Below are positions 1 to 64,000 of a stretch of 64,000 nucleotides of DNA, one piece after another; the first letter of the stretch is position 1, and the number at the start of each line of letters is the position of its first letter. The notes below the pieces were generated by a model, which was not told where the DNA came from, made no database searches, and worked only from the letters and a program-made list of their open reading frames with translations. Made by a program: the position numbers and the translations under genes. The stretch covers positions 24,925-88,924 of the IMG/VR virus record IMGVR_UViG_3300034106_006471; one strand, 5' to 3'. The stretch is from a virus.

Positions 1-1
1 T

Positions 2-2401
2 AGTAATACTGTGCCTAAATTAAAAGAAGCTTTTCCTGGAGGGGCCGGAAAATCTTATTCAGCAACTGCTGATCAACTATTAAGTTTACTGCCATACAAT
101 ATTGACACAAATAAACAAGTTGGAGGGGGCGCTAAATCTTTTGCTTGGACATCAGCACAAACTTCTAGGAGCCCTTTGCTAGAAAAACAATTAGCATCAG
201 CACAAGCATCATTTAGCGACAACAATGCGCCTCCAATAAAGGTTGTTGCACAAGCTAAAACAGACGACCCAAGATTTCAATTTAGCTATAGCGAAGTAGA
301 AGCCCCACTCTTTGATCCTAATTCTAGAAATTTAGGAAACGACATCAACAAGTATATAATGATATCTGCTGCTAAAGGATCTGAAGCTACTAATCCATTC
401 TCGTTAATTCCTGAAAATAAAAAAATATACGCTCAAAATATAGATTCTGTTATAGAGATGTTAAATAATAATATGCCTAATGGAGAAGAATTACAAAAAA
501 GAATAGACTCTGGCGAAGATATGAAAAATTTAGCATTTTCTTTTCCATTAACTGGAGATAATTTAGGATTATCATTTATACCTTCCGATGCTTTGAATTT
601 ATTTAAAACAACATCAATTGGACAATCATTAGGAGATAATATTAACTTTTTAGCACCAGGATCTGGTACCAAACCAACTTTAGAAAATTTTACTCTATCA
701 GGAGAATTAACTAAAGCATATACACAAGCTAGATTAGATAGAATTAAAAAGAGGGGAAGTGAAATATCACAAATTAAAACAGAAAAAGCAGAAGGATTTG
801 ATAAAATTAAAGATGTAAAAACAGACTTTGAAGTTGAAGAAGTAAGAATAGCTATAGCCAAAGTTGCTCAAAGACTAGCCCTAAAAGAATTTCAAAATGC
901 TAATTTACCAGTATCATTAAAAGACCCAAACAGCTTAGCAGATGTTGGTGGTTTAGCTAGTGGTATTTTTAGTATACAGCCAAAATTTGATAATAGAGGA
1001 GCATCATACTTATTATTAGATTCTTGGAGAGGTATATTTTCAACTCTTTATAAACCAGACAATGCACAAAAAGAATCATTATATTTCAAGTCATCTGGCA
1101 TAGATTTAAGTAGTGCAGCAGCAGCAGCTAGCACAGCAGAATCTGGTTTATCAGACCTGATAAGAAGAGAAAAAACTATTAGACAAGCTAAAAATAGTAA
1201 TGTTAGCACAGCACTAACATCACAACAAAAAGAAAGCTTAGAATTTGAAGGAGGTAAATTATATACCATAGGAGCAGACGGTAAAAAAACAGAAACTAGT
1301 CCAGAAGCTAGAGAAAGTCCAACAACAGTAGCTCAAGTAGAAAAAATAGCACTAGTACCAGAAAATATTTTTCCTGAACAAAAAACTAGACAAAATTATT
1401 TAGATGTATTAATAGACTATTATAATAAAGCTAAACTTAGTGATGCAGCTAAGAGCGCGATGGCTCTAAAAACTTGGTACGGCGCTCAAGATAATTATTT
1501 AAATACAAGCTTATCGCCAGAACAGCTATCAAGTAATATACCAAAAGTTGAACAAGATATTACACTAAATGATAGAGATAGTTTTCAAAAATCTCACTTT
1601 TTATTAGCCGGGCAGAAGTACGGAGAACTACCAACAATACCTAAAATAGTTGAACTAATTAAGGTTAGAGCAGAAGAAAAAGCTAAAGAGCCAGAAAAGA
1701 AGGAGACAAGCGCTGGTGCAGACATTGCGAATAATTATGCTACTGGAGGTTTAGTATATGCTAGTAAGGGTAAACTAATTAATTTTCAACCACGAGGAAC
1801 AGACACTGTTCCTGCCATGTTAACTCCTGGAGAATTTGTGATCAATAGAGAATCTACAAATAAATATAAGCCAGTTTTAGAGGCTATTAATAGTGGTAAT
1901 TATAATCAAGGAGGTATAGTTAAATATTTGAATAATGGTGGAATAGTATTCCCTAATTATTATCAAGATGCTGGAAATGTATCTGGTAGAAATGCCTCAT
2001 TTGATTTTGCTGGCTTTATGCAAAATCTTACTGGAAAGCTTATTAGTACTATTCCGGAAGCTATAAAACAAGCTTTTAGTGGCTCCTCAACCACAACCCA
2101 AACAACCACAAATGGTGTATCATCTATTGATAGTGGAGCTTTGGATAAATTAAATCAGTTTACAAATAGACTAAAGAGTGTGGCTGATACTTTGGCCGGT
2201 TTACAAGCTATTCCTTCAGAAATTAATATTACAGGAAAACATGATCTCAATATTATTATCAATGGAGATAGCGCATTGAATCAACTAAAGCCAGATTTAC
2301 AAAATATAGTATTATCTAAAATGAGAGATGCTTTTAAATCATTAATAGATAAAAATACACAAAGTGGTGGATTACTTAAGAATATGCCGGATTTAATTTA
2401 A
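2..2401 (+). CDS. tape-measure-like protein, C-terminal part (5'-truncated by window edge)
   Basis: Frame is open from base 2 (agt aat act gtg...). C-terminal motif GGLVYASKG...RGTDTVPAMLTPGEFVINRES...LEAIN is typical of phage tape-measure C-termini. Lies upstream of tail genes. Confidence 0.7.
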   Translation, partial: SNTVPKLKEAFPGGAGKSYSATADQLLSLLPYNIDTNKQVGGGAKSFAWTSAQTSRSPLLEKQLASAQASFSDNNAPPIKVVAQAKTDDPRFQFSYSEVEAPLFDPNSRNLGNDINKYIMISAAKGSEATNPFSLIPENKKIYAQNIDSVIEMLNNNMPNGEELQKRIDSGEDMKNLAFSFPLTGDNLGLSFIPSDALNLFKTTSIGQSLGDNINFLAPGSGTKPTLENFTLSGELTKAYTQARLDRIKKRGSEISQIKTEKAEGFDKIKDVKTDFEVEEVRIAIAKVAQRLALKEFQNANLPVSLKDPNSLADVGGLASGIFSIQPKFDNRGASYLLLDSWRGIFSTLYKPDNAQKESLYFKSSGIDLSSAAAAASTAESGLSDLIRREKTIRQAKNSNVSTALTSQQKESLEFEGGKLYTIGADGKKTETSPEARESPTTVAQVEKIALVPENIFPEQKTRQNYLDVLIDYYNKAKLSDAAKSAMALKTWYGAQDNYLNTSLSPEQLSSNIPKVEQDITLNDRDSFQKSHFLLAGQKYGELPTIPKIVELIKVRAEEKAKEPEKKETSAGADIANNYATGGLVYASKGKLINFQPRGTDTVPAMLTPGEFVINRESTNKYKPVLEAINSGNYNQGGIVKYLNNGGIVFPNYYQDAGNVSGRNASFDFAGFMQNLTGKLISTIPEAIKQAFSGSSTTTQTTTNGVSSIDSGALDKLNQFTNRLKSVADTLAGLQAIPSEINITGKHDLNIIINGDSALNQLKPDLQNIVLSKMRDAFKSLIDKNTQSGGLLKNMPDLI

Positions 2402-2424
2402 TATCACAAACATAGGTTTATATA

Positions 2425-5400
2425 ATGAAAATATTTGATAATGTTGGTTGTGAATTTATTTATAACAGTAATAATACTTTTACGTTATTAGGTCCTCTCT
2501 CAGGATATGCATCATTATCAATACAAGACTATGGATTTTCTATTCCTTATTTGGCTAGAAATATTGATGGTAAAAATATAGAATATGAATTAGGAGTAGG
2601 ATATTTAGATAAAGTTGATAATAAATTAGTTTTAAAAGATAAAAAAATATCAGTTTCTTCAAACAATAATCAACACGTAGACTTTAGCAAAAATGGAAAC
2701 AAACAATTCTACATTTTTGTACATAATGTAAACTTTAATAATGCTTTTAATAATGTATTTATCTGCAATAAAGATTTTAATATCGAACCGCGTAAAAGCG
2801 TTTATATAGTTGATGTTTCTAGCGGTTATGTTACAGCATCCCTTCCAGACCCAGTTCTATGTGAAGCTGTAGAGCTAGAATTTAAAACTTTAGGAGATTC
2901 TGGAGTTCTAAGCCTAAACTGCGAAGAGTTTAAACTAGCTATAGATAGTAATAAATATACAAAATTAGTATCTACGGGTAAAGATTGGATTGAATTAAAA
3001 GATAATAATACTAATAATATATCATCATTATCTTTATCAACTGATGACTCTTCTTTTCGGGTTTTGGGCGATCCAACAGGAGCGGATAGATCTTTACAAT
3101 TTAATAATAATGGTTCTTTTGATGATTCATCACTATATCAAGGGAATAATGACAAATTACTTTTCGGATCTAGTACAGAATCAGCCGCTAAAAATATTAT
3201 TCCTAGTAGTGGAGATCATGATTTAATATTAAATCAAACAAAAGACGGATCTAATTTTATAGTTTATGGCACCGGAAATGCTCCGGGCTATCCAGCTAAA
3301 AACTTATACTTTAGTTATGACGGAAGACTAGGCATTAATATGCCATCAGGAGTAAATACAGGATCTATAGTAAAACCATCAACAATATTACACGTATTTA
3401 ATACATTATGTAGAGAAGGTATTCGTTTAGAGAACAGAGCTAATTGTTATCCAGCTGATATTACTCTATATGATAACCCCTTCACATCTCCTAGATCAAA
3501 TGGTAGTAGTATAGCCAGAATAGTTTTTGCTGGAAAAGATAATGCTTCTAATAAAATAGATTTTGCTACCATAGAAACTAAAATAAAATCAGCTTCATCT
3601 AAATTAGGACAGCTGGATATTTCTGTATCTAATGGCGCCTCATCTAAAACAACAATATCAACCAGCTCTGATAGAACAAAAATAGAATCTAATAATGCAT
3701 TAATAGACGTTAATACTTCATCAATTAGACTAAGTGGAACACACATCAGTATTACTGGAACCAATGTAGGAATAGCTGCCTTATCAAGCGTTAATTTAAC
3801 AGGTACAGCTATTGTTAGCACAAGTCTTAGATTACCATATATATCGTCAGTAAATTCATTACTATCTATTGATTCTTCTAATAGAGTTATAGCAGCTACA
3901 GGTTTTAAAATCCCTGGATTAAGTGGCGGTTCCGAAGAAAGACTATTAAGCGTTAAAACAGATGGCACTGTTGTTGGACAAATACCAAAAGATGGAGTTT
4001 GGCCCTATGAGACAGGACAAAAAATAGGCGGCAAAGATGTGATTTGGGATAGGTATCCTTATAGAACCGCCCAGGTTTGCTTAAATAAAATAACACAAGA
4101 GATTGAAATAGAAAATACTCCTCTGGAGGAATTTAGTATTGGTGATCAAATAGCTATTTTAAATTTGTCAAACAATACTACTATTTATAGAAGAATTAGA
4201 GATTTAACAATCAATAATGATATTATCACTAGAATCTTAATAGATCAAGATGTTTTATTTACTGGATCAACCGTAAATCTCAAAGTATATTCAGTATCCA
4301 AAGGTGGAATATTAACCAATACAATATATACCTCCGAAACCATATCAGACGCTACTGCTATAGTTTTAAGTTCTAGACCACAAGCTAATACGGTATTTAA
4401 TACTAAAAAGAAAAATATTGATTTTACAGTATTTGGTTCCGAAGATAAGCCTGCTTTTAATATATTAGCTAATGTAGGAAGTAATCAAAATATTACCGGA
4501 GCTTACTTTAAGTACGCCACTCATGTATCAGGCTCTCCACCTACCCAGTCCAAGATAGATTCGGATGGAAATGGCTCTATTAATAGTTCAGCTAATAATT
4601 CAGCTAATTTTGCCGATGCTGCTGATCCTGTTTGGTCTGGAAAAGTTACTGTGGTTGGGAATAATGGAAAGCCTAGTTATTATAAAACATTTGATCAAAA
4701 TGGGAATGTTGCAGAGTGGGTGGAAGATGAGAATAAACAGTATTCATATGCTAGCTATCAATATGTTTGTGGCGGCTCTTGGAGAACAGCCAATAATAAT
4801 AGTTTAAGAGGATATATTGCAACGCCAAGATATAGTGGTTTGGACGATATTGGATTTAGAATTTGTTCCAAAGCAGGATATTCTCACAATTTAGAAAATG
4901 CTTTATCAATAGATTTTGTTAGAGTTGATGATATTAATAATCCTTCCGATACTAGCCCTATATATGAAGAAGCTTGGACAAACAGATTTAATGATACTAA
5001 CGACGACCCGTTACCTATTACAAAATCTGATCTGGGTGTAGTTTCATATCCATTCAGAATTAGCTCATATGAAGTTACTAATGGTCAGTATTTAGCATTT
5101 TTAAACAGTGTGGCGACAGGAGTATCTTCAATTAGTGGATTATATAAGTCAAGTATGACTTCTAGTCCAGTTGGAGGAATATCAGTTTCTGGTAATGGAA
5201 CATCAATACCGTTCACTTATTATGTTAAAAATAATATGGAGAGTATGCCTGTCGTATTCGTGGACTATGTAAGCTGTATCAGATATATAAATTGGTTAAG
5301 CAATGGAGCCCCAACCGGCAATAACATATTGCCTGGAATTACAGAATTTGGTGCATACAGCATACAGTCTGGTCCAGGAGGCACCGATCAAATTACTAAA

Positions 5401-8265
5401 AATAGAGATCAAAATTATTGGTTACCTAGCTTAAACGAATGGCATAAAGCAGCATATTACTATCCAGCTAATGAAGAAAACTCCTCCCCTTACTCTGCTA
5501 TTACTATTAGAACAGATACTCCATTTGAGTACAAGCAAGCAGAGCCTTTTGTGTCAGGAACAGGACAAATAGCTTCTGTAACAATTAGTGGTTTACTTTA
5601 TGCTGATTATTTAAAGATTAATCCTCTTGTTATAAAAGATTTAGATAGGAATTATACAACAGCTATTGATCCGACAGAAACGGTTGTTTCTGTAAAAGGC
5701 TTAACATATTTTATTAATCAGACAGGAGAAGATACTGGTAGATTGATCTTAAGGCCAGACAAAACAGTATTTACTCAACCAGTATTAGTAACTACAGGAG
5801 TAGCAAGCACAGTTGATAAATCTGCTGGGATACTAATAGAATCTAGTGGGATTAGTTATGTAGACAGTCAAGGCAAAAAAATTCCTGGAGGCTTATTTCC
5901 AGGGCCAAACGGTGGCTACTTATTTAAGGATCCCAATGGCAGTAATATAATATCTTCCTCTGGCAATTTGATATCTAAATCCGTTAGTGGAGAATATTTA
6001 GCATCTATAACCAGTATTCCTAATAATAGCATTGTTTATCAAGACAATAGATCCGTTTTAGTTGGAAGCTCTTGGTTTAGTGTTGGTAATCCTCCATCTA
6101 ATTTAAAATTCGAAGGAGGAGATAAAGTTGTAACGATATCGTCGTCCTCAACATCAGAATCAACAACAGAACAATCTGAAGAAGATCAAAAACAAAAAGT
6201 ATTATTATATACCGATAATTTAGCCATCGGCCCTGTTTTAGAGTCATATTCTGGCAGCTTATTAACTCATGGAGGTTCTAATATTGCTTATTGGCAACCA
6301 AATGAATTTTTAAGATTACCAGGAGCGATTTGGGAAAAATATCCTAGACGAGCAATAGAGTTTAGTCTAGATCCTGAATCAGATTATACCCAAATTGATT
6401 CTTTTAGATTTGTTGATATAGAACCATCAGATGGAGGAACAGGACCAGTAACTGTTGGTGAACTTAAAAATGAATTTGCTATTAATGAGACTATAGCTAT
6501 ATATAATCAAAAGAGAAATGTAATATATGTTAAAATATCTAATAAAGGATTAGTAGATTCTAGAGGTAGAGTAGTAAATAGTGGATTATTTACTGATGAA
6601 AGTAATTTGGTAATGAATGTTTGTCCACCAATACCAGCAGATTTTGCAAGACAATCTAAATTAGAATTGGCACCAGATAATACAAATGATGGTAGACTAA
6701 TAGCGTATGCTTTTTCTGTTCAAAAGGGTGGTTATTTGGATATGCTCATGGAGCCACAGGCTACTGGAGTTTTTTCTTGCGAAGGACTAATTACATCTCC
6801 CACAACCACATCTGAATACAAATTTAAACCAGGAACATCTAATACTATTAGTTTGCGTCCAGAGATCCACACAGCCTTCAATAAGCTTGCTGAGAATATA
6901 GACTTTGTTGTGTATGGACATAGACCAACTTTATTTACCAGATATGAAAATGACTGGTTTGATAAAGATAAGTCTGGATTGCCCACAGGATTGACTCCAG
7001 CATTTAGAATTAATACAAAAATAAATAACAGCGTAATTGGATCGTTAGAGAGTGGCGTTCTGGTTCAAACCATAGGAGAAACAAGCTCTATAGCAACTGG
7101 TATACTTCCTGATTTTAATCCTAAAATAACAATAAATACTAAAGAACCATATAGAATAGCCACACTAAATAATATTAAACAGGGTATTTTGCTACCTAAT
7201 AGTAATCCAGCCTTAAATTTGGAACTTGAAAAAACGTATGGAACTACAATTCCTATAACCGGTGTTGCAATATCAGGTACGAAAGATTTATCAAATTATG
7301 CTGATTTGACTATCGGAGGAACAACATATACTGATCAATTAATTACAAAAGATGTAGTATTAGGTCCATTATGGAAGGGAGTGATTCCTATACCATATGA
7401 ATTATCATTAACTCAAAAAGTTTATGCTCCTAATTATCCTTTGACAATTAATAATCTTGGTCAAATTGTTTCACTAATACCTCCTCCAGCACCAACAGCG
7501 CCATCTGCTCCCTTAGACTTAGTAGCAAATCCAAAAAATAATTCAGTAATACTAACATGGAATCCCCCTGAGAATGACGGTGGAGAGCCAATTATTGGTT
7601 ATGTGGTTGAATTCTCTATTGACGATGGAAATGTTTGGATAATTGCTGATCAAATAGACGAACAAACATTATTGCCCAATAATCCTGATAAAAATACTAT
7701 AAGAATATTAAATAGTCCAACTGTTACTAACAATATAGGCTATATATTTAGAGTAAGATCTTATAATAGTATTGGTTTTGGTGCATACTCTCAAATTTCT
7801 ACTAGCGTTACCCCATCATCTTCTTTATCCCCAGCTTCTGTTAATAATTTAAGAATCTCTCAGGGAGAAGATTTTGACGGCATAAGAAATTCTACTAATA
7901 TAGTATTGTCTTGGGACCCAGTTGTTTCATTACCAGATGACACAACTCTTCAAAATTATATTGTAGAATATTGGATCTATAATACATTAGATAATAAAGA
8001 TCTAAAATTAGCAACCTGGACAACAGCAGCCAATAGCCCTGTTAGTCCCACAAGCACATCTATATCAATTGGAGGAATAAATACTACATCATTATACTAC
8101 TTTAGCGTATCTACTCTAGCTTCTAATGGTAGTTCTAGCAGTAGATCATTATATGCTAGTTTAGGTAGCGATCCGGATCCAAGACCAATAACTAATCGTC
8201 GAATTAGAAATAATCCTAATAGCTACAACTTCGGATCTATTATATTCACAGGATCATGCTCATAA
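2425..8265 (+). CDS. giant tail fibre/adhesin with permuted FGE-sulfatase-like domain and two C-terminal FN3 domains
   Basis: N-terminus resembles the common phage fibre anchor (FTLLGPLSGY...YELGVG...SSNNNQHVDFS; GADRSLQFNNNGSF). FGE motifs DQNGNVAEW, GGSW, IGFR, EVTNGQY, PVVFV, LPSLNEWHKAAYY at ~4597-5466. FN3 motifs APSAPLDL..VILTWNPPENDGGEPIIGYVVE..YIFRVRSYNSIGFG at ~7495-8160. Confidence 0.75.
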   Translation: MKIFDNVGCEFIYNSNNTFTLLGPLSGYASLSIQDYGFSIPYLARNIDGKNIEYELGVGYLDKVDNKLVLKDKKISVSSNNNQHVDFSKNGNKQFYIFVHNVNFNNAFNNVFICNKDFNIEPRKSVYIVDVSSGYVTASLPDPVLCEAVELEFKTLGDSGVLSLNCEEFKLAIDSNKYTKLVSTGKDWIELKDNNTNNISSLSLSTDDSSFRVLGDPTGADRSLQFNNNGSFDDSSLYQGNNDKLLFGSSTESAAKNIIPSSGDHDLILNQTKDGSNFIVYGTGNAPGYPAKNLYFSYDGRLGINMPSGVNTGSIVKPSTILHVFNTLCREGIRLENRANCYPADITLYDNPFTSPRSNGSSIARIVFAGKDNASNKIDFATIETKIKSASSKLGQLDISVSNGASSKTTISTSSDRTKIESNNALIDVNTSSIRLSGTHISITGTNVGIAALSSVNLTGTAIVSTSLRLPYISSVNSLLSIDSSNRVIAATGFKIPGLSGGSEERLLSVKTDGTVVGQIPKDGVWPYETGQKIGGKDVIWDRYPYRTAQVCLNKITQEIEIENTPLEEFSIGDQIAILNLSNNTTIYRRIRDLTINNDIITRILIDQDVLFTGSTVNLKVYSVSKGGILTNTIYTSETISDATAIVLSSRPQANTVFNTKKKNIDFTVFGSEDKPAFNILANVGSNQNITGAYFKYATHVSGSPPTQSKIDSDGNGSINSSANNSANFADAADPVWSGKVTVVGNNGKPSYYKTFDQNGNVAEWVEDENKQYSYASYQYVCGGSWRTANNNSLRGYIATPRYSGLDDIGFRICSKAGYSHNLENALSIDFVRVDDINNPSDTSPIYEEAWTNRFNDTNDDPLPITKSDLGVVSYPFRISSYEVTNGQYLAFLNSVATGVSSISGLYKSSMTSSPVGGISVSGNGTSIPFTYYVKNNMESMPVVFVDYVSCIRYINWLSNGAPTGNNILPGITEFGAYSIQSGPGGTDQITKNRDQNYWLPSLNEWHKAAYYYPANEENSSPYSAITIRTDTPFEYKQAEPFVSGTGQIASVTISGLLYADYLKINPLVIKDLDRNYTTAIDPTETVVSVKGLTYFINQTGEDTGRLILRPDKTVFTQPVLVTTGVASTVDKSAGILIESSGISYVDSQGKKIPGGLFPGPNGGYLFKDPNGSNIISSSGNLISKSVSGEYLASITSIPNNSIVYQDNRSVLVGSSWFSVGNPPSNLKFEGGDKVVTISSSSTSESTTEQSEEDQKQKVLLYTDNLAIGPVLESYSGSLLTHGGSNIAYWQPNEFLRLPGAIWEKYPRRAIEFSLDPESDYTQIDSFRFVDIEPSDGGTGPVTVGELKNEFAINETIAIYNQKRNVIYVKISNKGLVDSRGRVVNSGLFTDESNLVMNVCPPIPADFARQSKLELAPDNTNDGRLIAYAFSVQKGGYLDMLMEPQATGVFSCEGLITSPTTTSEYKFKPGTSNTISLRPEIHTAFNKLAENIDFVVYGHRPTLFTRYENDWFDKDKSGLPTGLTPAFRINTKINNSVIGSLESGVLVQTIGETSSIATGILPDFNPKITINTKEPYRIATLNNIKQGILLPNSNPALNLELEKTYGTTIPITGVAISGTKDLSNYADLTIGGTTYTDQLITKDVVLGPLWKGVIPIPYELSLTQKVYAPNYPLTINNLGQIVSLIPPPAPTAPSAPLDLVANPKNNSVILTWNPPENDGGEPIIGYVVEFSIDDGNVWIIADQIDEQTLLPNNPDKNTIRILNSPTVTNNIGYIFRVRSYNSIGFGAYSQISTSVTPSSSLSPASVNNLRISQGEDFDGIRNSTNIVLSWDPVVSLPDDTTLQNYIVEYWIYNTLDNKDLKLATWTTAANSPVSPTSTSISIGGINTTSLYYFSVSTLASNGSSSSRSLYASLGSDPDPRPITNRRIRNNPNSYNFGSIIFTGSCS

Positions 8266-8277
8266 AAGGAGAAGTAA

Positions 8278-8829
8278 ATGTCAGCACCTCTTATTCTTAA
8301 ACACTGTTACGAAAATTTAAACGCCCCCAGCCCAGATCAATTAGAGGTTGGCGAACTAGTTATTAATTCTAGAACAGGGAAATTATATACTAGGTTAGCA
8401 TTAGATAATAAAAATCCACCAACCCCAGGACCTATTATAGAATTTATTGGTAAGCAAGTTTGCTATGCAAAAATACCGTCAATTACATTTGATAGCGTAT
8501 CCGATTTTTGTTGCAATGAGGATATTCTTAAAGTTAAGGTTATAGATTTACTTAAAGATACTGAATATAGATTCGAACTTGAAGATATTAGTGGAAATAA
8601 TATTGACTATACTATTAATAGCCCCTTATACACTGATTATACTGTTAGTGATTTAGGAAACTCTTCTGTCGAGTTAAGAGAAGCCGTAATACCTATTACT
8701 TTAAAAATATTGGGATCAAAAAATATTACAATACTTAAATTTAAAATTTTAGGCGGCAGTGTTGATATTAATAGAGAATTAACTAGTAGAACTATAACTA
8801 TTTCTTGCAATAATTGTGATGGACTATAA
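8278..8829 (+). CDS. virion/tail-fibre-associated protein
   Basis: SD-like AAGGAG upstream. N-terminal LILKH..APSPDQLEVGELVINSRTGKLYT matches the 'L..GE.AIN..DGKLY' motif common at phage fibre N-termini. Confidence 0.55.
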   Translation: MSAPLILKHCYENLNAPSPDQLEVGELVINSRTGKLYTRLALDNKNPPTPGPIIEFIGKQVCYAKIPSITFDSVSDFCCNEDILKVKVIDLLKDTEYRFELEDISGNNIDYTINSPLYTDYTVSDLGNSSVELREAVIPITLKILGSKNITILKFKILGGSVDINRELTSRTITISCNNCDGL

Positions 8830-11800
8830 AATGTTTATTCAGGCAAAAAGATATGGAGTATTAGAAGCTGCTTGTGGAATACAAGTATTTTTTGAAAAAA
8901 TAATACCAAGACCTACTAAAATAGCAAATATTATTAATGCTACTAGAGTTAATAGCGTATCAACTATAACTTTGAATAGACTAATAGAGTCTGTAAGTAA
9001 GAATCAGAGAATAACAATAGCACAATCGACTAATGCTCCATCTGACATTATTCCTATACCAGATTCATTTATTGGGGATTTTACCACTACATCTTCTATA
9101 GAGGTAGTAGAGTCTAATAATCTATCATTAACATTTGATCAAAACCTACCTAATACTCAAGGACTATCAGGACAGGTTATGACAGGAGATCTGTACAAGC
9201 AGTCAAACATAGCACCATCTGATCAGTATTTAATACAATTTTTTATAGAAACAAAAACACCTTCTAGCGCTGAAGCCACAGTAAATCCTTCGTCTTATAT
9301 TGTTGGAGGTTATGAGAATTTTATTCCCTCAACGGTTCTTAATGTAGTATCAAGATACAGTAAATCTGTAAAAATTTTATTAAAAATGGTTATCAAAGAC
9401 TATAAAAGTAATACTCTTCTTAGAACGGAATATCAAGAAATTATAGTATCAGATGCTTCTTCCAAACCATGTGAAATTATATACGAAAAACCTATTGATA
9501 CTAATTTTTATGAATTAAATAAAAAAAATAATTGGAGTTATTTTCATGATGGATATTTGTTAGCAGAATTTATTCCAGATAAGTATCATAAAGATATTAT
9601 TATTAAGCTTATTAAAAAAAATAATCGGTTATTACCTAATAGAAGCGACAAAGATAGAATTCGTATTATTGCTGATCCTATAAAACTACAAGATAAACAG
9701 ACTACAATAGATAAAATTAGAAATGCAGTATTAGATATGTATGGTACTATTAGTAATAGTATTGCTATAGCTAATTTAGGAAATAAATCATACGATATTA
9801 TCGTAGAAAATAAATTGGCTAAGCCTGAAGACTTTCAAGATCTTATAGTAGATATTGTGCCCCCAGTAACAGGAACAAACATTAAATTTTCTGAAGTAGC
9901 AACCGCAGAAAACTATACTCAAGATTTAGCTAGTATTCCTAAGATTAGTATATTAAAATGGAATAATTATGGTATTGGAGAATTACATTATAATAGTAGA
10001 ATATATGATAATGATAGTATATTAGTTAATATTTCTGGAGATATTACTGCAAGTTTATCCGGAACTATATCTGATATTACTAATGGAGTTAATTATTTAT
10101 CTACATTATATATTCAACCTACTCCTACTCCATCTAATACTACTACTCCTACTGTTACTCCAACCATAACAGCTACATCGACAACTACTCCAACAATTAC
10201 TCCAACGATCACTCCTACAGAAACAATAACCCCTAGTCCAACAGAAACGATTACTCCTACTCCTACTGAAACGATAACTCCGACTCCAACAGAAACTATA
10301 ACACCAACTCCTACCTCAACAGAATTACCTATTAGTATTAATGTTGTTGTTCATGACGAAAGTAGAGATGGACCGTTATCAAACTCACCTAATTCGCCTA
10401 CTTCTGTTTTTCTTATTAGTGGAAATAGTAGAGTAGTAGGATCTGTTGGTGGAAATAGTGATTATTTTAATTTTCAAATAGATTCAAATCATATATTAAA
10501 TTCTATTTCCTTAGTAAATTATGTATCTCTTGACAGTATTGCTTGGATAGGTATTCAATCAGGACTATCATGGACGGCCGGAGATAATCCTAATTTAATG
10601 TTGGATCAACAACATTTTGGATCAGATGATATTAATAATAATATTTTAACCAACGCTACTCCGTTAAGCTCTGGAGTTTATGTTATAAGAATTCAACAAC
10701 TAGGCTCAGAGGCTTTGTATAATCTTAATTTTGAATTAGTAGCTGCTCCAACTTCTACTCCAACAATCACTCCAACCATTACCTCTACTCCCACGACAAC
10801 ATTAACAGTTACCCCAACTAATACAATTAGTCCAAGTTTAACTCCAACAAATACTATTACATCAACACAAACCCCAACCAACACACCTACTTTAACAACA
10901 ACTCCCACCCCTACTACTAGCTCAATGATTAATGTATTGCCTACTGTTACTCCAACTATTACCCCAACCTCTAGCTTAACAAATACGCCTACGATTACTC
11001 TAACAACCACTCCAACCATAACTCCTAGTGTTAGCTCAATAATTTTTAGAACCAGTAATACTGCTAATTATAATAATTGTGCTAGTTGGGATAATTTAAG
11101 TGGTAATGTAACGTCGGTTGGAACTAATGGAAAAGGATCGTCGTATGGAATTCATGATATGAATGGTAATGTTTGGGAATGGACAGAAAGATTGTGGAAT
11201 GCTGGAGCGCGAGGAGTTAAGGGAGGTAGCTGGAATAGTATAGATAACAGATTATTAAGAACATATGAAGGTATTCAACAGCCAACAACAGTATTAAACC
11301 AGATAGGTTTTAGAGTAGGTTCATTTGTATTAAATAATTTAAATAATTTTATTGTAATTTCAGATAGTGAAAATATTAATGATGATTCTGGAATAGGTAA
11401 TGTTGATTATATATATAGTATTGGTAGATTTTTAGTAACAAATAGCGAATATGCTGAATTTTTAAATAATATAGCAGCACTAGATACTTTTGAAGTATAT
11501 GATATTAATATGAATGGTAATAGAGGAGGCATAATAAGGTCAGGAATTTCGGGATCATACATTTATACAGTCAAAAATAATTATCAAAATAAACCGGTTG
11601 TTTTTGTAAATTGGTATAATGCTGCAAGATATTGCAATTGGTTACACAATAGCAAGCCAACAGGAAATCAAAATAATAGTACTACAGAGAACGGAGCTTA
11701 TCAGTTGACAGGAAATACAAATAGTCCAAATAGAACAATAAATGCTCAATTTTTTATACCAAATGGAAACGAGTGGCAAAAAGCTGCATTCTATAAAGCA

Positions 11801-11893
11801 GGCGGAACTAGTTCAGGATATTGGAATTATGCTACAGCTAGTGATTCTTTACCCACTTGTGTTTTATCAAATAGCTTAGGTAACGGAATTTAA
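8816..11893 (+). CDS. modular virion adhesin: AcrB-docking-like segment, Pro/Thr linkers, PEP-CTERM-type extracellular domain, permuted FGE domain
   Basis: 1025-aa ORF. Thr/Pro repeats at ~10117-10320 and ~10747-11030. Domain HDESRDGPLSN...DYFNF...IQQLG..YNLNF at ~10340-10745. FGE motifs YGIHDMNGNVWEW, KGGSW, IGFR, LVTNSEYAEFLN, KPVVFVNWYNAARYCNWL, IPNGNEWQKAAFY at ~11051-11890. Confidence 0.75.
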   Translation: MMDYKMFIQAKRYGVLEAACGIQVFFEKIIPRPTKIANIINATRVNSVSTITLNRLIESVSKNQRITIAQSTNAPSDIIPIPDSFIGDFTTTSSIEVVESNNLSLTFDQNLPNTQGLSGQVMTGDLYKQSNIAPSDQYLIQFFIETKTPSSAEATVNPSSYIVGGYENFIPSTVLNVVSRYSKSVKILLKMVIKDYKSNTLLRTEYQEIIVSDASSKPCEIIYEKPIDTNFYELNKKNNWSYFHDGYLLAEFIPDKYHKDIIIKLIKKNNRLLPNRSDKDRIRIIADPIKLQDKQTTIDKIRNAVLDMYGTISNSIAIANLGNKSYDIIVENKLAKPEDFQDLIVDIVPPVTGTNIKFSEVATAENYTQDLASIPKISILKWNNYGIGELHYNSRIYDNDSILVNISGDITASLSGTISDITNGVNYLSTLYIQPTPTPSNTTTPTVTPTITATSTTTPTITPTITPTETITPSPTETITPTPTETITPTPTETITPTPTSTELPISINVVVHDESRDGPLSNSPNSPTSVFLISGNSRVVGSVGGNSDYFNFQIDSNHILNSISLVNYVSLDSIAWIGIQSGLSWTAGDNPNLMLDQQHFGSDDINNNILTNATPLSSGVYVIRIQQLGSEALYNLNFELVAAPTSTPTITPTITSTPTTTLTVTPTNTISPSLTPTNTITSTQTPTNTPTLTTTPTPTTSSMINVLPTVTPTITPTSSLTNTPTITLTTTPTITPSVSSIIFRTSNTANYNNCASWDNLSGNVTSVGTNGKGSSYGIHDMNGNVWEWTERLWNAGARGVKGGSWNSIDNRLLRTYEGIQQPTTVLNQIGFRVGSFVLNNLNNFIVISDSENINDDSGIGNVDYIYSIGRFLVTNSEYAEFLNNIAALDTFEVYDINMNGNRGGIIRSGISGSYIYTVKNNYQNKPVVFVNWYNAARYCNWLHNSKPTGNQNNSTTENGAYQLTGNTNSPNRTINAQFFIPNGNEWQKAAFYKAGGTSSGYWNYATASDSLPTCVLSNSLGNGI
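10117..10320 (+). repeat. degenerate coding repeat (TPTETITP / Thr-Pro linker)
   Basis: Imperfect 12/24-nt period encoding PTPTPSNTTTPTVTPTITA...TPTETITPSPTETITPTPTETITPTPTETITPTPT. Confidence 0.8.
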
Positions 11894-11895
11894 TT

Positions 11896-14800
11896 ATGCA
11901 ATATAATAACTATGCTCATATAGAATTAAAAATTATTTCTAAAAATAAAAATACTATCGGAAATAGTGCAAATTATAAAAATTTAGCAAAATGGAATGAT
12001 TCGTATGAAGGGAATGTTACTTCTGTAACATCTAATGGAGATCCTAGCTATTATGGATTATATGATATTAGTGGTCAGGTATATGAATGGACAGAAACTA
12101 GTAGCACAGAACATAAAGAATTAAAAATATGCAGAGGAGGATGCTACGCTGACACTAATCCAGCTTCTTTAAGTAAAAACAATAGAAAGAAATTTCATTA
12201 TGACAGTATGTTAAATGAAGGATTTTTTGGTTTTAGAGTAGCATCAATCAATACTTCTGATATTAATATATTAAATTATTTGGTACCAGTAGCTGATGAA
12301 CAAAATATTCCTGATAATTGTGCAAATAATTCTATTGGTCAAGTTAATTATACTTATGGAATAAGTAGTCGTTTAATTGATAATTCTAGATATTGCGAAT
12401 TTCTAAATTTTGTAGATCCAGAAGGATCCAATAACTATCAGTTATATGATGAAAGAATGGGATCAAGTCCAATAGGAGGAATTTTATATATAAAATGTAA
12501 TGAGATCGGGAATAAGTATATTGTGAAAAGTATGATGACAAATAAACCAGTAACTTTTATTAAATGGAAAATGGCAGCAAGATATATTAACTGGTTAAAC
12601 AATGATTTATCCTCTATAAATCTTGATAATGGAACATATAATTTATTATCAGACAATATAGTGCGTAGTCCTGATGCTAAATATTTTTTACCAAGTGAAG
12701 ATGAATGGTACAAAGCGGCCTACTATGATCCTAATAAGAATGGACCAAATAAGCCAGGATATTGGAATTATGGAACAAAAAGTGATAATGACCCTTTAGC
12801 TATTCTGTGTAATGACTACGGAGATCCTACAGGGATAGAAGGTCTTCAGGACTCTGTTAAAACTTTTCCTATATTTGTTAATAAAAATTATGATATATCT
12901 AAAGATAATCTATGTCCCAGTATAAGTATTTCTGGACAAAATATTATACCATCAGGACATATCCATACTGTAAATAGTACAATTACAAATTTAAAGTATG
13001 GTATGGCTTACTCTTATAATTTTGCCTCGTCTTTTGCTAATTGGCCATGCAAAATTACCCCATTATCAGGAATTTTTACAGCATATGGGGACACTCAAGA
13101 GATAAATGCTATTTTAGAATTTTGTCCTAAAAATTATGATGATATAACTATTTGTAATAGTAATTTAGCCTACCATAATGTTAATGAAAAAACCAATAAT
13201 AGTTTAATTAATTTAGAACTTAAAGTTGTTAGTAATAATTGTATTGATGGATCTAGGTCCAACCTATTGATAGAGTCTAGTGGATTACCATCTATTGTTT
13301 CTAGGAATAAATATCTTAATATTAAATTTTTAGATTCTGAAGATAATACAATTACAGTTTCAGGTAACTTATGCTGTGAACCAATACCTATAGTAGTTAG
13401 TATGAGTGGACATAAACCAGGAGATCTATATACTTATGAATTATCATCATCCTCTCCTAGTGTTAAATTAATTCCTCATACAGGAATAGTTTCTTTTGGT
13501 AGCGGAATTGGTAAAATAACATCTTTTGCGATAGGTTTAAATAATAACGTATCGGTACTCTCGGCCAGAGTAAATAAGAAGAACAGTGCGGATATAGCTA
13601 GTTCTGATCAGGTATTATTACAATGCATAAGAGATTGCGCCAAGAGTTGCGATAATCATGCTAATTTTGACAATAAAGCTAAGTGGGGTATTTGCGTCCC
13701 AGATTGTTCTAATGTTTATAATTCTCCAGTAAGAAATTCTGCTAGTGTTACTACTGTAGGGACTAACGGAGGACCTAGTGAGTATGGAACATACGATATG
13801 GATGGTAATGTTTGGGAGGCGGTACATTCAGCAAATCTTAACGCTAATCCTGCTTCTTTTAAACTAAGAGGAGGTCATTTTGGCTCATCTCAAATAGGGA
13901 AAAATGTTAGTTCAGTATACAACAACCTAAGTGCTGATAATATTAGTTTTAGAGTAGGATCATATACCAATCCTTATAATTATGTTAATATGGTTCATGT
14001 TGCAGATATAGGAAGTTTACCATCTGGAAATAAACCTGATTCCAATGGTTTTGGTAGTGTTCCATATACATTTAAGATGAGCAAGTACCCTGTAACAAAT
14101 GATGATTATGTATCATTTCTTAATAATGTGGCATCAACAGGAATAACTTTAACTCAATCAAATTATGTTTATGATAGCGCTATGAGCGGTTGTTATGGAG
14201 GTATAAATAGAGTTCCAAATGGGAATAATTTTTCATACTCTGCTCAACCATGTATGGGTAATAAGTCTGTGAGATTTGTTAATTCATATGGTATTCTTAA
14301 ATATATTAATTGGTTGAATAATAATAAACCCAACGGATGGAATACTTCCAATAGTGGAACATATTTACTTAATTCTGATGGAGTAATAACTTCTGGAAAC
14401 AGATCTACTTGTGCCGAATATTTCTTACCTAGCGAAAATGAATGGTATAAAACAGCTTATTATAAGGGAGGAAATACTAATAATACTAATGCTAATTATT
14501 GGACTTATGCAACAAGATCTAATGTGGATCCAGAATCTGTAAGAGCTTCTGACTGCGGAGATGGTATCAAAGAAGATTGTGAACCCGAACCCATTCCAAC
14601 AACTACTGTTACTCCAACGAAAACAGAAACCCCAACAGTTACTCCAACAAGAACAGCAACCCCAACAGTTACTCCAACAAGAACAGCAACCCCAACAGTT
14701 ACTCCAACAGTAACGACAACCTCAACAGTTACTCCCACAGTAACGACAACCTCAACAGTTACTCCCACAGTAACGACAACCTCAACAGTTACTCCCACAG

Positions 14801-15642
14801 TAACGACAACCTCAACAGTTACTCCCACAGTAACGACAACCTCAACAGTTACTCCCACAGTAACGACAACCTCAACAGTTACTCCAACAGTAACGACAAC
14901 TCCAACCAATACTGTTACTCCAACTAAAACGCTAAATTGTAATAATTGTAGTAATAATCTTATATTGAATGGAGATTTTGAACAAGGATCTCTAGGAGGT
15001 CCTACGGGTATAGGAGGAACAGTAACTAGTTGGTCCCTAAGCGATTATTCTGTAATTCGCTCATTATCCTATAGTCTTTCACAAGAACCATTAAATAGAT
15101 GGATAGCCTTGGGCAAGTGTGAATTATTGGTTGTAGCTGATCAAAATCTGGTCCAAATACGAAAGGGATCTATTCAACAATCGATAAGTGGTCTTACTAC
15201 AGGACAATCGTATATTATTAATTTTAAATTAACAGGGTTTCTTTATAGTAACCCAGAACTAAGTGGACCTTATTCATCACCACCATCATGTTTACTATCG
15301 GTAATAGGAAATAACACAGTAAGTCAAAATTATACTGTTAATTCACCTTGTGGAGTAAGCACGCCGCAATCATATCAGAGTATGGGTTGGCTTGATAAAA
15401 GTTATGTCTTTACAGCAGACAGGTCATTCATAACAATCAAATTTGAAAACTCGAACTCGTGTTCTACTAATTGTGATTGTTGCATGCCCGCTATAGACTG
15501 TGTTTGTATAACACAAATAACACCAACTGCTACTCCAACTAATAGTGAAACTCCTACTACTACTCCAACTAATACTCTTACTCCATTTTTAACGCCATCA
15601 ATTACTCCAACAAATAGTTTGACTCCCACAAAAATAAATTAA
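11896..15642 (+). CDS. virion adhesin with two permuted FGE domains, Thr-rich stalk and DUF642/CBM-like domain
   Basis: FGE copies at ~11953-12830 (YGLYDISGQVYEW...FGFR...KPVTFIKW...LPSEDEWYKAAYY) and ~13651-14570 (YGTYDMDGNVWE...ISFR...YPVTNDDY...LPSENEWYKTAYY). NLILNGDFEQG...YIINFKL...YVFTAD..ITIKFE..PAIDCV at ~14956-15510 resembles galactose-binding-fold DUF642 domains. Confidence 0.75.
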   Translation: MQYNNYAHIELKIISKNKNTIGNSANYKNLAKWNDSYEGNVTSVTSNGDPSYYGLYDISGQVYEWTETSSTEHKELKICRGGCYADTNPASLSKNNRKKFHYDSMLNEGFFGFRVASINTSDINILNYLVPVADEQNIPDNCANNSIGQVNYTYGISSRLIDNSRYCEFLNFVDPEGSNNYQLYDERMGSSPIGGILYIKCNEIGNKYIVKSMMTNKPVTFIKWKMAARYINWLNNDLSSINLDNGTYNLLSDNIVRSPDAKYFLPSEDEWYKAAYYDPNKNGPNKPGYWNYGTKSDNDPLAILCNDYGDPTGIEGLQDSVKTFPIFVNKNYDISKDNLCPSISISGQNIIPSGHIHTVNSTITNLKYGMAYSYNFASSFANWPCKITPLSGIFTAYGDTQEINAILEFCPKNYDDITICNSNLAYHNVNEKTNNSLINLELKVVSNNCIDGSRSNLLIESSGLPSIVSRNKYLNIKFLDSEDNTITVSGNLCCEPIPIVVSMSGHKPGDLYTYELSSSSPSVKLIPHTGIVSFGSGIGKITSFAIGLNNNVSVLSARVNKKNSADIASSDQVLLQCIRDCAKSCDNHANFDNKAKWGICVPDCSNVYNSPVRNSASVTTVGTNGGPSEYGTYDMDGNVWEAVHSANLNANPASFKLRGGHFGSSQIGKNVSSVYNNLSADNISFRVGSYTNPYNYVNMVHVADIGSLPSGNKPDSNGFGSVPYTFKMSKYPVTNDDYVSFLNNVASTGITLTQSNYVYDSAMSGCYGGINRVPNGNNFSYSAQPCMGNKSVRFVNSYGILKYINWLNNNKPNGWNTSNSGTYLLNSDGVITSGNRSTCAEYFLPSENEWYKTAYYKGGNTNNTNANYWTYATRSNVDPESVRASDCGDGIKEDCEPEPIPTTTVTPTKTETPTVTPTRTATPTVTPTRTATPTVTPTVTTTSTVTPTVTTTSTVTPTVTTTSTVTPTVTTTSTVTPTVTTTSTVTPTVTTTSTVTPTVTTTPTNTVTPTKTLNCNNCSNNLILNGDFEQGSLGGPTGIGGTVTSWSLSDYSVIRSLSYSLSQEPLNRWIALGKCELLVVADQNLVQIRKGSIQQSISGLTTGQSYIINFKLTGFLYSNPELSGPYSSPPSCLLSVIGNNTVSQNYTVNSPCGVSTPQSYQSMGWLDKSYVFTADRSFITIKFENSNSCSTNCDCCMPAIDCVCITQITPTATPTNSETPTTTPTNTLTPFLTPSITPTNSLTPTKIN
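14605..14904 (+). repeat. 30-bp tandem repeat x10 encoding TVTPT(V/R/K)T(T/A/E)T(S/P)
   Basis: Units start at 14605, 14635, ... 14875. Five consecutive units (14725-14874) are identical acagttactcccacagtaacgacaacctca; two (14635-14694) are identical acagttactccaacaagaacagcaacccca. Confidence 0.95.
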
Positions 15643-15786
15643 AATATTATGCATTCTTCTAAAATAAATAAAAATAATATATACTATATCAGAGAAGTGA
15701 GTACAGATTTTTTGCTAAACAATAGTGATATTGTAACCATGATGATATCATAAATATACGAAGAAACCCACACAAGATTAAAAAAT

Positions 15787-17646
15787 ATGCATATTAACAA
15801 TCTACTCAATACTGATACTTTTTTAGATGATTTTTATGCATTCTCGGCTGGAAACAGACCTGTTGAGATTAAGTGGAATAATACATCTATTCACACTATA
15901 ACTGGACCAACTCCTTTTGTTGATATTTCTAGAACTTTCGAAGATAGTAGTTCTACAGTTCCTAGTATTGTTATTGATAATATTACTTTAAGTGGTAAAA
16001 TTATCAAAGAGTCTGGAGCTGGTATCTCTTATGTTATGAGCGGTATTAGTGGGTTACAAAATCTATTTAGTGGATGCCCCACATCAAAATTAGATATTAT
16101 TTGTGATTCTAATACTTTATTTAGTATAAGTGGAGCTAGAGTAAAGGATATTTCTTTTAGCAAAACAGAAGATAATTGGGTTAGAAGTGCTGATTATACT
16201 ATTTCACTAGAGCGTAGAACAGCAATTAATAGTCAGGAACAAGTAGAAGATAAATCAGAATCTTGGAGTATAGAACCACTAGATGATATAATATATACAA
16301 ATTTTACTAGATCTGTTGATGCTAAAACAGAAAATACTCCAAGTCCTTTTCGTAGTGCGGGCAGTAGTAATGCTGTTGGAGGAGGTCGTTTTGGGGGTAA
16401 TTCTTTACAAATATTTAATTTACCACAATACAGAATATCCAGAAGACTATCGGCTAAGGGAATTCCTATCGCAACAGGATCGAATTGTTCAACTAGTTCT
16501 ACTGAAGTTCTTAAAGTTGCCCTACAGTCTGCTAAAAAGTGGGTACAACAACAAAGTTCTGGTACATTTAGTGCTAGTGGTTCTATTTATTTAGTTAATC
16601 CATATGCAAATACTTGGCTATATAATCATGTTAGAACCGTAAATGCTGATGTATATAATTCTACTTACGAAATAAATGATTCTTGGCTAGCAATGCCGTC
16701 TGGCATACCATATACAGAAACTTTTACTATAGATGCTTCAACTGATGCTGAAAATAATAAAACGGTCAGAGTTGCTGGGAATATTCAAGGATTAAGCTTA
16801 ATGCCATCCGGAAACATGAACCATTCACCATTAAGCGGCACTAATTCAAATGAGATCAATTTATCTTATAGCATGAATGCTGGAACTAGTCAATCTTTAT
16901 CTTATCCAAATGCTGGGGCAGGAAATAGTCAAATAACAACTATGGATGATTTTAAATACAACAATGCTTTACAGGCTTGGATGAAAGATATTAAACCATA
17001 TCTTTATAGACGAGCATGTTCAGCAATAAATAGCGAAGACAGAACATATGAACCTATTAATAATTTGGAACCATCAAACCCTCCTCCTAATCCAATTTAT
17101 ACCAGAGAATCATTACTAAATGTTACACCAACAAGTACCAGCGAAGGACACGATCCTATTAAAGGAACTATTTCTTATAGTCACGAATTTAATAATAAGC
17201 TACAATTGATTGCAGGAACCCTTAGCGAAAATATAAGGATAAGTAATACCGCACCCACAGACAGCATACAAGAAATACAAGTAATAGGCAGAGCTTTAGG
17301 TCCTATATTATTTAGCGCAGGACGAACAAATGCTAGAAAAACAATTTCGGTGGATATTGTTGTATCTAAACCAACAGGCATAAAAGGCACATTAATGTCA
17401 GAGACTGTTTGCCCTATGTATACTGGAGGTTTTCTTTGGACAACAGTAAATCAATTAATAAGCGGAAATGCTCCATTTGCTAATAGAACAACTAGTTTTT
17501 TTGATAATGCTACAAGCCAAACAGATGGATCAGTATTTAAGGAAAGTGATAGCGAAGATTGGAGTCCTACAGATGGAAGATATAGCAGAAGCGTAAGCTG
17601 GATTTATCAGCAATGTTCAACAAATAAATTTTATTTAGATCATTAA
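15787..17646 (+). CDS. putative tail/baseplate structural protein
   Basis: 619-aa beta-rich ORF (GPTPFVDISRTF, ITLSGKI, WVRSADYTISL, GTISYSHEF, GRYSRSVSWIY) in the tail module. Function inferred from context. Confidence 0.5.
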   Translation: MHINNLLNTDTFLDDFYAFSAGNRPVEIKWNNTSIHTITGPTPFVDISRTFEDSSSTVPSIVIDNITLSGKIIKESGAGISYVMSGISGLQNLFSGCPTSKLDIICDSNTLFSISGARVKDISFSKTEDNWVRSADYTISLERRTAINSQEQVEDKSESWSIEPLDDIIYTNFTRSVDAKTENTPSPFRSAGSSNAVGGGRFGGNSLQIFNLPQYRISRRLSAKGIPIATGSNCSTSSTEVLKVALQSAKKWVQQQSSGTFSASGSIYLVNPYANTWLYNHVRTVNADVYNSTYEINDSWLAMPSGIPYTETFTIDASTDAENNKTVRVAGNIQGLSLMPSGNMNHSPLSGTNSNEINLSYSMNAGTSQSLSYPNAGAGNSQITTMDDFKYNNALQAWMKDIKPYLYRRACSAINSEDRTYEPINNLEPSNPPPNPIYTRESLLNVTPTSTSEGHDPIKGTISYSHEFNNKLQLIAGTLSENIRISNTAPTDSIQEIQVIGRALGPILFSAGRTNARKTISVDIVVSKPTGIKGTLMSETVCPMYTGGFLWTTVNQLISGNAPFANRTTSFFDNATSQTDGSVFKESDSEDWSPTDGRYSRSVSWIYQQCSTNKFYLDH

Positions 17647-17687
17647 TTAATTTAACTTTATAAAGTATAGTATAATAGAGGACAATT

Positions 17688-20600
17688 ATGCCCCAGTGCT
17701 CAAATAGCTCTAATAATATTTTAGCTCAACAAATGTTTTTAGGAGCTAGTATTAGTTCTTTTTCTTGTAATAATGGGTGGGGTGGAAGCACATCATCGTT
17801 AAATATTGAACTAGTTAATGATTTTGGATCAGCAGGAATGTGTTATGCAACAAATACAGATATTCCTGATCGAAATGTTATTGTAGTTAGTGGATCTGGG
17901 TTTGATCAGGATGATCATTTTTATACCTGTGAAGGAGACAATTGTTATGTTGATGAAAAAGGTAACGCTTATGACGAAAATGCTGGAAGCAAACAGCGTA
18001 TAATTCCTGGAAAAGTTTATCATTTTTTAGGAGCTGACGGCTTAAAGGCCAGATACTGGCGCAAACATGATCCTGGTTTTTTTGGAGATGCTACATTAAT
18101 AGATACAGAAGGAGTATACAATCCTAGTATTCGTAATAATCCATTTAAATATAATATTATAGGAGTTCCAGCTTATTTTCGTTATGGATATTTTACATTT
18201 GGAGGAATTATTCAATCTTGGGAAAAAACTCTTAATACCGGACCAGGAACATATACTGTTAATTTAGTTTCTGCTGATGATCTTCTTAGTCGTTGTTACA
18301 TGATTTTAGATAATTATATTGGATCTATTTTCAGTAAATTTACTAGCAGTACTGTTAACATACCAGGATTTAGTGCTGTTCAACCAGGAGTACCTACTAA
18401 CTATACTGGTAATATGGCAACTTTTCTTGGAAATTTAAAAGAAGGTAATATTCCTAATGTTTTTAATGTATATGGGTTTTTAGAAAACTATGGTTTTGGA
18501 GTTTCAGAAAAAAATGACCAAGGAATTCCTATATCTTTTATTATAAAATCTTTGTCTGTTCTTACATCATCTAATAATAAAGATTTGTCTAATCAAGCAG
18601 CTTTTTCTCCTTTTGGAAGAATAATAGCTCCTATTCCTTTAACAGACAATGGTAATCCTATTCCTATTGATCAAACTTTTAATAATTATGGTTTTGGTAT
18701 ATGTGATATTGTTACTAGCAATGATAACATAAATCGTTGCGAATTTATTCTTGATCTTTCAGAATTACCGGTGCCTCCCAAAGATGTTAGGTTAGACACT
18801 AGCAATACACACATTTCTGTATTAGATTTCATCAGGCAAGTTTGTGATAAGACTGGTAGAGATTTTTATACTACAATTATTAGAAAAAATAGTTTAAACG
18901 TGATAAAAATCAAAACTATCAATAGAACACAACCAGTACAGTCTAATTCTGTATCTTCTATAATCCAAAGTTTAACTAATTCAAATATTCCAACAACAGC
19001 AGCATCAGTAGGACAAGAACACAATACAGCAACACCAAAAGTTCTATACATAGGAGCTAAACAGCAAAGATTGTATCAGACTAAAAATTATTTGTTGGGA
19101 TATTTACAGTCTAGCTATGTTTATAATCCAATATCAGGAGATTTTATTAAATACAAAGATATAGGAAGCTGTAAAATCCCTTCAGCATATTCTACGAGAA
19201 ATGTTACTTTATCAGAAAAAATTTTTCAAGATAATCCAGATATATCGAATATTTTTACTCAGGAGCAAAAATTTACAGAATCCGATCCTGATCTTAGTGA
19301 TACTCTATTTTTCGATAACGACGTGTCTGACAACCCTACTGAGCCAAGAGTAGGCAATTATGATGTAACTATAAAATATGATGATAATAGTTTATCTTCT
19401 GATAGTAATATTAGATATATTCCACTAAATAAAAATAGTATTAGTCCATTTTTTGGCTATACTTTTGATCAGTCTATTGATATAGATATGTCAGATGGTA
19501 ATACTTACAGATTTATTAGGCCAGTATATTATGATATTTGGACAGGACAATTGGCTGTTAATATGTCTATCTCAGAGTTGCCCGTGTTGTCAATAGGAAG
19601 AATGCCACCCGTAGGTACATACCAACAATCTGCTGGTTTACCATCTTCTACAGGTTCTGGAGTGGTAGGAGCAGAAAATGGACAAGGAATCGCATCAGGC
19701 TCAAATCAATTGGATCCACCGTCACAAGACCAAGTTAGAATAGAAGATGATGCAATATCAACAACGCCTTCAAGAACAGTAACTCGTCCAGTTATTGATT
19801 TTATTATTACAGAAAGCGAAATGAGAGCAGCAATGAAAGGGTGGGAAAATTATTTAGCTTACTGTACCGCAAAATTAAGTTTTACCAAACCAGACTTATT
19901 TTTAATGCTTGTATATACTTATACACGTATGGGTAAGCTTATAGGTCCTACCAATCCTGTTGTTGATATTAATATTGGTAATGGAGTTCTTGGAAGTAGT
20001 TCTCAACCAGTATCAAATCTTAATGTTTCTGGGGAAGCAAAACAACCTTCCGGAAATGATCCTCCAAAATCAACATATAAACAATTGGGAATAAATTTTA
20101 ATTTGATGTTAAATCATGAATTTATTAAAGATTTGCAAATTATCTCAAATTTTATTGCACAAATAGGAGACGAATACTATGGTAAAAAATATTTGGTAAG
20201 ATTACCAACCGTTAGATCTTATAGAGATAGACAAAATCCTGATATTCAGATTCCTGCTGGGAGCAATAATATTTCTGTATATCAAGGTAGTGGAAAAATT
20301 TATTTTGATTACGAACCAGTAGATGGGGCTTGGGAGGAACATGGTAATTATATAGATGGAGAAATAGAAGTAGGAAGTGCAAATTATTATAAATTAATAG
20401 ATAATAATAATCTTATTAAGCCTCTGCTAGGATATAATGCTTCTTATAATAAGGATTTTGCTACAACAGCATGGTGTAATGTTAGTCTCGAAGATAAGAA
20501 AAAGGCTATTTTAGCTTCTATGCTTCCAACAACGCCTCTAGGAGAAGCTATAGCTTTAAGAAATAGAATAGGTCGCGCTCTCGGAGAATGTGGTACTAAA

Positions 20601-23396
20601 TTAGTTCCTTCATTAAACTTCTCAAATCTATCTGATTATTTATTAACAGATGTTAGTGGAACAGTTAAAGACGCTTTTGATGAAGATGTTCCTGATGCCA
20701 TAAGACAAAAGTTATACTTGCCATGTAGTTTGACAAATCAAATGGCTTTTTTAGATCCTATTAATTTAATTAATCCTGTAGCAATTATGGATGCTGGACA
20801 AGGAATTGATTTATATAGTTCTAGTTATTCTTATACAGAAGATCCTAATTTGACTGTCATATCTAATGCGGCTTCCGAAGATTTTGCGTACATATCTAAG
20901 AATGAGCAGGAAGTGCGCAGATTCTTAAATAAAATTCCAAATAGCAATATCAATATCGATAAACTTAAAGAAATTTTATTAAATAGTATTATCCCTATTA
21001 ATAGTCAAGGATATCTGGTATCGGAAGGAGATACTAGCAATCAACAAAGAAAACACATAATGATTAGTCCTAAAAAAGCCCACCCAATTTATGCTGGCGT
21101 CCCTTTAAAATCGAATGTGAATTGCTACGGTCCTTGGACAAATTATCCATCTCTAGCGGATCAAACTGTTTTATTTCCTGGTATCAACGATACAAACAAT
21201 CTTTTAGAGCATATGATATCTGATGTAAAAATAGAACAAAAAGATGATTTAAATCCTTGGACTTATGGAGGCATGGCATTTTTAGATAAGGTTGTGGTTT
21301 ATGATATAATTAATAATTTAACATATCAAACTAGATTAGAACAGGGTTCGTTGTCTGTAGCATCTTTACCTATTTTTGGTTTGGCTGGCAATCTTAGTAT
21401 TCAACAAACAGATAGTGATTTTCATACTCTAAATAATACAAACACGTTTTTGGGATATGAATACTCAACTATAGATGCTCCATCGTATAATGGATTAGTA
21501 ATTTCTAGTTTAAATATTAGTGTTTCTAGCAATACTCTTAGTACATCATATACATTTAGAACATATTCTCCAAAATTAGGTTTATTTAGCAAAGAAAATT
21601 CTGACAGGGTTAAGAATTTTACAAATTCTATTTCTGTTGTTAATCGTAAAATAGCTCAAACTACTAAAAATCTAGAAAATTCTGTTCGAAAACAATTAAG
21701 TAGTATTATCGAAAGCTCTAAAACCAATAGAAAATCTACTAGTCTTTCGGAATATGAATCTAAAATTTACGCGGCTAGTCCTACACAATTACTTATTGGA
21801 AAAGCATCACATTATATTCCAAATCAAACAGGAGTTATTAACAATACTGGTATCTCCACTAGTTGGGCGGGAATGTTTGTTCCTGATGAAGCTCTATCTG
21901 AGCTAAGTAAACAATATAGTTCGAAGGCCGTTATGAGTATGGATGGCTTGTTTTCTCCCGTGTCTTTATATCCTACAGAAGATAATTCAACTTTTGCAAT
22001 ATCTTCTCGTGCAATAACATCTAATTTAGCATCAAGATCTATTACTTGTCCAAGATGCAATAATACTGGGAAAATTACTGGAAGCAAAAAGTCTATAAAT
22101 ATAGCAGGACAGCCTACTGATATAGAATACCCTTGCCCATTATGTTCTAAAAGTAAAGTATTTGGAGAAAAACCATCCGGTTCGGTCGATACTAATAATT
22201 CTAGTCCTATTATTAATTTAATAACATTAAATCCGTTATGTTTATCCAGTGGAGAATTTAGAAATTTTAATTCACAATCTGGAGATCCTAGTAGATATAA
22301 TATTAGAGTTGTTGGAAGATCGGATATTATGCCAACAGGAACAGATCATAGTTTAGATAGCTTTCTTAATATTAATAGTCCAGAGATAACAGATTTAAAT
22401 TTTGGAGAAGAGGATAAGGCTTATCAACAGATATACTCTAGTGGTAGCAATACAATAAAAATATTAAATAATCATAGATTTTTTGCTCATAGAGGACCAC
22501 TAATGCTTCACGGATGGGGCTACGACCAGGATGGATATCCAATTCCTAATGAAGCGGATGAGGTAAAAGAAGTAGATGGTGAAGGTAGGCCAAAAAGATT
22601 CTTTTTGACAACATCAGGAACAAATGATCTTACTCTTGATGGTGGTTTTCTTCCAACATCTACTCAAAAACTAGGAGATATTATAGGTAAAGGATGGAAA
22701 AAAGAAAATGGCCAATGGACAAGAAAGCCGTCTAAGAAATTTTATATGAATTGGTCAGAAAGACCGGATTTATGGCCAATAGGTCCGGTTGATCTTAGGT
22801 GGGATTATGAGAATAAAATTTGGACGGGAGGCGGAGGAGGTTGTAATAATGCCGATCCGCCATATATTATTGCTTCTGGTACTAATAATAGTATTTTATC
22901 AGAATTTATATCTGAAGCTAGTACTCCTAAAAAGAAATGCTCTTATAAAATGGTCTATGGTATTTTAGAACAAGATTTAGTTAAAATAGATAATTATATG
23001 GAAACTTCACCAACACGAGCATTTTTAGATGATTTAGAATATGGTTTAAAACCATTGCCAGAAAATATTAGAAGATTAATATATATTGTTGATAGAACAG
23101 GATATAGTGCTCCTAGAGGAGCAAAAATGTTATTGAGATACAACACAGATACTGGATTTTATGAACCAGTTAGTAAACAACAATACATAGTATTTGGAAC
23201 CATCAACAGTAATAATTCTGCTACGGTAGAATTTAATTATATGCCAGGATTTAGAGCAGGAGATGCCACATACCGAGGAATAATAAATTATGCGAACCCC
23301 CTAAATCTGCAACAGACTAGTAATGCGACAGGATCAACAAGGCGCGGTGCTTTTATGTATGATAATTCTAGATGGAATTTAATAGCTATAGGATAA
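17688..23396 (+). CDS. large tail/baseplate hub-like protein with inserted CxxC..CxxC zinc-finger
   Basis: 1902 aa, SD GAGGA upstream. N-terminal FLGASISSFSCNNGWGGSTSSLNIELVND and FTFGGIIQSWE..YTVNLV resemble hub-protein starts. CPRCNNTG...CPLC at ~22046-22145. Confidence 0.55.
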   Translation: MPQCSNSSNNILAQQMFLGASISSFSCNNGWGGSTSSLNIELVNDFGSAGMCYATNTDIPDRNVIVVSGSGFDQDDHFYTCEGDNCYVDEKGNAYDENAGSKQRIIPGKVYHFLGADGLKARYWRKHDPGFFGDATLIDTEGVYNPSIRNNPFKYNIIGVPAYFRYGYFTFGGIIQSWEKTLNTGPGTYTVNLVSADDLLSRCYMILDNYIGSIFSKFTSSTVNIPGFSAVQPGVPTNYTGNMATFLGNLKEGNIPNVFNVYGFLENYGFGVSEKNDQGIPISFIIKSLSVLTSSNNKDLSNQAAFSPFGRIIAPIPLTDNGNPIPIDQTFNNYGFGICDIVTSNDNINRCEFILDLSELPVPPKDVRLDTSNTHISVLDFIRQVCDKTGRDFYTTIIRKNSLNVIKIKTINRTQPVQSNSVSSIIQSLTNSNIPTTAASVGQEHNTATPKVLYIGAKQQRLYQTKNYLLGYLQSSYVYNPISGDFIKYKDIGSCKIPSAYSTRNVTLSEKIFQDNPDISNIFTQEQKFTESDPDLSDTLFFDNDVSDNPTEPRVGNYDVTIKYDDNSLSSDSNIRYIPLNKNSISPFFGYTFDQSIDIDMSDGNTYRFIRPVYYDIWTGQLAVNMSISELPVLSIGRMPPVGTYQQSAGLPSSTGSGVVGAENGQGIASGSNQLDPPSQDQVRIEDDAISTTPSRTVTRPVIDFIITESEMRAAMKGWENYLAYCTAKLSFTKPDLFLMLVYTYTRMGKLIGPTNPVVDINIGNGVLGSSSQPVSNLNVSGEAKQPSGNDPPKSTYKQLGINFNLMLNHEFIKDLQIISNFIAQIGDEYYGKKYLVRLPTVRSYRDRQNPDIQIPAGSNNISVYQGSGKIYFDYEPVDGAWEEHGNYIDGEIEVGSANYYKLIDNNNLIKPLLGYNASYNKDFATTAWCNVSLEDKKKAILASMLPTTPLGEAIALRNRIGRALGECGTKLVPSLNFSNLSDYLLTDVSGTVKDAFDEDVPDAIRQKLYLPCSLTNQMAFLDPINLINPVAIMDAGQGIDLYSSSYSYTEDPNLTVISNAASEDFAYISKNEQEVRRFLNKIPNSNINIDKLKEILLNSIIPINSQGYLVSEGDTSNQQRKHIMISPKKAHPIYAGVPLKSNVNCYGPWTNYPSLADQTVLFPGINDTNNLLEHMISDVKIEQKDDLNPWTYGGMAFLDKVVVYDIINNLTYQTRLEQGSLSVASLPIFGLAGNLSIQQTDSDFHTLNNTNTFLGYEYSTIDAPSYNGLVISSLNISVSSNTLSTSYTFRTYSPKLGLFSKENSDRVKNFTNSISVVNRKIAQTTKNLENSVRKQLSSIIESSKTNRKSTSLSEYESKIYAASPTQLLIGKASHYIPNQTGVINNTGISTSWAGMFVPDEALSELSKQYSSKAVMSMDGLFSPVSLYPTEDNSTFAISSRAITSNLASRSITCPRCNNTGKITGSKKSINIAGQPTDIEYPCPLCSKSKVFGEKPSGSVDTNNSSPIINLITLNPLCLSSGEFRNFNSQSGDPSRYNIRVVGRSDIMPTGTDHSLDSFLNINSPEITDLNFGEEDKAYQQIYSSGSNTIKILNNHRFFAHRGPLMLHGWGYDQDGYPIPNEADEVKEVDGEGRPKRFFLTTSGTNDLTLDGGFLPTSTQKLGDIIGKGWKKENGQWTRKPSKKFYMNWSERPDLWPIGPVDLRWDYENKIWTGGGGGCNNADPPYIIASGTNNSILSEFISEASTPKKKCSYKMVYGILEQDLVKIDNYMETSPTRAFLDDLEYGLKPLPENIRRLIYIVDRTGYSAPRGAKMLLRYNTDTGFYEPVSKQQYIVFGTINSNNSATVEFNYMPGFRAGDATYRGIINYANPLNLQQTSNATGSTRRGAFMYDNSRWNLIAIG

Positions 23397-23397
23397 T

Positions 23398-26300
23398 ATG
23401 AGCGTATCTCACTCTTGTACATTTTACGATAGATTTTTTTTAGAAGACTTACAACCATATTCTATCATTAGTGAAAATTCAGATTATTATATTAAATATG
23501 ATAATCAATTATCTAGAAAACCAATAACTATAAATCTACACAATATCGATCTAGCTCCGGCTCAATTAGATAATAATATTTGGCAACCGATAATAGTAGA
23601 TTTACCAACAGTAGAATCTTCTAGAGCGGTTTCTAGTAAATATATATTTGGTAGAGGTTCTAGCAATTCTCCTAATCTAGGCATAGAAAATGTTTTATTT
23701 TTTGAACCACAATTACAAAATTGGACTATTAATGGTTCCGTTACTATGTCTACAGATTGGATACTAACATCGGTACTCACACCCTTTCTTGCTCAATATG
23801 GTATATTGTGTTGGTCAAAACCTTCTTTTAATTATTCCTCAAATAGTAATTCTTTAGATAAAATTCCTTATAATACTGTTGTATATTCTCAACAATCATG
23901 GTCATATACTATTGATAATCAAACCATATCAATAGGCCCTGGTACTAAATTACTAAAAAAAACAGATAATGTTTTATTGATTCTAGATAATGACAAAGTT
24001 ATTAATAATAGCTCAAATATATTTCCAAATACTCAAAATAAATATTTTATATTGGACGATTTAATTCGATATGGTAATTCTTCTAGCACATTAACTAGAG
24101 ATAGTATTTTATTTTCTTTAGATAATACCACTAATTCATATATCACACATATTTCTATGGGAGAAGCTTATTCCTACTTCGATTCTGAAGGATCAAAAAT
24201 CATAGATTTACAAAATGGGGTTTATTCAAAAACCTATTTATCGCCAGTATTAAATAATATTTATAGAGAAATTTATCATCATTTAACCTTACGCTATCCC
24301 AAAAAAATTAATACTGATACAAAATTACCACAACCTTTATTTACAAGAAAACAAGGAAGAAGGTTTAAAAAGCTATGTTATTTTTTAGCAACTCATCCTC
24401 AAATAGATAGAACAACAGTTTCTATTCTACAACATCCGGGGATATATGATATAGTAAATGAATATATTAATAATTCTGCTGTTAGCATTAGTATATCGGA
24501 TGAGATAAATGAAATAAAAAATACTTTAAGTCAGATTGGAAACTATTTCAAAGATATATTAATTGATGATACTATCTATTATGATAAAACATATTTACCA
24601 AAAAAACTTATAGAAAAATATGGAACAAAATTAAGATTTACCGGAGATGCGTCATTAATATATAATGCGCCATTACCTAATGGACCTCATGTTAAAGTAT
24701 CTTCTGATATTAGATCTTTGGTAGATAAAAATATTACAAATTCAGTAGTATATAATAATACTAAAATAAATGTTGGTCTATTTATTGCTGAAACAATTAT
24801 TACTAATGATAATTCACAACTCAAATTAAGTAGTACGCTTTCAGAAAATAATGATTCTAATATAATTCCTTTATGGGATATTTCTAAAAAAGAATTAATA
24901 AATGCTGAGCTTAAATTTAGTCTTGGTCCTGATATCACTGTGAATTTTAATAATCCTAGACCAGGAGAAGGTTTTGATGTTATAAAAAAAACTTTTACTA
25001 AAAGAATATCAGAAGAACTAACTGATACAATAGAAGAACTAACTATTACATTAAGAAATGCAAAATTTAGTATTGATCCGCAACTATCTGTACTGAGAGA
25101 TACTGATATTTCTTTTGCCTGGTCCGTTTTACAAGGATCCAGGTGTTTAAAATTTAGCGATAGTAGCGCTTTTAATCCAGCAGATGGTTTAGAAGCTGCT
25201 GGAGAGGAAGTTAGGTTTAATACTAGTCAGGACGAATCACCAAATATATACATACAATCTCCGGGCAAATATATAGTTCAGTGTGTTTTAACAACACAAT
25301 ATGGTGTTTTTGCTGATACTCTTATTATATATGTTACTGGCAGCAATTCGGATGTTTCATATAATAAACCAACAACTGAACCTGTTAGATCAATTAGAAA
25401 TATAAATCTGATACCAGAAGATAGAAATGCTACTATGGTAGCAAACATAAAAGAATTTGCTATTGGTAAACAGGGAATTTTTTGGCCAATATATAGCGAT
25501 CTGAATATTTTAACACCAAAAATAGGCAGACTTAGATTAGCTAGAGTACCAACTGTTCAGCCTTTTGGTTTTATGTCAGATAAATATTTAATTCCATTTA
25601 ATCAAGATGATCCAGAATATATCTCGCAGATAGAGACTCAGGATCATTATTTTTCATTTTCTTTTAAATGTAATAATACTATTATTGAGATAGGAAAAAT
25701 TGCTTTAACTAATTTATATAGCGATAATTATCCTAATTGTCAATCCCTTTATAAAGAAGCTATAGACTACGAGGGTGTGGATGTAGAATTAGGACAGACC
25801 AAAGTTATAATAGATCCTATATCTGGAAATCAAGTTGAGATAAGACGAGCACGAAATAACGTAGCTGTTAAAAATCTAAACCTAGACAGTCCTCCAGCAT
25901 CAGGATTGTCTGAAATTATATTAAATAGCTCTGAATCTTTAAATTTTCCAGATTATACATATAATGGAGATATATATTCATTATATGCTGGTGAAGGGTT
26001 GAGCACCTCTTCTGTGCCGGTTGTTTGTTATGAACATATTCCTAATTCTACCAAATTAACTGAACTGAATAATTCTATTACTGTTAATATGAAAAAGGGT
26101 TATTTTCATCCTCATTCTGGTTGGTTGGACCAATCCCTTATTGCTACTAATTCTAATCTTAATAATAGAACATCTATTATGATAGGAGATAGTTCTAAAA
26201 GATATCACAAAACATTTAGAGGTTTAGGATTTAGTGAATTATCTAATGATTTTTCAGACGAAAACGTAAAGATATATAGTAGTAGCATTGTTTTGTCAAT

Positions 26301-29300
26301 GGCTGGTGAAGCCCACGATTATGTTACCAAAGAGGGGGTTGATAATAGAGCTCGTAAAAAAGAACACGAAAAAAAAGAAGCAAATGATCATATTAGTCTC
26401 TATGGATATAGAGATCTTAATTCCTTACCTACACATGTTTATAGATATAACGATGAATATATGCAGTCTGTCAGCTCTTTTGGTGAAACATCTACATCTG
26501 TAAGTCCACTAGAATATTGTAAATATGCTGATCCACTATCTATCGATTCCGAACAAAACGTAACAATGGTTTATGCATATCCTAAACCAGGCCCAATCAA
26601 AGCTGTTAATGGAGATATCTTTAGAGAAGAAAGATTTGATAGAACATATGGTAGAAATCTTGGAGATCTTTCTGTTGATTTAAGATTTTTAAATTATATA
26701 AACCCTAAAGAATTAGTAGTGTGGCTAGAAATTAACCCCTGCACAGAAGTAGCTGCTAGGACGAATCCGGATCCAGAGCAAAGAAAAGCTCCTGCCGATC
26801 CTTATGATTTTAATGGTAAAACAATAGCATTGGCTCAGGATTGGATTGATAGCCTATTAAATATTGAAACTAAAAATTATTTTCAAAAATTATTAAATTT
26901 AAATAAAAATACAAAAATAAATAAGACAAGATTTAATCCTACTTATTATTTATATTTATTAAATCAGGATTATATAAATTTTTCTAATTTTAATAATATT
27001 ATTAAATTTACAGACCACACTCAAAATACTAATAATTTAAATATATCAAAATACATTAATAATGACATAGAATATGCTCGACCAAGAAATTCAATAATAG
27101 AATTAAAACCAACAATATCAGCACCAGACGCCAGCGATATAGATGTAAGTAAATATTATCAGATTATAAAAACCAATAATTTACAACCCCATATTAGATG
27201 CGATTTTAGTAAATTTAGTGGATTACCATTATTTAAACCATATGTTGATCCACAATCAGCTCCATCACCTCCTGAAAATAGCTCAAGTACCACATTCACT
27301 TTAAAAATTGCAATTGTATCAGAATCTGACGATGGAAAATCATATGATAGATTATTTACTACAGACAATAATTTGGGGTTAAACGATATTACTAATAAAT
27401 CTTTATCAAATATTACAAGTAATAGTTTGTGTTCTTGGGATTTAAATATTAGTAACGGTTCTAGTAATTTAAATTTTGACGATAAAGACGCTCTTGGAAA
27501 AATTGATTATACGAACAATCCGCCTATATGGGAAGGATATAATTTTATTAGTCAAATTCCATCTCATATTATTCCTCCTATTAATTTAAATGCGCCTAAT
27601 ATATCTGTTGTTGGTCAATCTCAAACCCCATGTTTCTATGCGTCAGAAGCATTAACTGTTCCTAAAGCAACACTACTTGATGTTCCGACACTATATACTC
27701 CTCCATTCATACCACCTGACTTACCAACGTTTTTAGGAGACTGGAGGAATGTTGGAGCTTATGGTACTGACGTTTATGCTTATTTTAATGTTTTGGCTAC
27801 TCAAAGAAGAAAAGAAGCTTATTATAAAGAAATTTATTTACCTAATTTTGAAAGAAACGGAACTGGTAGACCAGATAAAGCATTAGTTAGCATATCTAAA
27901 GACAATAAATTATGGTTTAAGTTAGAAGCTGGTATATGTAGGTATAATAACTGTCCAGTATTAAAAAATAAAAAATACTCATATAAACACATTCATTACC
28001 AAAATGAATTTGCAGATTTAGCAAAGTTGAATCTGTCCAACATTGAAAATATTTTTGAATTAATAAAATCAAAAGAAATAATTACTATAAATTCAGAAAT
28101 TGTATCAGAATATAATTTATCTGCTAACGATATATTAAATAATATTTTTCAACATAAAAATAATGCATTAGTAGAATTAGTAAAACAAAAACTATCAAGT
28201 CTAAAAATAAGGATTGATAATCTAAATGAACAAATAAAACAGCAAAATCCACCTCAGCAAACATCTTCAAATGAACTACAAGAACTCAATAAATTATATA
28301 ATCAATATGAAACAATATATTCTAGCATAGGGCCAGAAGGATTACAAGAGGACGATATTATATTGTTAGCATCTTCGTATTATACTATCACAAGACAAAA
28401 TTTAGTCAATGATGAAGAAGATGAGACTAGCGACAGTAATTTAATTACACAAGAATTTACCAATAACATTTCTATACTATTAAAATATAATAAATTTCTA
28501 TTAATTAATAATAATTTATTAAATACTACTGAATATCTAACTGGGGCAAGTGTAGGATATCTTGTTACTACTGAAAGTGTAAGAGCATATTCTATATATA
28601 ATAAAGATGACTATGTAGAAACTTGTTCACCTAATAATAATTTGACAGAGCGTGATAGACTAAACTTGTCTCGTCTTAAAGAGCAGTTACAATCATATCA
28701 AAACGACCTAGCTAAAGAATTAGCTAAATCTAAAGAAGATCAGTCTAAAGTAAGTATTTCAATTTTTAAAGAACAAATCACAGATAAATCCAATGAAATT
28801 TTTTCAACAGAGCATATTTTCATCAGGAATAAGATATTAGCTAAGGGAGTTATTTTTGATGGTAAAAACTATAAAACACTATTTGTATTAGAACAACCAA
28901 ATCCAGAGAATTCAATTTTGTTAATAACTCCATCTCAAAACAGATATATAATCTGTGATACAAGCTATATTAACGAAGTAGACAAGAAATATAATCCTTG
29001 GGGGTTTTCTAGTGAACAAATAAAACTAGATGAAGGAATTTCTTTAGACAGCAAAACCATCTTCAATAATGGACTATACGGCACAGGCATTGTTCATAAT
29101 AATCCCAAAATAACATATAGTCCTGATGTAGTAAATTACATTAAAGGTTTTATGCAATATTTACGAGATGAAATATTAAATAACCAGGATTTATCTATAT
29201 CTGGAACCATATTTAAACCAGAGAACGACGATGCTGCTATTAACAATAACGAAGAAAAGAAGATTGATGTGAGTAGGATTTATTCTTTTGATGTAATTAA

Positions 29301-30723
29301 AGACTTTGTAGTTAAATATAATAATATTATTTACATAAATCCATCAAACAGCAACTCTGCTATACTCAAAAATATCATGAATTATGATGAATATAATGCA
29401 TATATTAGAAAGCATAATCTAAAATTTATTTTAGAGGGTTCATTTTCTCCAGGTAAAATTAGCGATCCTGCAATATCCGATGAGTGGGATAATGGAAAAA
29501 TATTTTTAAATAATAATATAATTACTTCTACAATCTATGGACTAAAAGATAAAACTAAATTATCTCTTTTATTTTCTAGATTATCAGCTATACAGAATAA
29601 TATTACTAATTTACAAGATCAAATCAAAACAATACAAGACCAGAATACTAATGCTACTAATCCTAATTCAAATTATATAAATGAAATTAATAGTCGCAAA
29701 CGAGACATTAATAAACTACATACAGAATATAATCAAATTTATTTTTATTTAGACAAACTGAATGTTAATTTTGCTACCCAAAGCTTAATCGAACCGGACA
29801 TTTTACCACATATATCTTTGGATGTTAATCTAAACGGAGAAGTATTAAGCATTCAAGAGGTAGTCAATAACGATTATTACATTCTAAATATAGACGCTGA
29901 ACAGGGGTGTTCTATTGATGATGATTTATCTCCAAAAATCTTATGGAAAATAGTATACTACTGTTTACCAACGATTAATAATGCTACTCAATATTATGTT
30001 GCTCCTCATAGATTTTGTGGAGAAAATCCCAACTTCTTTGCTCCTTTAATGTCTAGACAATTTTCTTTAGGAGATTTATATAATGTAGATATTAATAAAT
30101 CTCCTCGTGAAATTACATATGAAATGCCACAAGAAAAGATTTTAGAATTACAACAACAATATAATAATATTAATGGCTTATTTTGGACAGACTCTGGCGG
30201 AAATTATAATGGAAAACTAGTAGAGAGAACATTTATGTTGGGAGGTAATGGTACCACAAAATCCGGCATTGTTAAAGCAGAGTACCATTATATTATAGCA
30301 AATTATAGAGATCCATTATCAAGATCTCCAGAAGGAGATATGAAGAATAAAGTTAAAGATATATTTAATCTAAAAAATACTAATGATTTATTTATTAGGT
30401 TTAAAATTATACCTCGCAACATTAGAGAATCTGACAGATATCATGATACATATGCTTTTAATCCCGATGGAACCCCGATAAAAATTGAGCTTCGTAGAAC
30501 CACAGGAACGGTGGACTCAACATTCAAAACCTGGAAGTGCTATAACTTGAAAACTGGACAAAATATGAACTTGCCTAAAAATTTTAAATGGGTAAATCTA
30601 ATGAAATATTTAGCACACTACAATAAATATTTAATTAATAATACAATATTTGATATAAATCATAATTCGATAGATATAAAAGTTAGGGATGACCTAGGAT
30701 TAATACCATATGATTACAAATGA
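23398..30723 (+). CDS. giant Asn/Ile-rich virion protein with PKD/Ig-like segment and coiled-coil inserts
   Basis: 2441-aa uninterrupted ORF. FAWSVLQG...SPNIYIQSPGKYIVQCVLTTQYG..DTLIIYV is PKD-like. Several heptad-rich helical stretches in the C-terminal third. Confidence 0.5.
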   Translation: MSVSHSCTFYDRFFLEDLQPYSIISENSDYYIKYDNQLSRKPITINLHNIDLAPAQLDNNIWQPIIVDLPTVESSRAVSSKYIFGRGSSNSPNLGIENVLFFEPQLQNWTINGSVTMSTDWILTSVLTPFLAQYGILCWSKPSFNYSSNSNSLDKIPYNTVVYSQQSWSYTIDNQTISIGPGTKLLKKTDNVLLILDNDKVINNSSNIFPNTQNKYFILDDLIRYGNSSSTLTRDSILFSLDNTTNSYITHISMGEAYSYFDSEGSKIIDLQNGVYSKTYLSPVLNNIYREIYHHLTLRYPKKINTDTKLPQPLFTRKQGRRFKKLCYFLATHPQIDRTTVSILQHPGIYDIVNEYINNSAVSISISDEINEIKNTLSQIGNYFKDILIDDTIYYDKTYLPKKLIEKYGTKLRFTGDASLIYNAPLPNGPHVKVSSDIRSLVDKNITNSVVYNNTKINVGLFIAETIITNDNSQLKLSSTLSENNDSNIIPLWDISKKELINAELKFSLGPDITVNFNNPRPGEGFDVIKKTFTKRISEELTDTIEELTITLRNAKFSIDPQLSVLRDTDISFAWSVLQGSRCLKFSDSSAFNPADGLEAAGEEVRFNTSQDESPNIYIQSPGKYIVQCVLTTQYGVFADTLIIYVTGSNSDVSYNKPTTEPVRSIRNINLIPEDRNATMVANIKEFAIGKQGIFWPIYSDLNILTPKIGRLRLARVPTVQPFGFMSDKYLIPFNQDDPEYISQIETQDHYFSFSFKCNNTIIEIGKIALTNLYSDNYPNCQSLYKEAIDYEGVDVELGQTKVIIDPISGNQVEIRRARNNVAVKNLNLDSPPASGLSEIILNSSESLNFPDYTYNGDIYSLYAGEGLSTSSVPVVCYEHIPNSTKLTELNNSITVNMKKGYFHPHSGWLDQSLIATNSNLNNRTSIMIGDSSKRYHKTFRGLGFSELSNDFSDENVKIYSSSIVLSMAGEAHDYVTKEGVDNRARKKEHEKKEANDHISLYGYRDLNSLPTHVYRYNDEYMQSVSSFGETSTSVSPLEYCKYADPLSIDSEQNVTMVYAYPKPGPIKAVNGDIFREERFDRTYGRNLGDLSVDLRFLNYINPKELVVWLEINPCTEVAARTNPDPEQRKAPADPYDFNGKTIALAQDWIDSLLNIETKNYFQKLLNLNKNTKINKTRFNPTYYLYLLNQDYINFSNFNNIIKFTDHTQNTNNLNISKYINNDIEYARPRNSIIELKPTISAPDASDIDVSKYYQIIKTNNLQPHIRCDFSKFSGLPLFKPYVDPQSAPSPPENSSSTTFTLKIAIVSESDDGKSYDRLFTTDNNLGLNDITNKSLSNITSNSLCSWDLNISNGSSNLNFDDKDALGKIDYTNNPPIWEGYNFISQIPSHIIPPINLNAPNISVVGQSQTPCFYASEALTVPKATLLDVPTLYTPPFIPPDLPTFLGDWRNVGAYGTDVYAYFNVLATQRRKEAYYKEIYLPNFERNGTGRPDKALVSISKDNKLWFKLEAGICRYNNCPVLKNKKYSYKHIHYQNEFADLAKLNLSNIENIFELIKSKEIITINSEIVSEYNLSANDILNNIFQHKNNALVELVKQKLSSLKIRIDNLNEQIKQQNPPQQTSSNELQELNKLYNQYETIYSSIGPEGLQEDDIILLASSYYTITRQNLVNDEEDETSDSNLITQEFTNNISILLKYNKFLLINNNLLNTTEYLTGASVGYLVTTESVRAYSIYNKDDYVETCSPNNNLTERDRLNLSRLKEQLQSYQNDLAKELAKSKEDQSKVSISIFKEQITDKSNEIFSTEHIFIRNKILAKGVIFDGKNYKTLFVLEQPNPENSILLITPSQNRYIICDTSYINEVDKKYNPWGFSSEQIKLDEGISLDSKTIFNNGLYGTGIVHNNPKITYSPDVVNYIKGFMQYLRDEILNNQDLSISGTIFKPENDDAAINNNEEKKIDVSRIYSFDVIKDFVVKYNNIIYINPSNSNSAILKNIMNYDEYNAYIRKHNLKFILEGSFSPGKISDPAISDEWDNGKIFLNNNIITSTIYGLKDKTKLSLLFSRLSAIQNNITNLQDQIKTIQDQNTNATNPNSNYINEINSRKRDINKLHTEYNQIYFYLDKLNVNFATQSLIEPDILPHISLDVNLNGEVLSIQEVVNNDYYILNIDAEQGCSIDDDLSPKILWKIVYYCLPTINNATQYYVAPHRFCGENPNFFAPLMSRQFSLGDLYNVDINKSPREITYEMPQEKILELQQQYNNINGLFWTDSGGNYNGKLVERTFMLGGNGTTKSGIVKAEYHYIIANYRDPLSRSPEGDMKNKVKDIFNLKNTNDLFIRFKIIPRNIRESDRYHDTYAFNPDGTPIKIELRRTTGTVDSTFKTWKCYNLKTGQNMNLPKNFKWVNLMKYLAHYNKYLINNTIFDINHNSIDIKVRDDLGLIPYDYK

Positions 30724-31072
30724 TATATTCTGTGAATTTAAACTAGTATCTGAGAATCAGTACGTATGCATTAAATGTAATACAATAATAGAATCTATAG
30801 ATAGTATAAATGATATACCGATATTTCCATGTTTAAATCCTTTTGGGGATTCCATTGATTTAGATAAATTAAAATCTCAAATTTCCATAGAAGAAGACGA
30901 AGGTGATTTATGCTCGGATCAAGAAATAGAACATAGATATTCTATATGCTCTTCTTGTGAGTTTTTTCAAAATCAATCTTGTTCTAAATGCGGGTGCTTA
31001 TTGCAAAGAAGCAGAGTTTATATGAATAAGCTGGCTATTAAACAAGAAAAGTGTCCTGAAAAGAAGTGGTAA
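30710..31072 (+). CDS. small Cys-rich (zinc-binding) phage protein
   Basis: CIKC and RYSICSSCEFF..SCSKCGC....KL..KQEKCPEKKW pattern, common in small phage Cys-rich proteins (DUF6171-like). Confidence 0.6.
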   Translation: MITNDIFCEFKLVSENQYVCIKCNTIIESIDSINDIPIFPCLNPFGDSIDLDKLKSQISIEEDEGDLCSDQEIEHRYSICSSCEFFQNQSCSKCGCLLQRSRVYMNKLAIKQEKCPEKKW

Positions 31073-31396
31073 TTACTCATCTTTCTTTTGATATTTATGC
31101 CATCCCTTATTTGGTAGATAATTTCCGTTATCATCTTTTCTCTTTGGAAATAATGTTCCACCTTTTTTATGCTGTCCAAATGCTAAAACAGCACCGCAAT
31201 CCATACATCTAAGCTCATAGTAATCATTGCCTTCTACGCTTCTAACAATAAATCTTAAATTTGTGCTTTTGCACAAACCGCATTTTTCTTCTCCAAAAAT
31301 TTCTTGAATAAGAGCAAGTTCTTTAAAAATCTCTTTTTGTCCGCTTCCTTCAAGTTCGAAACTCAATTTATCATTAGCTTTGTATGTTACTTTCAT
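31073..31396 (-). CDS. zinc-ribbon hypothetical protein
   Basis: CGLC...YYELRCMDCGA. Start placed at the ATG just after the upstream stop (ORF track extends to 31408). Confidence 0.6.
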   Translation of the reverse strand: MKVTYKANDKLSFELEGSGQKEIFKELALIQEIFGEEKCGLCKSTNLRFIVRSVEGNDYYELRCMDCGAVLAFGQHKKGGTLFPKRKDDNGNYLPNKGWHKYQKKDE

Positions 31397-31398
31397 AA

Positions 31399-32136
31399 TT
31401 ATTTCCATTCATTTGAGTATCCAAATACTTCTGCTGGTATTTCAGAAGGATTGGCTTGGTACTTTGATAACATTCTTATTATATCAACAGCTTTGTCATG
31501 AGTCAAACTATAAATATCTTTAGTTTCGATATTATTTGTTTCTAATAATTTATTGATATTAATATTAAGTCTCTGAGATATTACATCCATAAAATTAAGT
31601 TGATTATTGGTAATTTTATTTACCGTATTAGCATCTGGATGATCGTCGATCTCACTAGCCATTTCTTCAGCGGCGACTACTTTTCTAAGTCTTAAAGCTC
31701 TTCGCAAAGCTCTGCCTTCTGCTCTTGTTTCGGCCACCGCAACGGGATGATTTCTATAGATTTTATCGCAGTTACCCCAATAAACGTCTGCGGAGCCATC
31801 TACAGTATAGATATTTAAATCATTGGTATCTGACCCCTCAGACTTTAAACCATATGACAATGAATGTATAACCGTTGCTCTTTTTTCGTTATCTGGACTA
31901 GGAGATTGTACAACATTAGATGTTGATGATATTAATTTACAGTTTAGTACAACCTCAAAAATTCTTCTCAACCCATCTGTTGTTGGATTTCCTTTAATTC
32001 TTTCATCTTCTGATAATAAGCTTAAAACATAGTCGGTCCACTCTAAATCATGAATAGTTGGTACAGATTGAATTTGGTCACTTTCTGTCTCTATATTTGT
32101 TTTGACAACAATTTCTTCTTTTTTGGGTCTTGGCAT
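31399..32136 (-). CDS. putative Rad52/Sak-like single-strand annealing protein
   Basis: RATVIH...DGSADV...HPVAVAETRAEGRALRRAL motif plus C-terminal 'KITNNQLNFM' helical module resemble Rad52-fold phage annealases. Confidence 0.45.
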   Translation of the reverse strand: MPRPKKEEIVVKTNIETESDQIQSVPTIHDLEWTDYVLSLLSEDERIKGNPTTDGLRRIFEVVLNCKLISSTSNVVQSPSPDNEKRATVIHSLSYGLKSEGSDTNDLNIYTVDGSADVYWGNCDKIYRNHPVAVAETRAEGRALRRALRLRKVVAAEEMASEIDDHPDANTVNKITNNQLNFMDVISQRLNININKLLETNNIETKDIYSLTHDKAVDIIRMLSKYQANPSEIPAEVFGYSNEWK

Positions 32137-32138
32137 AA

Positions 32139-32942
32139 TCAAAAATCCTTAATAGTAATTTTAAAATCGGTAGTTTTATCGTCTTGTAAAGTACGAATAC
32201 TGTGTAATAATTTTGAATAAATCAAAGATGCTCTAGTGTTAGAAAAATCTTTCTCTTGCTTAATCCTTATCAATTTCCAACCTTTTCCTAATATCAACCC
32301 CTCCTTTTTTGCATCATATTTTTTATTTCTTTTTAGAGATTCAGAACCCCAAACCGGTTCGAAATGACTAGGACCATCAACTTCTATGGCTATATTAGAT
32401 TCTGGTAAAAAAAGATCAATCTGTAATTTTGTATTGAGTAGTGTTTGTTCTTTATGGAATTGAACTTTGATATTATCTTTTATTAAAGCATTTAGTAAAT
32501 ATTTTTCTAATTTGGAACCAGTTTTGCTACTAGCTCTTACAGCATCGTTGGCTTTTTTCAAAATCAATTCTTGATCATCAGGATTCATAGATTCCCATCT
32601 TTCCCTACTTTGATTTTTTCTTTTTTCTAGTTCGTCGTCAGACATATTGTCCCATGATTTCATAACGGAATTACCTATCTTATCCTTAACGCTTTGCGGT
32701 CTAGATTTTCCTTTGGTTGGGTGTTTATGAGATCCTGTTTGTATAGCATTTTTTTGAGCTTCGCTTTTGTCTCTAATTTTTATACCAAATTTCGTAGCAT
32801 CTCTTCTAAGCTTATTGGAATATGTATTATATTTTTCTGCTATACTAGCAAAACTTAATTTATTGATTATATATAATTTCTCTAGTAATTTTTTTTTGTC
32901 TATATCAGATAGATTATTGTACGAATTTACTGAACTGCTCAT
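32139..32942 (-). CDS. Vsr/DUF559-type PD-(D/E)XK endonuclease with N-terminal HTH/NUMOD3-like DNA-binding region (homing-endonuclease-like)
   Basis: LQIDLFLPESNIAIEVDGPSHF...YDAKKEGLILGKGWKLIRI; KGKSRPQSVKDKIGNS basic repeat. Start moved to MSSSV (ORF track 32999). Confidence 0.7.
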   Translation of the reverse strand: MSSSVNSYNNLSDIDKKKLLEKLYIINKLSFASIAEKYNTYSNKLRRDATKFGIKIRDKSEAQKNAIQTGSHKHPTKGKSRPQSVKDKIGNSVMKSWDNMSDDELEKRKNQSRERWESMNPDDQELILKKANDAVRASSKTGSKLEKYLLNALIKDNIKVQFHKEQTLLNTKLQIDLFLPESNIAIEVDGPSHFEPVWGSESLKRNKKYDAKKEGLILGKGWKLIRIKQEKDFSNTRASLIYSKLLHSIRTLQDDKTTDFKITIKDF

Positions 32943-33369
32943 AATTAATATCCTCACATATGCCGATAGAATTATTCCATACCATATTATATATCTCATG
33001 CAGATAAGTGCTGTTTGCGATCACTTTTAATTTATCGTGTTTCATGATATTTTTCCAGTCAGAATAGTGACTATATGATATTTGCCACGGTATATTTTGA
33101 GCATAGAAATATAGATTTTTACATTTTATAGATCCTTCTGCTATTAATAGTGACTGTATATCAAATACGACTAAAGAACCATCAAAATATTTTGAATGAC
33201 TAAGTGGTAATATTGGTATATTTTTTGTATCTATTTTTTCTGAATATTGATTAAATAGTACTATATGTTGTTTGGGATGATTTTTAATATAAGAACCCAA
33301 AGTATCGCATAATTTTTCATGGAGCTGTATGTTCTCTAGTGTAATTGCAAAAAATCCAAGATCATTCAT
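32914..33369 (-). CDS. hypothetical protein, glycosyltransferase N-lobe-like fragment
   Basis: 151 aa; LYFYAQNIPW...KVIANSTYLHEIYNMVW resembles GT-B N-terminal lobe segments. Last of the sugar-enzyme cluster. Confidence 0.4.
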   Translation of the reverse strand: MNDLGFFAITLENIQLHEKLCDTLGSYIKNHPKQHIVLFNQYSEKIDTKNIPILPLSHSKYFDGSLVVFDIQSLLIAEGSIKCKNLYFYAQNIPWQISYSHYSDWKNIMKHDKLKVIANSTYLHEIYNMVWNNSIGICEDINYEQFSKFVQ

Positions 33370-34091
33370 ATAAATAATTCCTTTAAAAAGCTAGCATAAT
33401 CTATAATCTCTTCTGAGATCTTTTTATTGATATTGGTATTATAATTTTTTATTTGATCCTGAATACTTTCTTTCGAATCTATATTTAGACACTTACAGCC
33501 AGCTATGACAGCTTCTCCTAAGTAGCTAGAATTATCCCCATGCAAATAATACTCTGATTCGTATAATATATCTTTTTTATCATACTCATTGACAAAACCC
33601 AGATTCAAAGGGTGTTCGAAATCAATACTGTTAAAAATTTTAATAGGTAAATTAGTTTTTGGATATAAAAGCTCGCTGATTTTATTTAAAGTTTCAGTAT
33701 CTTTTTCATAAAAATATACAATTTGATTAGCTTTATTTAAATTAGATTGGGAATATAATTCAGTATTAATTAAATATTTAGGCAATTCAATATATTTGAC
33801 GAAAGTATTCTGTAAAATATCTTTATTAAATAAGCTATCTATTAGAATATAAATCGGTAATCTGTTTCCTATGAAACTAATAAAATTATTAATTTCTTCA
33901 TTTATTATAGAAGAATTAAAAATAAAAATAGAGTTATTAGTTATATCATTACTATAGACATATTTATATATGCTATAATTATTTGGAATAATTTTTATAT
34001 CAAAATGTCTAGATTTTAATATTTCTAAATTTTGATTAAATTTATTACTGAGAAGATACAGATTTATATTTTTTATAATATTTTTTTGCAT
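33366..34091 (-). CDS. glycosyltransferase-like protein (GT-B C-lobe remnant)
   Basis: NLGFVNEYDKKDILYESEYYL....YLGEAVIAGCKCL resembles the GT-B 'EA.A.G' motif. Confidence 0.45.
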   Translation of the reverse strand: MQKNIIKNINLYLLSNKFNQNLEILKSRHFDIKIIPNNYSIYKYVYSNDITNNSIFIFNSSIINEEINNFISFIGNRLPIYILIDSLFNKDILQNTFVKYIELPKYLINTELYSQSNLNKANQIVYFYEKDTETLNKISELLYPKTNLPIKIFNSIDFEHPLNLGFVNEYDKKDILYESEYYLHGDNSSYLGEAVIAGCKCLNIDSKESIQDQIKNYNTNINKKISEEIIDYASFLKELFI

Positions 34092-34758
34092 ATGCTAAAT
34101 CTTTTAAAGAATTAATTTTTATGGGACACATATCTTGAGATTGTAGTTGAATAAATTGTAATTTATCATTCGCTGACTTTATATGATTAATTAATTCAAA
34201 TAAAAATAACTTTGATAAAGATTGTATATTTTTTGCCTCACATAAGAAATTAGTATCTTGCTTTTCTAAAAAAAGCAGCTCAACCCACTTATAGTAAAGA
34301 TCATAAAATAAATATCCATCTTTCTCTATATTATTACTACCAATATCAAAATAGTTTCTACGATTTTTATTATCTATAAAATATGTACAAGAATGATTTT
34401 GTAGTTTAATTTTCTCGAAAAGCAATAACCCATTAGTTAATACTAAGGTATTGTTAGGATTAAATTCTTTAAGACACTTGATCAATGATCCTGCTTGATT
34501 ATCATTAGTATAATTATCATTACAATAATATTGTATATTTTTATATTTTTTAGTTTTTTGTGTAATTTTTTCATGATCAAAACCAGTACATAAAATAATC
34601 TCTATAGGATTATAATTTTTTTTTAGATATTGAATCTGATGATCTATGACTGTTATATTATCCTCAATAGGCAACAAGCTTTTGGATCCAATAGATTTCA
34701 TACCCTTTGTTATTTCTGATACTAATATTATGGCTGTTTCTGGTTTAGTATATTTCAT
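34045..34758 (-). CDS. sugar-nucleotidyltransferase-like (NTP_transferase/LicC fold), degenerate motifs
   Basis: TAIILVSEITKGMKSIGSKSLL...TVIDHQI...EIILCTGFDHEKI...NDNYTNDNQAGSL...INSLKDL follows the family pattern, but the AAGxGxR motif is altered. Confidence 0.65.
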   Translation of the reverse strand: MKYTKPETAIILVSEITKGMKSIGSKSLLPIEDNITVIDHQIQYLKKNYNPIEIILCTGFDHEKITQKTKKYKNIQYYCNDNYTNDNQAGSLIKCLKEFNPNNTLVLTNGLLLFEKIKLQNHSCTYFIDNKNRRNYFDIGSNNIEKDGYLFYDLYYKWVELLFLEKQDTNFLCEAKNIQSLSKLFLFELINHIKSANDKLQFIQLQSQDMCPIKINSLKDLAYAKKYYKKYKSVSSQ

Positions 34759-35503
34759 ATGGCTGTAAATTAATATCCTTCATTATTTTTATTCCATTTA
34801 GTATATTATTAGATACTACGCTAGTTAAATACTTATATAATCCACAATTAAGACATAAGCCATGTAAACTATCGTCATTTATAAATCCTAAATTTGTAGA
34901 CTGCTGAATGATAATTTTTTGATGCAGATAGTCTGTGATGTTTGTTAAATTTAGTGTTGGGTTATTATTTTGTCTTTTAGATCCATCATAAAATAAAACG
35001 CACCATGAATCACAAGTAGATAAATTAGTATCTAAAATAATATTTATACAGTCGTTAAAAGATATAGAGTTAATATATACATGTATAGTCCATTTTTCGC
35101 ACGAAATATTTTTTCTTAATAATTGATAAAAGTTTTCTGATCTGTTGGGATCTATGATAATTGAGAGTTTTTTGGGCTTGATGTTAGAATTGTTAATATC
35201 GTCTATGATGGATGGAAGTTCGGAATCTTTGGCTTCTCTAGCGTCAATTAGCAAATAGTATTTTAGATTAGCTTTCTTTCTAACTAGTTCTGATATCTCT
35301 ATAGATTCTAAATCTTGAATATTAGCATTATATTGATTTTTACTGAATCCATATAAACAATTGTAATTATTAATTATGTTATAGTTATTATTAACAATTA
35401 TTTCCTTATGTTGTTTTATTTGATTAGGAATATCAAAATAACAATTTGGTTCTTCTGATACTGGTTGACTGAAAATACATTTATTGCAGTTAGTCTGTGT
35501 CAT
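34745..35503 (-). CDS. hypothetical protein (N-terminal Cys motif CNKCIF)
   Basis: 252-aa ORF coupled within the sugar-enzyme cluster. Confidence 0.5.
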   Translation of the reverse strand: MTQTNCNKCIFSQPVSEEPNCYFDIPNQIKQHKEIIVNNNYNIINNYNCLYGFSKNQYNANIQDLESIEISELVRKKANLKYYLLIDAREAKDSELPSIIDDINNSNIKPKKLSIIIDPNRSENFYQLLRKNISCEKWTIHVYINSISFNDCINIILDTNLSTCDSWCVLFYDGSKRQNNNPTLNLTNITDYLHQKIIIQQSTNLGFINDDSLHGLCLNCGLYKYLTSVVSNNILNGIKIMKDINLQPYEIY

Positions 35504-35504
35504 A

Positions 35505-35921
35505 TTATTTATTTTTAGTTATTGTAATAAAATGTATATATTCTTGATCATAATTAATATCAATTACATCTATGTGATTATTTTTATCTATATATTCCAA
35601 AATATCATCAAGCCCAATATGATTATGAATATTTTTTATATAATCAAAAAAATCTTTATTATTGATCTTTTTAGATAAGAAGTCTGAACATATTTTATTT
35701 AAACTCGCTACCCCAATAATAAGTTGTCCGTTCGGTCTAATTTTATCTATTAAGAGATCCAAGGCTTTTTCAGCATCGTGCTCCTCAAATATATTAAAAT
35801 ATTTACATACTAATAGTTCGCACGAATATGGGAAAATATTATTTATATTTTGTATGTTGATATTTTCTAAAGAATCTATTTTTTGTAAATCGCTACTAAT
35901 TAAATTAATTTTTTGATTCAT
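35505..35921 (-). CDS. truncated SAM-methyltransferase-like protein
   Basis: ALDLLIDKIRPNGQLIIG resembles the MTase 'L....LKPGG.L.I' motif. No glycine-rich motif I visible. Confidence 0.4.
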   Translation of the reverse strand: MNQKINLISSDLQKIDSLENINIQNINNIFPYSCELLVCKYFNIFEEHDAEKALDLLIDKIRPNGQLIIGVASLNKICSDFLSKKINNKDFFDYIKNIHNHIGLDDILEYIDKNNHIDVIDINYDQEYIHFITITKNK

Positions 35922-35930
35922 ATTATCTTT

Positions 35931-36779
35931 CTATTTTAGTATTTCGTCTATGATTTGCTTTATAGAATTATTAAATTTATCAAATGGATATTTATTAGTA
36001 ATAGAATCATGGTTAGCTATGAATGTTTCTTTAGTTAGATTTGGTACTATACTATCCAGTAACCCTAACAACTCCGTACTACTACTTACGACATAGTGAT
36101 TAGCAATATCAGCTTGGTGTTTGGATGATATTGTTATGCATCCTTTTGATGCTGCTAACAATGTATTATATTCAGAATAAAAGTTAATACATATCTTATA
36201 ATTGATTAATTGATTAGTAATATAATTATTATTATTTTTAGCTACTAATATATCGGCATCTGGATATTTTTGTTTTATCTGAGAGAAAATAATATTATCA
36301 AAATTCTTTTCTTCTGCAATAAATAAAATAGATTTATTTTTATTAGTTATAGTATCAGAATTAATTTGTTTAAAACCATAAGATATATCATAAATATTTG
36401 AGATTATATTTTTTAGCGATGGAATAAAACTATATTTTTTGTAATTTTTAATTTTGGTATTGAATAAATAGAGGTCCTCTTTTTTCATAGTTACTATAGA
36501 TTCATCATGAAAAAATAACACCTTTGGAATATAATGCAAAAATTTATTTTGTATTTGGGAATATTCTACTGGATTATTAATAAAATATAAATTCGGATAA
36601 ATAGGAACATCATCACCTATGCTATCAGATATAAAATTAAATAAATTATCGGTAATACTATTCAACGAATCAGTGTACCAATCTCCAGATTGGGTATAGT
36701 AAATATTAATAGGAGCAAGGCTATTCTTATATAATAAGTCTCTATACAATCTTGAGATTTGCTTATTCTTTATTTGCAT
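35931..36779 (-). CDS. glycosyltransferase-like protein (degenerate)
   Basis: YKICINF..EYNTLLAASKGCITIS...KYPFDKFNNSIKQII resembles a GT4 C-lobe lacking the catalytic Glu. Confidence 0.4.
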   Translation of the reverse strand: MQIKNKQISRLYRDLLYKNSLAPINIYYTQSGDWYTDSLNSITDNLFNFISDSIGDDVPIYPNLYFINNPVEYSQIQNKFLHYIPKVLFFHDESIVTMKKEDLYLFNTKIKNYKKYSFIPSLKNIISNIYDISYGFKQINSDTITNKNKSILFIAEEKNFDNIIFSQIKQKYPDADILVAKNNNNYITNQLINYKICINFYSEYNTLLAASKGCITISSKHQADIANHYVVSSSTELLGLLDSIVPNLTKETFIANHDSITNKYPFDKFNNSIKQIIDEILK

Positions 36780-37771
36780 AATAAACTATCTAATGTTGGA
36801 GTATTGTCATTATTGCGAATTGGTCTAGTATTAATACTACTGCTCATTTTTTCTGATAAATCAGATATATTTATTCCAGAATATATATTGTCTATATCCC
36901 AGATGTTATCTTCTACATTAAGATCTTGATTGATATCCATATTATCATTAGATATAATGCTATTATTATATAATTTTGGAAGATCAGAATTTAGGCCATA
37001 ATTGGTAAATCTTCTAAAATCTAGACAACAATCAAATGCTTCGTGAACACCAAGAATCTCAGACTCGAAACAATTAATAACCAAAGGCTTTATATAATTA
37101 TTCATATAATATAATTTAGTACTTTGTTGTAGCAAACTTATGTGTTTATTGATTTCCTGTACTATGTTTTTATCATAACAAACCATAAAAAGCATTGATA
37201 AATTAATTTTCTTTTTTAACAGAATAAATGCTGAGATGTACCTCTTAATATCCTGTATATTTTCTTTGCTAATAAATGTATAAAATTTATATTTTTTATT
37301 TTTTATTAACTTCTCCGGTTTGGTTGCATCTGTTATAGTTTCAGAATATCTAAAAGATTTAATGTTTTTACTATTTAAGTTTGTATTATTTTTAATAAAA
37401 GTGCTATCGTACTGACTGTCAAATAAAATCATATTAAAAGTTTTAAGCACTCTACTGTATGTAGTATTCATATAATTATTTTTTATATATGGAATAATTG
37501 GAATACAATAGTTTTTATTAGATACTAAGTTAAAAGGTATGATATAATCGATAGGGGCGTATTGAACAATAAAATCATATTTTTTTCTTAAAAAGATTTT
37601 TTGTTCTAGATCTAATAATTCTTGATCAATTTCGGGTATTGTGACATTATCAGATAAAAAAATAGGTCTAATAGTCAAAGAGCATTTATTTCTAAGAGAA
37701 TAAATATGATTCCTAGAAGATAAACCCAGAATAGATTTTTCTCGATACGGACCTATATATAAAGCATTCAT
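36770..37771 (-). CDS. GT4-like glycosyltransferase homologue (degenerate)
   Basis: MNALYIGPYRE...LTIRPIFL...YDFIVQYAP...YKFYTF...IHEAFDCCLD follows the phage GT4 layout. ExxxxxxxE motif not recognisable. Confidence 0.55.
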   Translation of the reverse strand: MNALYIGPYREKSILGLSSRNHIYSLRNKCSLTIRPIFLSDNVTIPEIDQELLDLEQKIFLRKKYDFIVQYAPIDYIIPFNLVSNKNYCIPIIPYIKNNYMNTTYSRVLKTFNMILFDSQYDSTFIKNNTNLNSKNIKSFRYSETITDATKPEKLIKNKKYKFYTFISKENIQDIKRYISAFILLKKKINLSMLFMVCYDKNIVQEINKHISLLQQSTKLYYMNNYIKPLVINCFESEILGVHEAFDCCLDFRRFTNYGLNSDLPKLYNNSIISNDNMDINQDLNVEDNIWDIDNIYSGINISDLSEKMSSSINTRPIRNNDNTPTLDSLLCK

Positions 37772-39435
37772 AAGCTGGCCTTTAATTTGGCATATTGAAT
37801 AAAGTCATCATCAAATGAGATATTATTAGCTCTGACATATTCTATTTGATTATGATTATTAATCATGGTATTTAGATTTCTAATTAATTCTGAATCTCCG
37901 AATGCATCAAAAGATGTTCCAGATTGCGTAAATCCATAGCTGGTATCTCTACACATATCTAAAAATGGTAGTGATTTTATCAAATCAATATTATTCATAT
38001 GATTGCCGCAAATATTGATCATTTCATTAATAACATACTTTGGATTGTCTATCTTTTTATCATAGGAGCGCATTAAATTTGGAGCATCATTCCAAGACTT
38101 TTTGGAGGTAAATAGCCAAGGAGAGGAGTCGAAGAAATTTTCCCATTTATCTGCTATTTTATCCCAAGAATAATGTAATTCTGTTAAGTATCTTATTCTT
38201 TTAGATTTGTTTAATTTTTCAATTTCTGGAAGATGGATATGGTTATGAATTATATCTACTAAACTAGTATTGCTTGGATAAACTCTAATAGCTTTAGTCT
38301 CTAATTCTTTAAAGTACGATCCTATTTCAATAGGATATGCTTCTAGTTTATTAATAATATCAACCATAGCACTATAATTAACTGTTGCTACGGGAATTCC
38401 ACAAGCCCCGGCTTCTATTTGCGGTAATCCAAACCCCTCGCATATAGAATACTGAACATATAAATCAAATAAGTTATATATATCTGATAAAGCTTCATTT
38501 GAAACACCAGCAGAAACGCTGATAAATCTACTAGAAAAACCAAAACACTTATTACATATCTTATTAGGACCAGTATAAAAACATGTTGATACATTATCGC
38601 ATTTATTACACTTATATGTAAAGAGCGTCCTATTGCTCATTCTTGTTTCTTTTAGTAGTTCTGGTATGTCCCATCCAGCATCCGGGTAGCTGGTATGCAG
38701 ATATAAATATATCTTATTCGCAAGAGGAGACTCTTCTTCATAAAGTCTATCTATAAGTTGTCTTACAGATGAAAGTAGTTCCGGTATTAACTTGCGCTTT
38801 TGATTACGCATAACAGAACCTATAATTATTGCATCGTTTGGTATATTGTATTTATTCCTTAATTCTTTTTTATTCTTAGGAATAAAAGTATTTAAATCAA
38901 CACCTGGAGAAACAGTATCAATGTAATTAATCTGATTGTCGCTTTGTTTTTTCAGAACATCTGCCGCCCAATCAGAATACGTAAAAATAGCATCAGCACC
39001 TATAAAGGTTTCTATCCACTGTTCTTGCTGAGGGGCCGAGTCTACTGTAGGCATTAAAACCCAATTAAAAAATGGTCTAACAGCAGAAAAACCTTGATAG
39101 TAACTCATCCAATAATCTCTTATATCGCAATTAACGTGGGGCTTAAAATCTATTATAACTTTATCGAATCTCCAACGACCAAATTGATTATCAGTCCTCG
39201 ACATATACTCTTGATATCGAGGATCATCTGCTCTAACAGCATTGGGGTAGTATTTCCATTTGATTTCGGAATCTCTTGGATCATTTACAAAACCATAACA
39301 CGCTAGTTCTGCTATGTCATATTTGTTTAATGAATGTAGTCTAGTAAGTAGTTCTCTGGTATAATTTCCAAAACCAGAATTTATAAAACTAGCTTCTGAA
39401 GTAAATAAGATTTTGAGTTTAGTTGATTGCGACAT
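37768..39435 (-). CDS. GT4 family glycosyltransferase with zinc-ribbon insertion
   Basis: KILFTSEASFINSGFGNYTRELL; IGSVMRNQKRK; YNLFDLYVQYSICEGFGLPQIEAGACGIPV (intact ExxxxxxxE); CNKC..CNKC insert. Start set at MSQST because the longer ORF begins inside a terminator hairpin. Confidence 0.9.
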   Translation of the reverse strand: MSQSTKLKILFTSEASFINSGFGNYTRELLTRLHSLNKYDIAELACYGFVNDPRDSEIKWKYYPNAVRADDPRYQEYMSRTDNQFGRWRFDKVIIDFKPHVNCDIRDYWMSYYQGFSAVRPFFNWVLMPTVDSAPQQEQWIETFIGADAIFTYSDWAADVLKKQSDNQINYIDTVSPGVDLNTFIPKNKKELRNKYNIPNDAIIIGSVMRNQKRKLIPELLSSVRQLIDRLYEEESPLANKIYLYLHTSYPDAGWDIPELLKETRMSNRTLFTYKCNKCDNVSTCFYTGPNKICNKCFGFSSRFISVSAGVSNEALSDIYNLFDLYVQYSICEGFGLPQIEAGACGIPVATVNYSAMVDIINKLEAYPIEIGSYFKELETKAIRVYPSNTSLVDIIHNHIHLPEIEKLNKSKRIRYLTELHYSWDKIADKWENFFDSSPWLFTSKKSWNDAPNLMRSYDKKIDNPKYVINEMINICGNHMNNIDLIKSLPFLDMCRDTSYGFTQSGTSFDAFGDSELIRNLNTMINNHNQIEYVRANNISFDDDFIQYAKLKASL

Positions 39436-39439
39436 ATTT

Positions 39440-39468
39440 AAAAAAAATGGGGGGTATTTCACCCCCAT
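39440..39468 (-). terminator. rho-independent terminator after ssb
   Basis: Minus strand ATGGGGGT-GAAAT-ACCCCCCAT followed by a T-run: GC stem, short loop, U-tract. Confidence 0.8.
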
Positions 39469-39500
39469 CTATTTAGGCCCTTATGACAGATTAAGCCGGA

Positions 39501-39875
39501 TCAGAAAGCAACAGTCTCTGTACTTTCGGTTTTATTGGTCTTGGAGAGCTTAGTAATCTTAGAAAAATTATTAACTCTTACCTTTAAACTACTATGCTTA
39601 ACACCATCTTTTTCCCAGCTATCGTTCCTTAGAGATCCTTCTATCATTACTAAATCACCCTTTTTAAAAGAAGAACCAATAACCTCAGCACCTGTATCCC
39701 AAGCTTCGCAATTAATAAAAGAAGTAATCTTATCTTTTTCTCCGTTAGCCTTTGTATACTCCCTTGACGTAGCAACAGTAAAGTTTACTACCGAAGTTTG
39801 CTTGCCATTACTATTAATGACTCTAACTTCTGGATCACGAGCAAGATTACCCTTAATCAATGTAATATTCATCAT
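39501..39875 (-). CDS. ssb: single-stranded DNA-binding protein
   Basis: MNITLIKGNLARDPEVR...VVNFTVATSR...FINCEAW...KKGDLVMIEGSLRNDSWEKDG; SD AAGGAG before ATG at 39875. Confidence 0.95.
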   Translation of the reverse strand: MMNITLIKGNLARDPEVRVINSNGKQTSVVNFTVATSREYTKANGEKDKITSFINCEAWDTGAEVIGSSFKKGDLVMIEGSLRNDSWEKDGVKHSSLKVRVNNFSKITKLSKTNKTESTETVAF

Positions 39876-39916
39876 ACAAATCTCCTTAAGTTCAAATTTA
39901 ATATCCAACCACCGAC

Positions 39917-39946
39917 TTATAATAGTTTGAGGAGGCCAAGAGTCAA
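39917..39946 (-). promoter_or_regulatory. sigma70-like promoter for ssb
   Basis: TTGACT-N16-TATTATAA on the minus strand; the -35 overlaps the stop codon of the dnaE C-fragment. Confidence 0.6.
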
Positions 39947-41067
39947 GATAAGGGAACAAAACACTTTTCCACTATAAAACCATCCTTGGACTTTGCTCTA
40001 CTTCCAGAAAAAACCAGAATATTTTCTTCAAATAAATGATGTTTATATTTTTGATAGGTTTCAGGAAATAATATAACCGAATCTAAACTACCTGTCTGAT
40101 CCTCTACTGTCAAAAAAGCCATCTCTTGACCAGGAGTTTTTCCGGTTTTAGTTTTGATAGCATTAATATAAGTTATTTCGCCAGCAAGTAAGATTTTTTG
40201 ATTAATATTAGAATGTTTAAAATCTCTACATGTACTATTGGTCATACTAATATCATAAGAGTCTAATTTAGAACAAGATATAGCAGTTCCCAGGTACGCC
40301 GCTTCGTTATCTGCTAACCATTCCACCTTATCTATTAAAGAATACGGTGGACTAATATATGTCTGTAAAAGATCTTGTATAATAAGTTTTCTATTTTTAT
40401 TTACTTTTGTATGATTAATTAATAAATTTAAACAATCCTTGAGCGTAGTTTTATTACTAATTAATATTGGTTTTAAATAATCAATTTCTTTGGTGGTTAA
40501 AGAGGATGATATTTCAAAATCAAATAATATTTCTGTTCTATTTTTGCCAAAATAGTCTATAGCTCCGCAACTAATAATTGCTTTAGATGAAGAAGAATTT
40601 ATTTTATGTAAAACCCCAAATAGCATTTGTAAATAATTCATTTTTGAAATACTATTATTAGTGTTTAATTCTAATAATTTATTATAAACACTTACTCCTA
40701 AGCCCTTAATATCTGTTAATCCAAAATATATTTTATTATTTTTGATTTCAAAAAGCTTATTCATTAATCTTAAATCAGGTAAACATATACTAATATCCAT
40801 CTCATTAGCATTTTTTACCAATTGTTTTATTTCTTGCTGAGGATCGACTTTGTCTTTAGCAAATCTAAGATAAGAGCAAAAAAAGGCTTGAGGAAAATGG
40901 GCTTTAGTATATGCAGATAAGTAGGCATTCATAGCATAGCTAACGCCATGAGAGTTAGAGGTGGCTATTCCATTACCAAAGAATAAATGCTGATTAGACT
41001 TAACTTCAATATCTACTGTTGGTTTTATTCCAACTTTCTCGATTTTTGTAATTTTTCTCGCTATCAC
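39943..41067 (-). CDS. dnaE: DNA polymerase III alpha, C-terminal fragment preceded by split-intein C-part
   Basis: GTG start; 38-aa IntC ending ...HLFFGNGIATSN, then extein SHGVSYAMNAYLSAYTKAHFP; IYFGLTDIKGLG (HhH); OB fold EMAFLTVEDQTGSLDSVILFPETY. Confidence 0.92.
   Translation of the reverse strand: MIARKITKIEKVGIKPTVDIEVKSNQHLFFGNGIATSNSHGVSYAMNAYLSAYTKAHFPQAFFCSYLRFAKDKVDPQQEIKQLVKNANEMDISICLPDLRLMNKLFEIKNNKIYFGLTDIKGLGVSVYNKLLELNTNNSISKMNYLQMLFGVLHKINSSSSKAIISCGAIDYFGKNRTEILFDFEISSSLTTKEIDYLKPILISNKTTLKDCLNLLINHTKVNKNRKLIIQDLLQTYISPPYSLIDKVEWLADNEAAYLGTAISCSKLDSYDISMTNSTCRDFKHSNINQKILLAGEITYINAIKTKTGKTPGQEMAFLTVEDQTGSLDSVILFPETYQKYKHHLFEENILVFSGSRAKSKDGFIVEKCFVPLS
40954..41067 (-). 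other. split intein C-fragment (IntC)
   Basis: MIARKITKIEKVGIKPTVDIEVKSNQHLFFGNGIATSN|S: block F (VDIEV..HLFF.NG) and terminal Asn followed by Ser+1. Confidence 0.9.
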
Positions 41068-41960
41068 TGTTTTTTCCTTAAATAATTTTTTCTAGCTTGA
41101 ATTGTTGCTAGGTTTCTGTTTGGAAGCATGGGTACTAGATTTTTTGTTTGTCTTTCATTAATATGTTTCAATATAATAGCATCTTCTTTTTCGGTCCAAA
41201 ACTTATAATCTGAACTGATTTCTAAAAATTTATCATATTTTCTTTGTAGTTTAAAGGTGGCATCTTTATATATAACATCAAACAACTTGATGCAGTCTGT
41301 TTGACAGAACTTAAGTTCATAGTATTTTTTCTTTATTTTTTTAACATTGCCAAATCCTAAATAGTTATGAATATCATCTAAAATCTGTTTGGATACAGAC
41401 ACTATATTGGCATAGTAATAGTCTTTGCCTCTACGATGAAAATTCGTTTTCCATATCGACCCATCTCCATCAAAAAATCCACGAATAAAATGACTTATGT
41501 ATTTCTTGGGCATCTTTGGTAATTTTAGATTAAATGTTTTATTATGATCTATACCTAATTTAATTAATTTTTTGTGTATTTTTTTGGAAAATATACATAT
41601 TTGGCATTTATCTTTTGATACTCTGATTTTAGATTCTGTAGATATTTTATCTCTAATGTACTCTAGCATGGCTATGTCTTTTATGTGTATTCCAATAGTA
41701 ATATATGGTCTTTTTTCCCAAACATGGCCGTCTGATGCGATAAAACCTAGACAATAAGCTAGATCTATGGACCACTTAGTAAAAAATTTATCATTGGCAA
41801 AATATTTTATTTGAGCCCCACTGGATTTTTTAGGAATTCCATACTTTTCTATATAATTAAGAACAGTCGTTCTTCCAATATTTTTTATTTTGGATATTTG
41901 TATAGATCCAAGATTTTGAATAACATATAAATTATATAGTTCATTCTTATCAATTAACAT
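41064..41960 (-). mobile_element. free-standing LAGLIDADG homing endonuclease between the split-intein halves
   Basis: Two motifs LAYCLGFIASDGHV and HFIRGFFDGDGSI; N-terminal HTH-like and C-terminal WTEKED..PNRN..TIQAR (Myb-like) segments; stop overlaps the IntC start (GTGA). Confidence 0.88.
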
Positions 41961-41996
41961 AAATTACACTGTAAATAGTTTAATAAATATCATAAT

Positions 41997-42293
41997 CTAT
42001 GCTATACACATAATTTCTAAATTGTTAAGCAAAATTTCTGATAATGGATGAACTTTATTATCGGAACATAAAAATTTATGCTCCATAGTACAGGTTATAT
42101 GATTTCCATTATCTAATGTTATTTTAAAGACTTCTTGTTTACCATGATCATATTTCTTAATAACTTCAATATATTTATTTTCATATGTATTGTCATTACT
42201 TATTACTGGAGAAAGTATCTTTTCTCCTATGTCTAGATCTTTTATTGTTTTTTCTCCTGATTCAGTCAGCACCACAGTTTCTTCTAGTATCGA
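41997..42293 (-). other. split intein N-fragment (IntN, ~98 aa)
   Basis: K|SILEETVVLTESGEKTIKDLDIGEKILS (block A starting with Ser) ... GKQEVFKITLDNGNHITCTMEHKF (block B TxxH). Confidence 0.9.
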
Positions 42294-42890
42294 CTTATTA
42301 AAACTGTACCTTTGACTTTTTTCGATCCATCCGAATATTTCCTGGGCATCATTATCATTAACAATATTTTGTTTTTTACATCCCTCTAAAAATTTACCTT
42401 TAATTTCCGCCATAAGCTTAACATCTTTTTTTCCAATGCTTTTTCTTAAAGTATCGCTTTCTGATAATGTGAAACCAGCAATATCTTTTGCTATTTGTAT
42501 AGCTTGTTCTTGGTAAATTAATTCGCCAAGAGTTCCACTCAGGATAGGCTCTAAAGATGGATGAAAATAATCTATACTTTCATTATGATTTTTTCTATCT
42601 ATATAGTGATTTGTAACGCTTTTACCGTCTCTAATAGCTTCTAATGATCCTGGCCTTAAAATAGAAATCAAAGCAGACAACTGCTCCATATTTTCTGGTT
42701 TAAGTTTTTTGGCAATACTTTGACCCAAACGACTTTCTAGCTGAAATACTCCCTTAGTATTTCCATCTGAAATTAGATTCCATGTTTTTTTACAATTTAA
42801 ATTAATATTCTCTATTTTAGGAGAAAATATAATTCTATTGTCTTCAACACAAGAAAAAGAACAACCACAATCAAACTGTAATTTAGTCAT
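41997..42890 (-). CDS. dnaE: DNA polymerase III alpha, middle (finger) fragment ending in split-intein N-part
   Basis: GNTKGVFQLES..LKPENMEQLSALISILRPG, TLGELIYQEQ, AGFTLSESDTLRKSIGKK, RYSFNK, then IntN. Confidence 0.92.
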   Translation of the reverse strand: MTKLQFDCGCSFSCVEDNRIIFSPKIENINLNCKKTWNLISDGNTKGVFQLESRLGQSIAKKLKPENMEQLSALISILRPGSLEAIRDGKSVTNHYIDRKNHNESIDYFHPSLEPILSGTLGELIYQEQAIQIAKDIAGFTLSESDTLRKSIGKKDVKLMAEIKGKFLEGCKKQNIVNDNDAQEIFGWIEKSQRYSFNKSILEETVVLTESGEKTIKDLDIGEKILSPVISNDNTYENKYIEVIKKYDHGKQEVFKITLDNGNHITCTMEHKFLCSDNKVHPLSEILLNNLEIMCIA

Positions 42891-43585
42891 TATGAGTTAA
42901 CAAAAGATCCTTTAAATTTAATTTTTTGACTTAAATTTCTGTGCAATCTTAAAAATCTAACAGCTATTTCTGCTGTGTCTTTTACATCTTTTAAAGCATC
43001 ATGAGAACCGTCTTTATTAATGCCTAAATAATCTCTTAAATTATCTAGAGTATAGTTTTTAAGTTCATTGTTTCCCTCAAACCAATAAAAGATAACATTC
43101 ATTATATCTAATATGTCTCTAGGATAGAATAATGATGATGACCCTTCTTTATTTAAGTTGCCATATTTTTTACTTAACCTATTGACTATCTTCATATCAA
43201 AGCGATTAATATTATATCCAGATGCTATTGGAGCACTAAAAAAACTCTTTTTGGTATTTCTGGTATGATACATATCTAAGTAGGATACAAATCTTTCCCA
43301 CCCATTTTTTTGATCTGGATAATTTTTCCAAGAAGAAAGAATATCTTCTTTAGAACATCCTCTAACTTTTGAATGAAAATCTAAAACATCACTGTCCCCA
43401 TAAGCATAGCTTTCATTATCTATTAATTTTTCTGGTTTTAAATTAATATTAAATTCTGAATCTGGTATAACTTCTAATTTTAGAGGGTCTACCATAATAG
43501 CAGCAATTTGAACGGGACTGCATGATTCTGGATCGGACCCGTCTGTTTCCATATCAAAAACACAAATTTTTTGTAGATTAGGCAT
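42890..43585 (-). CDS. DEDDh 3'-5' exonuclease (DnaQ/epsilon-like)
   Basis: VFDMETDG (ExoI), SGYNINRFD (ExoII), HDALKD (ExoIII). Confidence 0.88.
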   Translation of the reverse strand: MPNLQKICVFDMETDGSDPESCSPVQIAAIMVDPLKLEVIPDSEFNINLKPEKLIDNESYAYGDSDVLDFHSKVRGCSKEDILSSWKNYPDQKNGWERFVSYLDMYHTRNTKKSFFSAPIASGYNINRFDMKIVNRLSKKYGNLNKEGSSSLFYPRDILDIMNVIFYWFEGNNELKNYTLDNLRDYLGINKDGSHDALKDVKDTAEIAVRFLRLHRNLSQKIKFKGSFVNS

Positions 43586-43757
43586 TTATTCCTACTTCCG
43601 ATGATGGTTGAACGTAAATGGTATTATTACTATCATTAGCCGAGCAGGCATTTACTGTTTTGCAACAACTTACTCTAACGTCGTTGATTTTAATAAACTC
43701 TTGACCATTCAATGTGAATCTATCTCCTACCGCTAGTTCTGAAAATACTTTATTCAT
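43578..43757 (-). CDS. small hypothetical protein (59 aa, not in ORF track)
   Basis: MNKVFSELAVGDRFTLNGQEFIKINDVRVSCCKTVNACSANDSNNTIYVQPSSEVGINA; ATGA overlap with the dnaE-N stop, GGAG SD upstream, fills the gap exactly. Confidence 0.7.
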   Translation of the reverse strand: MNKVFSELAVGDRFTLNGQEFIKINDVRVSCCKTVNACSANDSNNTIYVQPSSEVGINA

Positions 43758-45634
43758 AATTCTACTCCTTGATTATATAGTATATCTGAAATATGCATAG
43801 CTTTATCTAGAAATGCTAATCCTAGTATATCAAATTTAATAACTCCCAAAGCTTCTAAGTCATTCATTTCCATGCCTGCGATCATTTGTTGATTTTTATT
43901 ATCATATATCATAGGACAAATATCTTCTAGATTATCTCTAGATATTACTACACCAGCAGCATGTTTTGATTGATTAGACTTGGTGCCTTCTAATCTTATA
44001 GCTTGTTCGAATCTTTTTGCAAGCGGACCTTCTAGTGTCTCATCTTCTTTTAAAGAACACCACTCTTTTAGCTTATCTGAACTATTTTCTAGAGCCCATC
44101 TAATAATACTAGATTCGCCTGTTTCTTCTTTCATTTCTTGAAGCTCGTCTGCAATTTTAGCTTCGTCAGGTATATTTTTGGTTATTTTATTCATCTCTTC
44201 AAAACTAATATTGCCATACACTCTTAAAACTTCTTTTAAAGCCCCTCTTCCTTTCATTGTATTAAAAGTTAACATTTGTGCTACTTTTTTAGTTCCATAT
44301 TTATTTTTGATATAATCAATAACATAATCTCTTTTATTAATAGGAACGTCTATATCTATATCTGGTAGAGATACTCTGTCTTTGGAGGATCTACCAATAT
44401 TGTAAAATCTTTCAAAAATTAGATGATAAGGAATAGGATTTACTCCAGTTATTCCTATAAGATATGAAACTAAACAACCGGCCGCACTTCCTCGACCAAC
44501 TCCAGCCAACCAATTATTTTTCTTTACATAATCAACAATATCCTGAACTATTAAAAAATAACTACTTAAACCAGCACCCTGAAGAACTTCTAGTTCATGT
44601 TTTATTCTATCTACATAAATATTTTCATCTTCTTTAGATACTTTATTTTGAATTTTATCTCTCCAGCCATTTCTACATAATTGTCTTAGATATTGATCAG
44701 GATCATATCCTTCCGGACAATCAAAAGTTGGAAGAACTGGTCTGCTAGTAATATCATAATTTTCGCATAAGCTATCTACAAAATTGGTATTTTCTAATTC
44801 TTCTTCTGTATGAATATCTAGCATTTCTTGAAAAGAAGGAATATGATACTTATCTGATTTAAAAAAGCATCCCATGGGTGCTGATTCGTCATTTAATATT
44901 TTTCTATTAACTTCTGGTAATGTTAATTTTAAATTATTACATATTAATACTCTTTGATCAACAGCATCTTCGCTTTCACAATAATGAGCATCTGGGGTTG
45001 CTATTAATTTTGTTTGTGTTTTTTGACCTATAGTTCTAATTAAGTTTGTTAAAGCAATTTGATCAGCATTGTGTTCTTGGTCTATTAATTGAGATTCTAA
45101 AAAGAAATTATCATTTCCAAACATACCTTTCATTTTACTAACAAATTCGCAGCCTAAATGAATAGGACTATCAGCTTTATGTAGTAGATTAGACAGTGAT
45201 GAACCTAAATGGCCACAGAAACCAATAATATTACCATCTAAAAGAGTTGATAAAGTATCAAAATCCAATCTTGGCTTATGATAGAACCTATCAGGATTAT
45301 TGCTAGCAGATATTATTTTTATTAAAGTTTTCCATCCATTATAGTTTTTAGCAAGTAGTAAAAAATGAGACAGTTGACTATTTTCTTTAGTTTTTAGTGT
45401 TGAGTTTTGATCACATACATATATTTCACAGCCTAATATTGGTTTAATTCCTGCTTTTTTCATATGAGAATAAAATTGCACAGCACCGCTAATAGAGCCG
45501 TGATCAGTTAGAGCACAAGAAGTTGCTCCTATTTTTGCACATCTAGCAGCTATTTGTGCTGGCTTACTTAAGCCATCTAGCAACGAGAAGTGGGAGTGTA
45601 CATGTAGGGGCGTGTATTTGCCTCCTGTTGTCAT
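43754..45634 (-). CDS. dnaE: DNA polymerase III alpha, N-terminal fragment (PHP + palm/thumb)
   Basis: LHVHSHFSLLDG, ALTDHG, KPILGCE, DAHY (PHP); GVGRGSAAGCLVSYLIGIT, PDIDID, SKHAAGVVI, KFDILGL. Stops about 20 aa after KFD. Confidence 0.95.
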   Translation of the reverse strand: MTTGGKYTPLHVHSHFSLLDGLSKPAQIAARCAKIGATSCALTDHGSISGAVQFYSHMKKAGIKPILGCEIYVCDQNSTLKTKENSQLSHFLLLAKNYNGWKTLIKIISASNNPDRFYHKPRLDFDTLSTLLDGNIIGFCGHLGSSLSNLLHKADSPIHLGCEFVSKMKGMFGNDNFFLESQLIDQEHNADQIALTNLIRTIGQKTQTKLIATPDAHYCESEDAVDQRVLICNNLKLTLPEVNRKILNDESAPMGCFFKSDKYHIPSFQEMLDIHTEEELENTNFVDSLCENYDITSRPVLPTFDCPEGYDPDQYLRQLCRNGWRDKIQNKVSKEDENIYVDRIKHELEVLQGAGLSSYFLIVQDIVDYVKKNNWLAGVGRGSAAGCLVSYLIGITGVNPIPYHLIFERFYNIGRSSKDRVSLPDIDIDVPINKRDYVIDYIKNKYGTKKVAQMLTFNTMKGRGALKEVLRVYGNISFEEMNKITKNIPDEAKIADELQEMKEETGESSIIRWALENSSDKLKEWCSLKEDETLEGPLAKRFEQAIRLEGTKSNQSKHAAGVVISRDNLEDICPMIYDNKNQQMIAGMEMNDLEALGVIKFDILGLAFLDKAMHISDILYNQGVEL

Positions 45635-45645
45635 TTTTTAAACCT

Positions 45646-46689
45646 TTAGTGTGTTGAGCCAGGTGATTTATAAAACCCGACAGAGTGATTTGGTGCGCTA
45701 TAGTTTTGTACCACATGATCCATACCATGCAACTCTATTTCGTGACGAATTTGTTCACATTTTGTCATATGTTTACCAAATGGAGTAATTTGATTATCTC
45801 TATATTCAATAATTGGGTCTATATTTGTATTTTCAAAAGTAGTTTTACCAAAATGACACAATTTGGTACACATCCAACATTTATTTAGTTTAGGCTTTTT
45901 AACATTTTTTATAAGCTCAAATTTTTGTCGTAACATATCCTCCGTGCTTGCTAAATCTTTTTTATCAAAACAAATAGAAAATGGGCCACCGTCATTTACA
46001 AAATATATAGAAAAAATAATATGTTCTATTTCAGGATATAATTTACTAATAGCATAATGATAAATTTTTAATTGAGGATCTTTTTCTAATTTTTCTATTG
46101 TTTTTTCTTCTCCAGTAGCCCAGTCCAATCTTCTTCCAGTTTTCCAGTCTATGATTTCAATAGTTTTATTATTTGCCAGTGTGATTAAGTCTATTGTTCC
46201 TTTTAAGGCCAAATTACCAGATATTTCTCCAGACGGAGTTTTGAAGTTGTATTGGGCCCACTTCTTATCTATTGTAAAATCAAAATGCTGCTCAGGAGAA
46301 ATTATTTGTCTGTTTCTCGGATCAAACATACCATTATTAAATTCTATAGCTTTATAGACCCAACTATGACAATCTTTGTAGTCTTTATTAGTCCAATTAT
46401 GGTGACTATTAGCTGTTGAGTAGTAGTCGTATACTTTTTTAATAATAGAATCTAAACTATATGATGAACAACTAATTTTACCTACTACATCATCTTGGAT
46501 AAAATCTATATTGTCCTGTTGAGCTTTTTTGATTACTGCAAGTATTTCTAAAATTTTATGAACAGTTGTCCCTTTGTCTGCTTTAAGGCCGCTTGGACCT
46601 CTCCAGCCTAAAACATACTCGATAAAATATTGCTGTTCACAAAGAGAATGAGTATTGTACGAAGAGCTTCTGAAATATGTAGTAATTAT
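45646..46689 (-). CDS. Cas4/AddB-like PD-(D/E)XK exonuclease, probable ATA start
   Basis: Frame is open 120 codons upstream of the tracked Met (46329), giving IITTYFRSSSYNTHSLCEQQYFIEYVLG..ADKGTTVHKILE; LKGTIDLI, EIIDWKTG, QLKIYHYA; C-terminal CWMCTKLCHF. Confidence 0.8.
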   Translation of the reverse strand: MITTYFRSSSYNTHSLCEQQYFIEYVLGWRGPSGLKADKGTTVHKILEILAVIKKAQQDNIDFIQDDVVGKISCSSYSLDSIIKKVYDYYSTANSHHNWTNKDYKDCHSWVYKAIEFNNGMFDPRNRQIISPEQHFDFTIDKKWAQYNFKTPSGEISGNLALKGTIDLITLANNKTIEIIDWKTGRRLDWATGEEKTIEKLEKDPQLKIYHYAISKLYPEIEHIIFSIYFVNDGGPFSICFDKKDLASTEDMLRQKFELIKNVKKPKLNKCWMCTKLCHFGKTTFENTNIDPIIEYRDNQITPFGKHMTKCEQIRHEIELHGMDHVVQNYSAPNHSVGFYKSPGSTH

Positions 46690-47273
46690 GGTAGTAGTCC
46701 TTTATATTGTAAAAAATCTAAAATTTGTTTATTTTTAATTTCTATATTTTGATCTTTATTGTCTATAACCAAACTAAATTGATTCCAATTATATTTATCT
46801 GCATCTAATGCACTCTCACTATTTGATAATGAATGAAATGGGTCTAATGTTAGTCTAATAATATTAGCACCATGTTGAAGTAAAGTATCTACTTCATTTG
46901 GGAATCTACAATCTGGTATAATTGCTAGATCTGGCTTTTCTTTTTGTATTTTAAAGATTGTTGCTCTTACCCAAACATCATTAAATAATTGTCTAAAAAT
47001 ATCTGTGCCAATTACTTCCATAGCTCTTCTTGCCGTTAATTTCTCACCATTCCAAGATAAGTCTGTTAATGTATTTTTATCCATATCGGACCCATAACAT
47101 TGATCATATGTCATACCCAAAATATTCATACAAATATCTTTTTTAAGAGGATCGGCAAAATTATAAATTTTACAATTTAATTCTGGAAAATTATCTTTGT
47201 ATAAAGATTCTACATATTCAGCAGATGTGCTCTTGCCTGATTGTTTTCTTCCAGAAAATGCTAAAATATTCAT
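46686..47273 (-). CDS. deoxynucleoside monophosphate kinase
   Basis: ILAFSGRKQSGKST P-loop, FADPLK, TARRAMEVIGTDIFR, IPDCRFPNE. Confidence 0.9.
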   Translation of the reverse strand: MNILAFSGRKQSGKSTSAEYVESLYKDNFPELNCKIYNFADPLKKDICMNILGMTYDQCYGSDMDKNTLTDLSWNGEKLTARRAMEVIGTDIFRQLFNDVWVRATIFKIQKEKPDLAIIPDCRFPNEVDTLLQHGANIIRLTLDPFHSLSNSESALDADKYNWNQFSLVIDNKDQNIEIKNKQILDFLQYKGLLP

Positions 47274-48436
47274 AGTATTTTTTCTAATTGAGGAACTATT
47301 TCATTCTTAATTTGATCTATATTCATTTCTCCAATATCATTGGTAGAAATTTTTAATTTATATATATTATAAATTTTTTGACATTTACTAGCAATAGTTT
47401 CGGATGCTTTAAGTCCAGCTTCATCGTTGTCCATTGCTACAATAATAGTCATAGCTCCACTAGTGTCTAGAAGCATTTTTTGATTATTAGATAAATTTGT
47501 TCCAAAAAGAGCTACAGAATTATGAATTCCTGCTTCTTCTAATTTCCAAACATTTCCTGGACTCTCTACAAGAATAACAGAGTGACTGGTTTTAATAAAT
47601 TCTTTAGCAAACCAGAAATTGTATAGATTGTCTTGTGATTTAAAATTAAAGCTATGTTTCCATTTACTATATTTATATAAATCTTCTTTATTTGGACATT
47701 CTCCATCATGATAATGATCGCACTCGTTACATTTATTACATAAACTTCTGCCTGAGCAGCCAATCATATATTTATATCCGTAGTCATAAACAGGAACCAC
47801 TGCCCTGCCTGACATTTCTTTATTGGAAATTAAACAATCCCCTACATCATATTTATCTAAAATTTCAGAAGAGAATCCTCTATCTAAAAAATATTGTGAT
47901 GGTATTTTTAATAAATTTCTCACTGATGATCTTAAAATACCTTTAAGGGATTTATCTTTGACTGTGTTATTGGTTGTTATAGTCTCTATAGTATTGGCGA
48001 AGTTATTTTTTTCTATATGCTTTTTATCTACTTTAATATCTGATAGTCTTTGATTTAGAAATTTTTCAGCAAATTTTATAGTCTCATCAAATGAATATGA
48101 TTTATCTCCGTTTTGTTTCCAACCAAAATCTTGGTGAGACAGTACCCCTCTAATAAATCCTAGAATAGAAGATTTAAATATCTCTTCACATCCATGCGAT
48201 CTACATTTCCAATTACCTCTATACTTATCTCCTTCTGGATATAAATTAAACGCAGAGGAATTATCTCCACCATGTATCGGACAACTCATAGTTATAAGTT
48301 TTCCGGCTCTTTTGTATTCTATATCAAAAAAAGATAATAATTCATCTATTTTATCACATAATCTATCTGATAAAATTTTAAGCTTATTTTGATTATGAGA
48401 ACGAGATTTGGTTTGCTTCATCATTGTTGTCATCAA
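47270..48436 (-). CDS. dnaG: DNA primase (CHC2 zinc finger + TOPRIM)
   Basis: CPIHGGDN...WKCRSHGC; RAVVPVYD..IGCSGR; VILVESPGNVWKL; MDNDEAG; NDIGEM. Confidence 0.88.
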   Translation of the reverse strand: MMTTMMKQTKSRSHNQNKLKILSDRLCDKIDELLSFFDIEYKRAGKLITMSCPIHGGDNSSAFNLYPEGDKYRGNWKCRSHGCEEIFKSSILGFIRGVLSHQDFGWKQNGDKSYSFDETIKFAEKFLNQRLSDIKVDKKHIEKNNFANTIETITTNNTVKDKSLKGILRSSVRNLLKIPSQYFLDRGFSSEILDKYDVGDCLISNKEMSGRAVVPVYDYGYKYMIGCSGRSLCNKCNECDHYHDGECPNKEDLYKYSKWKHSFNFKSQDNLYNFWFAKEFIKTSHSVILVESPGNVWKLEEAGIHNSVALFGTNLSNNQKMLLDTSGAMTIIVAMDNDEAGLKASETIASKCQKIYNIYKLKISTNDIGEMNIDQIKNEIVPQLEKIL

Positions 48437-49853
48437 TTATAAATCCATCTTTACGTTTAGAACTTTTGTGAGATATTTCCAACTTAGTTTGACCCTCAGT
48501 AATTTTCGCACACCAACCTTTCATATGAAAATTAATATAATCATTATCATCCAATCCTGCTCCATGACGACTAATAAGAGGAATTAATTTTCTATTGCCA
48601 GATTCTCCAGCATCTTCTGCTATTTCTTCATCACTTTTTCTTTTGAAAATACTAAAATTGCTACATAGCCATATAATACGATCAGATCCGCTAGCAGTAT
48701 CTGTGCTTTCTTTACTTATACCATCCCTATTAAGCTGTATAAAAGATAGTATTGGTAATTGGTATTTTACAGCAAAGTTGTGAAGTGCTGTCATCATAAA
48801 CCCTAATACTTGATATTCTTTCATATCTTGAGAAATCCCATTACTATCCATTAGTTTGAGATAATCATAGATTATTAAACAATCTTTCGCTGTTCCGTCT
48901 GAGTTTGTTCCAACGCTTTTATGTATCCATCTTTTCATTAGGCTCAATTGCTCATCAAAAGCTTTGCCGGCTATAGACTTATAATAAATTGGCATTTTAT
49001 TAAGATTTTTACTAGCTTCTTTAATTTTTTCATGCTGGTTGGGGGACTCTGCAAATTTTCCTGTTTCGATTTTATTAATTTCTATTTCCGTCATCATAGC
49101 TAATAATCTATGTATATGATCTTTGCTATTCATTTCTGTATCCATATTTAGAACAGGTATTCCTAATTTACCAGCCACATGCAAACTAACATTGTCGCAC
49201 CACAAACTTTTACCAACTTTTGGCCTAGCGGCTATTACGTTGATTGTTCCTTTTCTGAAGCCTCCTCCTATAGATTGATCGTATATTGGATACCCACTAG
49301 AAATTCCCATTTGCTGAATAGGATTATCTATTAAGTATTGAACATAGGATTCTGCATCTTTACCAAGCACAGTTGGTTCATTATCGCTACTAAGATTAGC
49401 TCCAAAATCGAATAAACTCTCTTCAGCAATACCTAAAATAGAAGATATAGGCTCAGATCCGGTAACATCTAGTAATTTTTCTTGAGCATTCTCTAATTCT
49501 TTATGGAGAGATCTTGCTATTTGTAGTTTTTTTATTTTAATAGCAAATTTTTTAATATTGTTTATGTCTGCCGGAAAATCTTTAATAGCCTTAAGATGCT
49601 GGGCTTCTTCTTTTTTTTGTAAAATATGACCAACACCCAGTTCTTGAGCAGCAGAGTATATGGATGCTATGTCTATTAATTTGGTATCTTCTTTATCAAA
49701 GATATGTTTTATACAATTAAAAATGATTTGATTACTATCTATAGTAAAAGTATCATTATTAATTAAATCATTAACTTCTAGATAAGCTGTATCTCCATAT
49801 TGCAAAATACAACTTAGAACAGCTCTTTCAGCTGATGGATCACATAAAATCAT
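48393..49853 (-). CDS. dnaB: replicative DNA helicase
   Basis: SAERAVLS; VIAARPKVGKS (Walker A), MDTEM, IIYDYLKLM, QLNR, SGSDRI. Confidence 0.93.
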   Translation of the reverse strand: MILCDPSAERAVLSCILQYGDTAYLEVNDLINNDTFTIDSNQIIFNCIKHIFDKEDTKLIDIASIYSAAQELGVGHILQKKEEAQHLKAIKDFPADINNIKKFAIKIKKLQIARSLHKELENAQEKLLDVTGSEPISSILGIAEESLFDFGANLSSDNEPTVLGKDAESYVQYLIDNPIQQMGISSGYPIYDQSIGGGFRKGTINVIAARPKVGKSLWCDNVSLHVAGKLGIPVLNMDTEMNSKDHIHRLLAMMTEIEINKIETGKFAESPNQHEKIKEASKNLNKMPIYYKSIAGKAFDEQLSLMKRWIHKSVGTNSDGTAKDCLIIYDYLKLMDSNGISQDMKEYQVLGFMMTALHNFAVKYQLPILSFIQLNRDGISKESTDTASGSDRIIWLCSNFSIFKRKSDEEIAEDAGESGNRKLIPLISRHGAGLDDNDYINFHMKGWCAKITEGQTKLEISHKSSKRKDGFIIDDNNDEANQISFS

Positions 49854-49855
49854 AA

Positions 49856-50251
49856 TTAGCCTGGAACCTTAGCACATTTATTGCATTTATATCTATTTGG
49901 CGCTTCATGAACCAATACAGGATTAACCGACTCTTTTCTGCCACAAACTCTACAAATAACATTTATATATTCAAAGTCTCTTGATCTTTGAGTGGGGGGA
50001 TATTTAATTAAAAGCTGATCTATTTTTGAATCATCTTTATGCATATTATGCTCTGGCATGGCATCGAATTTATTATATGAAGAGACTCCGTCCTTGGAAC
50101 TCTTCTTTTTTTGTGGATTCGCCCCTTTTCTTTTTTTTGTTTTTGGTGTTTCTGTATCTGCTAATTCTACATTTTCGGGATGGTTTGCATCCGTAAGTCC
50201 TCTCTGTAGTATAGTTATTAACTGTCTAATATCGTCATTATTAAGAGACAT
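49856..50251 (-). CDS. hypothetical protein with C-terminal zinc ribbon
   Basis: CRVCG...YKCNKC. Confidence 0.6.
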   Translation of the reverse strand: MSLNNDDIRQLITILQRGLTDANHPENVELADTETPKTKKRKGANPQKKKSSKDGVSSYNKFDAMPEHNMHKDDSKIDQLLIKYPPTQRSRDFEYINVICRVCGRKESVNPVLVHEAPNRYKCNKCAKVPG

Positions 50252-50732
50252 GTTTCACCTTTGTTTTTTGAATGGCTAAAACAACATCAGAGAGATTTTT
50301 TATATTATTTGCTAAATATGATAATCTATCCATTCTTTGTTTAGCATATTTTTTAATTTGATTAATATTATTAGCTTTATCGTTATGTTTAATTGCTTGT
50401 ATAGACTTCTCTATATAGCCATATCCTTTATAATTATTAATATCGTCAGCAATAACCTCTTTGATTGACTCTTCTGCCCAATTATATCTTGCTATTTCTC
50501 TATTAAGGTTTCTTTGTATATGAAAAGCAAATTGCATTAATCTATATGATATTTGAGCACAATCTTCCGGATTTAATTTTTCAATAATATCTCTATTCAT
50601 AGTTAAATATTGATTAATTTCATCAGATGCAATACCTACATCAGATTTATACAAAGGAATAGCCAATGATGTTTCATATTCATCTAGAATTTTATCCCAA
50701 TGTTGTAATTCTTCTTTTGCTGATTTATTCAT
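50241..50732 (-). CDS. helical hypothetical protein (possible UvsY-like recombination mediator)
   Basis: All-helical, ~163 aa, located between recA and dnaB; ATGA-coupled start at 50732. Function is inference only. Confidence 0.35.
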   Translation of the reverse strand: MNKSAKEELQHWDKILDEYETSLAIPLYKSDVGIASDEINQYLTMNRDIIEKLNPEDCAQISYRLMQFAFHIQRNLNREIARYNWAEESIKEVIADDINNYKGYGYIEKSIQAIKHNDKANNINQIKKYAKQRMDRLSYLANNIKNLSDVVLAIQKTKVKHVS

Positions 50733-51133
50733 TGTATTATCTTTTCTTTCCACTGATCTATTGATGTATTATAAGACAGATCTATATATTTAATATTATT
50801 AATTTCACACCATTCTTTTTTATCAGCATCTCTTTTTTTACTTTTAATAAAGTTCATAATGTTATTATGATAAAATGATACAAATTTAAAATGCTGTTCG
50901 CCATGTGTTTCTATGCATGTTTTTATTAATGGAAGATAAAAATCTAAATATAAGGTTTCGGATTTTCTGGGGTTAATGGGAACTTCTTCTAAAATTTGTA
51001 GAGTAGGAAATAATTCCAATAGTAAGTCTCTAGCTTGTATATGTAAAGAGGACTTGTTTTGTAATTTACCTTTGGCGATATAGCCTTTTAGATTCCAATC
51101 GCTGTAGTTTCCATCAAGGTCTACAACTTTCAT
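50729..51133 (-). CDS. PD-(D/E)XK (Vsr/DUF559-like) endonuclease
   Basis: LYLDFYLP..KTCIETHGEQHF...RDADKKEWCEINNIKYI. Confidence 0.75.
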   Translation of the reverse strand: MKVVDLDGNYSDWNLKGYIAKGKLQNKSSLHIQARDLLLELFPTLQILEEVPINPRKSETLYLDFYLPLIKTCIETHGEQHFKFVSFYHNNIMNFIKSKKRDADKKEWCEINNIKYIDLSYNTSIDQWKEKIIQ

Positions 51134-52146
51134 TTTACTCCCAATATTCCTTTAACTTCTTTTACTATTTTTGCATAAGCCTCTTTATTTTCCATTAGAT
51201 ATGCTCTAACTTTTTCTGTTCCTTGAAATTTAGGCTTGTCGTCTAATACATTAATAGTGTACCACGCTCCACCCTTTGCTATTACTCCAAAATCTGAAGC
51301 AAGATTAATAATTTCTGTATATTTATCAATACCTTGGCCGTATCTGATGTATGAGGTAGTAGTGGCTCCTGGTGGCCCTAGTGCTGAACACATAACTTGC
51401 CATTCAACTTCTTGACCAATTTGAATATTATCTGATCCTTGTAGCCATGGACTAAATTTTTTAACTCTTAATTTTACATCTGTTTGATATGCTATAGCTT
51501 GACCACTTTTTTCTTTAAATTCTGCTCCGTATCCTGTTGGATTACCCATTAAGTGAGTAATTCCAATAACTATATTTTTATTTACAGGAATAACGTTTGC
51601 TACTTTTCTACAGAATTTAGCTAATAATTTAGCTCCATCTGCTCTTTGCATTTTATCCATCTCACTTGTAATTTCTGCTTCTGTACATAGTGCAGAATAT
51701 GAGTCTATGATAACAACCGATCCTGGCTCCTGATTGATAATTCTTTCTGCTATTTGTAGATATTCTTCTGCATGTAAAATTTTACCTTCTTGACTTCCTA
51801 TAATATGAAATCTCTCAAGATCAAGATGAGGTATGCCTTCAATATCTCGTTTTTTCAATCTACCTTCTATGTTTAGATAGTACACATGACGACCATCTTT
51901 AAAAGATCCATGAGCATATTGTTTATCTTGAGCTGTCGCAGCAAAGTCTAGAGAGGTACAAGTTTTGCCCGCCTTGGGTTGACCGGTAAAAATTACAAAA
52001 CTTCCTTCTGGTATTCCACCACCCAAAGCTATGTCTAAAGCTGGACTAACAGGAATTGTTAAAACCTTTTTATCTATTAAAGCATTACCAGATAAAATAA
52101 TTTCGTCACCAAATTGTTTGATAACGTCGTCTTTAAGCTTCGTCAT
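51130..52146 (-). CDS. recA: RecA/UvsX recombinase
   Basis: SPALDIALGGGIPEG, GQPKAGKT (Walker A), VVIIDS (Walker B), GQGID, KGGAWY, KFQG. Confidence 0.93.
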   Translation of the reverse strand: MTKLKDDVIKQFGDEIILSGNALIDKKVLTIPVSPALDIALGGGIPEGSFVIFTGQPKAGKTCTSLDFAATAQDKQYAHGSFKDGRHVYYLNIEGRLKKRDIEGIPHLDLERFHIIGSQEGKILHAEEYLQIAERIINQEPGSVVIIDSYSALCTEAEITSEMDKMQRADGAKLLAKFCRKVANVIPVNKNIVIGITHLMGNPTGYGAEFKEKSGQAIAYQTDVKLRVKKFSPWLQGSDNIQIGQEVEWQVMCSALGPPGATTTSYIRYGQGIDKYTEIINLASDFGVIAKGGAWYTINVLDDKPKFQGTEKVRAYLMENKEAYAKIVKEVKGILGVK

Positions 52147-52559
52147 TCTAGATCCTTTAGTTTAGATATAATATTATTAGACGGAATATGTTTACGAAAA
52201 TCTGTTTTTTCTGTTCGATCAAACTCTTTTGAGAGTGTTTTATTCTTTTTTTTGTTAGCTTCTGAGATTTCTTCTATAATAGGTTTCAAAAAGGGTGCTC
52301 GCAAAGAATAAATTTTTTGACCCCTAGCATCCCTCAAAGCTCCAATAATATCCTCAGCGTCGTACGATTTCAGCAGCTTAATGGATGACGCTATCTGATC
52401 CTTATAGAATTTACTCCAATAAGGAGTTGTCCAAAATCTGTAATGTAAATCTTTTTTATCTCTTATTGCTTTATGTTCACAAATAATTTCTGTAATATAT
52501 TGTGCTGCTGATACAGTTTTTCCATTAGAGTATTTGGATAAATATTTTTTAGTTATCAT
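52143..52559 (-). CDS. hypothetical protein
   Basis: 138-aa ORF coupled to recA (ATGA overlap). Confidence 0.6.
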   Translation of the reverse strand: MITKKYLSKYSNGKTVSAAQYITEIICEHKAIRDKKDLHYRFWTTPYWSKFYKDQIASSIKLLKSYDAEDIIGALRDARGQKIYSLRAPFLKPIIEEISEANKKKNKTLSKEFDRTEKTDFRKHIPSNNIISKLKDLE

Positions 52560-52890
52560 TCTTTCTTGGCCTAAAAATTACGTCTTCTCTATTTGGCTTA
52601 GACGAGGTTCTACTTCGCATAGCATCATGTTTTTCTGAAGCCTCTTTTGTCATAACTGAGACCCCAGAGTTGCCTTTGCCAGCCGTTTTATTTATCATAA
52701 GGTTTGGCGGCTGAGATACTGGTTCGGATCCAGTTTTAACTGTGTTCTTATTGTTTATATGTGCTTTCTCTATAGCGCTCTTAACCTGTTCTATATTCAG
52801 GTTAAGTTCACCAGCTATAAAATCCTCATTTTTCCCTTCCTGATACAACCAATTAATAGCATATATATTTGCTTTGCTTAATCTTGACAT
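52549..52890 (-). CDS. hypothetical protein, possible N-terminal HTH
   Basis: MSRLSK...EDFIAGELNLNIEQVKSAI; start set at 52890 just after the upstream stop. Confidence 0.5.
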   Translation of the reverse strand: MSRLSKANIYAINWLYQEGKNEDFIAGELNLNIEQVKSAIEKAHINNKNTVKTGSEPVSQPPNLMINKTAGKGNSGVSVMTKEASEKHDAMRSRTSSKPNREDVIFRPRKNDN

Positions 52891-52891
52891 A

Positions 52892-53278
52892 TTAAAAATC
52901 CTCTCTTTCTGCATGATTAATCCATAAGTTATTTGATGTTCTTAAAAAATTAAGATAAAAATCAAAAACTTTTTTAGACACTTCTTTAAATGAATCACTG
53001 TTTGGAATAAATAAATCTATTGGTTTGTTTTTGCCCTTAGCTTCATTTTGAAGATTTGGGTTAAATAGTTTTTTATTATTATCTAGTCTAATTAGATACT
53101 TTGGTTGATTATTATCTTTAAATTTAATTTTTGCTATAACTTTATTATTATTTTCTTCTTTAATTCTAGGGTTATTTTCTTTATCTATGAAGTCTTGAAA
53201 TCCTATTTGACAATAGTAACAATTTTCTTGTATTGATTTTTTAGTATGCGATTGATTATAAATAAAAGATTGATTCAT
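52892..53278 (-). CDS. hypothetical protein
   Basis: 128-aa ORF in a tightly coupled operon. Confidence 0.55.
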   Translation of the reverse strand: MNQSFIYNQSHTKKSIQENCYYCQIGFQDFIDKENNPRIKEENNNKVIAKIKFKDNNQPKYLIRLDNNKKLFNPNLQNEAKGKNKPIDLFIPNSDSFKEVSKKVFDFYLNFLRTSNNLWINHAEREDF

Positions 53279-53652
53279 TTAATTTCCTCTTTATCTTTTG
53301 CGTCTTTATTTGTATCGTGTATAGTATCGATTATTTTTTTTTCTAGATACTCAAAAAAAATTTTCATATAACTATTATAGTCTTTATCTATTGGAACAGG
53401 AATGTGGTAATTTCTAGTAGAGATTTCTCTTGTGCCTGTTGTTTCGCCTTTTTCATTCTGCATTAATACATGTGCATCTATTGTAAAAACTATTTCATGA
53501 GGACAATCCATTAATTTTTTTATTTTTTCTTCTGGTGAATTGTCTAAAGCTTTTTTGGATTCCCAAATTTTATCTATATCTTCTTTTGATAGGCTTGCTA
53601 ATTCTTCTATTTGTTTTTGTAGAATTAGTTTTTCTTCATCTGTTAGGTCCAT
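53275..53652 (-). CDS. hypothetical protein
   Basis: 125-aa ORF in a tightly coupled operon. Confidence 0.55.
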   Translation of the reverse strand: MDLTDEEKLILQKQIEELASLSKEDIDKIWESKKALDNSPEEKIKKLMDCPHEIVFTIDAHVLMQNEKGETTGTREISTRNYHIPVPIDKDYNSYMKIFFEYLEKKIIDTIHDTNKDAKDKEEIK

Positions 53653-53990
53653 TTAATTTTTTTTCCTTTTGACATTCTAGTCATTCCTTTTGGCAGCGGT
53701 TTATCCACCTTATTTTCTTTATAATCATTATGTTTTTGATACATATAATTTTTTTCATCCTCACTCATTTTATCTCTATTACGATTTGCTAAATCTCCAA
53801 TAGTTTTAAGTTCATTATCTGATTTTTTAACAGACGCTGCTTGGCTAAGGATATCTCTAGTATATAACCTATAAGTTTCTTTTGAACTGAGACAATATTC
53901 GCATTTTGGTTGAGATTTATAGTCTTTAATATAAAAAAATAATTCGAAATCTTTATTACATTTATCGCAATAATATGAATATGTAGGCAT
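53643..53990 (-). CDS. FmdB-family zinc-ribbon protein
   Basis: MPTYSYYCDKCNKDFELF......PKCEYC; TAATG overlap with the HNH stop defines the start. Confidence 0.8.
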   Translation of the reverse strand: MPTYSYYCDKCNKDFELFFYIKDYKSQPKCEYCLSSKETYRLYTRDILSQAASVKKSDNELKTIGDLANRNRDKMSEDEKNYMYQKHNDYKENKVDKPLPKGMTRMSKGKKIKWT

Positions 53991-54589
53991 TATATTAAGT
54001 AAGAATCTGGTAGGTATGAAATCCATTCATCCGGTATACTATCTCTTATTTTATACAGAAGGTGGGTTACTGGCAAGTATTTAATATTTTTATTTGGCTC
54101 AATTGGGAAACTATGTAAATTCATATTGGCCTGTTTTGGTGTTTTATTTCCTTTCTTTCTATTACATCCTATACATGCTGTTACTATATTTGTCCAAGAG
54201 GTAGGTGAACCTTTATTGTAGTCCCATTTTGATTTTGGTATAACATGATCATATGTTAATTCATTATTATTAAATCTTTTATTGCAGTATTGACACGTAA
54301 AATTATCTCGTAAAAAAATATTTTTCCTAGAAAATAAAACGTGTTGTTTATTGATCTTAAAAAATCTTTTAGTTTTTGCTATTGCTGGAACAGGGTGTTT
54401 TTTATTTATTCCTATGATAAAATCATTCTTATAAAAATCGATAATCTCTATGCCATATTTTGGATTATCTTCATACTTAAAACTCCAAACCAGAGCTTTT
54501 TTCCATGTAATAATAGATAATGGAGTATAATCACAATTTAATAATAAACAAAGCTTATGATTGTCCGCTAGCATCTTCATAAGATTCAA
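53990..54589 (-). CDS. HNH endonuclease (McrA-like)
   Basis: LLLNCDYTPL; FSRKNIFLRDNFTCQYC; LTYDHVIPKS; WTNIVTACIGCNRKKGNKTP. Start uncertain. Confidence 0.9.
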   Translation of the reverse strand: MNLMKMLADNHKLCLLLNCDYTPLSIITWKKALVWSFKYEDNPKYGIEIIDFYKNDFIIGINKKHPVPAIAKTKRFFKINKQHVLFSRKNIFLRDNFTCQYCNKRFNNNELTYDHVIPKSKWDYNKGSPTSWTNIVTACIGCNRKKGNKTPKQANMNLHSFPIEPNKNIKYLPVTHLLYKIRDSIPDEWISYLPDSYLI

Positions 54590-55289
54590 TTTTCCCTAAA
54601 ATTTTAGCAATAATTGGATTTCGAACTATATCCACATCTTCCAGTTTTGCTATTCCTACTCCATCAATACCATTTAATAAATTTGATAACGTATAAAAGC
54701 CGCCTTGTAGGTGCCTTGATAGATCTGATTGATTTATGTCGCCTGTCAATACCATTTTGCTATTGCGTCCTATTCTAGTAAGTAACATTTTAATTTGCTC
54801 ATAAGACGCATTCTGACACTCATCTGCTATAATAAAACTTTCATGGAAATTACGACCTCTCATAAAACCAAGAGGAACAACTTCTATTTTATTATTAAGT
54901 TTTAATGATGCATTATATGCCGGCCCTATAAAATAGTTTATTTCATCTTCTATAGGAAGTAAATATGGAAATAATTTGGTATTAGCATCTCCTGGTAAAT
55001 ATCCTATTTTTTCACCAGCTTCAACCACCGGTCGTGTTATAATAATTTTTTTTACTTTATTTTCAAGCAAATATTCTAATCCTAAACCAACAGCAATATG
55101 AGTTTTTCCAGATCCAGCTTTTCCTTGACAAAAAGTAATCGTATTTTCTACAATAGTACGTATGTATTCGCTTTGATTATGAGTCCTAGGTTTTAATTTA
55201 TTTTTGCACGACAAAGAAGACTGTTCGTTGGTTTTATCCAAAGAATTAGTAGTTAAATCAATAACTTTATTTTTTTTCTTTTTTCTCAA
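54555..55289 (-). CDS. phoH: PhoH-family ATPase
   Basis: PRTHNQ, GKAGSGKT, ITRPVVEAGEKIGYLPG, FMRGRNF, IIADECQN, LTRIG, TGDINQSD, DIVRNP. Confidence 0.95.
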   Translation of the reverse strand: MRKKKKNKVIDLTTNSLDKTNEQSSLSCKNKLKPRTHNQSEYIRTIVENTITFCQGKAGSGKTHIAVGLGLEYLLENKVKKIIITRPVVEAGEKIGYLPGDANTKLFPYLLPIEDEINYFIGPAYNASLKLNNKIEVVPLGFMRGRNFHESFIIADECQNASYEQIKMLLTRIGRNSKMVLTGDINQSDLSRHLQGGFYTLSNLLNGIDGVGIAKLEDVDIVRNPIIAKILGKIESYEDASGQS

Positions 55290-55327
55290 TGCATAATCCT
55301 TATAGTGGTATTATGTATGCTCTACTA

Positions 55328-55337
55328 TATACACCAT
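55328..55337 (-). promoter_or_regulatory. candidate phage promoter/regulatory motif ATGGTGTATA
   Basis: An identical 10-mer lies in the intergenic gap at 62673-62682, same orientation, each just upstream of a gene start. Confidence 0.35.
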
Positions 55338-55338
55338 A

Positions 55339-55764
55339 TTAAGAATTATCACTAGATCCAAATCCTTTATTTCCTCTTACAGTTGTGGACAATTCATCAA
55401 CTTCCTCAAAAGGAAAATTAAAATGCTGTTCAATTATCAATTGAGCAATTTTGTCTCCATATGTTACTTCAAAATCTTTTTCTGGATCTGTATTATGTAA
55501 AACTACTTTAATTTCACCACGATATGAACTATCGCAAACTCCCGCTAAAACATCGATTCCATTTTTTACCGCTAGTCCAGACCTAGGAGCAATTCTTGCA
55601 TAAAAACCTTCGGGAACTTGTATACGAATTCCTGTACCAATTAATTTGCGAGATAATGGAGGGATCGTTGTTTCTTCAACAGCATACAGGTCTGCTCCAG
55701 CGTCAGTAGAGTTGTTTCTTTTTGGAGTTATAGCTAGTTCGTGTATCTTTTGAATTTTAATCAT
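55339..55764 (-). CDS. dut: trimeric dUTPase
   Basis: DAGADL, IAPRSGLA, AGVCDSSYRGEIKV, KIAQL, RGNKGFGSS. Confidence 0.96.
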   Translation of the reverse strand: MIKIQKIHELAITPKRNNSTDAGADLYAVEETTIPPLSRKLIGTGIRIQVPEGFYARIAPRSGLAVKNGIDVLAGVCDSSYRGEIKVVLHNTDPEKDFEVTYGDKIAQLIIEQHFNFPFEEVDELSTTVRGNKGFGSSDNS

Positions 55765-57414
55765 TTATGCCTCACATGATGAACAGGTTAAAATACTTCT
55801 TGCTAATTCTTGAGCCGGATTACTAGATCTTTGATAATAGAATGTTTTGATTCCATTTTCCCACCCAAATATTAGTAATTCACTTACCTCTTTAGCTGGA
55901 CAATTGGGAGGAATCATAAGATTTAATGAAACAGCTTGGTCTATATATTTTTGTCTTTGAATGTTTTGGATGACTATTTCTTTTTGACTAATCTCTCCGA
56001 AGGTTTTAAATATATCTTTTTCTTCTTTGCTTAAAAAGCTTAGATGCTGTACACTTCCTCCTCTAACTAGAATATCTTTCCATATTTCTTCTTTATCTTG
56101 ATTTTTATCTTTTAATAATTTTTTAAGGTATGGATTTTTATATGTAAAACTACCTTTTGCTAATTTTTTAACAAAATAATTACTATTTAATGGCTCTATA
56201 CTAGGACTTACTTGACCCAATATAAAACTACTACTTGTTGTAGGAGCAACAGCTAATGTTGTAACATTTCTACGACCGTAGCCTTTTAATAAGTCTGGTT
56301 CGCCAAATAATCCAGCTAACTCAATAGAAGCTTTATCTGCTTTATTTTTGATTGTTTTCCATATTTCTATATTTAGATTCTTAGCAGCCATCGATTCAAA
56401 AGATACCATCTTAGATTGCAATAATGAGTGCCAACCTAAAACACCCATACCTAATGCTCTTTGATTTTTAGCAAAATTATGTGCTGATTCCATAAATTTA
56501 CTATTTGCTGTTTTACGAATAAATTCTTCATTAACAGCATCTAGAAAATAGATTAAGGTTTCTACAGCGTCTGTATCTTTAATCTCATCCCAGTGAAGTA
56601 GATTAAGACTGGATAGTACACAAACAAAGCTGTTACTTTCATCAGAAAATAATTCTATTTCTGAGCATAGATTGCTACTTTTAATTTTTAATCTTTTATC
56701 TTTGTATACTTGAGGAGCATTGTTATTCACATTATCTGCAAACATTAAGTACGGATATCCTGTTTGAAATCTTTTTTGAATAATTTTTGCCCAAATTTTT
56801 CTTTTTTCTTTATCCCCGGATATCATATGTTTCATCCAATCATCAGAAATAGTTACCCCAATACTCATGTTTTGAATATTATGACCTTCTGAACGTATTT
56901 GTAGAAACTCTTCTACATCTGGATGTTCAACAGGAATATATGCGGCAAAAGAACCTCTTCTTGCTGAACCCTGAGAAACAACTTCTGCAACTTTATCAAA
57001 TAATTCCATAAAATGAACTGGACCGCTACTTTCTCCACCTACGCTGATTTTGGCTCCTCGTGGTCTTAGATCGCCAAAATATCCACTTGTACCACCACCC
57101 AATTTGCTCATCATCCCGACTTCTGCCACTTTATTTAAAATACCATCCATAGTATCAGGAATATAAGAGTTAAAACAAGATACTGGCAAACCTCTGTCGT
57201 TTCCAAAATTTGTCCATACTGGGGTGGCTAATGAGTAAAAGCCTTTACTCATATAGTCTTCAAACTTATCAGCAAACCCATCTATATGCAAAATAGTTTG
57301 AGCTGTTTCAGCTATTTGTCTAATTCTAGCTTCTGGAGTAATTCCTTCTTTAAGGTATCCTCTCTCCAAGAAAATGCGACTATGAGAATTTAACCAGTAA
57401 TATTTTTTATTCAT
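55765..57414 (-). CDS. nrdA: ribonucleotide reductase alpha subunit (short, no ATP cone; NrdAi/class Id-like)
   Basis: LPVSCF, GGGTSG, SNLCSEI, VCVLSSLNL, LGMGVLGWH, APTTSSS, IDQAVSLNL, KTFYYQRS, C-terminal CSSCEA. Confidence 0.95.
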   Translation of the reverse strand: MNKKYYWLNSHSRIFLERGYLKEGITPEARIRQIAETAQTILHIDGFADKFEDYMSKGFYSLATPVWTNFGNDRGLPVSCFNSYIPDTMDGILNKVAEVGMMSKLGGGTSGYFGDLRPRGAKISVGGESSGPVHFMELFDKVAEVVSQGSARRGSFAAYIPVEHPDVEEFLQIRSEGHNIQNMSIGVTISDDWMKHMISGDKEKRKIWAKIIQKRFQTGYPYLMFADNVNNNAPQVYKDKRLKIKSSNLCSEIELFSDESNSFVCVLSSLNLLHWDEIKDTDAVETLIYFLDAVNEEFIRKTANSKFMESAHNFAKNQRALGMGVLGWHSLLQSKMVSFESMAAKNLNIEIWKTIKNKADKASIELAGLFGEPDLLKGYGRRNVTTLAVAPTTSSSFILGQVSPSIEPLNSNYFVKKLAKGSFTYKNPYLKKLLKDKNQDKEEIWKDILVRGGSVQHLSFLSKEEKDIFKTFGEISQKEIVIQNIQRQKYIDQAVSLNLMIPPNCPAKEVSELLIFGWENGIKTFYYQRSSNPAQELARSILTCSSCEA

Positions 57415-57432
57415 TGTAATCTAAGAGTGTAA

Positions 57433-58404
57433 TTAAAATAAATCTTCTGCATCAAAACTCTGAGAACATTTAGCATATTCAACAGGTCTGCTGTGGAAGA
57501 AATCTGTCATGTTATTTCCTAAGACTTGCTCATCAAACCATGAGGTTTTGGCTATTTCTTCTTCATTTACTTCAAAAATAGGATCATAACCTATTTGTTT
57601 AAGAGATTCATTCATTCTGTTCTTAATAAATTCTTTTAATAAGTTACTATTAAGTTTTTCATGACCATAACCATTTACTATCCATTCTATAATTTGACAT
57701 TCATATTTAACAGCGTCGTTGGCTTCGTGTTGGATCTTTTTTTGTAAATCTTCATCAAATAGTTCTGGGTGTTCCTCTTTAATAGTATTAATAAGTTTGA
57801 TACCTATCATGGCATGTAAATTTTCTTCACGAGAAGTATATTCTACTTGCTTATTTGTGTCTTTCAAAGTATTCTTATATCTACCAAAAAAACTAATAGT
57901 ATAAAATTGAGAAAATAAAGCAATGTTTTCTACAAATAAAGTGAACAGTATTAGTGAGTATATAAATTGTTTTTTATTATTGTCATGAAATTTGTGCAAA
58001 TGTTTTCTTAGATAATTGACTCTGCCTTTTATGATTTCTAGTTTTAGTATGTCGTCAAAAGCATCGTCTATTCCTAGAACTTCTAGTAATCGTTCATAAG
58101 CATCTCCATGAATTACTTCAACATTAGCCATGACGTAACCCATATCGTTAATACTTGGATGAGGAAGATTATCTCCTAGTTTAGCCCAAAACTTTTTAAC
58201 ACTAATTTCTAATTGACCTATTGTAGACAACGCTCTTGTAACAATTTGACGTTCTTGCTCAGTAAGATTTACTTTGAAGTCTTGAGTATCGCTACTAAAA
58301 TTAAACTCTTTATCTGTCCAGAAACCATTATGCATAGCAGATATAAACTCTTGGGTCCAAGGATAATTATCTGGCTTACGGCTGATTTGTTCATCAAAAA
58401 TCAT
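57433..58404 (-). CDS. nrdB: ribonucleotide reductase beta subunit (class Id-like)
   Basis: IGQLEISVKKFW, EVIHGDAY, VENIALFSQF, EENLH, DFFHSRPVEY. Confidence 0.93.
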   Translation of the reverse strand: MIFDEQISRKPDNYPWTQEFISAMHNGFWTDKEFNFSSDTQDFKVNLTEQERQIVTRALSTIGQLEISVKKFWAKLGDNLPHPSINDMGYVMANVEVIHGDAYERLLEVLGIDDAFDDILKLEIIKGRVNYLRKHLHKFHDNNKKQFIYSLILFTLFVENIALFSQFYTISFFGRYKNTLKDTNKQVEYTSREENLHAMIGIKLINTIKEEHPELFDEDLQKKIQHEANDAVKYECQIIEWIVNGYGHEKLNSNLLKEFIKNRMNESLKQIGYDPIFEVNEEEIAKTSWFDEQVLGNNMTDFFHSRPVEYAKCSQSFDAEDLF

Positions 58405-58406
58405 AG

Positions 58407-58550
58407 TTATTTGTCTTTCTTTAGTAAGATAGCTAACAAACCTAATATAACCAGATTAGTAAATTCTTTTCCAATCGGATTAAAGTTCTCTACTAGCCAT
58501 AATTGTAGATAATATATTATTGCAAATATACAAAAAAGTATATGCATCAT
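58407..58550 (-). CDS. small two-helix membrane protein (47 aa, not in ORF track)
   Basis: MMHILFCIFAIIYYLQLWLVENFNPIGKEFTNLVILGLLAILLKKDK; ATGA overlap with the deaminase stop, ends 2 nt before nrdB. Confidence 0.6.
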   Translation of the reverse strand: MMHILFCIFAIIYYLQLWLVENFNPIGKEFTNLVILGLLAILLKKDK

Positions 58551-59023
58551 ATTACACCATGGAGCTGTCTCAGCCAATCAAGATTTGGTGTTATATAGTG
58601 AATTTTTATACCGCTCATTTCTACAAAAGTATCAAATCTTTTTTTAGCTTCATCATCGAATAGTTTTGTTCCGTGATCATCGATCATATAAACAGTATCT
58701 ATTCCTTCTTGCCACAAAGAAATAATACAATTATTACAGCATTGTCCGGTTACATACGCTGTGCCATTATCTGGTCTAACCACACAATTAGCTAAACTGT
58801 TAATTTCTGAATGTACCATCCAAAAATATTTTTCTGGTCTAGTTAATGGTAGTTTACTATCGTCTAGTCCTTTTGGAAAACCATTGTATCCGACACCTAA
58901 AATTCTATGATTTTTATCCGTAATTACACAACCGTGCTTGGTGTGTACGTCATGACTACGTTGAGCGACTACTTTAGCTAATCCTAAAAAATAGTCGGTC
59001 CATGAAGGTCTAGACATATTCAC
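58547..59023 (-). CDS. dCMP deaminase
   Basis: RPSWTDYFLGLA..VAQRS, HGCVI, GYNGFP, VHSEINSL, QCCNNC (PCxxC-like). Confidence 0.9.
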   Translation of the reverse strand: MNMSRPSWTDYFLGLAKVVAQRSHDVHTKHGCVITDKNHRILGVGYNGFPKGLDDSKLPLTRPEKYFWMVHSEINSLANCVVRPDNGTAYVTGQCCNNCIISLWQEGIDTVYMIDDHGTKLFDDEAKKRFDTFVEMSGIKIHYITPNLDWLRQLHGVI

Positions 59024-59076
59024 GTTTCATATAAAGAATAAAGAAGCCAAAACAACATAGTATTGACTTCTTTAAG

Positions 59077-59107
59077 ATTATAATATCATGACCAGAAGCT
59101 GGGTCAA
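59077..59107 (-). promoter_or_regulatory. sigma70-like promoter for the nucleotide-metabolism operon
   Basis: TTGACC-N16-TATTATAAT with TG one base before the -10; the -35 overlaps the upstream stop codon. Confidence 0.6.
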
Positions 59108-59358
59108 GAAACGTTTTTTGTGAGTTTATTATAAAGAACTAGCGATAGTATAGCGCCGACTACTCCAACCACTACGCCAGCAGGGGATACTGCATTATAT
59201 TGACCAAGCATATACATTATAGCGCCACCCATATAAGATCCTGCTACTCCCAGAGCCACAGTTTTAATGAAGCCGAAATTTTCTTCGCCAGGAACAAGAC
59301 TTTTAGCTATTGATCCAACAAATAGACCATATACGCACCATATTAAAATATTAAACAT
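59104..59358 (-). CDS. GlsB/YeaQ/YmgE (transglycosylase-associated) membrane protein
   Basis: ILIWCVYGLFVGSIAKSLVPG...TVALGVAGSYMGG...VVGAILSLVLY. Confidence 0.85.
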   Translation of the reverse strand: MFNILIWCVYGLFVGSIAKSLVPGEENFGFIKTVALGVAGSYMGGAIMYMLGQYNAVSPAGVVVGVVGAILSLVLYNKLTKNVS

Positions 59359-59740
59359 GAGCTGCCTCCATTAAAGTTATTGTTTCTGCTGTCGAAAGAT
59401 TGGAACCACACTCTAAAATAGCATTCATAAGTGACACACCGTATTTTTCATATTCTTCTGTTGTTAGTTCTTTTTTCAAAAGTTTTTTAATAGTTCGTTT
59501 TGTAAACCAACTTTTTTGTATACTAGAGCTTTTAATTTCTGTCATCATAAAAGAATATTTATCATTTTTATTTTTAAATAATTTTAATTTACTTTGACGA
59601 CATTCTTGTATGACTCTTACCAAAGTAATAATAATACTTATTATCATTAATATTGCTATAACACTACCAAAAGTTTCTGGAGCATTTGGTACTAGCGATA
59701 ATATCTTTTGAGCTAAAGCTTTTAATTTTTCATTATCCAT
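59351..59740 (-). CDS. single-TM membrane protein
   Basis: FGSVIAILMIISIIITLVRVIQEC hydrophobic helix. Confidence 0.6.
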   Translation of the reverse strand: MDNEKLKALAQKILSLVPNAPETFGSVIAILMIISIIITLVRVIQECRQSKLKLFKNKNDKYSFMMTEIKSSSIQKSWFTKRTIKKLLKKELTTEEYEKYGVSLMNAILECGSNLSTAETITLMEAAHV

Positions 59741-59744
59741 ATTA

Positions 59745-60005
59745 TTACCTATGCAGAATTACTGATTGTGTTTCTGGTTCACAATATCCACAATCTACTT
59801 TTTTAATATTGTCTCCGCTAATATACCAACCTTTTCCTTTGCATACTGGACAGTTTTTACGTGGATATTTTTTTATACTTTCTGAATGAGTTGCTTTAAT
59901 AATAGCTCCACTCAAAACAACGGAAGCTAAAGTGGAACCCTGATAAGAATTAAAGCTAAACAAACCAATAGAACATATTAAAGAAAATGCTAATAATTTG
60001 TTCAT
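59745..60005 (-). CDS. small exported protein with CxxCxGxG..CxxC motif
   Basis: Signal-like MNKLLAFSLICSIGLF; CPVCKGKG...DCGYC; ATGA-coupled start at 60005. Confidence 0.6.
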   Translation of the reverse strand: MNKLLAFSLICSIGLFSFNSYQGSTLASVVLSGAIIKATHSESIKKYPRKNCPVCKGKGWYISGDNIKKVDCGYCEPETQSVILHR

Positions 60006-60160
60006 TTTTTTCTCCACCTAGGTTTCCATTTACGATCAGGCTTAACTATATCAATATCTGTTCCTGTTTTATGAGGAACAAATATTTTAATTAATGTTAG
60101 TATAAAAGATAAAACCATTGATAATGCTCTTTCTAGAGCTATTCTATCTAAGAGTTTCAT
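60002..60160 (-). CDS. small membrane-associated protein with basic tail (52 aa, not in ORF track)
   Basis: MKLLDRIALERALSMVLSFILTLIKIFVPHKTGTDIDIVKPDRKWKPRWRKK; ATGA overlaps on both sides. Confidence 0.65.
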   Translation of the reverse strand: MKLLDRIALERALSMVLSFILTLIKIFVPHKTGTDIDIVKPDRKWKPRWRKK

Positions 60161-61083
60161 AAATAATCCTCAAAACCATAAGAAGGAAGTTTTTGAACAG
60201 GAAAACCGTCGAAATTACTAAAAGCATAAGCGGCGTTACCATTTAACATTCCGGCAGCAACATCAGCAGTAATTAAAAATGAACCGTCGGGGATAGGCCC
60301 CCATTCTGGATGGCCACCACTATTCCATTTACCCCAACTATTTTGTACTAAAAAGGCTGGTTCTTTACCAGTATCATCACAGGCTATCCATGCCATAGCA
60401 TGAGCCCATTGTCCTTGTGGCTTTGCGAATCCTTTCTTATCTCTGGTACTACTAAATCCATACATACTACAAACACTAATACCATAACCATTAGCAAGAG
60501 CATCTCTTGCTTCTTCTATTGTACGAACCAAACTTACTGTTTTAATTTGATGATCATTGGATAGATCGATAACTTTATCTGGTAGTCCTCTGCCTCCCCA
60601 TCCCGCTCCTAGACTACCATTATATTTAGTTAAATCTACAATGCCTTTATATTCTTTTCTGACCAGTACTCCGCCGTGTTTACTTACAAATTCTGCTGCT
60701 CTGGCACAACTCATGCCTTCACCAGCATGACCCCTGGCGCCATAGATAGCTTCAGTAGCACCTCGTGCTATCCAACTCTCTCTATCATTATGCACATCAA
60801 TCTCGACAGCTCTTGTTACATCTATGGCGTTTCTTGTAGCATGGCTTACGCAATCACCGGTAGTTTGTCTTTCATTATAAGGATTTTTATCAAATTTATA
60901 AACACTTTTATATGGGGTGCTTAGTTTACCTTTACCACTACCGGCTATTCTTCTGCTACCATCACTGAAATAAGCATATTTAGATACTTCCATTAAATGT
61001 TCAAAGATATGGGGTTCCCACAAACATCCACCAAAACCATTCTTGTATAATTTTAATAATTCTTCTGGAGAATAACGTGGCAT
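60157..61083 (-). CDS. papain-like (clan CA, C1-like) cysteine peptidase
   Basis: Catalytic motifs RQTTGDCVSH (Gln, Cys), WAHAM (His), VQNSWG (Asn). Confidence 0.85.
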   Translation of the reverse strand: MPRYSPEELLKLYKNGFGGCLWEPHIFEHLMEVSKYAYFSDGSRRIAGSGKGKLSTPYKSVYKFDKNPYNERQTTGDCVSHATRNAIDVTRAVEIDVHNDRESWIARGATEAIYGARGHAGEGMSCARAAEFVSKHGGVLVRKEYKGIVDLTKYNGSLGAGWGGRGLPDKVIDLSNDHQIKTVSLVRTIEEARDALANGYGISVCSMYGFSSTRDKKGFAKPQGQWAHAMAWIACDDTGKEPAFLVQNSWGKWNSGGHPEWGPIPDGSFLITADVAAGMLNGNAAYAFSNFDGFPVQKLPSYGFEDYL

Positions 61084-61574
61084 TATTTACTTCCCTCATT
61101 ACAGGCCCAGGCTAATGCTTTAAAACCATCAACAGCTTTGGCTCTTAACTCTGCTGATAATAAAACCTGATCATCTCCAATAGATGCTACTATCACATCT
61201 TTAGCTTCTTTAGCCAAGTTGACATACTTATCTTTGATATCCAATCTTAGCATCACCCCAGCCAAACTATTAGCTTGACGAATTTCTTCTGTATTTTTAA
61301 CTACCTGATTTTCTCCGTCTAATGAAATTAAAGTTGATAAATCTAAATATAGATCTCTTAATTTGAGACTATCGTTTTTAACAGATGATCCAAAGGATTT
61401 TAGTAGTACTACTAGCTCGTCTGCTTCTTTTCTTATATTGGAGTCTAGTGGAGCTTCTATAATAACAGAATTTGTAGGATTGTTAGATGGTACTAATTTA
61501 GATAAGTCTGGTTTAACTAATCCAACTAGTACCAATAAGGCTCCACAAACTAATAAAATATATTTGAGTTTCAT
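61083..61574 (-). CDS. N-terminally membrane-anchored helical protein
   Basis: MKLKYILLVCGALLVLVGLV signal/anchor; ATGA-coupled start at 61574. Confidence 0.6.
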   Translation of the reverse strand: MKLKYILLVCGALLVLVGLVKPDLSKLVPSNNPTNSVIIEAPLDSNIRKEADELVVLLKSFGSSVKNDSLKLRDLYLDLSTLISLDGENQVVKNTEEIRQANSLAGVMLRLDIKDKYVNLAKEAKDVIVASIGDDQVLLSAELRAKAVDGFKALAWACNEGSK

Positions 61575-61960
61575 AGCTGTGTTTTTTCCTTGCAAGAATT
61601 AGGACTTAAAAATGGAAACATTTGATCAGCAACCTTAATAGCTTCATCACACTTCAATTGAGCTGCTAAATCTCTTGTTTGTTTCCAGCTTACAACAAGT
61701 TTAAAAAAAGTATCTTCTTGAGCAGAAGACTGGCTGTTGTTGGTTACTAGAGGCAGTTTTACTTCTGGTAAGGTATTTGTGTTCGATTTACCCAACAAAA
61801 CCTTGGCCTTATTGACTAAATCACTAACTACTCTTTGTACTGGACTCATTCTATCTTTAAATAAAACAAATAATACTAAAGCAGCACCGGCGTAGAGTGC
61901 TAAATCTGTGGGACCCAGTCTGCTTGCAAAATCACTAAAACTTTCTGTTGCGTAATTCAT
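61571..61960 (-). CDS. single-TM membrane protein
   Basis: DLALYAGAALVLFVLFK helix; SD AGGAG upstream. Confidence 0.6.
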   Translation of the reverse strand: MNYATESFSDFASRLGPTDLALYAGAALVLFVLFKDRMSPVQRVVSDLVNKAKVLLGKSNTNTLPEVKLPLVTNNSQSSAQEDTFFKLVVSWKQTRDLAAQLKCDEAIKVADQMFPFLSPNSCKEKTQL

Positions 61961-62352
61961 GATAATTTAAATACTCCTGTATTTTTGAATATGGTCACAG
62001 TAGCATCAATAGTTGAGCTTACTAAACTCATCAATAATATCTTGATGTACTTTCTTATAATAGGTTGTAAAAATGAAGGTACAAACGGTACATTAACTAT
62101 AATAAAAACACTATCATAAAAAGTTGATAAAAATTCCATGGCTATAGTTTTTTTATCTTTACCAGCTAAATTTGGATAATTAACTTGTATAGTTTGTACA
62201 ATTTCTGCTACTGCTAATTGTAAAATTTTCCACGCTTGATCTAAAGCAACATTTTTAATGTTATTTAGATTTTCTTGGTTGCTTTTTACTAGCTCTTGTA
62301 GTTTTTGATTTAGATTTGGATTTTCTAGTTGTTGTAACATTATTATTGCCAC
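61957..62352 (-). CDS. hypothetical helical protein
   Basis: LAGKDKKTIAMEFL...IDATVTIFK pattern seen in phage lysis-region proteins; start uncertain (62340 likely). Confidence 0.5.
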   Translation of the reverse strand: MAIIMLQQLENPNLNQKLQELVKSNQENLNNIKNVALDQAWKILQLAVAEIVQTIQVNYPNLAGKDKKTIAMEFLSTFYDSVFIIVNVPFVPSFLQPIIRKYIKILLMSLVSSTIDATVTIFKNTGVFKLS

Positions 62353-62650
62353 CTATAAGATTTGTTTCTGTGTTAGTTGTTGTATTAATATTACTATTGC
62401 TATTATTTTGATCACCAATAGTGCCCCACCAAGTTTGTTTAATTTCTTTTCTACTGTTAATATATTTCCAAAGAATGATTAATTGACCGCCAATTAAAAT
62501 AACACTTTCTACTCCATGACTCACATCTCTTATTAGATCTTCTTTTTGACTATTATCTCCGATTAAACCTAATAAATATAATCCACTAAATATAAAGCTG
62601 ACAACTGTAAACCAAAATTCTGAAGTGCGATAACCCGGTTTAATTTTCAT
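62261..62650 (-). CDS. holin-like two-TM membrane protein
   Basis: KPGYRTSEFW followed by two hydrophobic segments and a highly basic C-terminal tail; SD AAGGAG. Confidence 0.5.
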   Translation of the reverse strand: MKIKPGYRTSEFWFTVVSFIFSGLYLLGLIGDNSQKEDLIRDVSHGVESVILIGGQLIILWKYINSRKEIKQTWWGTIGDQNNSNSNINTTTNTETNLIGGNNNVTTTRKSKSKSKTTRASKKQPRKSK

Positions 62651-62672
62651 GTATTATATCTCCTTAATTAGG

Positions 62673-62682
62673 TATACACCAT
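62673..62682 (-). promoter_or_regulatory. candidate phage promoter/regulatory motif ATGGTGTATA
   Basis: Second intergenic copy of the 10-mer (see 55328-55337). Confidence 0.35.
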
Positions 62683-62708
62683 TAAATAAATATAATCAAT
62701 TTTTACAA

Positions 62709-62954
62709 CTATAGGGATTCTGCAACTTCTAACAAGAGGTGATTATCTTTGTCGTAAATTTCTATTTTTTTAACTCCTTCGAAGGAAGATACTACTTGAG
62801 CTAATTCTATGGCTGTTTCTTGATTGTTTAAAGAAATCATATTATTTGCTATGGTTTCTTCGGACACTGTAGCTCCAGAGTAATCCGAGAAAGTATATAA
62901 ATTAATATTAAAGTTATTTAAAATAATGTTTTTTATTAGTACAAAATTATTCAT
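62709..62954 (-). CDS. hypothetical protein
   Basis: 81-aa ORF with GGAG SD. Confidence 0.55.
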   Translation of the reverse strand: MNNFVLIKNIILNNFNINLYTFSDYSGATVSEETIANNMISLNNQETAIELAQVVSSFEGVKKIEIYDKDNHLLLEVAESL

Positions 62955-62980
62955 GATTATTACTACTCCGTATTAAGTGA

Positions 62981-64000
62981 TTAAATTCCATTTCCTACGC
63001 TATCAGAAGATACGCAAGATGGTACAGTATTATTTTGGGTACTATAATTCCAATATCCAGCATTAGTTGATCCACCCTTATAAAAGGCTGCTTTTTGCCA
63101 TTCGTCTCCATTAGGGATAAAATATAAAGCGCCAATTTGTCTGGTTGGGCTATTAGTATTACCAGTTAGTTGATAGGATCCATTTTCTGTAGTACTATTA
63201 TTTTGGGAACCACTAGGTCTACCATTGTGTAACCAATTACAATATCGTGCTGCGTTGTACCAGTTAATAAAAACTACTGGTTTATTTCCATAATTAGGTT
63301 TTACAGAGTAGGTGTATGCTTCATTGGTTCCTGATCTGTTGATGCCCCCTCTGTCTGAACTCATATTAGTACTATACACACCATATAAATCTGTAGAAGC
63401 TATGCTATTAAGAAATTCAGCATATTCATTATTTGTAATTAAAAACTTATTAAGTGTAAATTGATATGATACTGATCCTATTCCAGAATCATCATTACTA
63501 TTGTTGATGTCTGATATTGTAACATAAGAGAACATAGGACTAGATAAACTAGATGCTACTCTAAACCCTATTTGATTAATTGTTGTTGTTGGTTGTTGTA
63601 TACCCTCGAATGTTCGTAATAGTCTATTATCTACACTACTCCAACTACCACCTTTAACTCCGCGGGCGCCAGCATTCCATAATCTTTCTGTCCATTCCCA
63701 AGCATTACCATTCATATCATAAGTACCATAAGTAGATTGATTACCGTTGCTACCTACACTCGTAACATTTCCACTTAAACTATCCCAATTAGCGCAATTA
63801 TTATAATTAGCTGTATTGCTGGTTCTAAAAATTATTGAACTAACACTGGGAGTAACTGTTGGCGTTGGAGTACTTGTTGAGGTGACCGTTCTAGTAACTG
63901 TAGAGGTTGGCGTTGGAGTTGGGCCTGGTAGCGGATTAGAGGTTTGTGTTGGCGTTGGAGTACTTGTTGAGGTGACCGTTCTAGTAACTGTAGAGGTTGG
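62981..64000 (-). CDS. Thr/Pro-repeat protein with C-terminal permuted FGE domain (5'-truncated by window edge)
   Basis: Frame is open from 64000: PTSTVTRTVTSTSTPTP...PSVSSIIFRTSNTANYNNCANWDSLSGNVTSVGSNG..YGTYDMNGNAWEW...; close paralogue of the 8816-11893 C-terminus. Confidence 0.85.
   Translation of the reverse strand, partial: PTSTVTRTVTSTSTPTPTQTSNPLPGPTPTPTSTVTRTVTSTSTPTPTVTPSVSSIIFRTSNTANYNNCANWDSLSGNVTSVGSNGNQSTYGTYDMNGNAWEWTERLWNAGARGVKGGSWSSVDNRLLRTFEGIQQPTTTINQIGFRVASSLSSPMFSYVTISDINNSNDDSGIGSVSYQFTLNKFLITNNEYAEFLNSIASTDLYGVYSTNMSSDRGGINRSGTNEAYTYSVKPNYGNKPVVFINWYNAARYCNWLHNGRPSGSQNNSTTENGSYQLTGNTNSPTRQIGALYFIPNGDEWQKAAFYKGGSTNAGYWNYSTQNNTVPSCVSSDSVGNGI
63857..64000. repeat. direct repeat, 90-bp period, in Thr/Pro linker
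   Basis: 63857-63910 is identical to 63947-64000 (54 bp visible). Confidence 0.9.

What the first reader, a model, noticed from the sequence alone, without database searches (positions are those of the whole stretch)
4597..14570. A family of circularly permuted FGE-sulfatase/CLec domains displayed on virion proteins
Seen: five copies (~4597-5466, ~11051-11890, ~11953-12830, ~13651-14570, and minus strand ~62984-63825) all have the order [AN(Y/F)..W.G.VT.VG.NG..S.YG.YDM.GNVWEW..GGS..GFR] then [V.D..N..D..G.V.Y.(Y/F).I....VTN..Y..FLN..PV.FV.W..A.RY.NWL..LP..NEW.KAAYY..YW.YAT]. Established: canonical FGE/SUMF1 domains have the reverse order (EVTN/PV/LPTEAEWE first, GNVWEW/RGG/GFR last). In the copies traced to their end, the new C-terminus (...PTCVLSNSLGNGI) and new N-terminus (SNTANY...) correspond to adjacent sequence in the canonical extracellular subfamily, as expected for a clean permutation. 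The catalytic FGE cysteine pair is absent. The GG...GFR segment, which is the ligand-binding region varied by DGRs in this fold, differs strongly among copies (SWRTANNNSLRG..., SWNSIDNRLLR..., CYADTNPASLSK..., HFGSSQIGKNV...). Inference: a non-catalytic receptor-binding module that was permuted once and then amplified into a multi-specificity adhesin repertoire. I cannot tell whether this has been described.
Basis: partly seen in the sequence, partly recalled or inferred. Interest (0 to 1): 0.8.

Follow-up and report, generated by a model that had tools for sequence, protein, structure and literature searches.

The report
Swapped-halves lectin-fold domains on phage tail
An uncultured lake phage carries five copies of a known binding fold (FGE-sulfatase / C-type-lectin-like) whose two halves are wired in swapped order, a rearranged form that I found in phage DNA but not in the bacterial genomes sampled.

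Summary
All five copies match Pfam PF03781 in two pieces. The first part of each copy hits the profile's C-terminal half (142-254) and the second part hits its N-terminal half (35-135). Solved canonical structures, including TvpA, give the same swapped order.

The permuted unit stands alone. Pro/Thr linkers or protein ends bound it here, and many 300-330 aa proteins elsewhere are one such unit.

Its new ends map to contiguous sequence in canonical bacterial relatives. Those relatives are signal-peptide/PEP-CTERM surface proteins of Planctomycetota and Verrucomicrobiota.

- 76 IMG/VR loci: 95 ORFs, 90 of them purely B-A.
- 80 best bacterial loci: 97 ORFs, 0 B-A.
- 602 sampled genomes of those two phyla: no permuted unit.

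A single origin of the B-A form is not rejected (AU p 0.915). Related phages also hold a second breakpoint.

I found no reverse transcriptase, no template repeat and no variation across four other lake metagenomes. The binding function is inferred.

This scan has noted the same family before on other DNA (93 notes, at least 53 genomes). Seven paper searches found no description.

The parts
2..2401 (+). C-terminal end of a giant tape measure protein (ORF spans contig 13868-27325)
   Evidence: ORF map of the whole record. Its N-terminal part hits phrog_28, tail length tape measure protein, E 9.9e-24. The window part hits phrog_25241 weakly.
2425..8265 (+). P0001, 1946 aa, first gene after the tape measure; holds permuted copy 1 and fn3 domains
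   Evidence: No PHROG match. fn3 matches at aa 1694-1793.
4576..5520 (+). Permuted copy 1 (B half 4576-4869, A half 4915-5520); the most divergent copy, lacking the usual C-terminal Y-W-x-Y-A-T / G-D-G end
   Evidence: Half-profile hits. Pfam pieces: profile 152-253, then 35-123. Alignment.
4771..4860 (+). Variable GG...GFR loop of copy 1
   Evidence: Low family conservation here.
8816..11893 (+). P0002, 1025 aa; Pro/Thr linkers (about 10112-10330 and 10739-11026), then permuted copy 2 at the very C-terminus
11036..11890 (+). Permuted copy 2 (B half 11036-11323, A half 11348-11890); starts right after a Pro/Thr linker and ends at the stop codon
   Evidence: Bounds. A contig of another lake run covers 9542-11849 with 0 differences.
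11222..11314 (+). Variable loop of copy 2 (nearly the same as that of copy 5)
11896..15642 (+). P0003, 1248 aa; copy 3 at the N-terminus, copy 4 internal, a Pro/Thr linker (about 14593-15000), DUF642 (15136-15510), Pro/Thr tail
   Evidence: PF04862 DUF642, E 5.7e-08. Its start lies 2 nt after the P0002 stop, in another frame. A contig of run X5 bridges 11216-13179 with 0 differences.
11944..12834 (+). Permuted copy 3 (B half 11944-12246, A half 12280-12834)
12136..12237 (+). Variable loop of copy 3
13633..14568 (+). Permuted copy 4 (B half 13633-13962, A half 13990-14568); followed by a Pro/Thr linker
13870..13953 (+). Variable loop of copy 4
62981..64000 (-). P0004, C-terminal 339 aa of a gene cut by the contig end: Pro/Thr linker (63839-64000), then permuted copy 5 (62984-63838) ending at the stop
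   Evidence: It is 72% identical to copy 2 and its sister at SH-aLRT 100. The two are 73.8% identical in DNA over 863 aligned columns.
63560..63652 (-). Variable loop of copy 5

Best explanation
**What it is.** Each of the five stretches is one self-contained, circularly permuted FGE-sulfatase (C-type-lectin-like fold) domain of about 285 aa. The canonical C-terminal half comes first: the N-x-A-N-Y motif, the G-N-V-x-E-W motif, G-G, a variable loop, then G-F-R. A conserved linker of about 10 residues joins it to the canonical N-terminal half. The chain ends where the canonical form continues into the second half.

**Where it came from.** The form most likely arose from tandem canonical domains, of the kind seen in surface proteins of Planctomycetota and Verrucomicrobiota, by loss of the outer halves. 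It then spread in a group of low-GC uncultured phages.

**What it does here.** This lake phage shows the domains on Pro/Thr stalks, at the ends or inside giant proteins encoded directly after the tape measure gene. I infer that they are non-catalytic binding heads for host-surface ligands, probably glycans. There are four different loop sequences and hence up to four specificities. The sequences are fixed, not hypermutated.

**Shown:** the permutation, the domain bounds, the phage/bacterium split, the tail-module position of three genes, and the lack of DGR (diversity-generating retroelement) signs.
**Inferred:** that it folds as one domain, that it binds a ligand, what the ligand is, and that the proteins sit in the virion.
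For: **Swapped order**
- Pfam and PDB profile searches show it. PHROG phrog_18508 and the NCBIfam models give the same picture.

**Self-contained unit**
- Copies 2 and 5 run from a Pro/Thr linker to the stop codon. Copy 3 starts 22 aa after the start codon. Copy 4 is followed by a linker.
- 17 proteins of 302-330 aa from other sources align end to end with one unit.

**Clean break**
- The new termini are contiguous sequence in canonical relatives. The old termini are joined by a conserved linker (G-F-R, two residues, S, then the N-P-x-N motif and N-F-V).
- Bacterial tandem proteins join one domain to the next by 6-19 residues at the same place.

**Distribution**
- 95 ORFs in 76 IMG/VR loci: BA 74, BABA 11, BABABA 2, BABABABA 1, BABAA 2, BAA 1, ABABA 2, ABA 1, BAAB 1.
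- 97 ORFs in 80 bacterial loci: AB 82, ABAB 6, ABABAB 3, B only 5, A only 1, none B-A.
- Planctomycetota: 21 of 301 genomes hit, 44 rows, none spanning both halves.
- Verrucomicrobiota: 24 of 301 genomes hit, 50 rows. The 3 wide rows are tandem canonical proteins with signal peptides.

**Origin**
- 3 changes of order on a 239-unit FastTree.
- 35 of 37 B-A units form one group, SH-aLRT 91.
- AU test of one clade: p 0.915.

**Tail context**
- The tape measure is confirmed, and the genes follow it on the same strand.
- A DUF642 domain sits in P0003 and fn3 domains in P0001.

**Not catalytic as an FGE**
- 0-1 Cys in the loop segment.

**Not hypermutated**
- No PF00078 match in the record.
- No template-like repeat and no GC-rich patch.
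- Long contigs of four other lake runs carry the copies with 0 differences.
Against: - That the two halves pack as one normal domain therefore rests on domain bounds and stand-alone proteins. A domain-swapped dimer is not excluded.
- None of the carrier proteins matches a known tail fibre, Dit or Tal family, so virion location rests on gene order alone.
- Copy 5 lies at the other end of the contig, next to small unknown genes and upstream of replication genes, not in the tail module.
- The record is only 62% complete, so a reverse transcriptase could lie in the missing part.
- The domain finds nothing in 50,697 GenBank phage records. No cultured phage can vouch for the function.
It is not exhaustive.
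- The free 'quick' tree was poorly optimised: the constrained trees scored higher. The tree tests are weak.
Confidence: 0.7

Rival explanations
1. The domains are decoration or environment-adhesion modules. They would help loose adherence to particles, slime or non-host surfaces, as Ig-like and fn3 decorations are thought to do. They would not be the primary receptor-binding heads, and some (copy 5) may not be in the virion at all.
For: - fn3 domains and long Pro/Thr stalks sit in the same proteins.
- Many copies occur per genome here and in related phages, for example four in one 3380-aa ORF of L090.
- Copy 5 lies outside the tail module.
- No homology to known receptor-binding proteins.
Against: - Three carrier genes sit exactly where siphovirus tail-tip and fibre genes sit, right after the tape measure.
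- The homologous fold is the receptor-binding part of DGR variable proteins such as TvpA. The alignment is; the role is recalled.
Confidence: 0.2
2. The swapped order is only an effect of phase in tandem arrays. The real folding units would be canonical A-B pairs formed between neighbouring copies, for example the end of P0002 with the start of P0003, or between chains.
For: - P0002 ends with an A half and P0003 starts with a B half 2 nt later.
- Tightly packed tandem arrays exist in relatives.
- No structure prediction was possible.
Against: - Copies 1, 4 and 5 have no neighbouring half within hundreds of residues.
- 74 of 95 viral ORFs hold a single B-A pair.
- Proteins of 302-330 aa consist of one B-A unit only.
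- Pro/Thr linkers bound the B-A unit, not an A-B unit.
- P0002 and P0003 are in different frames, and the junction is identical in another lake run.
Confidence: 0.05
3. The domains are enzymes of the FGE/EgtB/PvdO kind, or a kinase as the PHROG label says, acting on host or phage surface molecules.
For: - The family match is to PF03781, whose named members include enzymes.
- phrog_18508 is labelled kinase.
- Weak NCBIfam matches to PvdO and EgtB.
Against: - All NCBIfam matches are far below their cut-offs (17-34 bits against 350-500).
- No Cys pair lies in the loop segment.
- That segment is the least conserved part of the family, which is unlike an active site.
- The closest relatives are secreted PEP-CTERM surface proteins.
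Confidence: 0.05
4. The loops are DGR variable regions whose reverse transcriptase and template lie in the missing 38% of the genome.
For: - The loop aligns with the C-terminal stretch of TvpA, recalled as its variable region.
- The record is 62% complete.
I did not check that note's own case.
Against: - No RVT_1 match in 88.9 kb.
- No template-like repeat and no GC-rich patch in any copy.
- Long contigs of four other lake runs, from four studies, carry the copies with 0 differences.
Confidence: 0.04

Closest known systems
TvpA, Treponema denticola variable protein 1 (PDB 2y3c), an FGE-type C-type-lectin-fold variable protein
   Same: - Homologous over both halves: query 194-268 aligns with chain 89-174, and query 18-108 with chain 186-291.
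- The variable GG...GFR loop aligns with its C-terminal stretch.
- No catalytic role is expected.
   Different: - The order of the halves is swapped.
- The loop is internal, not C-terminal.
- No reverse transcriptase, no template repeat and no population variation here.
- Shown on phage tail-module proteins instead of a bacterial lipoprotein (the latter is recalled).
Signal-peptide / PEP-CTERM FGE-sulfatase-domain surface proteins of Planctomycetota and Verrucomicrobiota (e.g. ORFs in L010, L032, L069, L079)
   Same: - The closest sequence relatives, 40-50% identical per half.
- Same motifs throughout and the same variable loop.
- They often occur as tandem arrays with short joints.
   Different: - Canonical A-B order in all 91 ORFs that hold both halves.
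- They have a signal peptide and a PEP-CTERM tail. The phage copies have neither and sit on Pro/Thr stalks.
pFGE / SUMF2 (PDB 1y4j) and FGE / SUMF1 (e.g. 1y1e, 2aft)
   Same: Same Pfam family. 1y4j is the best or second-best PDB match.
   Different: - Swapped order of the halves.
- No Cys pair in the loop (its position in FGE is recalled).
- Not ER or cytoplasmic enzymes.
PorK/GldK and GldJ lipoproteins of the type IX secretion system (PDB 9ots, 9mzu; TIGR03525)
   Same: A non-catalytic structural use of the FGE-sulfatase fold. Weak matches.
   Different: - Canonical order.
- All scores lie far below the family cut-offs (28-34 bits against 350).
- Unrelated context.

Membership tests
FGE-sulfatase domain family (Pfam PF03781) | Significant match to the family profile | tested here: met
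   P0001 50 bits, P0002 69.4 bits and P0003 89.2 bits against a cut-off of 23.3. Both halves of P0004 score 45.3 and 43.8 bits.
FGE-sulfatase domain family (Pfam PF03781) | Collinear match along the profile (N-terminal half before C-terminal half) | tested here: not met
   In 5 of 5 copies, profile 142-254 comes before profile 35-135. PDB sequences give the same order.
Formylglycine-generating enzymes proper (SUMF1/FGE) | Catalytic Cys pair in the segment between GG and GFR (position recalled, not from a call) | tested here: not met
   Cys counts in that segment are 0, 0, 1, 0 and 0. No alignment to an FGE chain was printed, so the exact columns were not checked.
DGR variable proteins (Mtd / TvpA class) | Reverse transcriptase gene in the element | tested here: not met
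   No PF00078 match at E <= 0.1 in the 88,924-bp record, which is 62% complete.
DGR variable proteins (Mtd / TvpA class) | Template repeat matching the variable region except at adenines | tested here: not met
   blastn with word size 7 of each copy against the whole record finds only the copies' own conserved motifs.
DGR variable proteins (Mtd / TvpA class) | Variation of the loop within populations | tested here: not met
   Long contigs of four other lake runs cover the copies with 0 other letters. Contigs drop rare variants, so low-level variation is not excluded.
PEP-CTERM surface proteins with FGE-sulfatase domain (PVC bacteria) | Signal peptide, canonical domain, C-terminal PEP-CTERM anchor | tested here: not met
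   The relatives show these by eye. The window's proteins show none of them. No signal-peptide predictor was run.
Phage tail fibre / receptor-binding proteins | Gene position in the tail module, downstream of the tape measure | tested here: met
   P0001, P0002 and P0003 follow the tape measure ORF on the same strand. P0004 does not.
Phage tail fibre / receptor-binding proteins | Homology to a described tail fibre, Dit, Tal or RBP family | tested here: not met
   No such PHROG, Pfam or PDB sequence match.
C-type-lectin-like fold as one compact domain | The two halves pack into a single fold | not testable with these tools
The ESM Atlas holds no model of the stand-alone protein P0165. The support is indirect only: domain bounds and stand-alone units.

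The most novel reading that the evidence does not exclude
A phage-only rewiring of a bacterial surface-adhesin fold. Phages captured the FGE/CLec domain of PEP-CTERM surface proteins of Planctomycetota or Verrucomicrobiota, which are then their likely hosts. They cut tandem copies at new places, at least twice. This moved the chain ends away from the base of the fold, so that the head can be mounted at either end or in the middle of a fibre. The result is a fixed, genome-encoded library of specificities that does the job hypermutation does in DGR phages.
Probability: 0.25. Interest if true: 0.7.

Novelty: new variant of a known kind. Interest (0 to 1): 0.55.

Why it matters
The FGE-sulfatase/CLec fold is the main scaffold of massively variable binding proteins in phages and bacteria. 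A large permuted branch that seems restricted to phages has three consequences.

- **A textbook case of permutation by duplication.** Canonical tandem forms, two breakpoints and the conserved new linker are all still visible.
- **Better annotation.** It shows how to annotate thousands of metagenomic 'formylglycine-generating enzyme' calls in phage DNA as likely binding heads. No Pfam, NCBIfam or PHROG model fits the permuted order.
- **Testable targets.** It offers small stand-alone domains of about 300 aa for structure and ligand work. These could reveal hosts and receptors of abundant uncultured lake phages.

Tried and rejected
- The ESM Atlas holds the stand-alone protein P0165 but no model of it.
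I could not see the gene neighbourhood of permuted proteins on the very long metagenome contigs (up to 471 kb). I cannot say whether those contigs are phage or cell.

**Searches that found nothing**
- Megablast of window 43000-58500 against GenBank phages: no match.
- tblastn of the domain against the same 50,697 records: no match.
- The DnaE-like polymerase finds only distant phages, under 35% identity, so no host could be named.
- PHROG scans of nine upstream ORFs gave one weak unknown-function match. P0001 and the 619-, 1902- and 2441-aa neighbours matched nothing in PHROGs. The 619-, 1902- and 2441-aa neighbours also matched nothing in Pfam, and PDB sequence searches of the 1902- and 2441-aa proteins found nothing. 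P0001 matches only PF03781 and fn3 in Pfam and PDB.
- DGR reading: rejected for this record.
- The lead from note e1-5861408 (a GC-rich orphan variable region): no 60-nt window above 48% GC in any copy.
- No RNA holder was listed for the stretch, so nothing can be said on expression.
- The joints and 'other letters' lie in Pro/Thr repeats and conserved motifs. They come from other contigs that share those motifs. I did not read them as rearrangements.

**Tests with little power**
- The AU test of the five window copies as one clade (p 0.714) cannot separate duplication inside this genome from older paralogy.

**Papers**
- Seven full-text searches found no description of a permuted FGE/CLec domain.
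- I read passages only of PMC7824862, PMC8195603 and PMC3521204. None concerns this. PMC6642488 I saw only as a search listing.
- Supplements were not consulted. Subscription papers and the 1.7 million unsearched PMC articles may hold a description.

Full report
**What the window is.**
- The window is bases 24925-88924 of an 88,924-bp IMG/VR virus record that CheckV rates 62% complete.
- It is AT-rich, 25-34% GC in 4-kb windows.
- The minus strand encodes a DnaE-like polymerase, a DnaB-like helicase, a UvsX-like recombinase and both ribonucleotide reductase subunits.
- A giant ORF (contig 13868-27325, window 2-2401) is the tape measure protein: phrog_28, E 9.9e-24.
- Directly after it, on the same strand, come P0001 (1946 aa), a 183-aa ORF, P0002 (1025 aa), P0003 (1248 aa) and ORFs of 619, 1902 and 2441 aa.
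- Runs labelled lake water metagenome hold the stretch. Nine hold at least half of its sampled words, and one of those may be the source.

**The observation.**
- Pfam PF03781 (FGE-sulfatase) hits P0001, P0002 and P0003 above its cut-off, with 2, 2 and 4 stretches.
- I cut each of the five copies in two. Every N-terminal piece matches the C-terminal part of the profile: 142-254, and for copy 4 only 162-191. Every C-terminal piece matches the N-terminal part: 35-135, and for copy 3 only 74-128.
- Two of the ten pieces fall just below the cut-off when taken alone (22.1 and 19.7 bits).
- A six-frame search of the whole record finds these ten half-matches and nothing else.
- Profiles of the copies, searched against PDB sequences, give the same picture. 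In 1y4j the query's first part aligns with chain 188-267 and its later parts with chain 35-52 and 116-142. In TvpA (2y3c), query 194-268 aligns with chain 89-174 and query 18-108 with chain 186-291.
- PHROG phrog_18508 and the NCBIfam models PvdO, GldK and EgtB are likewise matched out of order, and far below their cut-offs.
- The order is therefore not collinear.

**Is the permuted unit one domain?**
- Copies 2 and 5 begin right after long Pro/Thr linkers and end at the stop codon. Copy 3 begins 22 residues after the start codon. Copy 4 is followed by a Pro/Thr linker.
- Copies 1, 4 and 5 have no other half within hundreds of residues.
- Elsewhere, 17 proteins of 302-330 aa align end to end with one unit and have little else.
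- 74 of 95 ORFs in IMG/VR loci hold exactly one B-A pair.
- The P0002/P0003 junction (stop, 2 nt, ATG, other frame) is identical in a contig of another lake run that bridges 11216-13179. It is not an assembly slip.
- A swapped dimer cannot be excluded without a structure.

**How clean is the permutation?**
- I call the canonical N-terminal half A and the canonical C-terminal half B.
- The closest canonical relatives are bacterial proteins that carry a signal-peptide-like start, then A, then B, then a PEP-CTERM-like tail.
- In them, the stretch from the Y-W-x-Y-A-T motif through the G-D-I/G motif to the N-x-A-N-Y and G-N-V-T-x-V-G motifs is contiguous.
- The old ends are joined in the phage form by a conserved short linker between G-F-R and the first strand of A.
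- Bacterial tandem proteins (A-B-A-B) join one domain to the next by 6-19 residues at the same place. This fits origin from a tandem pair by loss of the outer halves.

**Distribution.**
- A full HMMER search of 1.84 billion cluster representatives gave 11,432 hits at E <= 1e-3 and 1,760 at E <= 1e-30.
- Of the best 149 apart from the window's own protein, 63 are purely (BA)n, 59 purely (AB)n and 27 mixed or partial.
- Of 115 further proteins of 157-501 aa, 75 are B-A, 31 are A-B, 6 have a second kind of permutation and 3 hold the A half only.
- The 80 best loci in one genome per bacterial species are mostly Planctomycetota, Verrucomicrobiota and Lentisphaerae, with some Myxococcota, Armatimonadota, Acidobacteriota and Auribacterota. 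They hold 97 ORFs with hits: AB 82, ABAB 6, ABABAB 3, B only 5, A only 1. None is B-A.
- The 76 best IMG/VR loci have a median GC of 0.356. They hold 95 ORFs: BA 74, BABA 11, BABABA 2, BABABABA 1, BABAA 2, BAA 1, ABABA 2, ABA 1, BAAB 1.
- In 301 sampled Planctomycetota genomes, 21 have a match, and none of the 44 rows spans both halves.
- In 301 Verrucomicrobiota genomes, 24 have a match. The three wide rows of 50, all in one genome, are tandem canonical proteins.
- GenBank phages (50,697 records) give no match at all.
- In what I sampled, the permuted form is therefore a feature of uncultured phage DNA.

**One origin?**
- I aligned the halves separately, concatenated them and built trees.
- On a FastTree of 239 non-redundant, unambiguous units, the order changes 3 times.
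- On a 72-unit IQ-TREE, 35 of 37 B-A units form one group (SH-aLRT 91), and starred branches force only one change.
- The AU test does not reject all B-A units as one clade (p 0.915). The constrained tree was 71.5 log-likelihood units better than the short free search, which shows that the free search was weak.
- Copies 2 and 5 are sisters (SH-aLRT 100, 72% identical). The other three sit among units of other phages. All five as one clade is not rejected either (p 0.714). Amplification inside this genome is therefore shown only for that pair.

**A second breakpoint.**
- This was found in related phages, not in this window.
- In L114, L132, L138, P0021 and P0037, and in six stand-alone proteins of 290-345 aa, the unit starts about 55 residues earlier. 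It holds positions 129-186 of the A profile, then B, then positions 1-127 of A. In L114 a Pro/Thr linker follows it.
- These units carry the phage-type linker. On a FastTree they fall in two groups beside B-A units (weak).

**Function.**
- The segment between G-G and G-F-R is the least conserved part of the B half, in permuted and canonical relatives alike. It aligns with the C-terminal stretch of TvpA. I recall that stretch as TvpA's variable region.
- The five copies carry four loop types. Copies 2 and 5 share one.
- The loops hold 0, 0, 1, 0 and 0 Cys, so the FGE Cys pair (position recalled) is absent.
- I found no reverse transcriptase, no template-like repeat and no GC-rich patch.
- Long contigs of four other lake runs carry the copies with 0 differences.
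- P0003 also carries DUF642, and P0001 carries fn3 domains.
- I therefore read the domains as fixed, non-catalytic binding heads on flexible stalks of tail-associated proteins.
- Gene order supports the tail association for three of the four genes. No homology supports it. Binding itself is inference.

**Known or new?**
- No Pfam, NCBIfam or PHROG model fits the permuted order.
- Seven full-text searches found no description.
- This scan has noted the same family on other DNA: 93 notes in at least 53 genomes. Earlier agents reported that it is predicted to fold as one domain and is found in phage-like DNA. Those are unchecked AI notes. My distribution result agrees with them, and I could not test the fold.
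- I rate it a new variant of a known kind. It is real and widespread, and of moderate to good interest.

Noticed in passing
L114:4603-6846 (ORF aa 71-372); also L132, L138, P0021, P0037, P0185, P0195, P0205, P0215, P0221, P0261: A second circular permutation of the same domain, with the break about 55 residues earlier (end of the A half, then B, then the first 127 positions of A). It occurs beside ordinary B-A units and as stand-alone proteins of 290-345 aa.
   Followed up: partly
Alignment A2, N-termini of stand-alone proteins such as P0171, P0172, P0182, P0183, P0188, P0204, P0256: Many stand-alone permuted proteins share a short N-terminal motif before the domain (Met, two or three residues ending in Phe, then Ser/Asn-rich residues, then Leu-Leu). 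It might be a docking peptide. P0003 starts in a loosely similar way.
   Followed up: no
window 15136-15510 (+), P0003 aa 1081-1205: A DUF642 domain (PF04862, E 5.7e-08) sits in a Cys-rich C-terminal part, between Pro/Thr linkers, in the protein that carries copies 3 and 4.
   Followed up: no
window 10331-10738 (+), P0002 aa 506-641: A module of about 135 aa between two Pro/Thr linkers has no Pfam, PHROG or PDB sequence match. It may be another unknown display domain.
   Followed up: no
contig 13868-27325 (window 2-2401): The tape measure ORF is about 4,480 aa long, very large for a record of this size. Only its first 800 aa or so match tape measure families.
   Followed up: no
window 17688-30723 (+): Two giant ORFs (1902 and 2441 aa) downstream of the domain carriers match nothing in Pfam, PHROGs or PDB sequences.
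   Followed up: partly
G001 (Phycisphaerae MAG behind L018): One bacterial genome holds 19 matches to the domain (at least 12 A halves), all canonical. The canonical form is itself a large paralogous surface-protein family in some Planctomycetota.
   Followed up: no
window 4400-15700: Long contigs from four other lake-water runs of four studies cover large parts of this stretch with 0 differences. The phage recurs almost unchanged across samples and years (2020-2024).
   Followed up: partly
L121:2-4399 (ORF aa 598-1171): One viral ORF has the order B-A-A-B: a permuted unit directly followed by a canonical one.
   Followed up: no

Follow-up and report, generated by a model that had tools for sequence, protein, structure and literature searches.

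Introduction

C-family replicative polymerases appear in textbooks as single chains. A C-family polymerase and a DEDDh proofreader are combined in the E. coli Pol III core (alpha, epsilon, theta) as well as in PolC, where the DEDDh domain is located within the PHP domain. Replicative polymerases made from two genes without an intein have been described for T4-like phages (split gp43; PMC2677866) and for PhiKZ, whose DNAP-N and DNAP-C form a stable 1:1 complex as seen by cryo-EM (PMC13648687). As far as these two sources portray them, both enzymes belong to family B, are split at other sites than the polymerase reported here, and have no proofreader gene within the split. Group 2.2 jumbo phages carry a minimal split Pol III (Iyer et al. 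2021, PMC7824862), i.e. a phage C-family module in the form of two stand-alone proteins. In that account the module is reduced to a minimal catalytic unit that lacks PHP and the other domains, its genes lie far apart, and a family B polymerase is present alongside.

Inteins provide a second route to divided polymerases. The cyanobacterial split DnaE (Ssp/Npu; PMC2677866) is trans-spliced at an intein beside the FNKSH motif; its halves are described as residing at distant loci, with no endonuclease and with Cys1/Cys+1 as nucleophiles. The “fractured genes” of Dassa et al. 2009 (PMC2677866) include metagenomic DnaE-1 to DnaE-3, in which a split intein flanks a free-standing homing endonuclease. 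Among cultivated phages, Rossellomorea phage phiT1 (PV767480; gp20 / gp19 / gp18) has two CDSs annotated “DNA polymerase III subunit alpha”, and no paper discussing its split polymerase was found in the literature searched.

Here we describe an uncultured lake phage whose bacterial-type replicative DNA polymerase is encoded in three pieces. The analysed stretch of 64,000 nucleotides, referred to as the window, derives from a viral record of 88.9 kb. Other phages share features of this arrangement: the first of its two breaks is clade-wide, and the second is of a known mobile-element kind.

Results and discussion

Layout of the locus

The genes follow one another on the minus strand in the order DnaE-N, s59, DEDDh exonuclease, fingers with N-intein, free-standing LAGLIDADG endonuclease, and C-intein with HhH and OB domains. 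The features are as follows.

43754..45634, minus strand: dnaE-N; PHP, palm and thumb, catalytic motifs PDIDID and KFDILGL, first helix after KFDxLGL (Pfam, PHROG 405, alignment to Taq and E. coli alpha)
43578..43757, minus strand: s59, 59 aa, modelled as an SH3-like small beta-barrel; invariant F14, C31, C32 and V55 (82 distinct homologues, alignment A1, AF2)
42890..43585, minus strand: DEDDh 3'-5' exonuclease, presumed proofreader; Exo I D-x-E (DMETDG), Exo II D (NRFD), Exo III H-x4-D (HDALKD) (Pfam RNase_T, phrog_192)
42813..42890, minus strand: leader of the middle fragment, aa 1-26, MTKLQFDCGCSF... (alignments, model of relative L003)
42294..42812, minus strand: fingers extein part, aa 27-199, GVFQLES ... 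RYSFNK (Pfam DNA_pol3_finger; E. coli alpha 587-758)
42000..42293, minus strand: N-intein, 98 aa; Ser1 (SILEET...), block B TMEH; stop at 41997-41999 (HINT-family Pfam, intein-free alleles, alignment)
41064..41960, minus strand: free-standing LAGLIDADG homing endonuclease (HEN), two motifs, LGFIASDGHV and FFDGDGSI (Pfam LAGLIDADG_3, phrog_4645)
40954..41067, minus strand: C-intein, 38 aa, GTG start, ...DIEVKSNQHLFFGNGIATSN (33 codons aligned with L008, 82% identity)
39943..40953, minus strand: C extein; Ser+1 (SHGVSYA...), HhH and OB domains (Pfam HHH_6 and OB; PHROG 405 793-1072)
39501..39959, minus strand: SSB gene, closing the block (Pfam SSB, E 8e-25)
39445..39470, minus strand: strong terminator-like hairpin after ssb; 9-pair stem with 5 G-C pairs, T run

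The initial annotation had placed DnaE motifs in collinear order on three ORFs, and Pfam, PHROG and PDB alignments agree with these coordinates: PHP, palm (Pol-beta-like NT, catalytic Asp), fingers, HhH and OB were all found. dnaE-N matches PHP (E 2.5e-34) and DNA_pol3_alpha (1.1e-73, profile 1-260 of 260), and aligns with Taq alpha 6-642 and E. coli alpha 5-562. The middle ORF (41997-42890) matches DNA_pol3_finger (2.6e-44). On the PHROG 405 profile (1190 positions), the N, middle and C parts cover 43-606, 622-794 and 793-1072, leaving nearly nothing missing. DnaE is not a single polypeptide in this phage, with stop and restart at 43754/42890 (break 1) and 41997/41067 (break 2). Judged from its sequence, the three-piece enzyme is a descendant of DnaE and would work like DnaE.

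Both junctions were also recovered independently. In another lake-metagenome assembly (X3), one contig (42314-44708) covers all of break 1 and a second (40035-41570) the HEN/C junction, with 0 differences. The break-1 junctions are also crossed by X4, X5 and X7 contigs, which together with X3 makes four other runs. The same layouts recur across many independent metagenomes. No evidence was found for an artefact of assembly at either junction, and we regard the chance of one as negligible.

A further reading is that the fragments are decaying, or act separately, while a host or other phage polymerase replicates the genome. As the record is 62% complete (CheckV), another polymerase may lie elsewhere in the genome, and the ten larger neighbouring ORFs that were scanned include no clamp or clamp loader. 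Still, this reading is very unlikely. The record holds a single dnaE set, and a search for an intact second copy in it found none. All catalytic and structural motifs are intact, and pN is far below pS throughout (s59, exonuclease, leader, N-intein, HEN and exteins). The layout is kept in >150 loci, and the genes are surrounded by a complete replication module (RNR, RecA, DnaB, primase, SSB).

Break 1 as an inherited gene fission

Break 1 falls after the first helix of the KFDxLGL-VFQLES stretch: dnaE-N ends at the equivalent of Taq 642, and the alignment is taken up again by the middle fragment at Taq 647 (E. coli 587). The two motifs had been described as joined by a short linker in intact DnaE; they are about 45 residues apart there. 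The coupling noted earlier is read directly from the letters. dnaE-N and s59 overlap by ATGA, s59 and the exonuclease by 8 nt (ATGCCTAA), and the exonuclease and the middle ORF meet in TAATG, with zero non-coding bases between the N stop and the middle ATG. An intein at this position was considered and rejected, as neither dnaE-N nor residues 1-199 of the middle fragment give a HINT match, the homology of dnaE-N to Taq alpha extends to its very end, and the leader has only 26 aa.

RNA-level healing would require a group I or II intron, other splicing, or bypass to remove s59 and the exonuclease and restore one chain. A precedent may be seen in the cultivated phages Jayan, vB_BceM_WH1 and KLEB27-3, in which dnaE is interrupted in an intron-like manner and the fragments end in short non-homologous tails directly after conserved motifs. 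At break 1, by contrast, dnaE-N matches Taq alpha to its end and the leader is kept as protein sequence. The interval, free of non-coding bases, codes in other frames for two proteins, both under purifying selection, and no Rfam match was obtained at E<=1 in 39000-46500. With these results, healing of break 1 at the RNA level is close to refuted.

The synteny that the initial annotation proposed to look for in related phages was found: in the group to which the window belongs, all informative loci show the fission and closely coupled genes. Break 1 occurs at the same residue, with the exonuclease in the gap, in 130/130 informative loci from a set of 136 related viral loci (8 contigs fetched twice). 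The same holds for 22 of the 24 informative loci of a second set (25 loci) and for 142 of the 150 nearest protein clusters (50% identity). All 152 split loci (152/152) have the exonuclease in the gap. Of 123 loci measured, which comprise 94 distinct sequences, 118, 119 and 115 have genes that overlap or are spaced by <=25 nt at the three junctions, respectively. Unsplit relatives are rare; two of them (L148/149) carry the exonuclease immediately upstream of dnaE. By these comparisons, break 1 is an old, inherited, family-wide fission that is normal throughout a very large clade of phages, and its layout appears to be the norm among the aquatic phages of this clade. No published description of break 1 was found in the literature searched.

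The polymerase of phiT1 is divided at the same residue position (...INQGVAV* as compared to ...YNQGVEL* in dnaE-N), and a small ORF lies in the gap. Conversely, phiT1 has no exonuclease in the gap and no CGC leader, its small ORF is unlike s59 by eye, and identity is ~34%. Since phiT1 is divided in this way with no exonuclease at the break, the fission itself can be explained without the nuclease.

Break 2 as a split intein

The earlier assignment of break 2 to a split intein is borne out by the splicing residues (Ser1, TMEH, the terminal Asn in ...TSN, and Ser+1) and by exact excision in relatives. In 48/50 informative loci no intein is present at this very codon: residues 1-199 of the middle fragment and 39-374 of the C fragment are joined in a single ORF via one Ser codon, to which middle residue 200 and C residue 39 both map. 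The insertion site is FNK|SH, with F197, N198, S200 and H201 invariant; the cyanobacterial DnaE intein site is presumably located three residues upstream (..AEY|CFNKSH). The N-intein was aligned with L008, L041, P0013 and P0021, and its boundary was set by the intein-free alleles. Its HINT scores (Intein_splicing 1e-07, 32.3 bits, cut-off 35.8; Hint 24.4 bits, cut-off 29.7) stay below the Pfam curated cut-offs, as is expected of an ORF that carries just half an intein.

HEN, a 298-aa ORF, starts 36 nt behind the stop of the middle ORF and overlaps the C ORF by GTGA. It matches LAGLIDADG_3 (4.5e-09, 36.9 bits against a cut-off of 22.5), the endonuclease family phrog_4645 and the putative homing endonuclease 2dch (PDB, E 4e-05), and both of its motifs, on one chain, bear acidic residues; its cleavage activity is putative. 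In the window, L008 and L041, two neighbouring ORFs each carry one intein half and enclose a free-standing endonuclease gene. L008 carries a HEN orthologue in the same place (68% identical), while at the FNK|SH site of L041 the intein is of the Cys1 type and the endonuclease is another one. By its sequence features, break 2 is a sporadic mobile Ser1/Ser+1 split intein with its own homing endonuclease, predicted to trans-splice. Ser1 inteins are rarer than those with Cys1.

Break 2 is what Dassa et al. 2009 call a “fractured gene”, and mobile elements of this kind are known; the layout is identical, the host protein is the same, and the DNA is likewise phage-like and aquatic (PMC2677866). Two differences emerge from comparison with that paper. 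The phage HEN is of the LAGLIDADG type, whereas its main text names GIY-YIG and Vsr-like enzymes and contains the word LAGLIDADG 0 times, and the nucleophiles in the phage are Ser1/Ser+1. L041 appears to bear the Vsr-like endonuclease type of that study, judged from the motif by eye.

If the intein halves no longer spliced, they would serve as an association module only, and the enzyme would consist of three non-covalently held chains. Consistent with this are the serines in place of Cys, the age of the arrangement (59-82% amino acid identity to L008, in which the split is conserved), and the fragments of phage Aeh1 NrdA, reported to assemble via element-derived interaction domains (PMC3045599). 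However, Ser1, TxxH, Asn and Ser+1 are all kept in both the window and L008, and the insertion splits the invariant FNKSH, which would be disrupted for good unless spliced. We consider a loss of splicing rather improbable.

Exonuclease, s59 and leader

The exonuclease ORF (231 aa) matches RNase_T (E 4e-12, 47.4 bits against a cut-off of 24) and phrog_192, “DNA polymerase exonuclease subunit”, and contains all three DEDDh motifs; its PDB matches are weak and include 2p1j, a PolC-type exonuclease domain. Compared to the PolC domain or a distant dnaQ, the nuclease is here a separate protein coded inside the polymerase gene, and alpha itself is two-chain. The gene order N-s59-exonuclease-C resembles a core-enzyme operon with a small accessory subunit, as in the E. 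coli Pol III core, although theta is helical and s59 an all-beta SH3-like barrel. The AF2 model of s59 (pLDDT 93.8) gives generic structure matches only (SH3/KOW/Tudor-like, best Z 5.1), and its family, phrog_2183, has no function annotated.

The leader is without counterpart in Taq or E. coli alpha and is modelled as a small beta element in the relative L003 (pLDDT about 85-87). This CGC-containing element, suggested earlier as a possible mediator of assembly, is kept in 127-128 of 130 loci, but is absent from 22 split loci of a sister group, from phiT1 and from L110, and is therefore dispensable for assembly in general. Conservation of s59 and of the CxC..C leader is confined to the window's subclade.

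Proposed assembly

We assign a probability of roughly 0.78 to the following reading: three translation products, with break 1 an inherited fission and break 2 a later intein invasion, would yield a non-covalent complex of N and C chains with a co-expressed proofreader. Comparative data support this scheme, which the initial annotation had anticipated with its two kinds of break, non-covalent N-fragment, trans-spliced middle/C chain and proofreader inside the broken gene. The C-family (DnaE / Pol III alpha) enzyme would be the only detectable DNA polymerase of the phage, as far as the incomplete record allows. The fission lies just behind the catalytic KFDxLGL strand and the next helix. The catalytic aspartates (PHP-palm chain) thus reside on another polypeptide than fingers, HhH and OB (second chain), so that non-covalent association would be required, with the fingers contributing the dNTP/template-binding part. 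Break 2 would represent a later, sporadic invasion of this second chain by a mobile element, and trans-splicing of the intein halves is predicted to restore FNKSH and a chain of ~535 aa as in intein-free relatives. Non-covalent assembly, trans-splicing of the C chain and co-expression of the proofreader are most likely, and the roles of exonuclease, s59 and leader are those we infer.

Within the subclade, the polymerase may form an obligate multi-protein machine, in which CxC...C of the leader and CC of s59 act as a metal or disulfide clasp that docks the proofreader and locks the halves, with activity only in the presence of the nuclease. We hold this elaboration to be unlikely; if true, the clasp would be a fidelity checkpoint built in through gene fission.

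A Pol III alpha that is naturally in two pieces (three in this phage), with the proofreader coded in the break and with catalytic aspartates and fingers on different proteins, runs against the textbook picture of a single chain. It raises testable questions: how a break in the chain is tolerated at the palm/fingers interface, whether subunit stoichiometry is fixed by co-translation, and which course fission and re-fusion of an essential gene take. Relatives comprise split and unsplit genes, with the exonuclease inside or upstream, and with and without the intein. Break 2 adds a natural split intein that is cysteine-free (Ser1/Ser+1), at a site where Cys1 alleles also occur; split inteins of this type are of practical interest for protein ligation.

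The exonuclease, together with s59 in the window's subclade, would be translationally coupled to both polymerase halves, and this coupling suggests that the parts of the core polymerase are made together from one operon ending after ssb. ssb keeps its position in related loci that extend that far, and the hairpin behind it (39445..39470) is likely the end of the transcription unit.

Organisation of the dnaE locus

The three-piece polymerase could be followed in its anatomy, its conservation among relatives and the selection acting on its parts. The window belongs to an IMG/VR virus record of 88.9 kb that is 62% complete, and related DNA is found in lake-water metagenomes. Genes for primase, DnaB, RecA, PhoH and RNR lie upstream of the dnaE block, the sole strong terminator-like site on the minus strand follows ssb, and no second dnaE was found in the source record. 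The block comprises the following genes.

Genes of the dnaE block (coordinates, strand, identity)
45646–46329, minus strand, PD-(D/E)XK nuclease
43754–45634, minus strand, DnaE-N (PHP and palm), 626 aa (Pfam)
43578–43757, minus strand, s59, a 59-aa SH3-like protein
42890–43585, minus strand, DEDDh exonuclease, 231 aa (Pfam)
41997–42890, minus strand, middle piece (leader, fingers and N-intein), 297 aa (Pfam)
41064–41960, minus strand, LAGLIDADG endonuclease ORF, 298 aa (Pfam)
39943–41067, minus strand, C piece (C-intein, HhH and OB), 374 aa (Pfam)
39501–39959, minus strand, SSB

Pfam returned the same identity for every part named in the initial annotation and added the 298-aa ORF as a LAGLIDADG endonuclease. 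The gene overlaps claimed there (ATGA, one of 8 nt that reads ATGCCTAA, and TAATG) are present in the window sequence, together with GTGA. Likewise, the three DnaE pieces are collinear as described, covering positions 43–606 (N), 622–794 (middle) and 793–1072 (C) of PHROG 405. In alignments to solved structures the N piece reaches Taq alpha residue 642, the middle piece restarts at Taq 647 (E. coli 587), and its polymerase part ends at E. coli K758|S759. Because the PHROG 405 and structure alignments are near-continuous over the three pieces, no part of the polymerase is absent. Relative to the intact enzyme, the locus has extra sequence of three kinds, namely a leader of 26 residues, both halves of the intein and three inserted genes.

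The metal-binding motifs of the PHP domain, within the first ~220 aa of DnaE-N, appear intact by eye (HVHSH, LLDG, TDHG, CEIY, SHF, TPDAHY), and the enzyme may therefore carry a PHP nuclease in addition to the DEDDh exonuclease. Downstream of the HhH domain, at about 40380–40420 of the C extein (...GKNRTEILFDFE...), lies a conserved R-x-x-M-L-F-E-Y stretch; in the alignment of fingers and C chains (A2) its R338 is invariant and M341 and L342 are nearly so. Presumably this is the place of the internal clamp-binding motif of E. coli alpha. The ten larger neighbouring ORFs were scanned, and no clamp or clamp loader was detected among them. The replication module also contains a free-standing HNH endonuclease gene (53990–54589 of the window), flanked by the PhoH gene and the RecA region.

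Conservation of the palm/fingers break

Scanning viral contigs with DnaE-N gave a first set of 59 loci (45–74% identity), in 58 of which the N frame terminates at the equivalent position; the remaining one, L046, runs off its contig. A second scan contributed 77 loci, for a total of 136 (eight contigs were fetched twice), of which six are incomplete and 130 informative. The break at the palm/fingers junction (break 1) is present in all 130, as is an exonuclease inside the gap. An HMM recovered s59 in 127 of the 130, and the automated start call gave a CxC leader likewise in 127, or 128 if the later ATG of L081 is accepted. Spacing is tight: at the three junctions, neighbouring genes overlap or lie no more than 25 nt apart in 118, 119 and 115, respectively, of the 123 measured loci (94 distinct sequences). 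Insertions of 1.0–3.6 kb between the exonuclease and C-fragment genes occur in five of these 123 (L037, L038, L041, L116 and L127). Two related contigs, L141 and L142, are filed under bacterial MAGs and encode a DnaE-N 64–66% identical to that of the window; the 141-kb L142 (GTDB contig RFTN01000003.1) probably represents a phage genome that was assigned to a bacterial bin.

When 1.84 billion cluster representatives were searched, 28,103 matched at E ≤ 0.001, and the best 150 of these, all with at least 39% identity, were classified as split or unsplit by alignment. Among these best 150, 142 end 17–40 residues past the KxDxLG strand, like the window, while six continue into the fingers, one is truncated and one is a fusion. 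In the latter (P0134, 762 aa), DnaE-N is joined C-terminally to a circularly permuted YpsA (SLOG) domain rather than stopping at the break. The sequence comparisons thus describe break 1 as a family trait and no accident.

Using P0077 and P0013, two unsplit representatives, as queries gave a third set of 25 loci; one is incomplete, two are unsplit and 22 are split. All 22 split loci carry an exonuclease in the gap, and none shows s59 (by HMM) or a leader (with starts as read). Between N and C they have the exonuclease by itself, the exonuclease with a 76-aa ORF, or the exonuclease with extra genes; the 76-aa ORF was considered as an s59 homologue and found to be unrelated (hhalign probability 0.7%). 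Because s59 and the leader are absent from these split loci, the core architecture is N, exonuclease, C, and on sequence grounds s59 and the leader are features of the subclade of the window.

Several relatives carry further insertions. In L054 (9899–11548) the gap between N and exonuclease also holds a 293-aa ORF, C5 DNA methyltransferase-like by eye, and two more ORFs, and the C-fragment ORF of the same locus, about 890–907 aa, has an in-frame insertion. In L057 (9140–10219; also L059) ~1.08 kb is inserted in N near residues 337–382 with a change of frame, and L022 (11028–11725) has an in-frame insertion of ~250 aa in the fingers near residue 97. Inteins occur in N of several cluster representatives, e.g. 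a LAGLIDADG intein in P0009. Overall, dnaE is a hot spot of mobile-element insertion.

Evidence against splicing at break 1

The initial annotation had named RNA splicing and misassembly as threats to its reading of break 1. No Rfam match at E ≤ 1 was obtained over 39000–46500, and not one non-coding base lies between the N stop and the ATG of the middle piece. Two proteins are encoded in the interval, and for both of them pN lies well below pS, at 0.12–0.31 against 0.53–0.72 for s59 and about 0.15 against about 0.67 for the exonuclease, ratios that are rough owing to saturated dS and are read as pN << pS only. N is homologous to Taq alpha up to its final residues, and the claimed lack of an intein signature was borne out by Pfam, which gave no HINT signal at either fragment end. 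Four independent assemblies span the junctions. Five single-contig skips (sides of 21–56 nt, 90% likeness), none of them at break 1 or at the second break, are taken as contigs of relatives.

Proofreader, s59 and leader

The exonuclease has all three DEDDh motifs, an RNase_T match above the Pfam cut-off and a match to the PHROG family annotated as DNA polymerase exonuclease subunit; among solved structures it has weak relatives only. For s59, 82 distinct homologues were collected, and F14, C31, C32 and V55 are invariant in 57 aligned sequences. Its predicted fold is a small beta-barrel (pLDDT 93.8) with generic likeness only to SH3, KOW, Tudor and EF-P domain I; structure searches gave nothing specific as to function (best Foldseek E 0.057, best VIA Z 5.1). 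In L049 (9865–10533; also L050 and L051) the s59 homologue has a long and strongly acidic tail that brings it to 222 aa.

The leader is predicted to form a short beta element in the intein-free relative L003 (pLDDT about 85–87). Alignment A2 shows F12 and C33 to be invariant; so are C8 and C10, but CxC was a selection criterion for A2, and the unbiased figure is 127–128 of 130. An obligate pairing of leader and s59 was considered. It is doubtful because exceptions run in both directions: L110 has s59 and no leader, L052 and L055 have the leader and no s59, and L054 has neither s59 nor a CGC leader.

The split intein at break 2

The second break, at FNK|SH, had been described as a split intein, and the relatives bear this out. 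Middle-piece residue 200 and C-piece residue 39 correspond to one Ser codon within a single ORF of ~535 aa in 48 of the 50 loci showing the junction, the only split cases among the 50 being L008 and L041. As the intein-free alleles join at one Ser codon, the intein extends over S200–A297 and M1–N38. It has Ser1, TMEH, a terminal Asn and Ser+1. L008 shares both the intein and the LAGLIDADG gene, with identities of 71% (N-intein), 68% (endonuclease) and 82% (C-intein) and pN far below pS against the window. In L041 this site is occupied by a Cys1 intein, and the ORF between its halves contains a VDGDYWH...RFWESDI motif, read by eye as Vsr-like. Break 2 is, judged by these features, a mobile element of known kind. 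Cys1 N-inteins also occupy this position in genes unsplit at break 1 (P0013, P0021 and L148/149), so that the two breaks occur in all four possible combinations.

In the window (41960–42890) the middle piece and the LAGLIDADG ORF share one reading frame, separated by a stop and 12 codons. The shared frame may be chance, since the frames differ in L008, or it may be the trace of a once contiguous intein-endonuclease.

Proposed assembly

We infer the assembly, the splicing and the roles of the parts as follows. One operon would yield the PHP-palm chain, s59, the proofreader, the fingers–N-intein chain, the endonuclease, the C-intein–HhH–OB chain and SSB. The intein halves would come together and join the middle and C pieces of the polymerase by splicing into one chain, which would then bind the PHP-palm chain, with the C-terminal helix of the latter probably packing into the fingers. 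The equivalent helix occupies this place in the single-chain Taq and E. coli alpha structures. The nuclease would join as in the Pol III core.

Unsplit relatives and order of events

Unsplit forms are, by sequence, a small minority within the split clade. According to Pfam, P0004, P0011, P0036 and P0077 each run without a break from PHP through palm and fingers to HhH, P0004 with an additional in-frame intein, and P0013 and P0021 are uninterrupted where palm and fingers meet and terminate in an N-intein. Locus searches with P0011 found none in viral contigs and only an unrelated 31% match in metagenome contigs; P0021 gave no loci and P0036 split relatives only. The searches with P0077 and P0013 provided L148 and L149, unsplit at break 1, where (6315–9685, same coordinates in both) an exonuclease gene at 6315–6980 lies directly upstream of a dnaE match starting at 7001, in which FNR|C is the site of a Cys1 split intein. 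The exonuclease thus precedes N-C instead of lying between N and C as usual, as though exonuclease and N had traded places.

In a FastTree phylogeny of 146 rows (143 representatives, the window, the Rossellomorea phage phiT1 and PK-1, with seven representatives below 540 aa left out) the six unsplit forms make up two small groups within the split ones. An IQ-TREE analysis of 50 chosen rows required three changes of state, yet a single clade of the six unsplit rows, a group named after the tree was seen, was not rejected by the AU test (p 0.078). A larger number of independent re-fusions is therefore not claimed. Rooted on PK-1, the unsplit forms are most simply explained by one or two secondary re-fusions accompanied by a move of the exonuclease gene.

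Known split polymerases and cultivated phages

Dassa et al. (2009, PMC2677866) describe "fractured genes", among which are three DnaE loci whose endonucleases are of the GIY-YIG or Vsr-like type. Break 2 has the same layout, the LAGLIDADG gene in the endonuclease role and the Ser1/Ser+1 chemistry appearing as variations on that theme. Intein-free split family B polymerases have been reported for T4-like gp43 (as cited in PMC2677866) and PhiKZ (PMC13648687), and a minimal split Pol III module for jumbo phages (PMC7824862). In the open-access literature searched, and in word checks of Timinskas 2014 and of the 2026 NAR survey, no description was found of a full DnaE split at palm/fingers with an exonuclease gene inside. 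The window adds the combination of both breaks in one gene, a comparative series separating core from subclade features, unsplit relatives with an upstream exonuclease, and a cultivated phage broken at the same position.

Among 50,697 phage records the closest relatives reach at most about 35% identity, and the 60 best full-length matches to an unsplit query are all single-piece. In phiT1 (PV767480, L139:3986–7268) dnaE is broken at the break-1 position of the window: gp20 ends ...KFDLLGL...INQGVAV, a 49-aa ORF follows, and gp18 starts ~20 residues before GVFQLES. The gap contains no exonuclease and gp18 has no leader. Being cultivated, phiT1 would offer a tractable system for the study of non-covalent assembly. 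The dnaE genes of the cultivated phages Jayan, WH1 and KLEB27-3 are interrupted at other sites, by what look like intron or endonuclease insertions.

Follow-up and report, generated by a model that had tools for sequence, protein, structure and literature searches.

A split intein with serine at both junctions and a LAGLIDADG endonuclease gene in the fractured dnaE of an uncultured lake-water phage

An ORF and Pfam scan showed that the replicative polymerase DnaE of an uncultured lake-water phage was encoded in three pieces. The polymerase would thus be assembled from three genes, with one intein-free break and one break occupied by a split intein. We consider it likely that the second break is a mobile fractured-gene cassette, namely an endonuclease-invaded mini-intein at the FNK|SH site of DnaE, whose halves would splice in trans and which would spread by homing. 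The locus is a variant within two known groupings: the fractured-gene layout was described in 2009, and inteins of this type make up a large, uncharacterised metagenomic family.

Layout of the broken dnaE gene

The window (the whole stretch of 64,000 nucleotides that was analysed) contained the following features around the break.

43754..45634, minus strand: DnaE piece 1, 626 aa, PHP and palm (DNA_pol3_alpha) domains (PF02811, E 2.5e-34; PF07733, E 1.1e-73)
43578..43757, minus strand: conserved small ORF, 59 aa, in the intein-free break between palm and fingers (phrog_2183, E 1.6e-6)
42890..43585, minus strand: DnaQ-like 3'-5' exonuclease, 231 aa, nested between DnaE pieces 1 and 2 (RNase_T, E 4e-12; phrog_192, E 6.6e-20)
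42294..42890, minus strand: N-extein, DnaE fingers, 199 aa, ending in ...RYSFNK (DNA_pol3_finger, E 2.6e-44)
42000..42293, minus strand: IntN, 98 aa, with Ser1, His50 (KYDHG), block B C68-T69-M-E-H72, C76 and C96
41961..41996, minus strand: spacer, 36 nt, from the IntN stop to the endonuclease ATG, containing a second in-frame stop (TAA)
41064..41960, minus strand: free-standing LAGLIDADG homing endonuclease gene, 298 aa (LAGLIDADG_3, E 4.5e-9; phrog_4645, E 4.5e-37; 2dch, E 4.1e-5)
40954..41067, minus strand: IntC, 38 aa, with a GTG start, block F ...DIEV...H... and block G NGIATSN
39943..40953, minus strand: C-extein, 336 aa and stop, HhH and OB domains of DnaE (HHH_6, E 1.7e-8; tRNA_anti-codon OB, E 3.8e-5)

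No intein motif was found at the end of DnaE piece 1 (43754..45634). ORFs homologous to the 59-aa ORF stood at the same place in two related contigs, L012 and L014, and the phrog_192 family matched by the nested exonuclease is annotated as 'DNA polymerase exonuclease subunit'. A search of the 88.9-kb record turned up neither PolA nor PolB, which speaks for a need of the broken dnaE; the record is about 62% complete, so that the phage may still have another polymerase. The 98-aa IntN formed the end of a 297-aa ORF (41997-42890, minus strand) and IntC the start of a 374-aa ORF (39943-41067, minus strand), so that the halves lay 0.9 kb apart in adjacent same-strand ORFs. An earlier note, made from the letters of the window alone, had placed a split intein of natural origin at the FNK|SH site of DnaE, with halves of about 98 and of 38 aa. 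Sizes and coordinates were re-derived exactly, and the split was upheld by the separate ORFs of the halves and by the same layout in independent assemblies and in the diverged phage L014.

Promoter-like sites around the cassette were fewer than in shuffled sequences (28 against 37 expected), and a terminator scan of the same region gave nothing above shuffles. The region upstream of the endonuclease ORF showed no hairpin of the type reported for fractured genes (fold z-score 0.07). None of the datasets listed as containing the stretch was an RNA dataset.

The intein halves

The codon for Ser1 was TCG (42291-42293), directly after ...RYSFNK, and IntN ended at a TAG stop (41997-41999). IntC started at GTG (41065-41067), with an AAGGA Shine-Dalgarno sequence 7 nt upstream, and its last codon was AAC (Asn38, 40954-40956), after which the C-extein opened at Ser+1 (SHGVSYA...). 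The class 1 catalytic set was complete, with Ser1, T69-M-E-H72 (the T-x-x-H of block B), Asn38 and Ser+1. Re-deriving these residues returned the two serine nucleophiles that had been proposed, and the splice register was fixed by Cys1 relatives reading FNK|C... at the same place. A register shifted by one residue was ruled out, as it has no terminal Asn and no +1 nucleophile. The penultimate position was taken by Ser37 and the block G His was absent; a penultimate His is common in inteins but not obligatory. The net charge was -7 for IntN and +3 for IntC. The three non-junction cysteines previously counted in IntN are C68, C76 and C96.

An HMM search, which had been proposed as a check, matched IntN to the N half of the Pfam Intein_splicing profile (E 1e-07). 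A second search with this profile covered positions 1-90 of 155 (E 1.5e-9), and the score was below the cut-off, as expected since IntN is half a domain. Among solved structures, the best sequence matches were Npu DnaE intein chains for IntN (E 1.8e-9) and gp41-1 for IntC (E 6.5e-4), the same likenesses that had been noticed by eye. The fold was approached through L005, a cis homologue 51-57% identical to the intein, whose model had the HINT fold at pLDDT 90. The best PDB match of that model was gp41-1 (TM 0.80/0.89, rmsd 1.4 Å, 32% identity), and by the model of this cis homologue only, the predicted fold of the intein is nearest to gp41-1. From these features we infer that the IntN/IntC pair would splice DnaE in trans.

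The endonuclease gene and the reality of the split

The LAGLIDADG gene between the halves had been absent from the earlier note. Its product had two LAGLIDADG motifs in one chain (...FIASDG... and ...FFDGDG...) and scored 36.9 bits against LAGLIDADG_3 (cut-off 22.5). The alignment to 2dch spanned residues 69-201 and covered both motifs, whose acidic residues D77 and D166 were invariant between the window and L014. A profile search of viral contigs with the endonuclease found one distant relative, L024, splitting an unrelated gene.

A sequencing or assembly error, or read-through or recoding, might hide a contiguous LAGLIDADG intein, and the endonuclease ORF does share the frame of IntN in the window. 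We regard this explanation as barely credible. IntN is separated from the endonuclease ORF by two in-frame stops (TAG and TAA), IntC is in a different frame, with its own Shine-Dalgarno sequence and start codon, and the TGA stop of the endonuclease overlaps the GTG start of IntC (GTGA). From the end of IntN to the endonuclease start, the window and L014 aligned with a mean column identity of 90%; the spacer of L014 carried a 1-nt indel, and hence the frame relation between IntN and the endonuclease is not conserved. Contigs from four other runs, belonging to four studies, aligned to the locus without indels. Both gene junctions were reproduced with 0 differences in X4 record 11 (41817-42086), X5 record 21 (41894-42044) and X3 record 1 (40800-41570), and the stops recurred in contigs of three other lake-water studies. 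The frameshift or stop error that had been named as a possible refutation thus found no sign in independent contigs, and the split stands.

Empty sites, cassettes and selection

Removal of both halves restored RYSFNK-SH, as had been noted, and this was the uninterrupted sequence in 18 out of 20 related viral contigs. In L012, the nearest relative (89% identical over the match), the site was empty and read RYSFNKSHAVSYA within one 537-aa ORF. An intein-free allele of a related phage was also present in lake run X4 (record 13). The cassette was thus sporadically distributed. It was shared with L014, a more distant phage, in which the layout was the same and the IntN stop and IntC start fell at the same codons, the start codon being GTG in the window and ATG in L014. 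The empty site of L012, the 18 empty sites among 20 contigs and the cassette shared with L014 together form a signature of mobility. Nucleotide identity to L014 was 77-84% over the cassette and 50-80% over the exteins. Part of the excess in the cassette could be due to constraint instead of transfer; extein dS was near saturation.

The empty site in the nearest relative, together with the incompleteness of the contig, would also be consistent with a recent deleterious invasion: a cis intein would only just have been interrupted by the endonuclease gene, and this phage would be losing, or have lost, a functional polymerase gene. Several observations make this highly improbable. All three ORFs were open in the four LAGLIDADG cassettes recovered (window, L014/L026, L038 and L032), whose endonucleases had diverged to identities of 45-79%. 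dN/dS against L014 was 0.23 for IntN, 0.16 for IntC and 0.10 for the endonuclease; these ratios indicate purifying selection on the L014-type cassette (tested in one of the three diverged contigs). The stretch was present in lake-water runs from 18 studies, and IntC-first DnaE pieces formed 32 clusters across ENA, JGI, Logan and NCBI data.

A megablast of 39900-45700 against GenBank phages gave no match. With IntN and 10 extein residues as tblastn query, only matches of up to 36% identity were found in GenBank phages; they came from 14 records, where the features were annotated in terminase genes. Judged by this tblastn search, no cultured phage carries the intein.

The protein P0171 was a contiguous intein of 130 aa that matched the two halves at identities of 72% and 70%; at the position of the cassette it had a 5-residue loop. 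A short repeat of 3 residues, M-C-I-A at the end of IntN and M-I-A at the start of IntC, was considered as a target-site duplication, and this was rejected, as P0171 has both copies flanking a single loop.

The family at FNK|SH

Among 149 aligned matches, 113 had the FNK|SH site (88 Cys1, 24 Ser1 and 1 Thr1, the Ser1 count being taken from the HMM alignment); the 36 proteins without the site motif were left out of the family tree, and 16 non-DnaE loci were left out of the locus scan. As regards its insertion site, calling the intein independent was right; its orthogonality, which had also been suggested, is putative. The family comprised both cis and split members. Of the 31 cis members, 30 were mini-inteins of 125-148 aa; P0120, whose C-junction was ambiguous, could be read as 138 or 210 aa. 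The alleles that co-existed at this site were empty, cis mini-intein, split without endonuclease, split with LAGLIDADG and split with a Vsr-like endonuclease. At this one site the family displays every stage of the gene-breaking model of Dassa et al., and one loop is occupied by two unrelated endonuclease families. The endonucleases of split relatives were mostly Vsr-like (Vsr/DUF559-like); LAGLIDADG was found in four cassettes, all Ser1.

The earlier note had pointed out a penultimate Ser in place of His. The residue is indeed present, but 29 of the 31 cis members and all 32 IntC-first pieces ended in SN|SH, the latter keeping TSN|SH throughout, and a penultimate Ser is therefore the family norm. 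Similarly, the claim that Ser1 split inteins are rare was, for this site, correct in the literature searched and incorrect for metagenomes, in which 16 of the 24 Ser1 cluster representatives ended at the IntN end. In this count and in the charge comparison that follows, a protein was taken as split-like if no more than 15 residues separated its end from the IntN alignment; stop codons themselves were observed only for L014 and for assembled loci, including L042 (L043-L045, which are identical strings, were counted as copies of it). Split IntN sequences were more acidic than the N-parts of cis members, with a mean charge of -6.15 (n=79) vs -2.65 (n=26; Mann-Whitney p 0.0019, uncorrected for phylogeny).

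The absence of a penultimate His and of a canonical NX motif could mean that the halves merely dock, binding one another and holding the DnaE pieces together non-covalently, and no longer splice. The same phage lineage does tolerate the intein-free palm/fingers break of DnaE. However, a docking module has no need of catalytic residues, and the class 1 residues were conserved family-wide: Ser or Cys at position 1, Thr or Ser at position 69, H72 in 112/112 members (24/24 Ser1 and 88/88 Cys1), and Asn and Ser+1 in 32/32. Moreover, the penultimate Ser is common to the cis members, whose host polymerase requires splicing. Docking without splicing is therefore unlikely, and trans-splicing remains our preferred reading.

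The non-junction cysteines were also widely kept: C68 in 24/24 Ser1 and 79/88 Cys1 members, C76 in 16/24 and 78/88, and C96, counted over non-gap rows, in 9/10 and 41/46. Since these three extra cysteines are conserved in the family, Cys-to-Ala variants may not be neutral, and engineers should be warned that the 'spare' cysteines may matter.

The Ser1 members and His50

His50 (in K-Y-D-H-G) was found in 24 of 25 Ser/Thr1 members vs 5 of 88 Cys1 members. Pasch et al. (2023) define the NX motif as [KR]-H, a His with Arg or Lys before it, on the upstream side of block B. IntN had no motif of this form, and a literature search on the role of residue 50 in DnaE inteins returned nothing relevant. 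Repeated co-variation of Ser1 and His50 was considered and had to be toned down after tree tests. Thirteen changes were needed on the free tree, and supported branches forced only one. A tree holding all 26 Ser/Thr1 rows together was better by 18 log-likelihood units (AU p 0.63). A single origin of the Ser1 members is thus likely, and they probably form one clade marked by His50. With one likely origin, the association of His50 may be a clade marker rather than replicated evidence.

A further step, which we put forward tentatively and rather doubt, is that the Ser1 members form a natural clade: compact split inteins with a gp41-1-like fold and all-oxygen nucleophiles, enabled by a clade-specific NX-like His50 (D-H-G, not [KR]-H). 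If true, fast split inteins that work independently of redox state would be available from a second source with a distinct structure, orthogonal to those derived from PolB, and nature would have supplied a separate test of the idea of the NX histidine. Co-existing alleles would also allow the origin of split inteins to be tested directly.

Proposed origin and mechanism

We suggest that the FNK|SH site in the DnaE fingers was originally occupied by a compact, gp41-1-like mini-intein. Its canonical endonuclease-insertion loop would then have been invaded by a free-standing LAGLIDADG gene, so that one DnaE ORF now closes with IntN and the following one opens with IntC. The acidic IntN (-7) and basic IntC (+3) would pair and fold into one HINT domain. 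Class 1 chemistry would follow, with an N-O acyl shift at Ser1, transesterification to Ser+1, cyclisation of Asn38 and an O-N shift. Splicing would yield the fingers, HhH and OB domains in one chain of 535 aa, which corresponds to the single 537-aa ORF in relatives free of the intein. The endonuclease, translated from its own start codon, would cut intein-free dnaE alleles of co-infecting relatives, and repair would copy the whole cassette into the cut allele. The anatomy of the locus, its conservation, the selection on it and its sporadic distribution were observed, and a HINT fold was obtained in the model of a cis homologue; splicing, pairing, endonuclease target and homing are proposals that go beyond these results.

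Comparison with known systems

The closest known layout is that of the 'fractured genes' of marine metagenomes (Dassa, London, Stoddard, Schueler-Furman & Pietrokovski 2009, PMC2677866), three of which are DnaE loci. [quoted passage not shown] Their Vsr/DUF559-like type is also the commonest in split relatives at FNK|SH. Dassa et al. proposed that such genes arose when a free-standing endonuclease invaded a mini-intein, and mini-inteins such as P0171 and the cassette data at this site fit that origin. However, the main text of that paper names GIY-YIG and Vsr-like endonucleases and LAGLIDADG 0 times, whereas the window has LAGLIDADG. Its active-site list gives Cys1 instead of Ser1, and it describes a 5' hairpin and a T4-late-promoter-like element, neither of which was found at the window locus. 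FNK|SH could already be catalogued among the DnaE-1/-2/-3 points of Dassa et al. (PMC2677866) or in the site maps of Novikova (PMC4760082).

The site itself is shared with the actinobacteriophage DnaE inteins (Gosselin, Arsenault & Gogarten 2025, preprint, 10.1101/2025.01.02.630785), such as that of Rhodococcus phage Grayson gp103. These are contiguous inteins of another lineage, with Cys1 and a penultimate His (...THN|SH).

The split DnaE inteins of cyanobacteria (Npu, Ssp) share the host protein and the acidic IntN with the window, and were the best PDB sequence matches of IntN (E 1.8e-9 to 1e-5). A penultimate Ser also occurs in the Npu-derived chain (...NGFIAS). Their site, however, is four residues upstream, before CFNKSH (compare ...FAEY|C... 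in P0124). They use Cys1/Cys+1 rather than Ser1/Ser+1, and their halves are at distant loci with no endonuclease (both from PMC2677866), whereas those of the window are 0.9 kb apart.

With gp41-1 (PDB 6qaz, 6riz) the intein shares compactness (about 125-136 aa), the split position, Ser+1 and the Cys directly before the block B Ser/Thr (ICSEEH). It differs in that gp41-1 has a helicase host, a penultimate His (...THN) and Cys1, the last inferred from the title of 6riz, which names a C1A mutant.

Protein engineers seek split inteins with no need of cysteine. [quoted passage not shown] They resemble the window in having Ser1 with Ser or Thr at +1, that is, oxygen nucleophiles at both junctions, in being naturally split at the endonuclease-insertion site and in having a few non-catalytic cysteines in IntN. 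They differ in their host, in their size (IntN of 115-120 aa for the three new ones) and in carrying the [KR]-H NX motif. Unlike in the Aes123 PolB1 type, where extra cysteines are absent or non-conserved, those of the window are conserved in the family, and Aes123 PolB1 reached only rank 48 in the L005 fold search (E 4.8e-5). The locus thus points to another lineage, small, with a gp41-1-like fold, a DnaE host and many natural Ser1/Ser+1 split members.

DnaE gene and intein halves

The virus record containing the window is 88.9 kb long, with an estimated completeness of about 62% and a G+C content of about 30%, and the stretch was found in lake-water metagenomes from 18 studies. In the window, three minus-strand ORFs together encode DnaE (pol III alpha subunit). 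These, the intein halves (IntN and IntC) and the gene between them are located as follows; a slash in a motif marks a splice junction.

43754-45634, minus strand: DnaE ORF with PHP domain and palm
41997-42890, minus strand: DnaE ORF with fingers, then the terminal intein N-half
41064-41960, between IntN and IntC: LAGLIDADG endonuclease ORF, 298 aa
39943-41067, minus strand: DnaE ORF with the intein C-half first, then HhH and OB domains
IntN, 98 aa, minus strand: first residue Ser (codon 42291-42293), directly after RYSFNK; TAG stop
IntC, 38 aa, minus strand: GTG start 41065-41067; ends TSN (Asn codon 40954-40956), followed by SHGVSYA

Re-derivation returned exactly the intein coordinates of the earlier note. 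Its claim that removing both halves reconstitutes the DnaE motif agrees with the closest relative, viral contig L012, where the uninterrupted host sequence RYSFNKSHAVSYA lies within a single 537-aa ORF; excising IntN and IntC therefore restores the host sequence, and the window exteins (199 + 336 aa) match the size of that ORF. IntN matched the N half of the Pfam Intein_splicing profile. The best relatives among solved structures were Npu DnaE intein chains for IntN (E 1.8e-9) and gp41-1 for IntC (E 6.5e-4), bearing out the resemblances to Npu DnaE-N and gp41-1-C first noticed by eye. Judged by these sequence matches, the HINT assignment of the halves is not a matter of chance. An AAGGA ribosome-binding site of its own precedes IntC, which in L014, a viral contig carrying a related locus, starts with ATG at the same codon.

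A second, intein-free break lies between palm and fingers (window 42890-45634), with a conserved 59-aa ORF (phrog_2183) and a DnaQ-like exonuclease gene nested in it. This layout is common to the window, L012, L014 and the related contig L005.

The intervening endonuclease gene

The halves lie on separate ORFs, as the split-intein reading held, but that reading had not included the endonuclease gene at 41064-41960. This ORF is free-standing: TAG and TAA lie between IntN and its start, and at its other end the TGA stop overlaps the GTG that opens IntC in a different frame. It scored above the cut-off for Pfam LAGLIDADG_3, matched PHROG 4645 ("endonuclease") at E 4.5e-37, and aligned with the solved homing endonuclease 2dch over both motifs. 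A distant relative (31% identity) was found in another viral contig, L024 (2626-4919), inside a DUF2201 metallopeptidase/VWA-like gene, which is cut into 392-aa and 62-aa ORFs and has no intein.

A frameshift or stop error hiding a contiguous intein was considered using contigs from four other runs (four studies) over 40800-42400. These had zero indels, and several records spanned both gene junctions with 0 differences. The three ORFs recur in L014, whose exteins are only 67% and 53% identical to the window's but whose IntN stop and IntC start fall on the codons used in the window. A one-base length difference in the L014 spacer means that the frame shared by IntN and endonuclease in the window is accidental. 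Between window and L014, dN/dS was 0.23 (IntN), 0.16 (IntC) and 0.10 (endonuclease). We conclude that this is a genuine split intein, under selection, within a mobile endonuclease cassette, and we infer that the intein splices and that the cassette homes.

The aligned stretch that includes the non-coding spacer 5′ of the endonuclease ATG (window 41961-41996) had 90% mean column identity with L014, higher than in the flanking coding DNA (77-84%). None of the promoter or hairpin models tried on this spacer fits.

Distribution of the cassette

Using the extein pieces as queries, 20 distinct related viral contigs were collected. The site was empty (FNK/SH or FNL/SH) in 18 of the 20; the other two were L005, with a contiguous 125-aa intein, and L014, with the split cassette. 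The nearest relative of the window has an empty site and the more distant L014 has the cassette, for which nucleotide identity with the window is 77-84% vs 50-80% in the exteins. Distribution and identity together are those of a mobile element, though tighter constraint on the cassette could account for part of the pattern. In the lake-water run X4, the record 13 contig, from a related phage, passes from FNK to SHAISYAMN with nothing in between. It represents an empty allele, and intein-free targets therefore co-occur with the cassette in such lake habitat. Over window 42295-42335 this contig differs at 4 of 41 nt.

IntC relatives were sought by pattern matching in viral contigs, which detected 38 loci, 21 of them at this DnaE site. 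Fourteen of the 21 were split, with a gap of 0.87-0.96 kb in which a single ORF of 295-318 aa lies on the same strand; five were contiguous, one was truncated by the contig end and one was split by a gene-free 155-nt gap (L034, 4346-4501). Loss of the endonuclease from a cassette may account for the latter. The intervening ORF was Vsr/DUF559-like in L027, L028, L030, L033, L035, L041 and L042 (L043-L045 being counted as copies of L042), LAGLIDADG in L026 (the L014 contig), L032 and L038, and unclassified in L029, where it had only a weak NUMOD3 match. A single loop in this intein family thus hosts endonucleases of two unrelated families. The LAGLIDADG cassettes, four including the window's, all hold a Ser1 intein (4/4), and their endonucleases are 45-79% identical. 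One Cys1 intein (FNA/CLDPNT...) was split around a Vsr-like gene in L030 and L035 and contiguous in L031, a natural split/cis pair.

In L014 (824-3218) the palm piece is also interrupted, by another split intein (Cys1, site ...GRG/SAAGC, IntC ending ...VHN) with a 112-nt gap and no endonuclease gene, so that the DnaE of L014 is made from four ORFs.

The intein family

With IntN as the sole query, a full HMMER search of 1.84 billion cluster representatives (E ≤ 1e-3) gave 674 proteins. The best 150 of these were analysed; 149 aligned, 113 of them at the Y-x-F-N-x/ DnaE site, where residue 1 was Cys in 88, Ser in 24 and Thr in 1. Most site members end at the IntN end and are therefore split. Of the 24 Ser1 members in the best 150 of 674, 16 were split-like (ending within 15 residues of the IntN alignment), 7 internal and 1 ambiguous. 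Internal members in this same best 150 read as mini-inteins of 125-148 aa in 30 of 31 cases, the exception being P0120, whose C-junction can be read two ways (138 or 210 aa); 29 of the 31 ended SN/SH. Penultimate Ser is thus the family norm: the residue had been correctly identified as Ser rather than His, but it is no peculiarity of this intein. The N piece of the nearest IntN relative, P0002 (697 aa), has two inteins within a short DnaE stretch: a full-length one in the fingers, which includes a LAGLIDADG domain in frame, and the Ser1 IntN at its end.

Searching with residues 1-60 of the C piece gave 34 clusters. In 32, including the window's own, proteins opened with a 35-38-aa IntC ending TSN/SH. 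They were 241-384 aa long (all but one 363-384 aa), came from ENA, JGI, Logan and one NCBI record, and the only name attached was "DNA polymerase III alpha". No family member was found among GenBank phage records or in PDB.

Fold, chemistry and origin

For modelling, the L005 intein was extended by 8 flanking residues on either side and aligned with 29 family members; the model reached pLDDT 90. Its best PDB match was gp41-1 (6riz; TM 0.80/0.89, rmsd 1.4 Å), and the cysteine-less Aes123 PolB1 intein came only at rank 48. This model of a contiguous homologue predicts a gp41-1-like fold. The class 1 set is complete in the window (Ser1, T69-x-x-H72, Asn38, Ser+1). For Ser1 inteins, Pasch et al. 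2023 report an NX motif consisting of a His preceded by Arg or Lys; as defined there, it is absent from the window intein. His50 (in K-Y-D-H-G) occurred in 24/25 Ser/Thr1 members vs only 5/88 Cys1 members (best 150 of 674). Repeated co-variation of Ser1 and His50 is probably not the explanation, as a tree grouping all Ser/Thr1 rows did better than the free tree (AU p 0.63); His50 may simply mark one Ser1 clade. Conservation across the family extends to the three non-junction Cys of IntN: 103/112 members have C68, which immediately precedes the block B Thr, and gp41-1 also has Cys there. Given this conservation, a fully cysteine-free version may carry a cost.

At the very position of the cassette, the contiguous Ser1 intein P0171 (130 aa; identity to the window's two halves 72% and 70%) has a five-residue loop, TAPQQ, and no contiguous relative at this DnaE site had an in-frame endonuclease domain. 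Both observations favour step II of the Dassa model, in which a free-standing endonuclease gene would invade a mini-intein. Net charges of the N and C parts were -7 and +3 in the window and -9 and +5 in L014 (both split), and +3 and -4 in L005 and -9 and 0 in P0171 (both contiguous). Mean net charge was -6.15 for split IntN (n=79) vs -2.65 for cis N-parts (n=26; Mann-Whitney p 0.0019, relatedness not corrected for). We read this pattern as a sign that the halves have adapted to being separate proteins.

Comparison with known systems

Identity with the cyanobacterial DnaE intein was ruled out, since site, nucleophiles and genomic layout all differ, and kinship with PolB cysteine-less inteins was rejected. 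Main-text literature searches turned up no account of split-intein halves flanking a free-standing LAGLIDADG gene on the same strand, nor of a Ser1/Ser+1 split intein in DnaE. Antisense LAGLIDADG and Vsr-like cases are listed in the Gosselin 2025 preprint (10.1101/2025.01.02.630785), and Novikova 2016 (PMC4760082) describes an intein-site hot spot in DnaE fingers. The system is mainly of interest as a starting point for ligating proteins independently of cysteine, and as a set of natural forms in which to study the origin of split inteins. Its layout is that of the fractured genes of Dassa et al. 2009 (PMC2677866), and by analogy it would work as their split inteins do. In the main text of that paper three DnaE loci are listed and the endonucleases are named only as GIY-YIG and Vsr-like, whereas that of the window is LAGLIDADG. 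What is new is the probable Ser1 clade and the LAGLIDADG endonuclease, the fractured-gene layout having been known since 2009.
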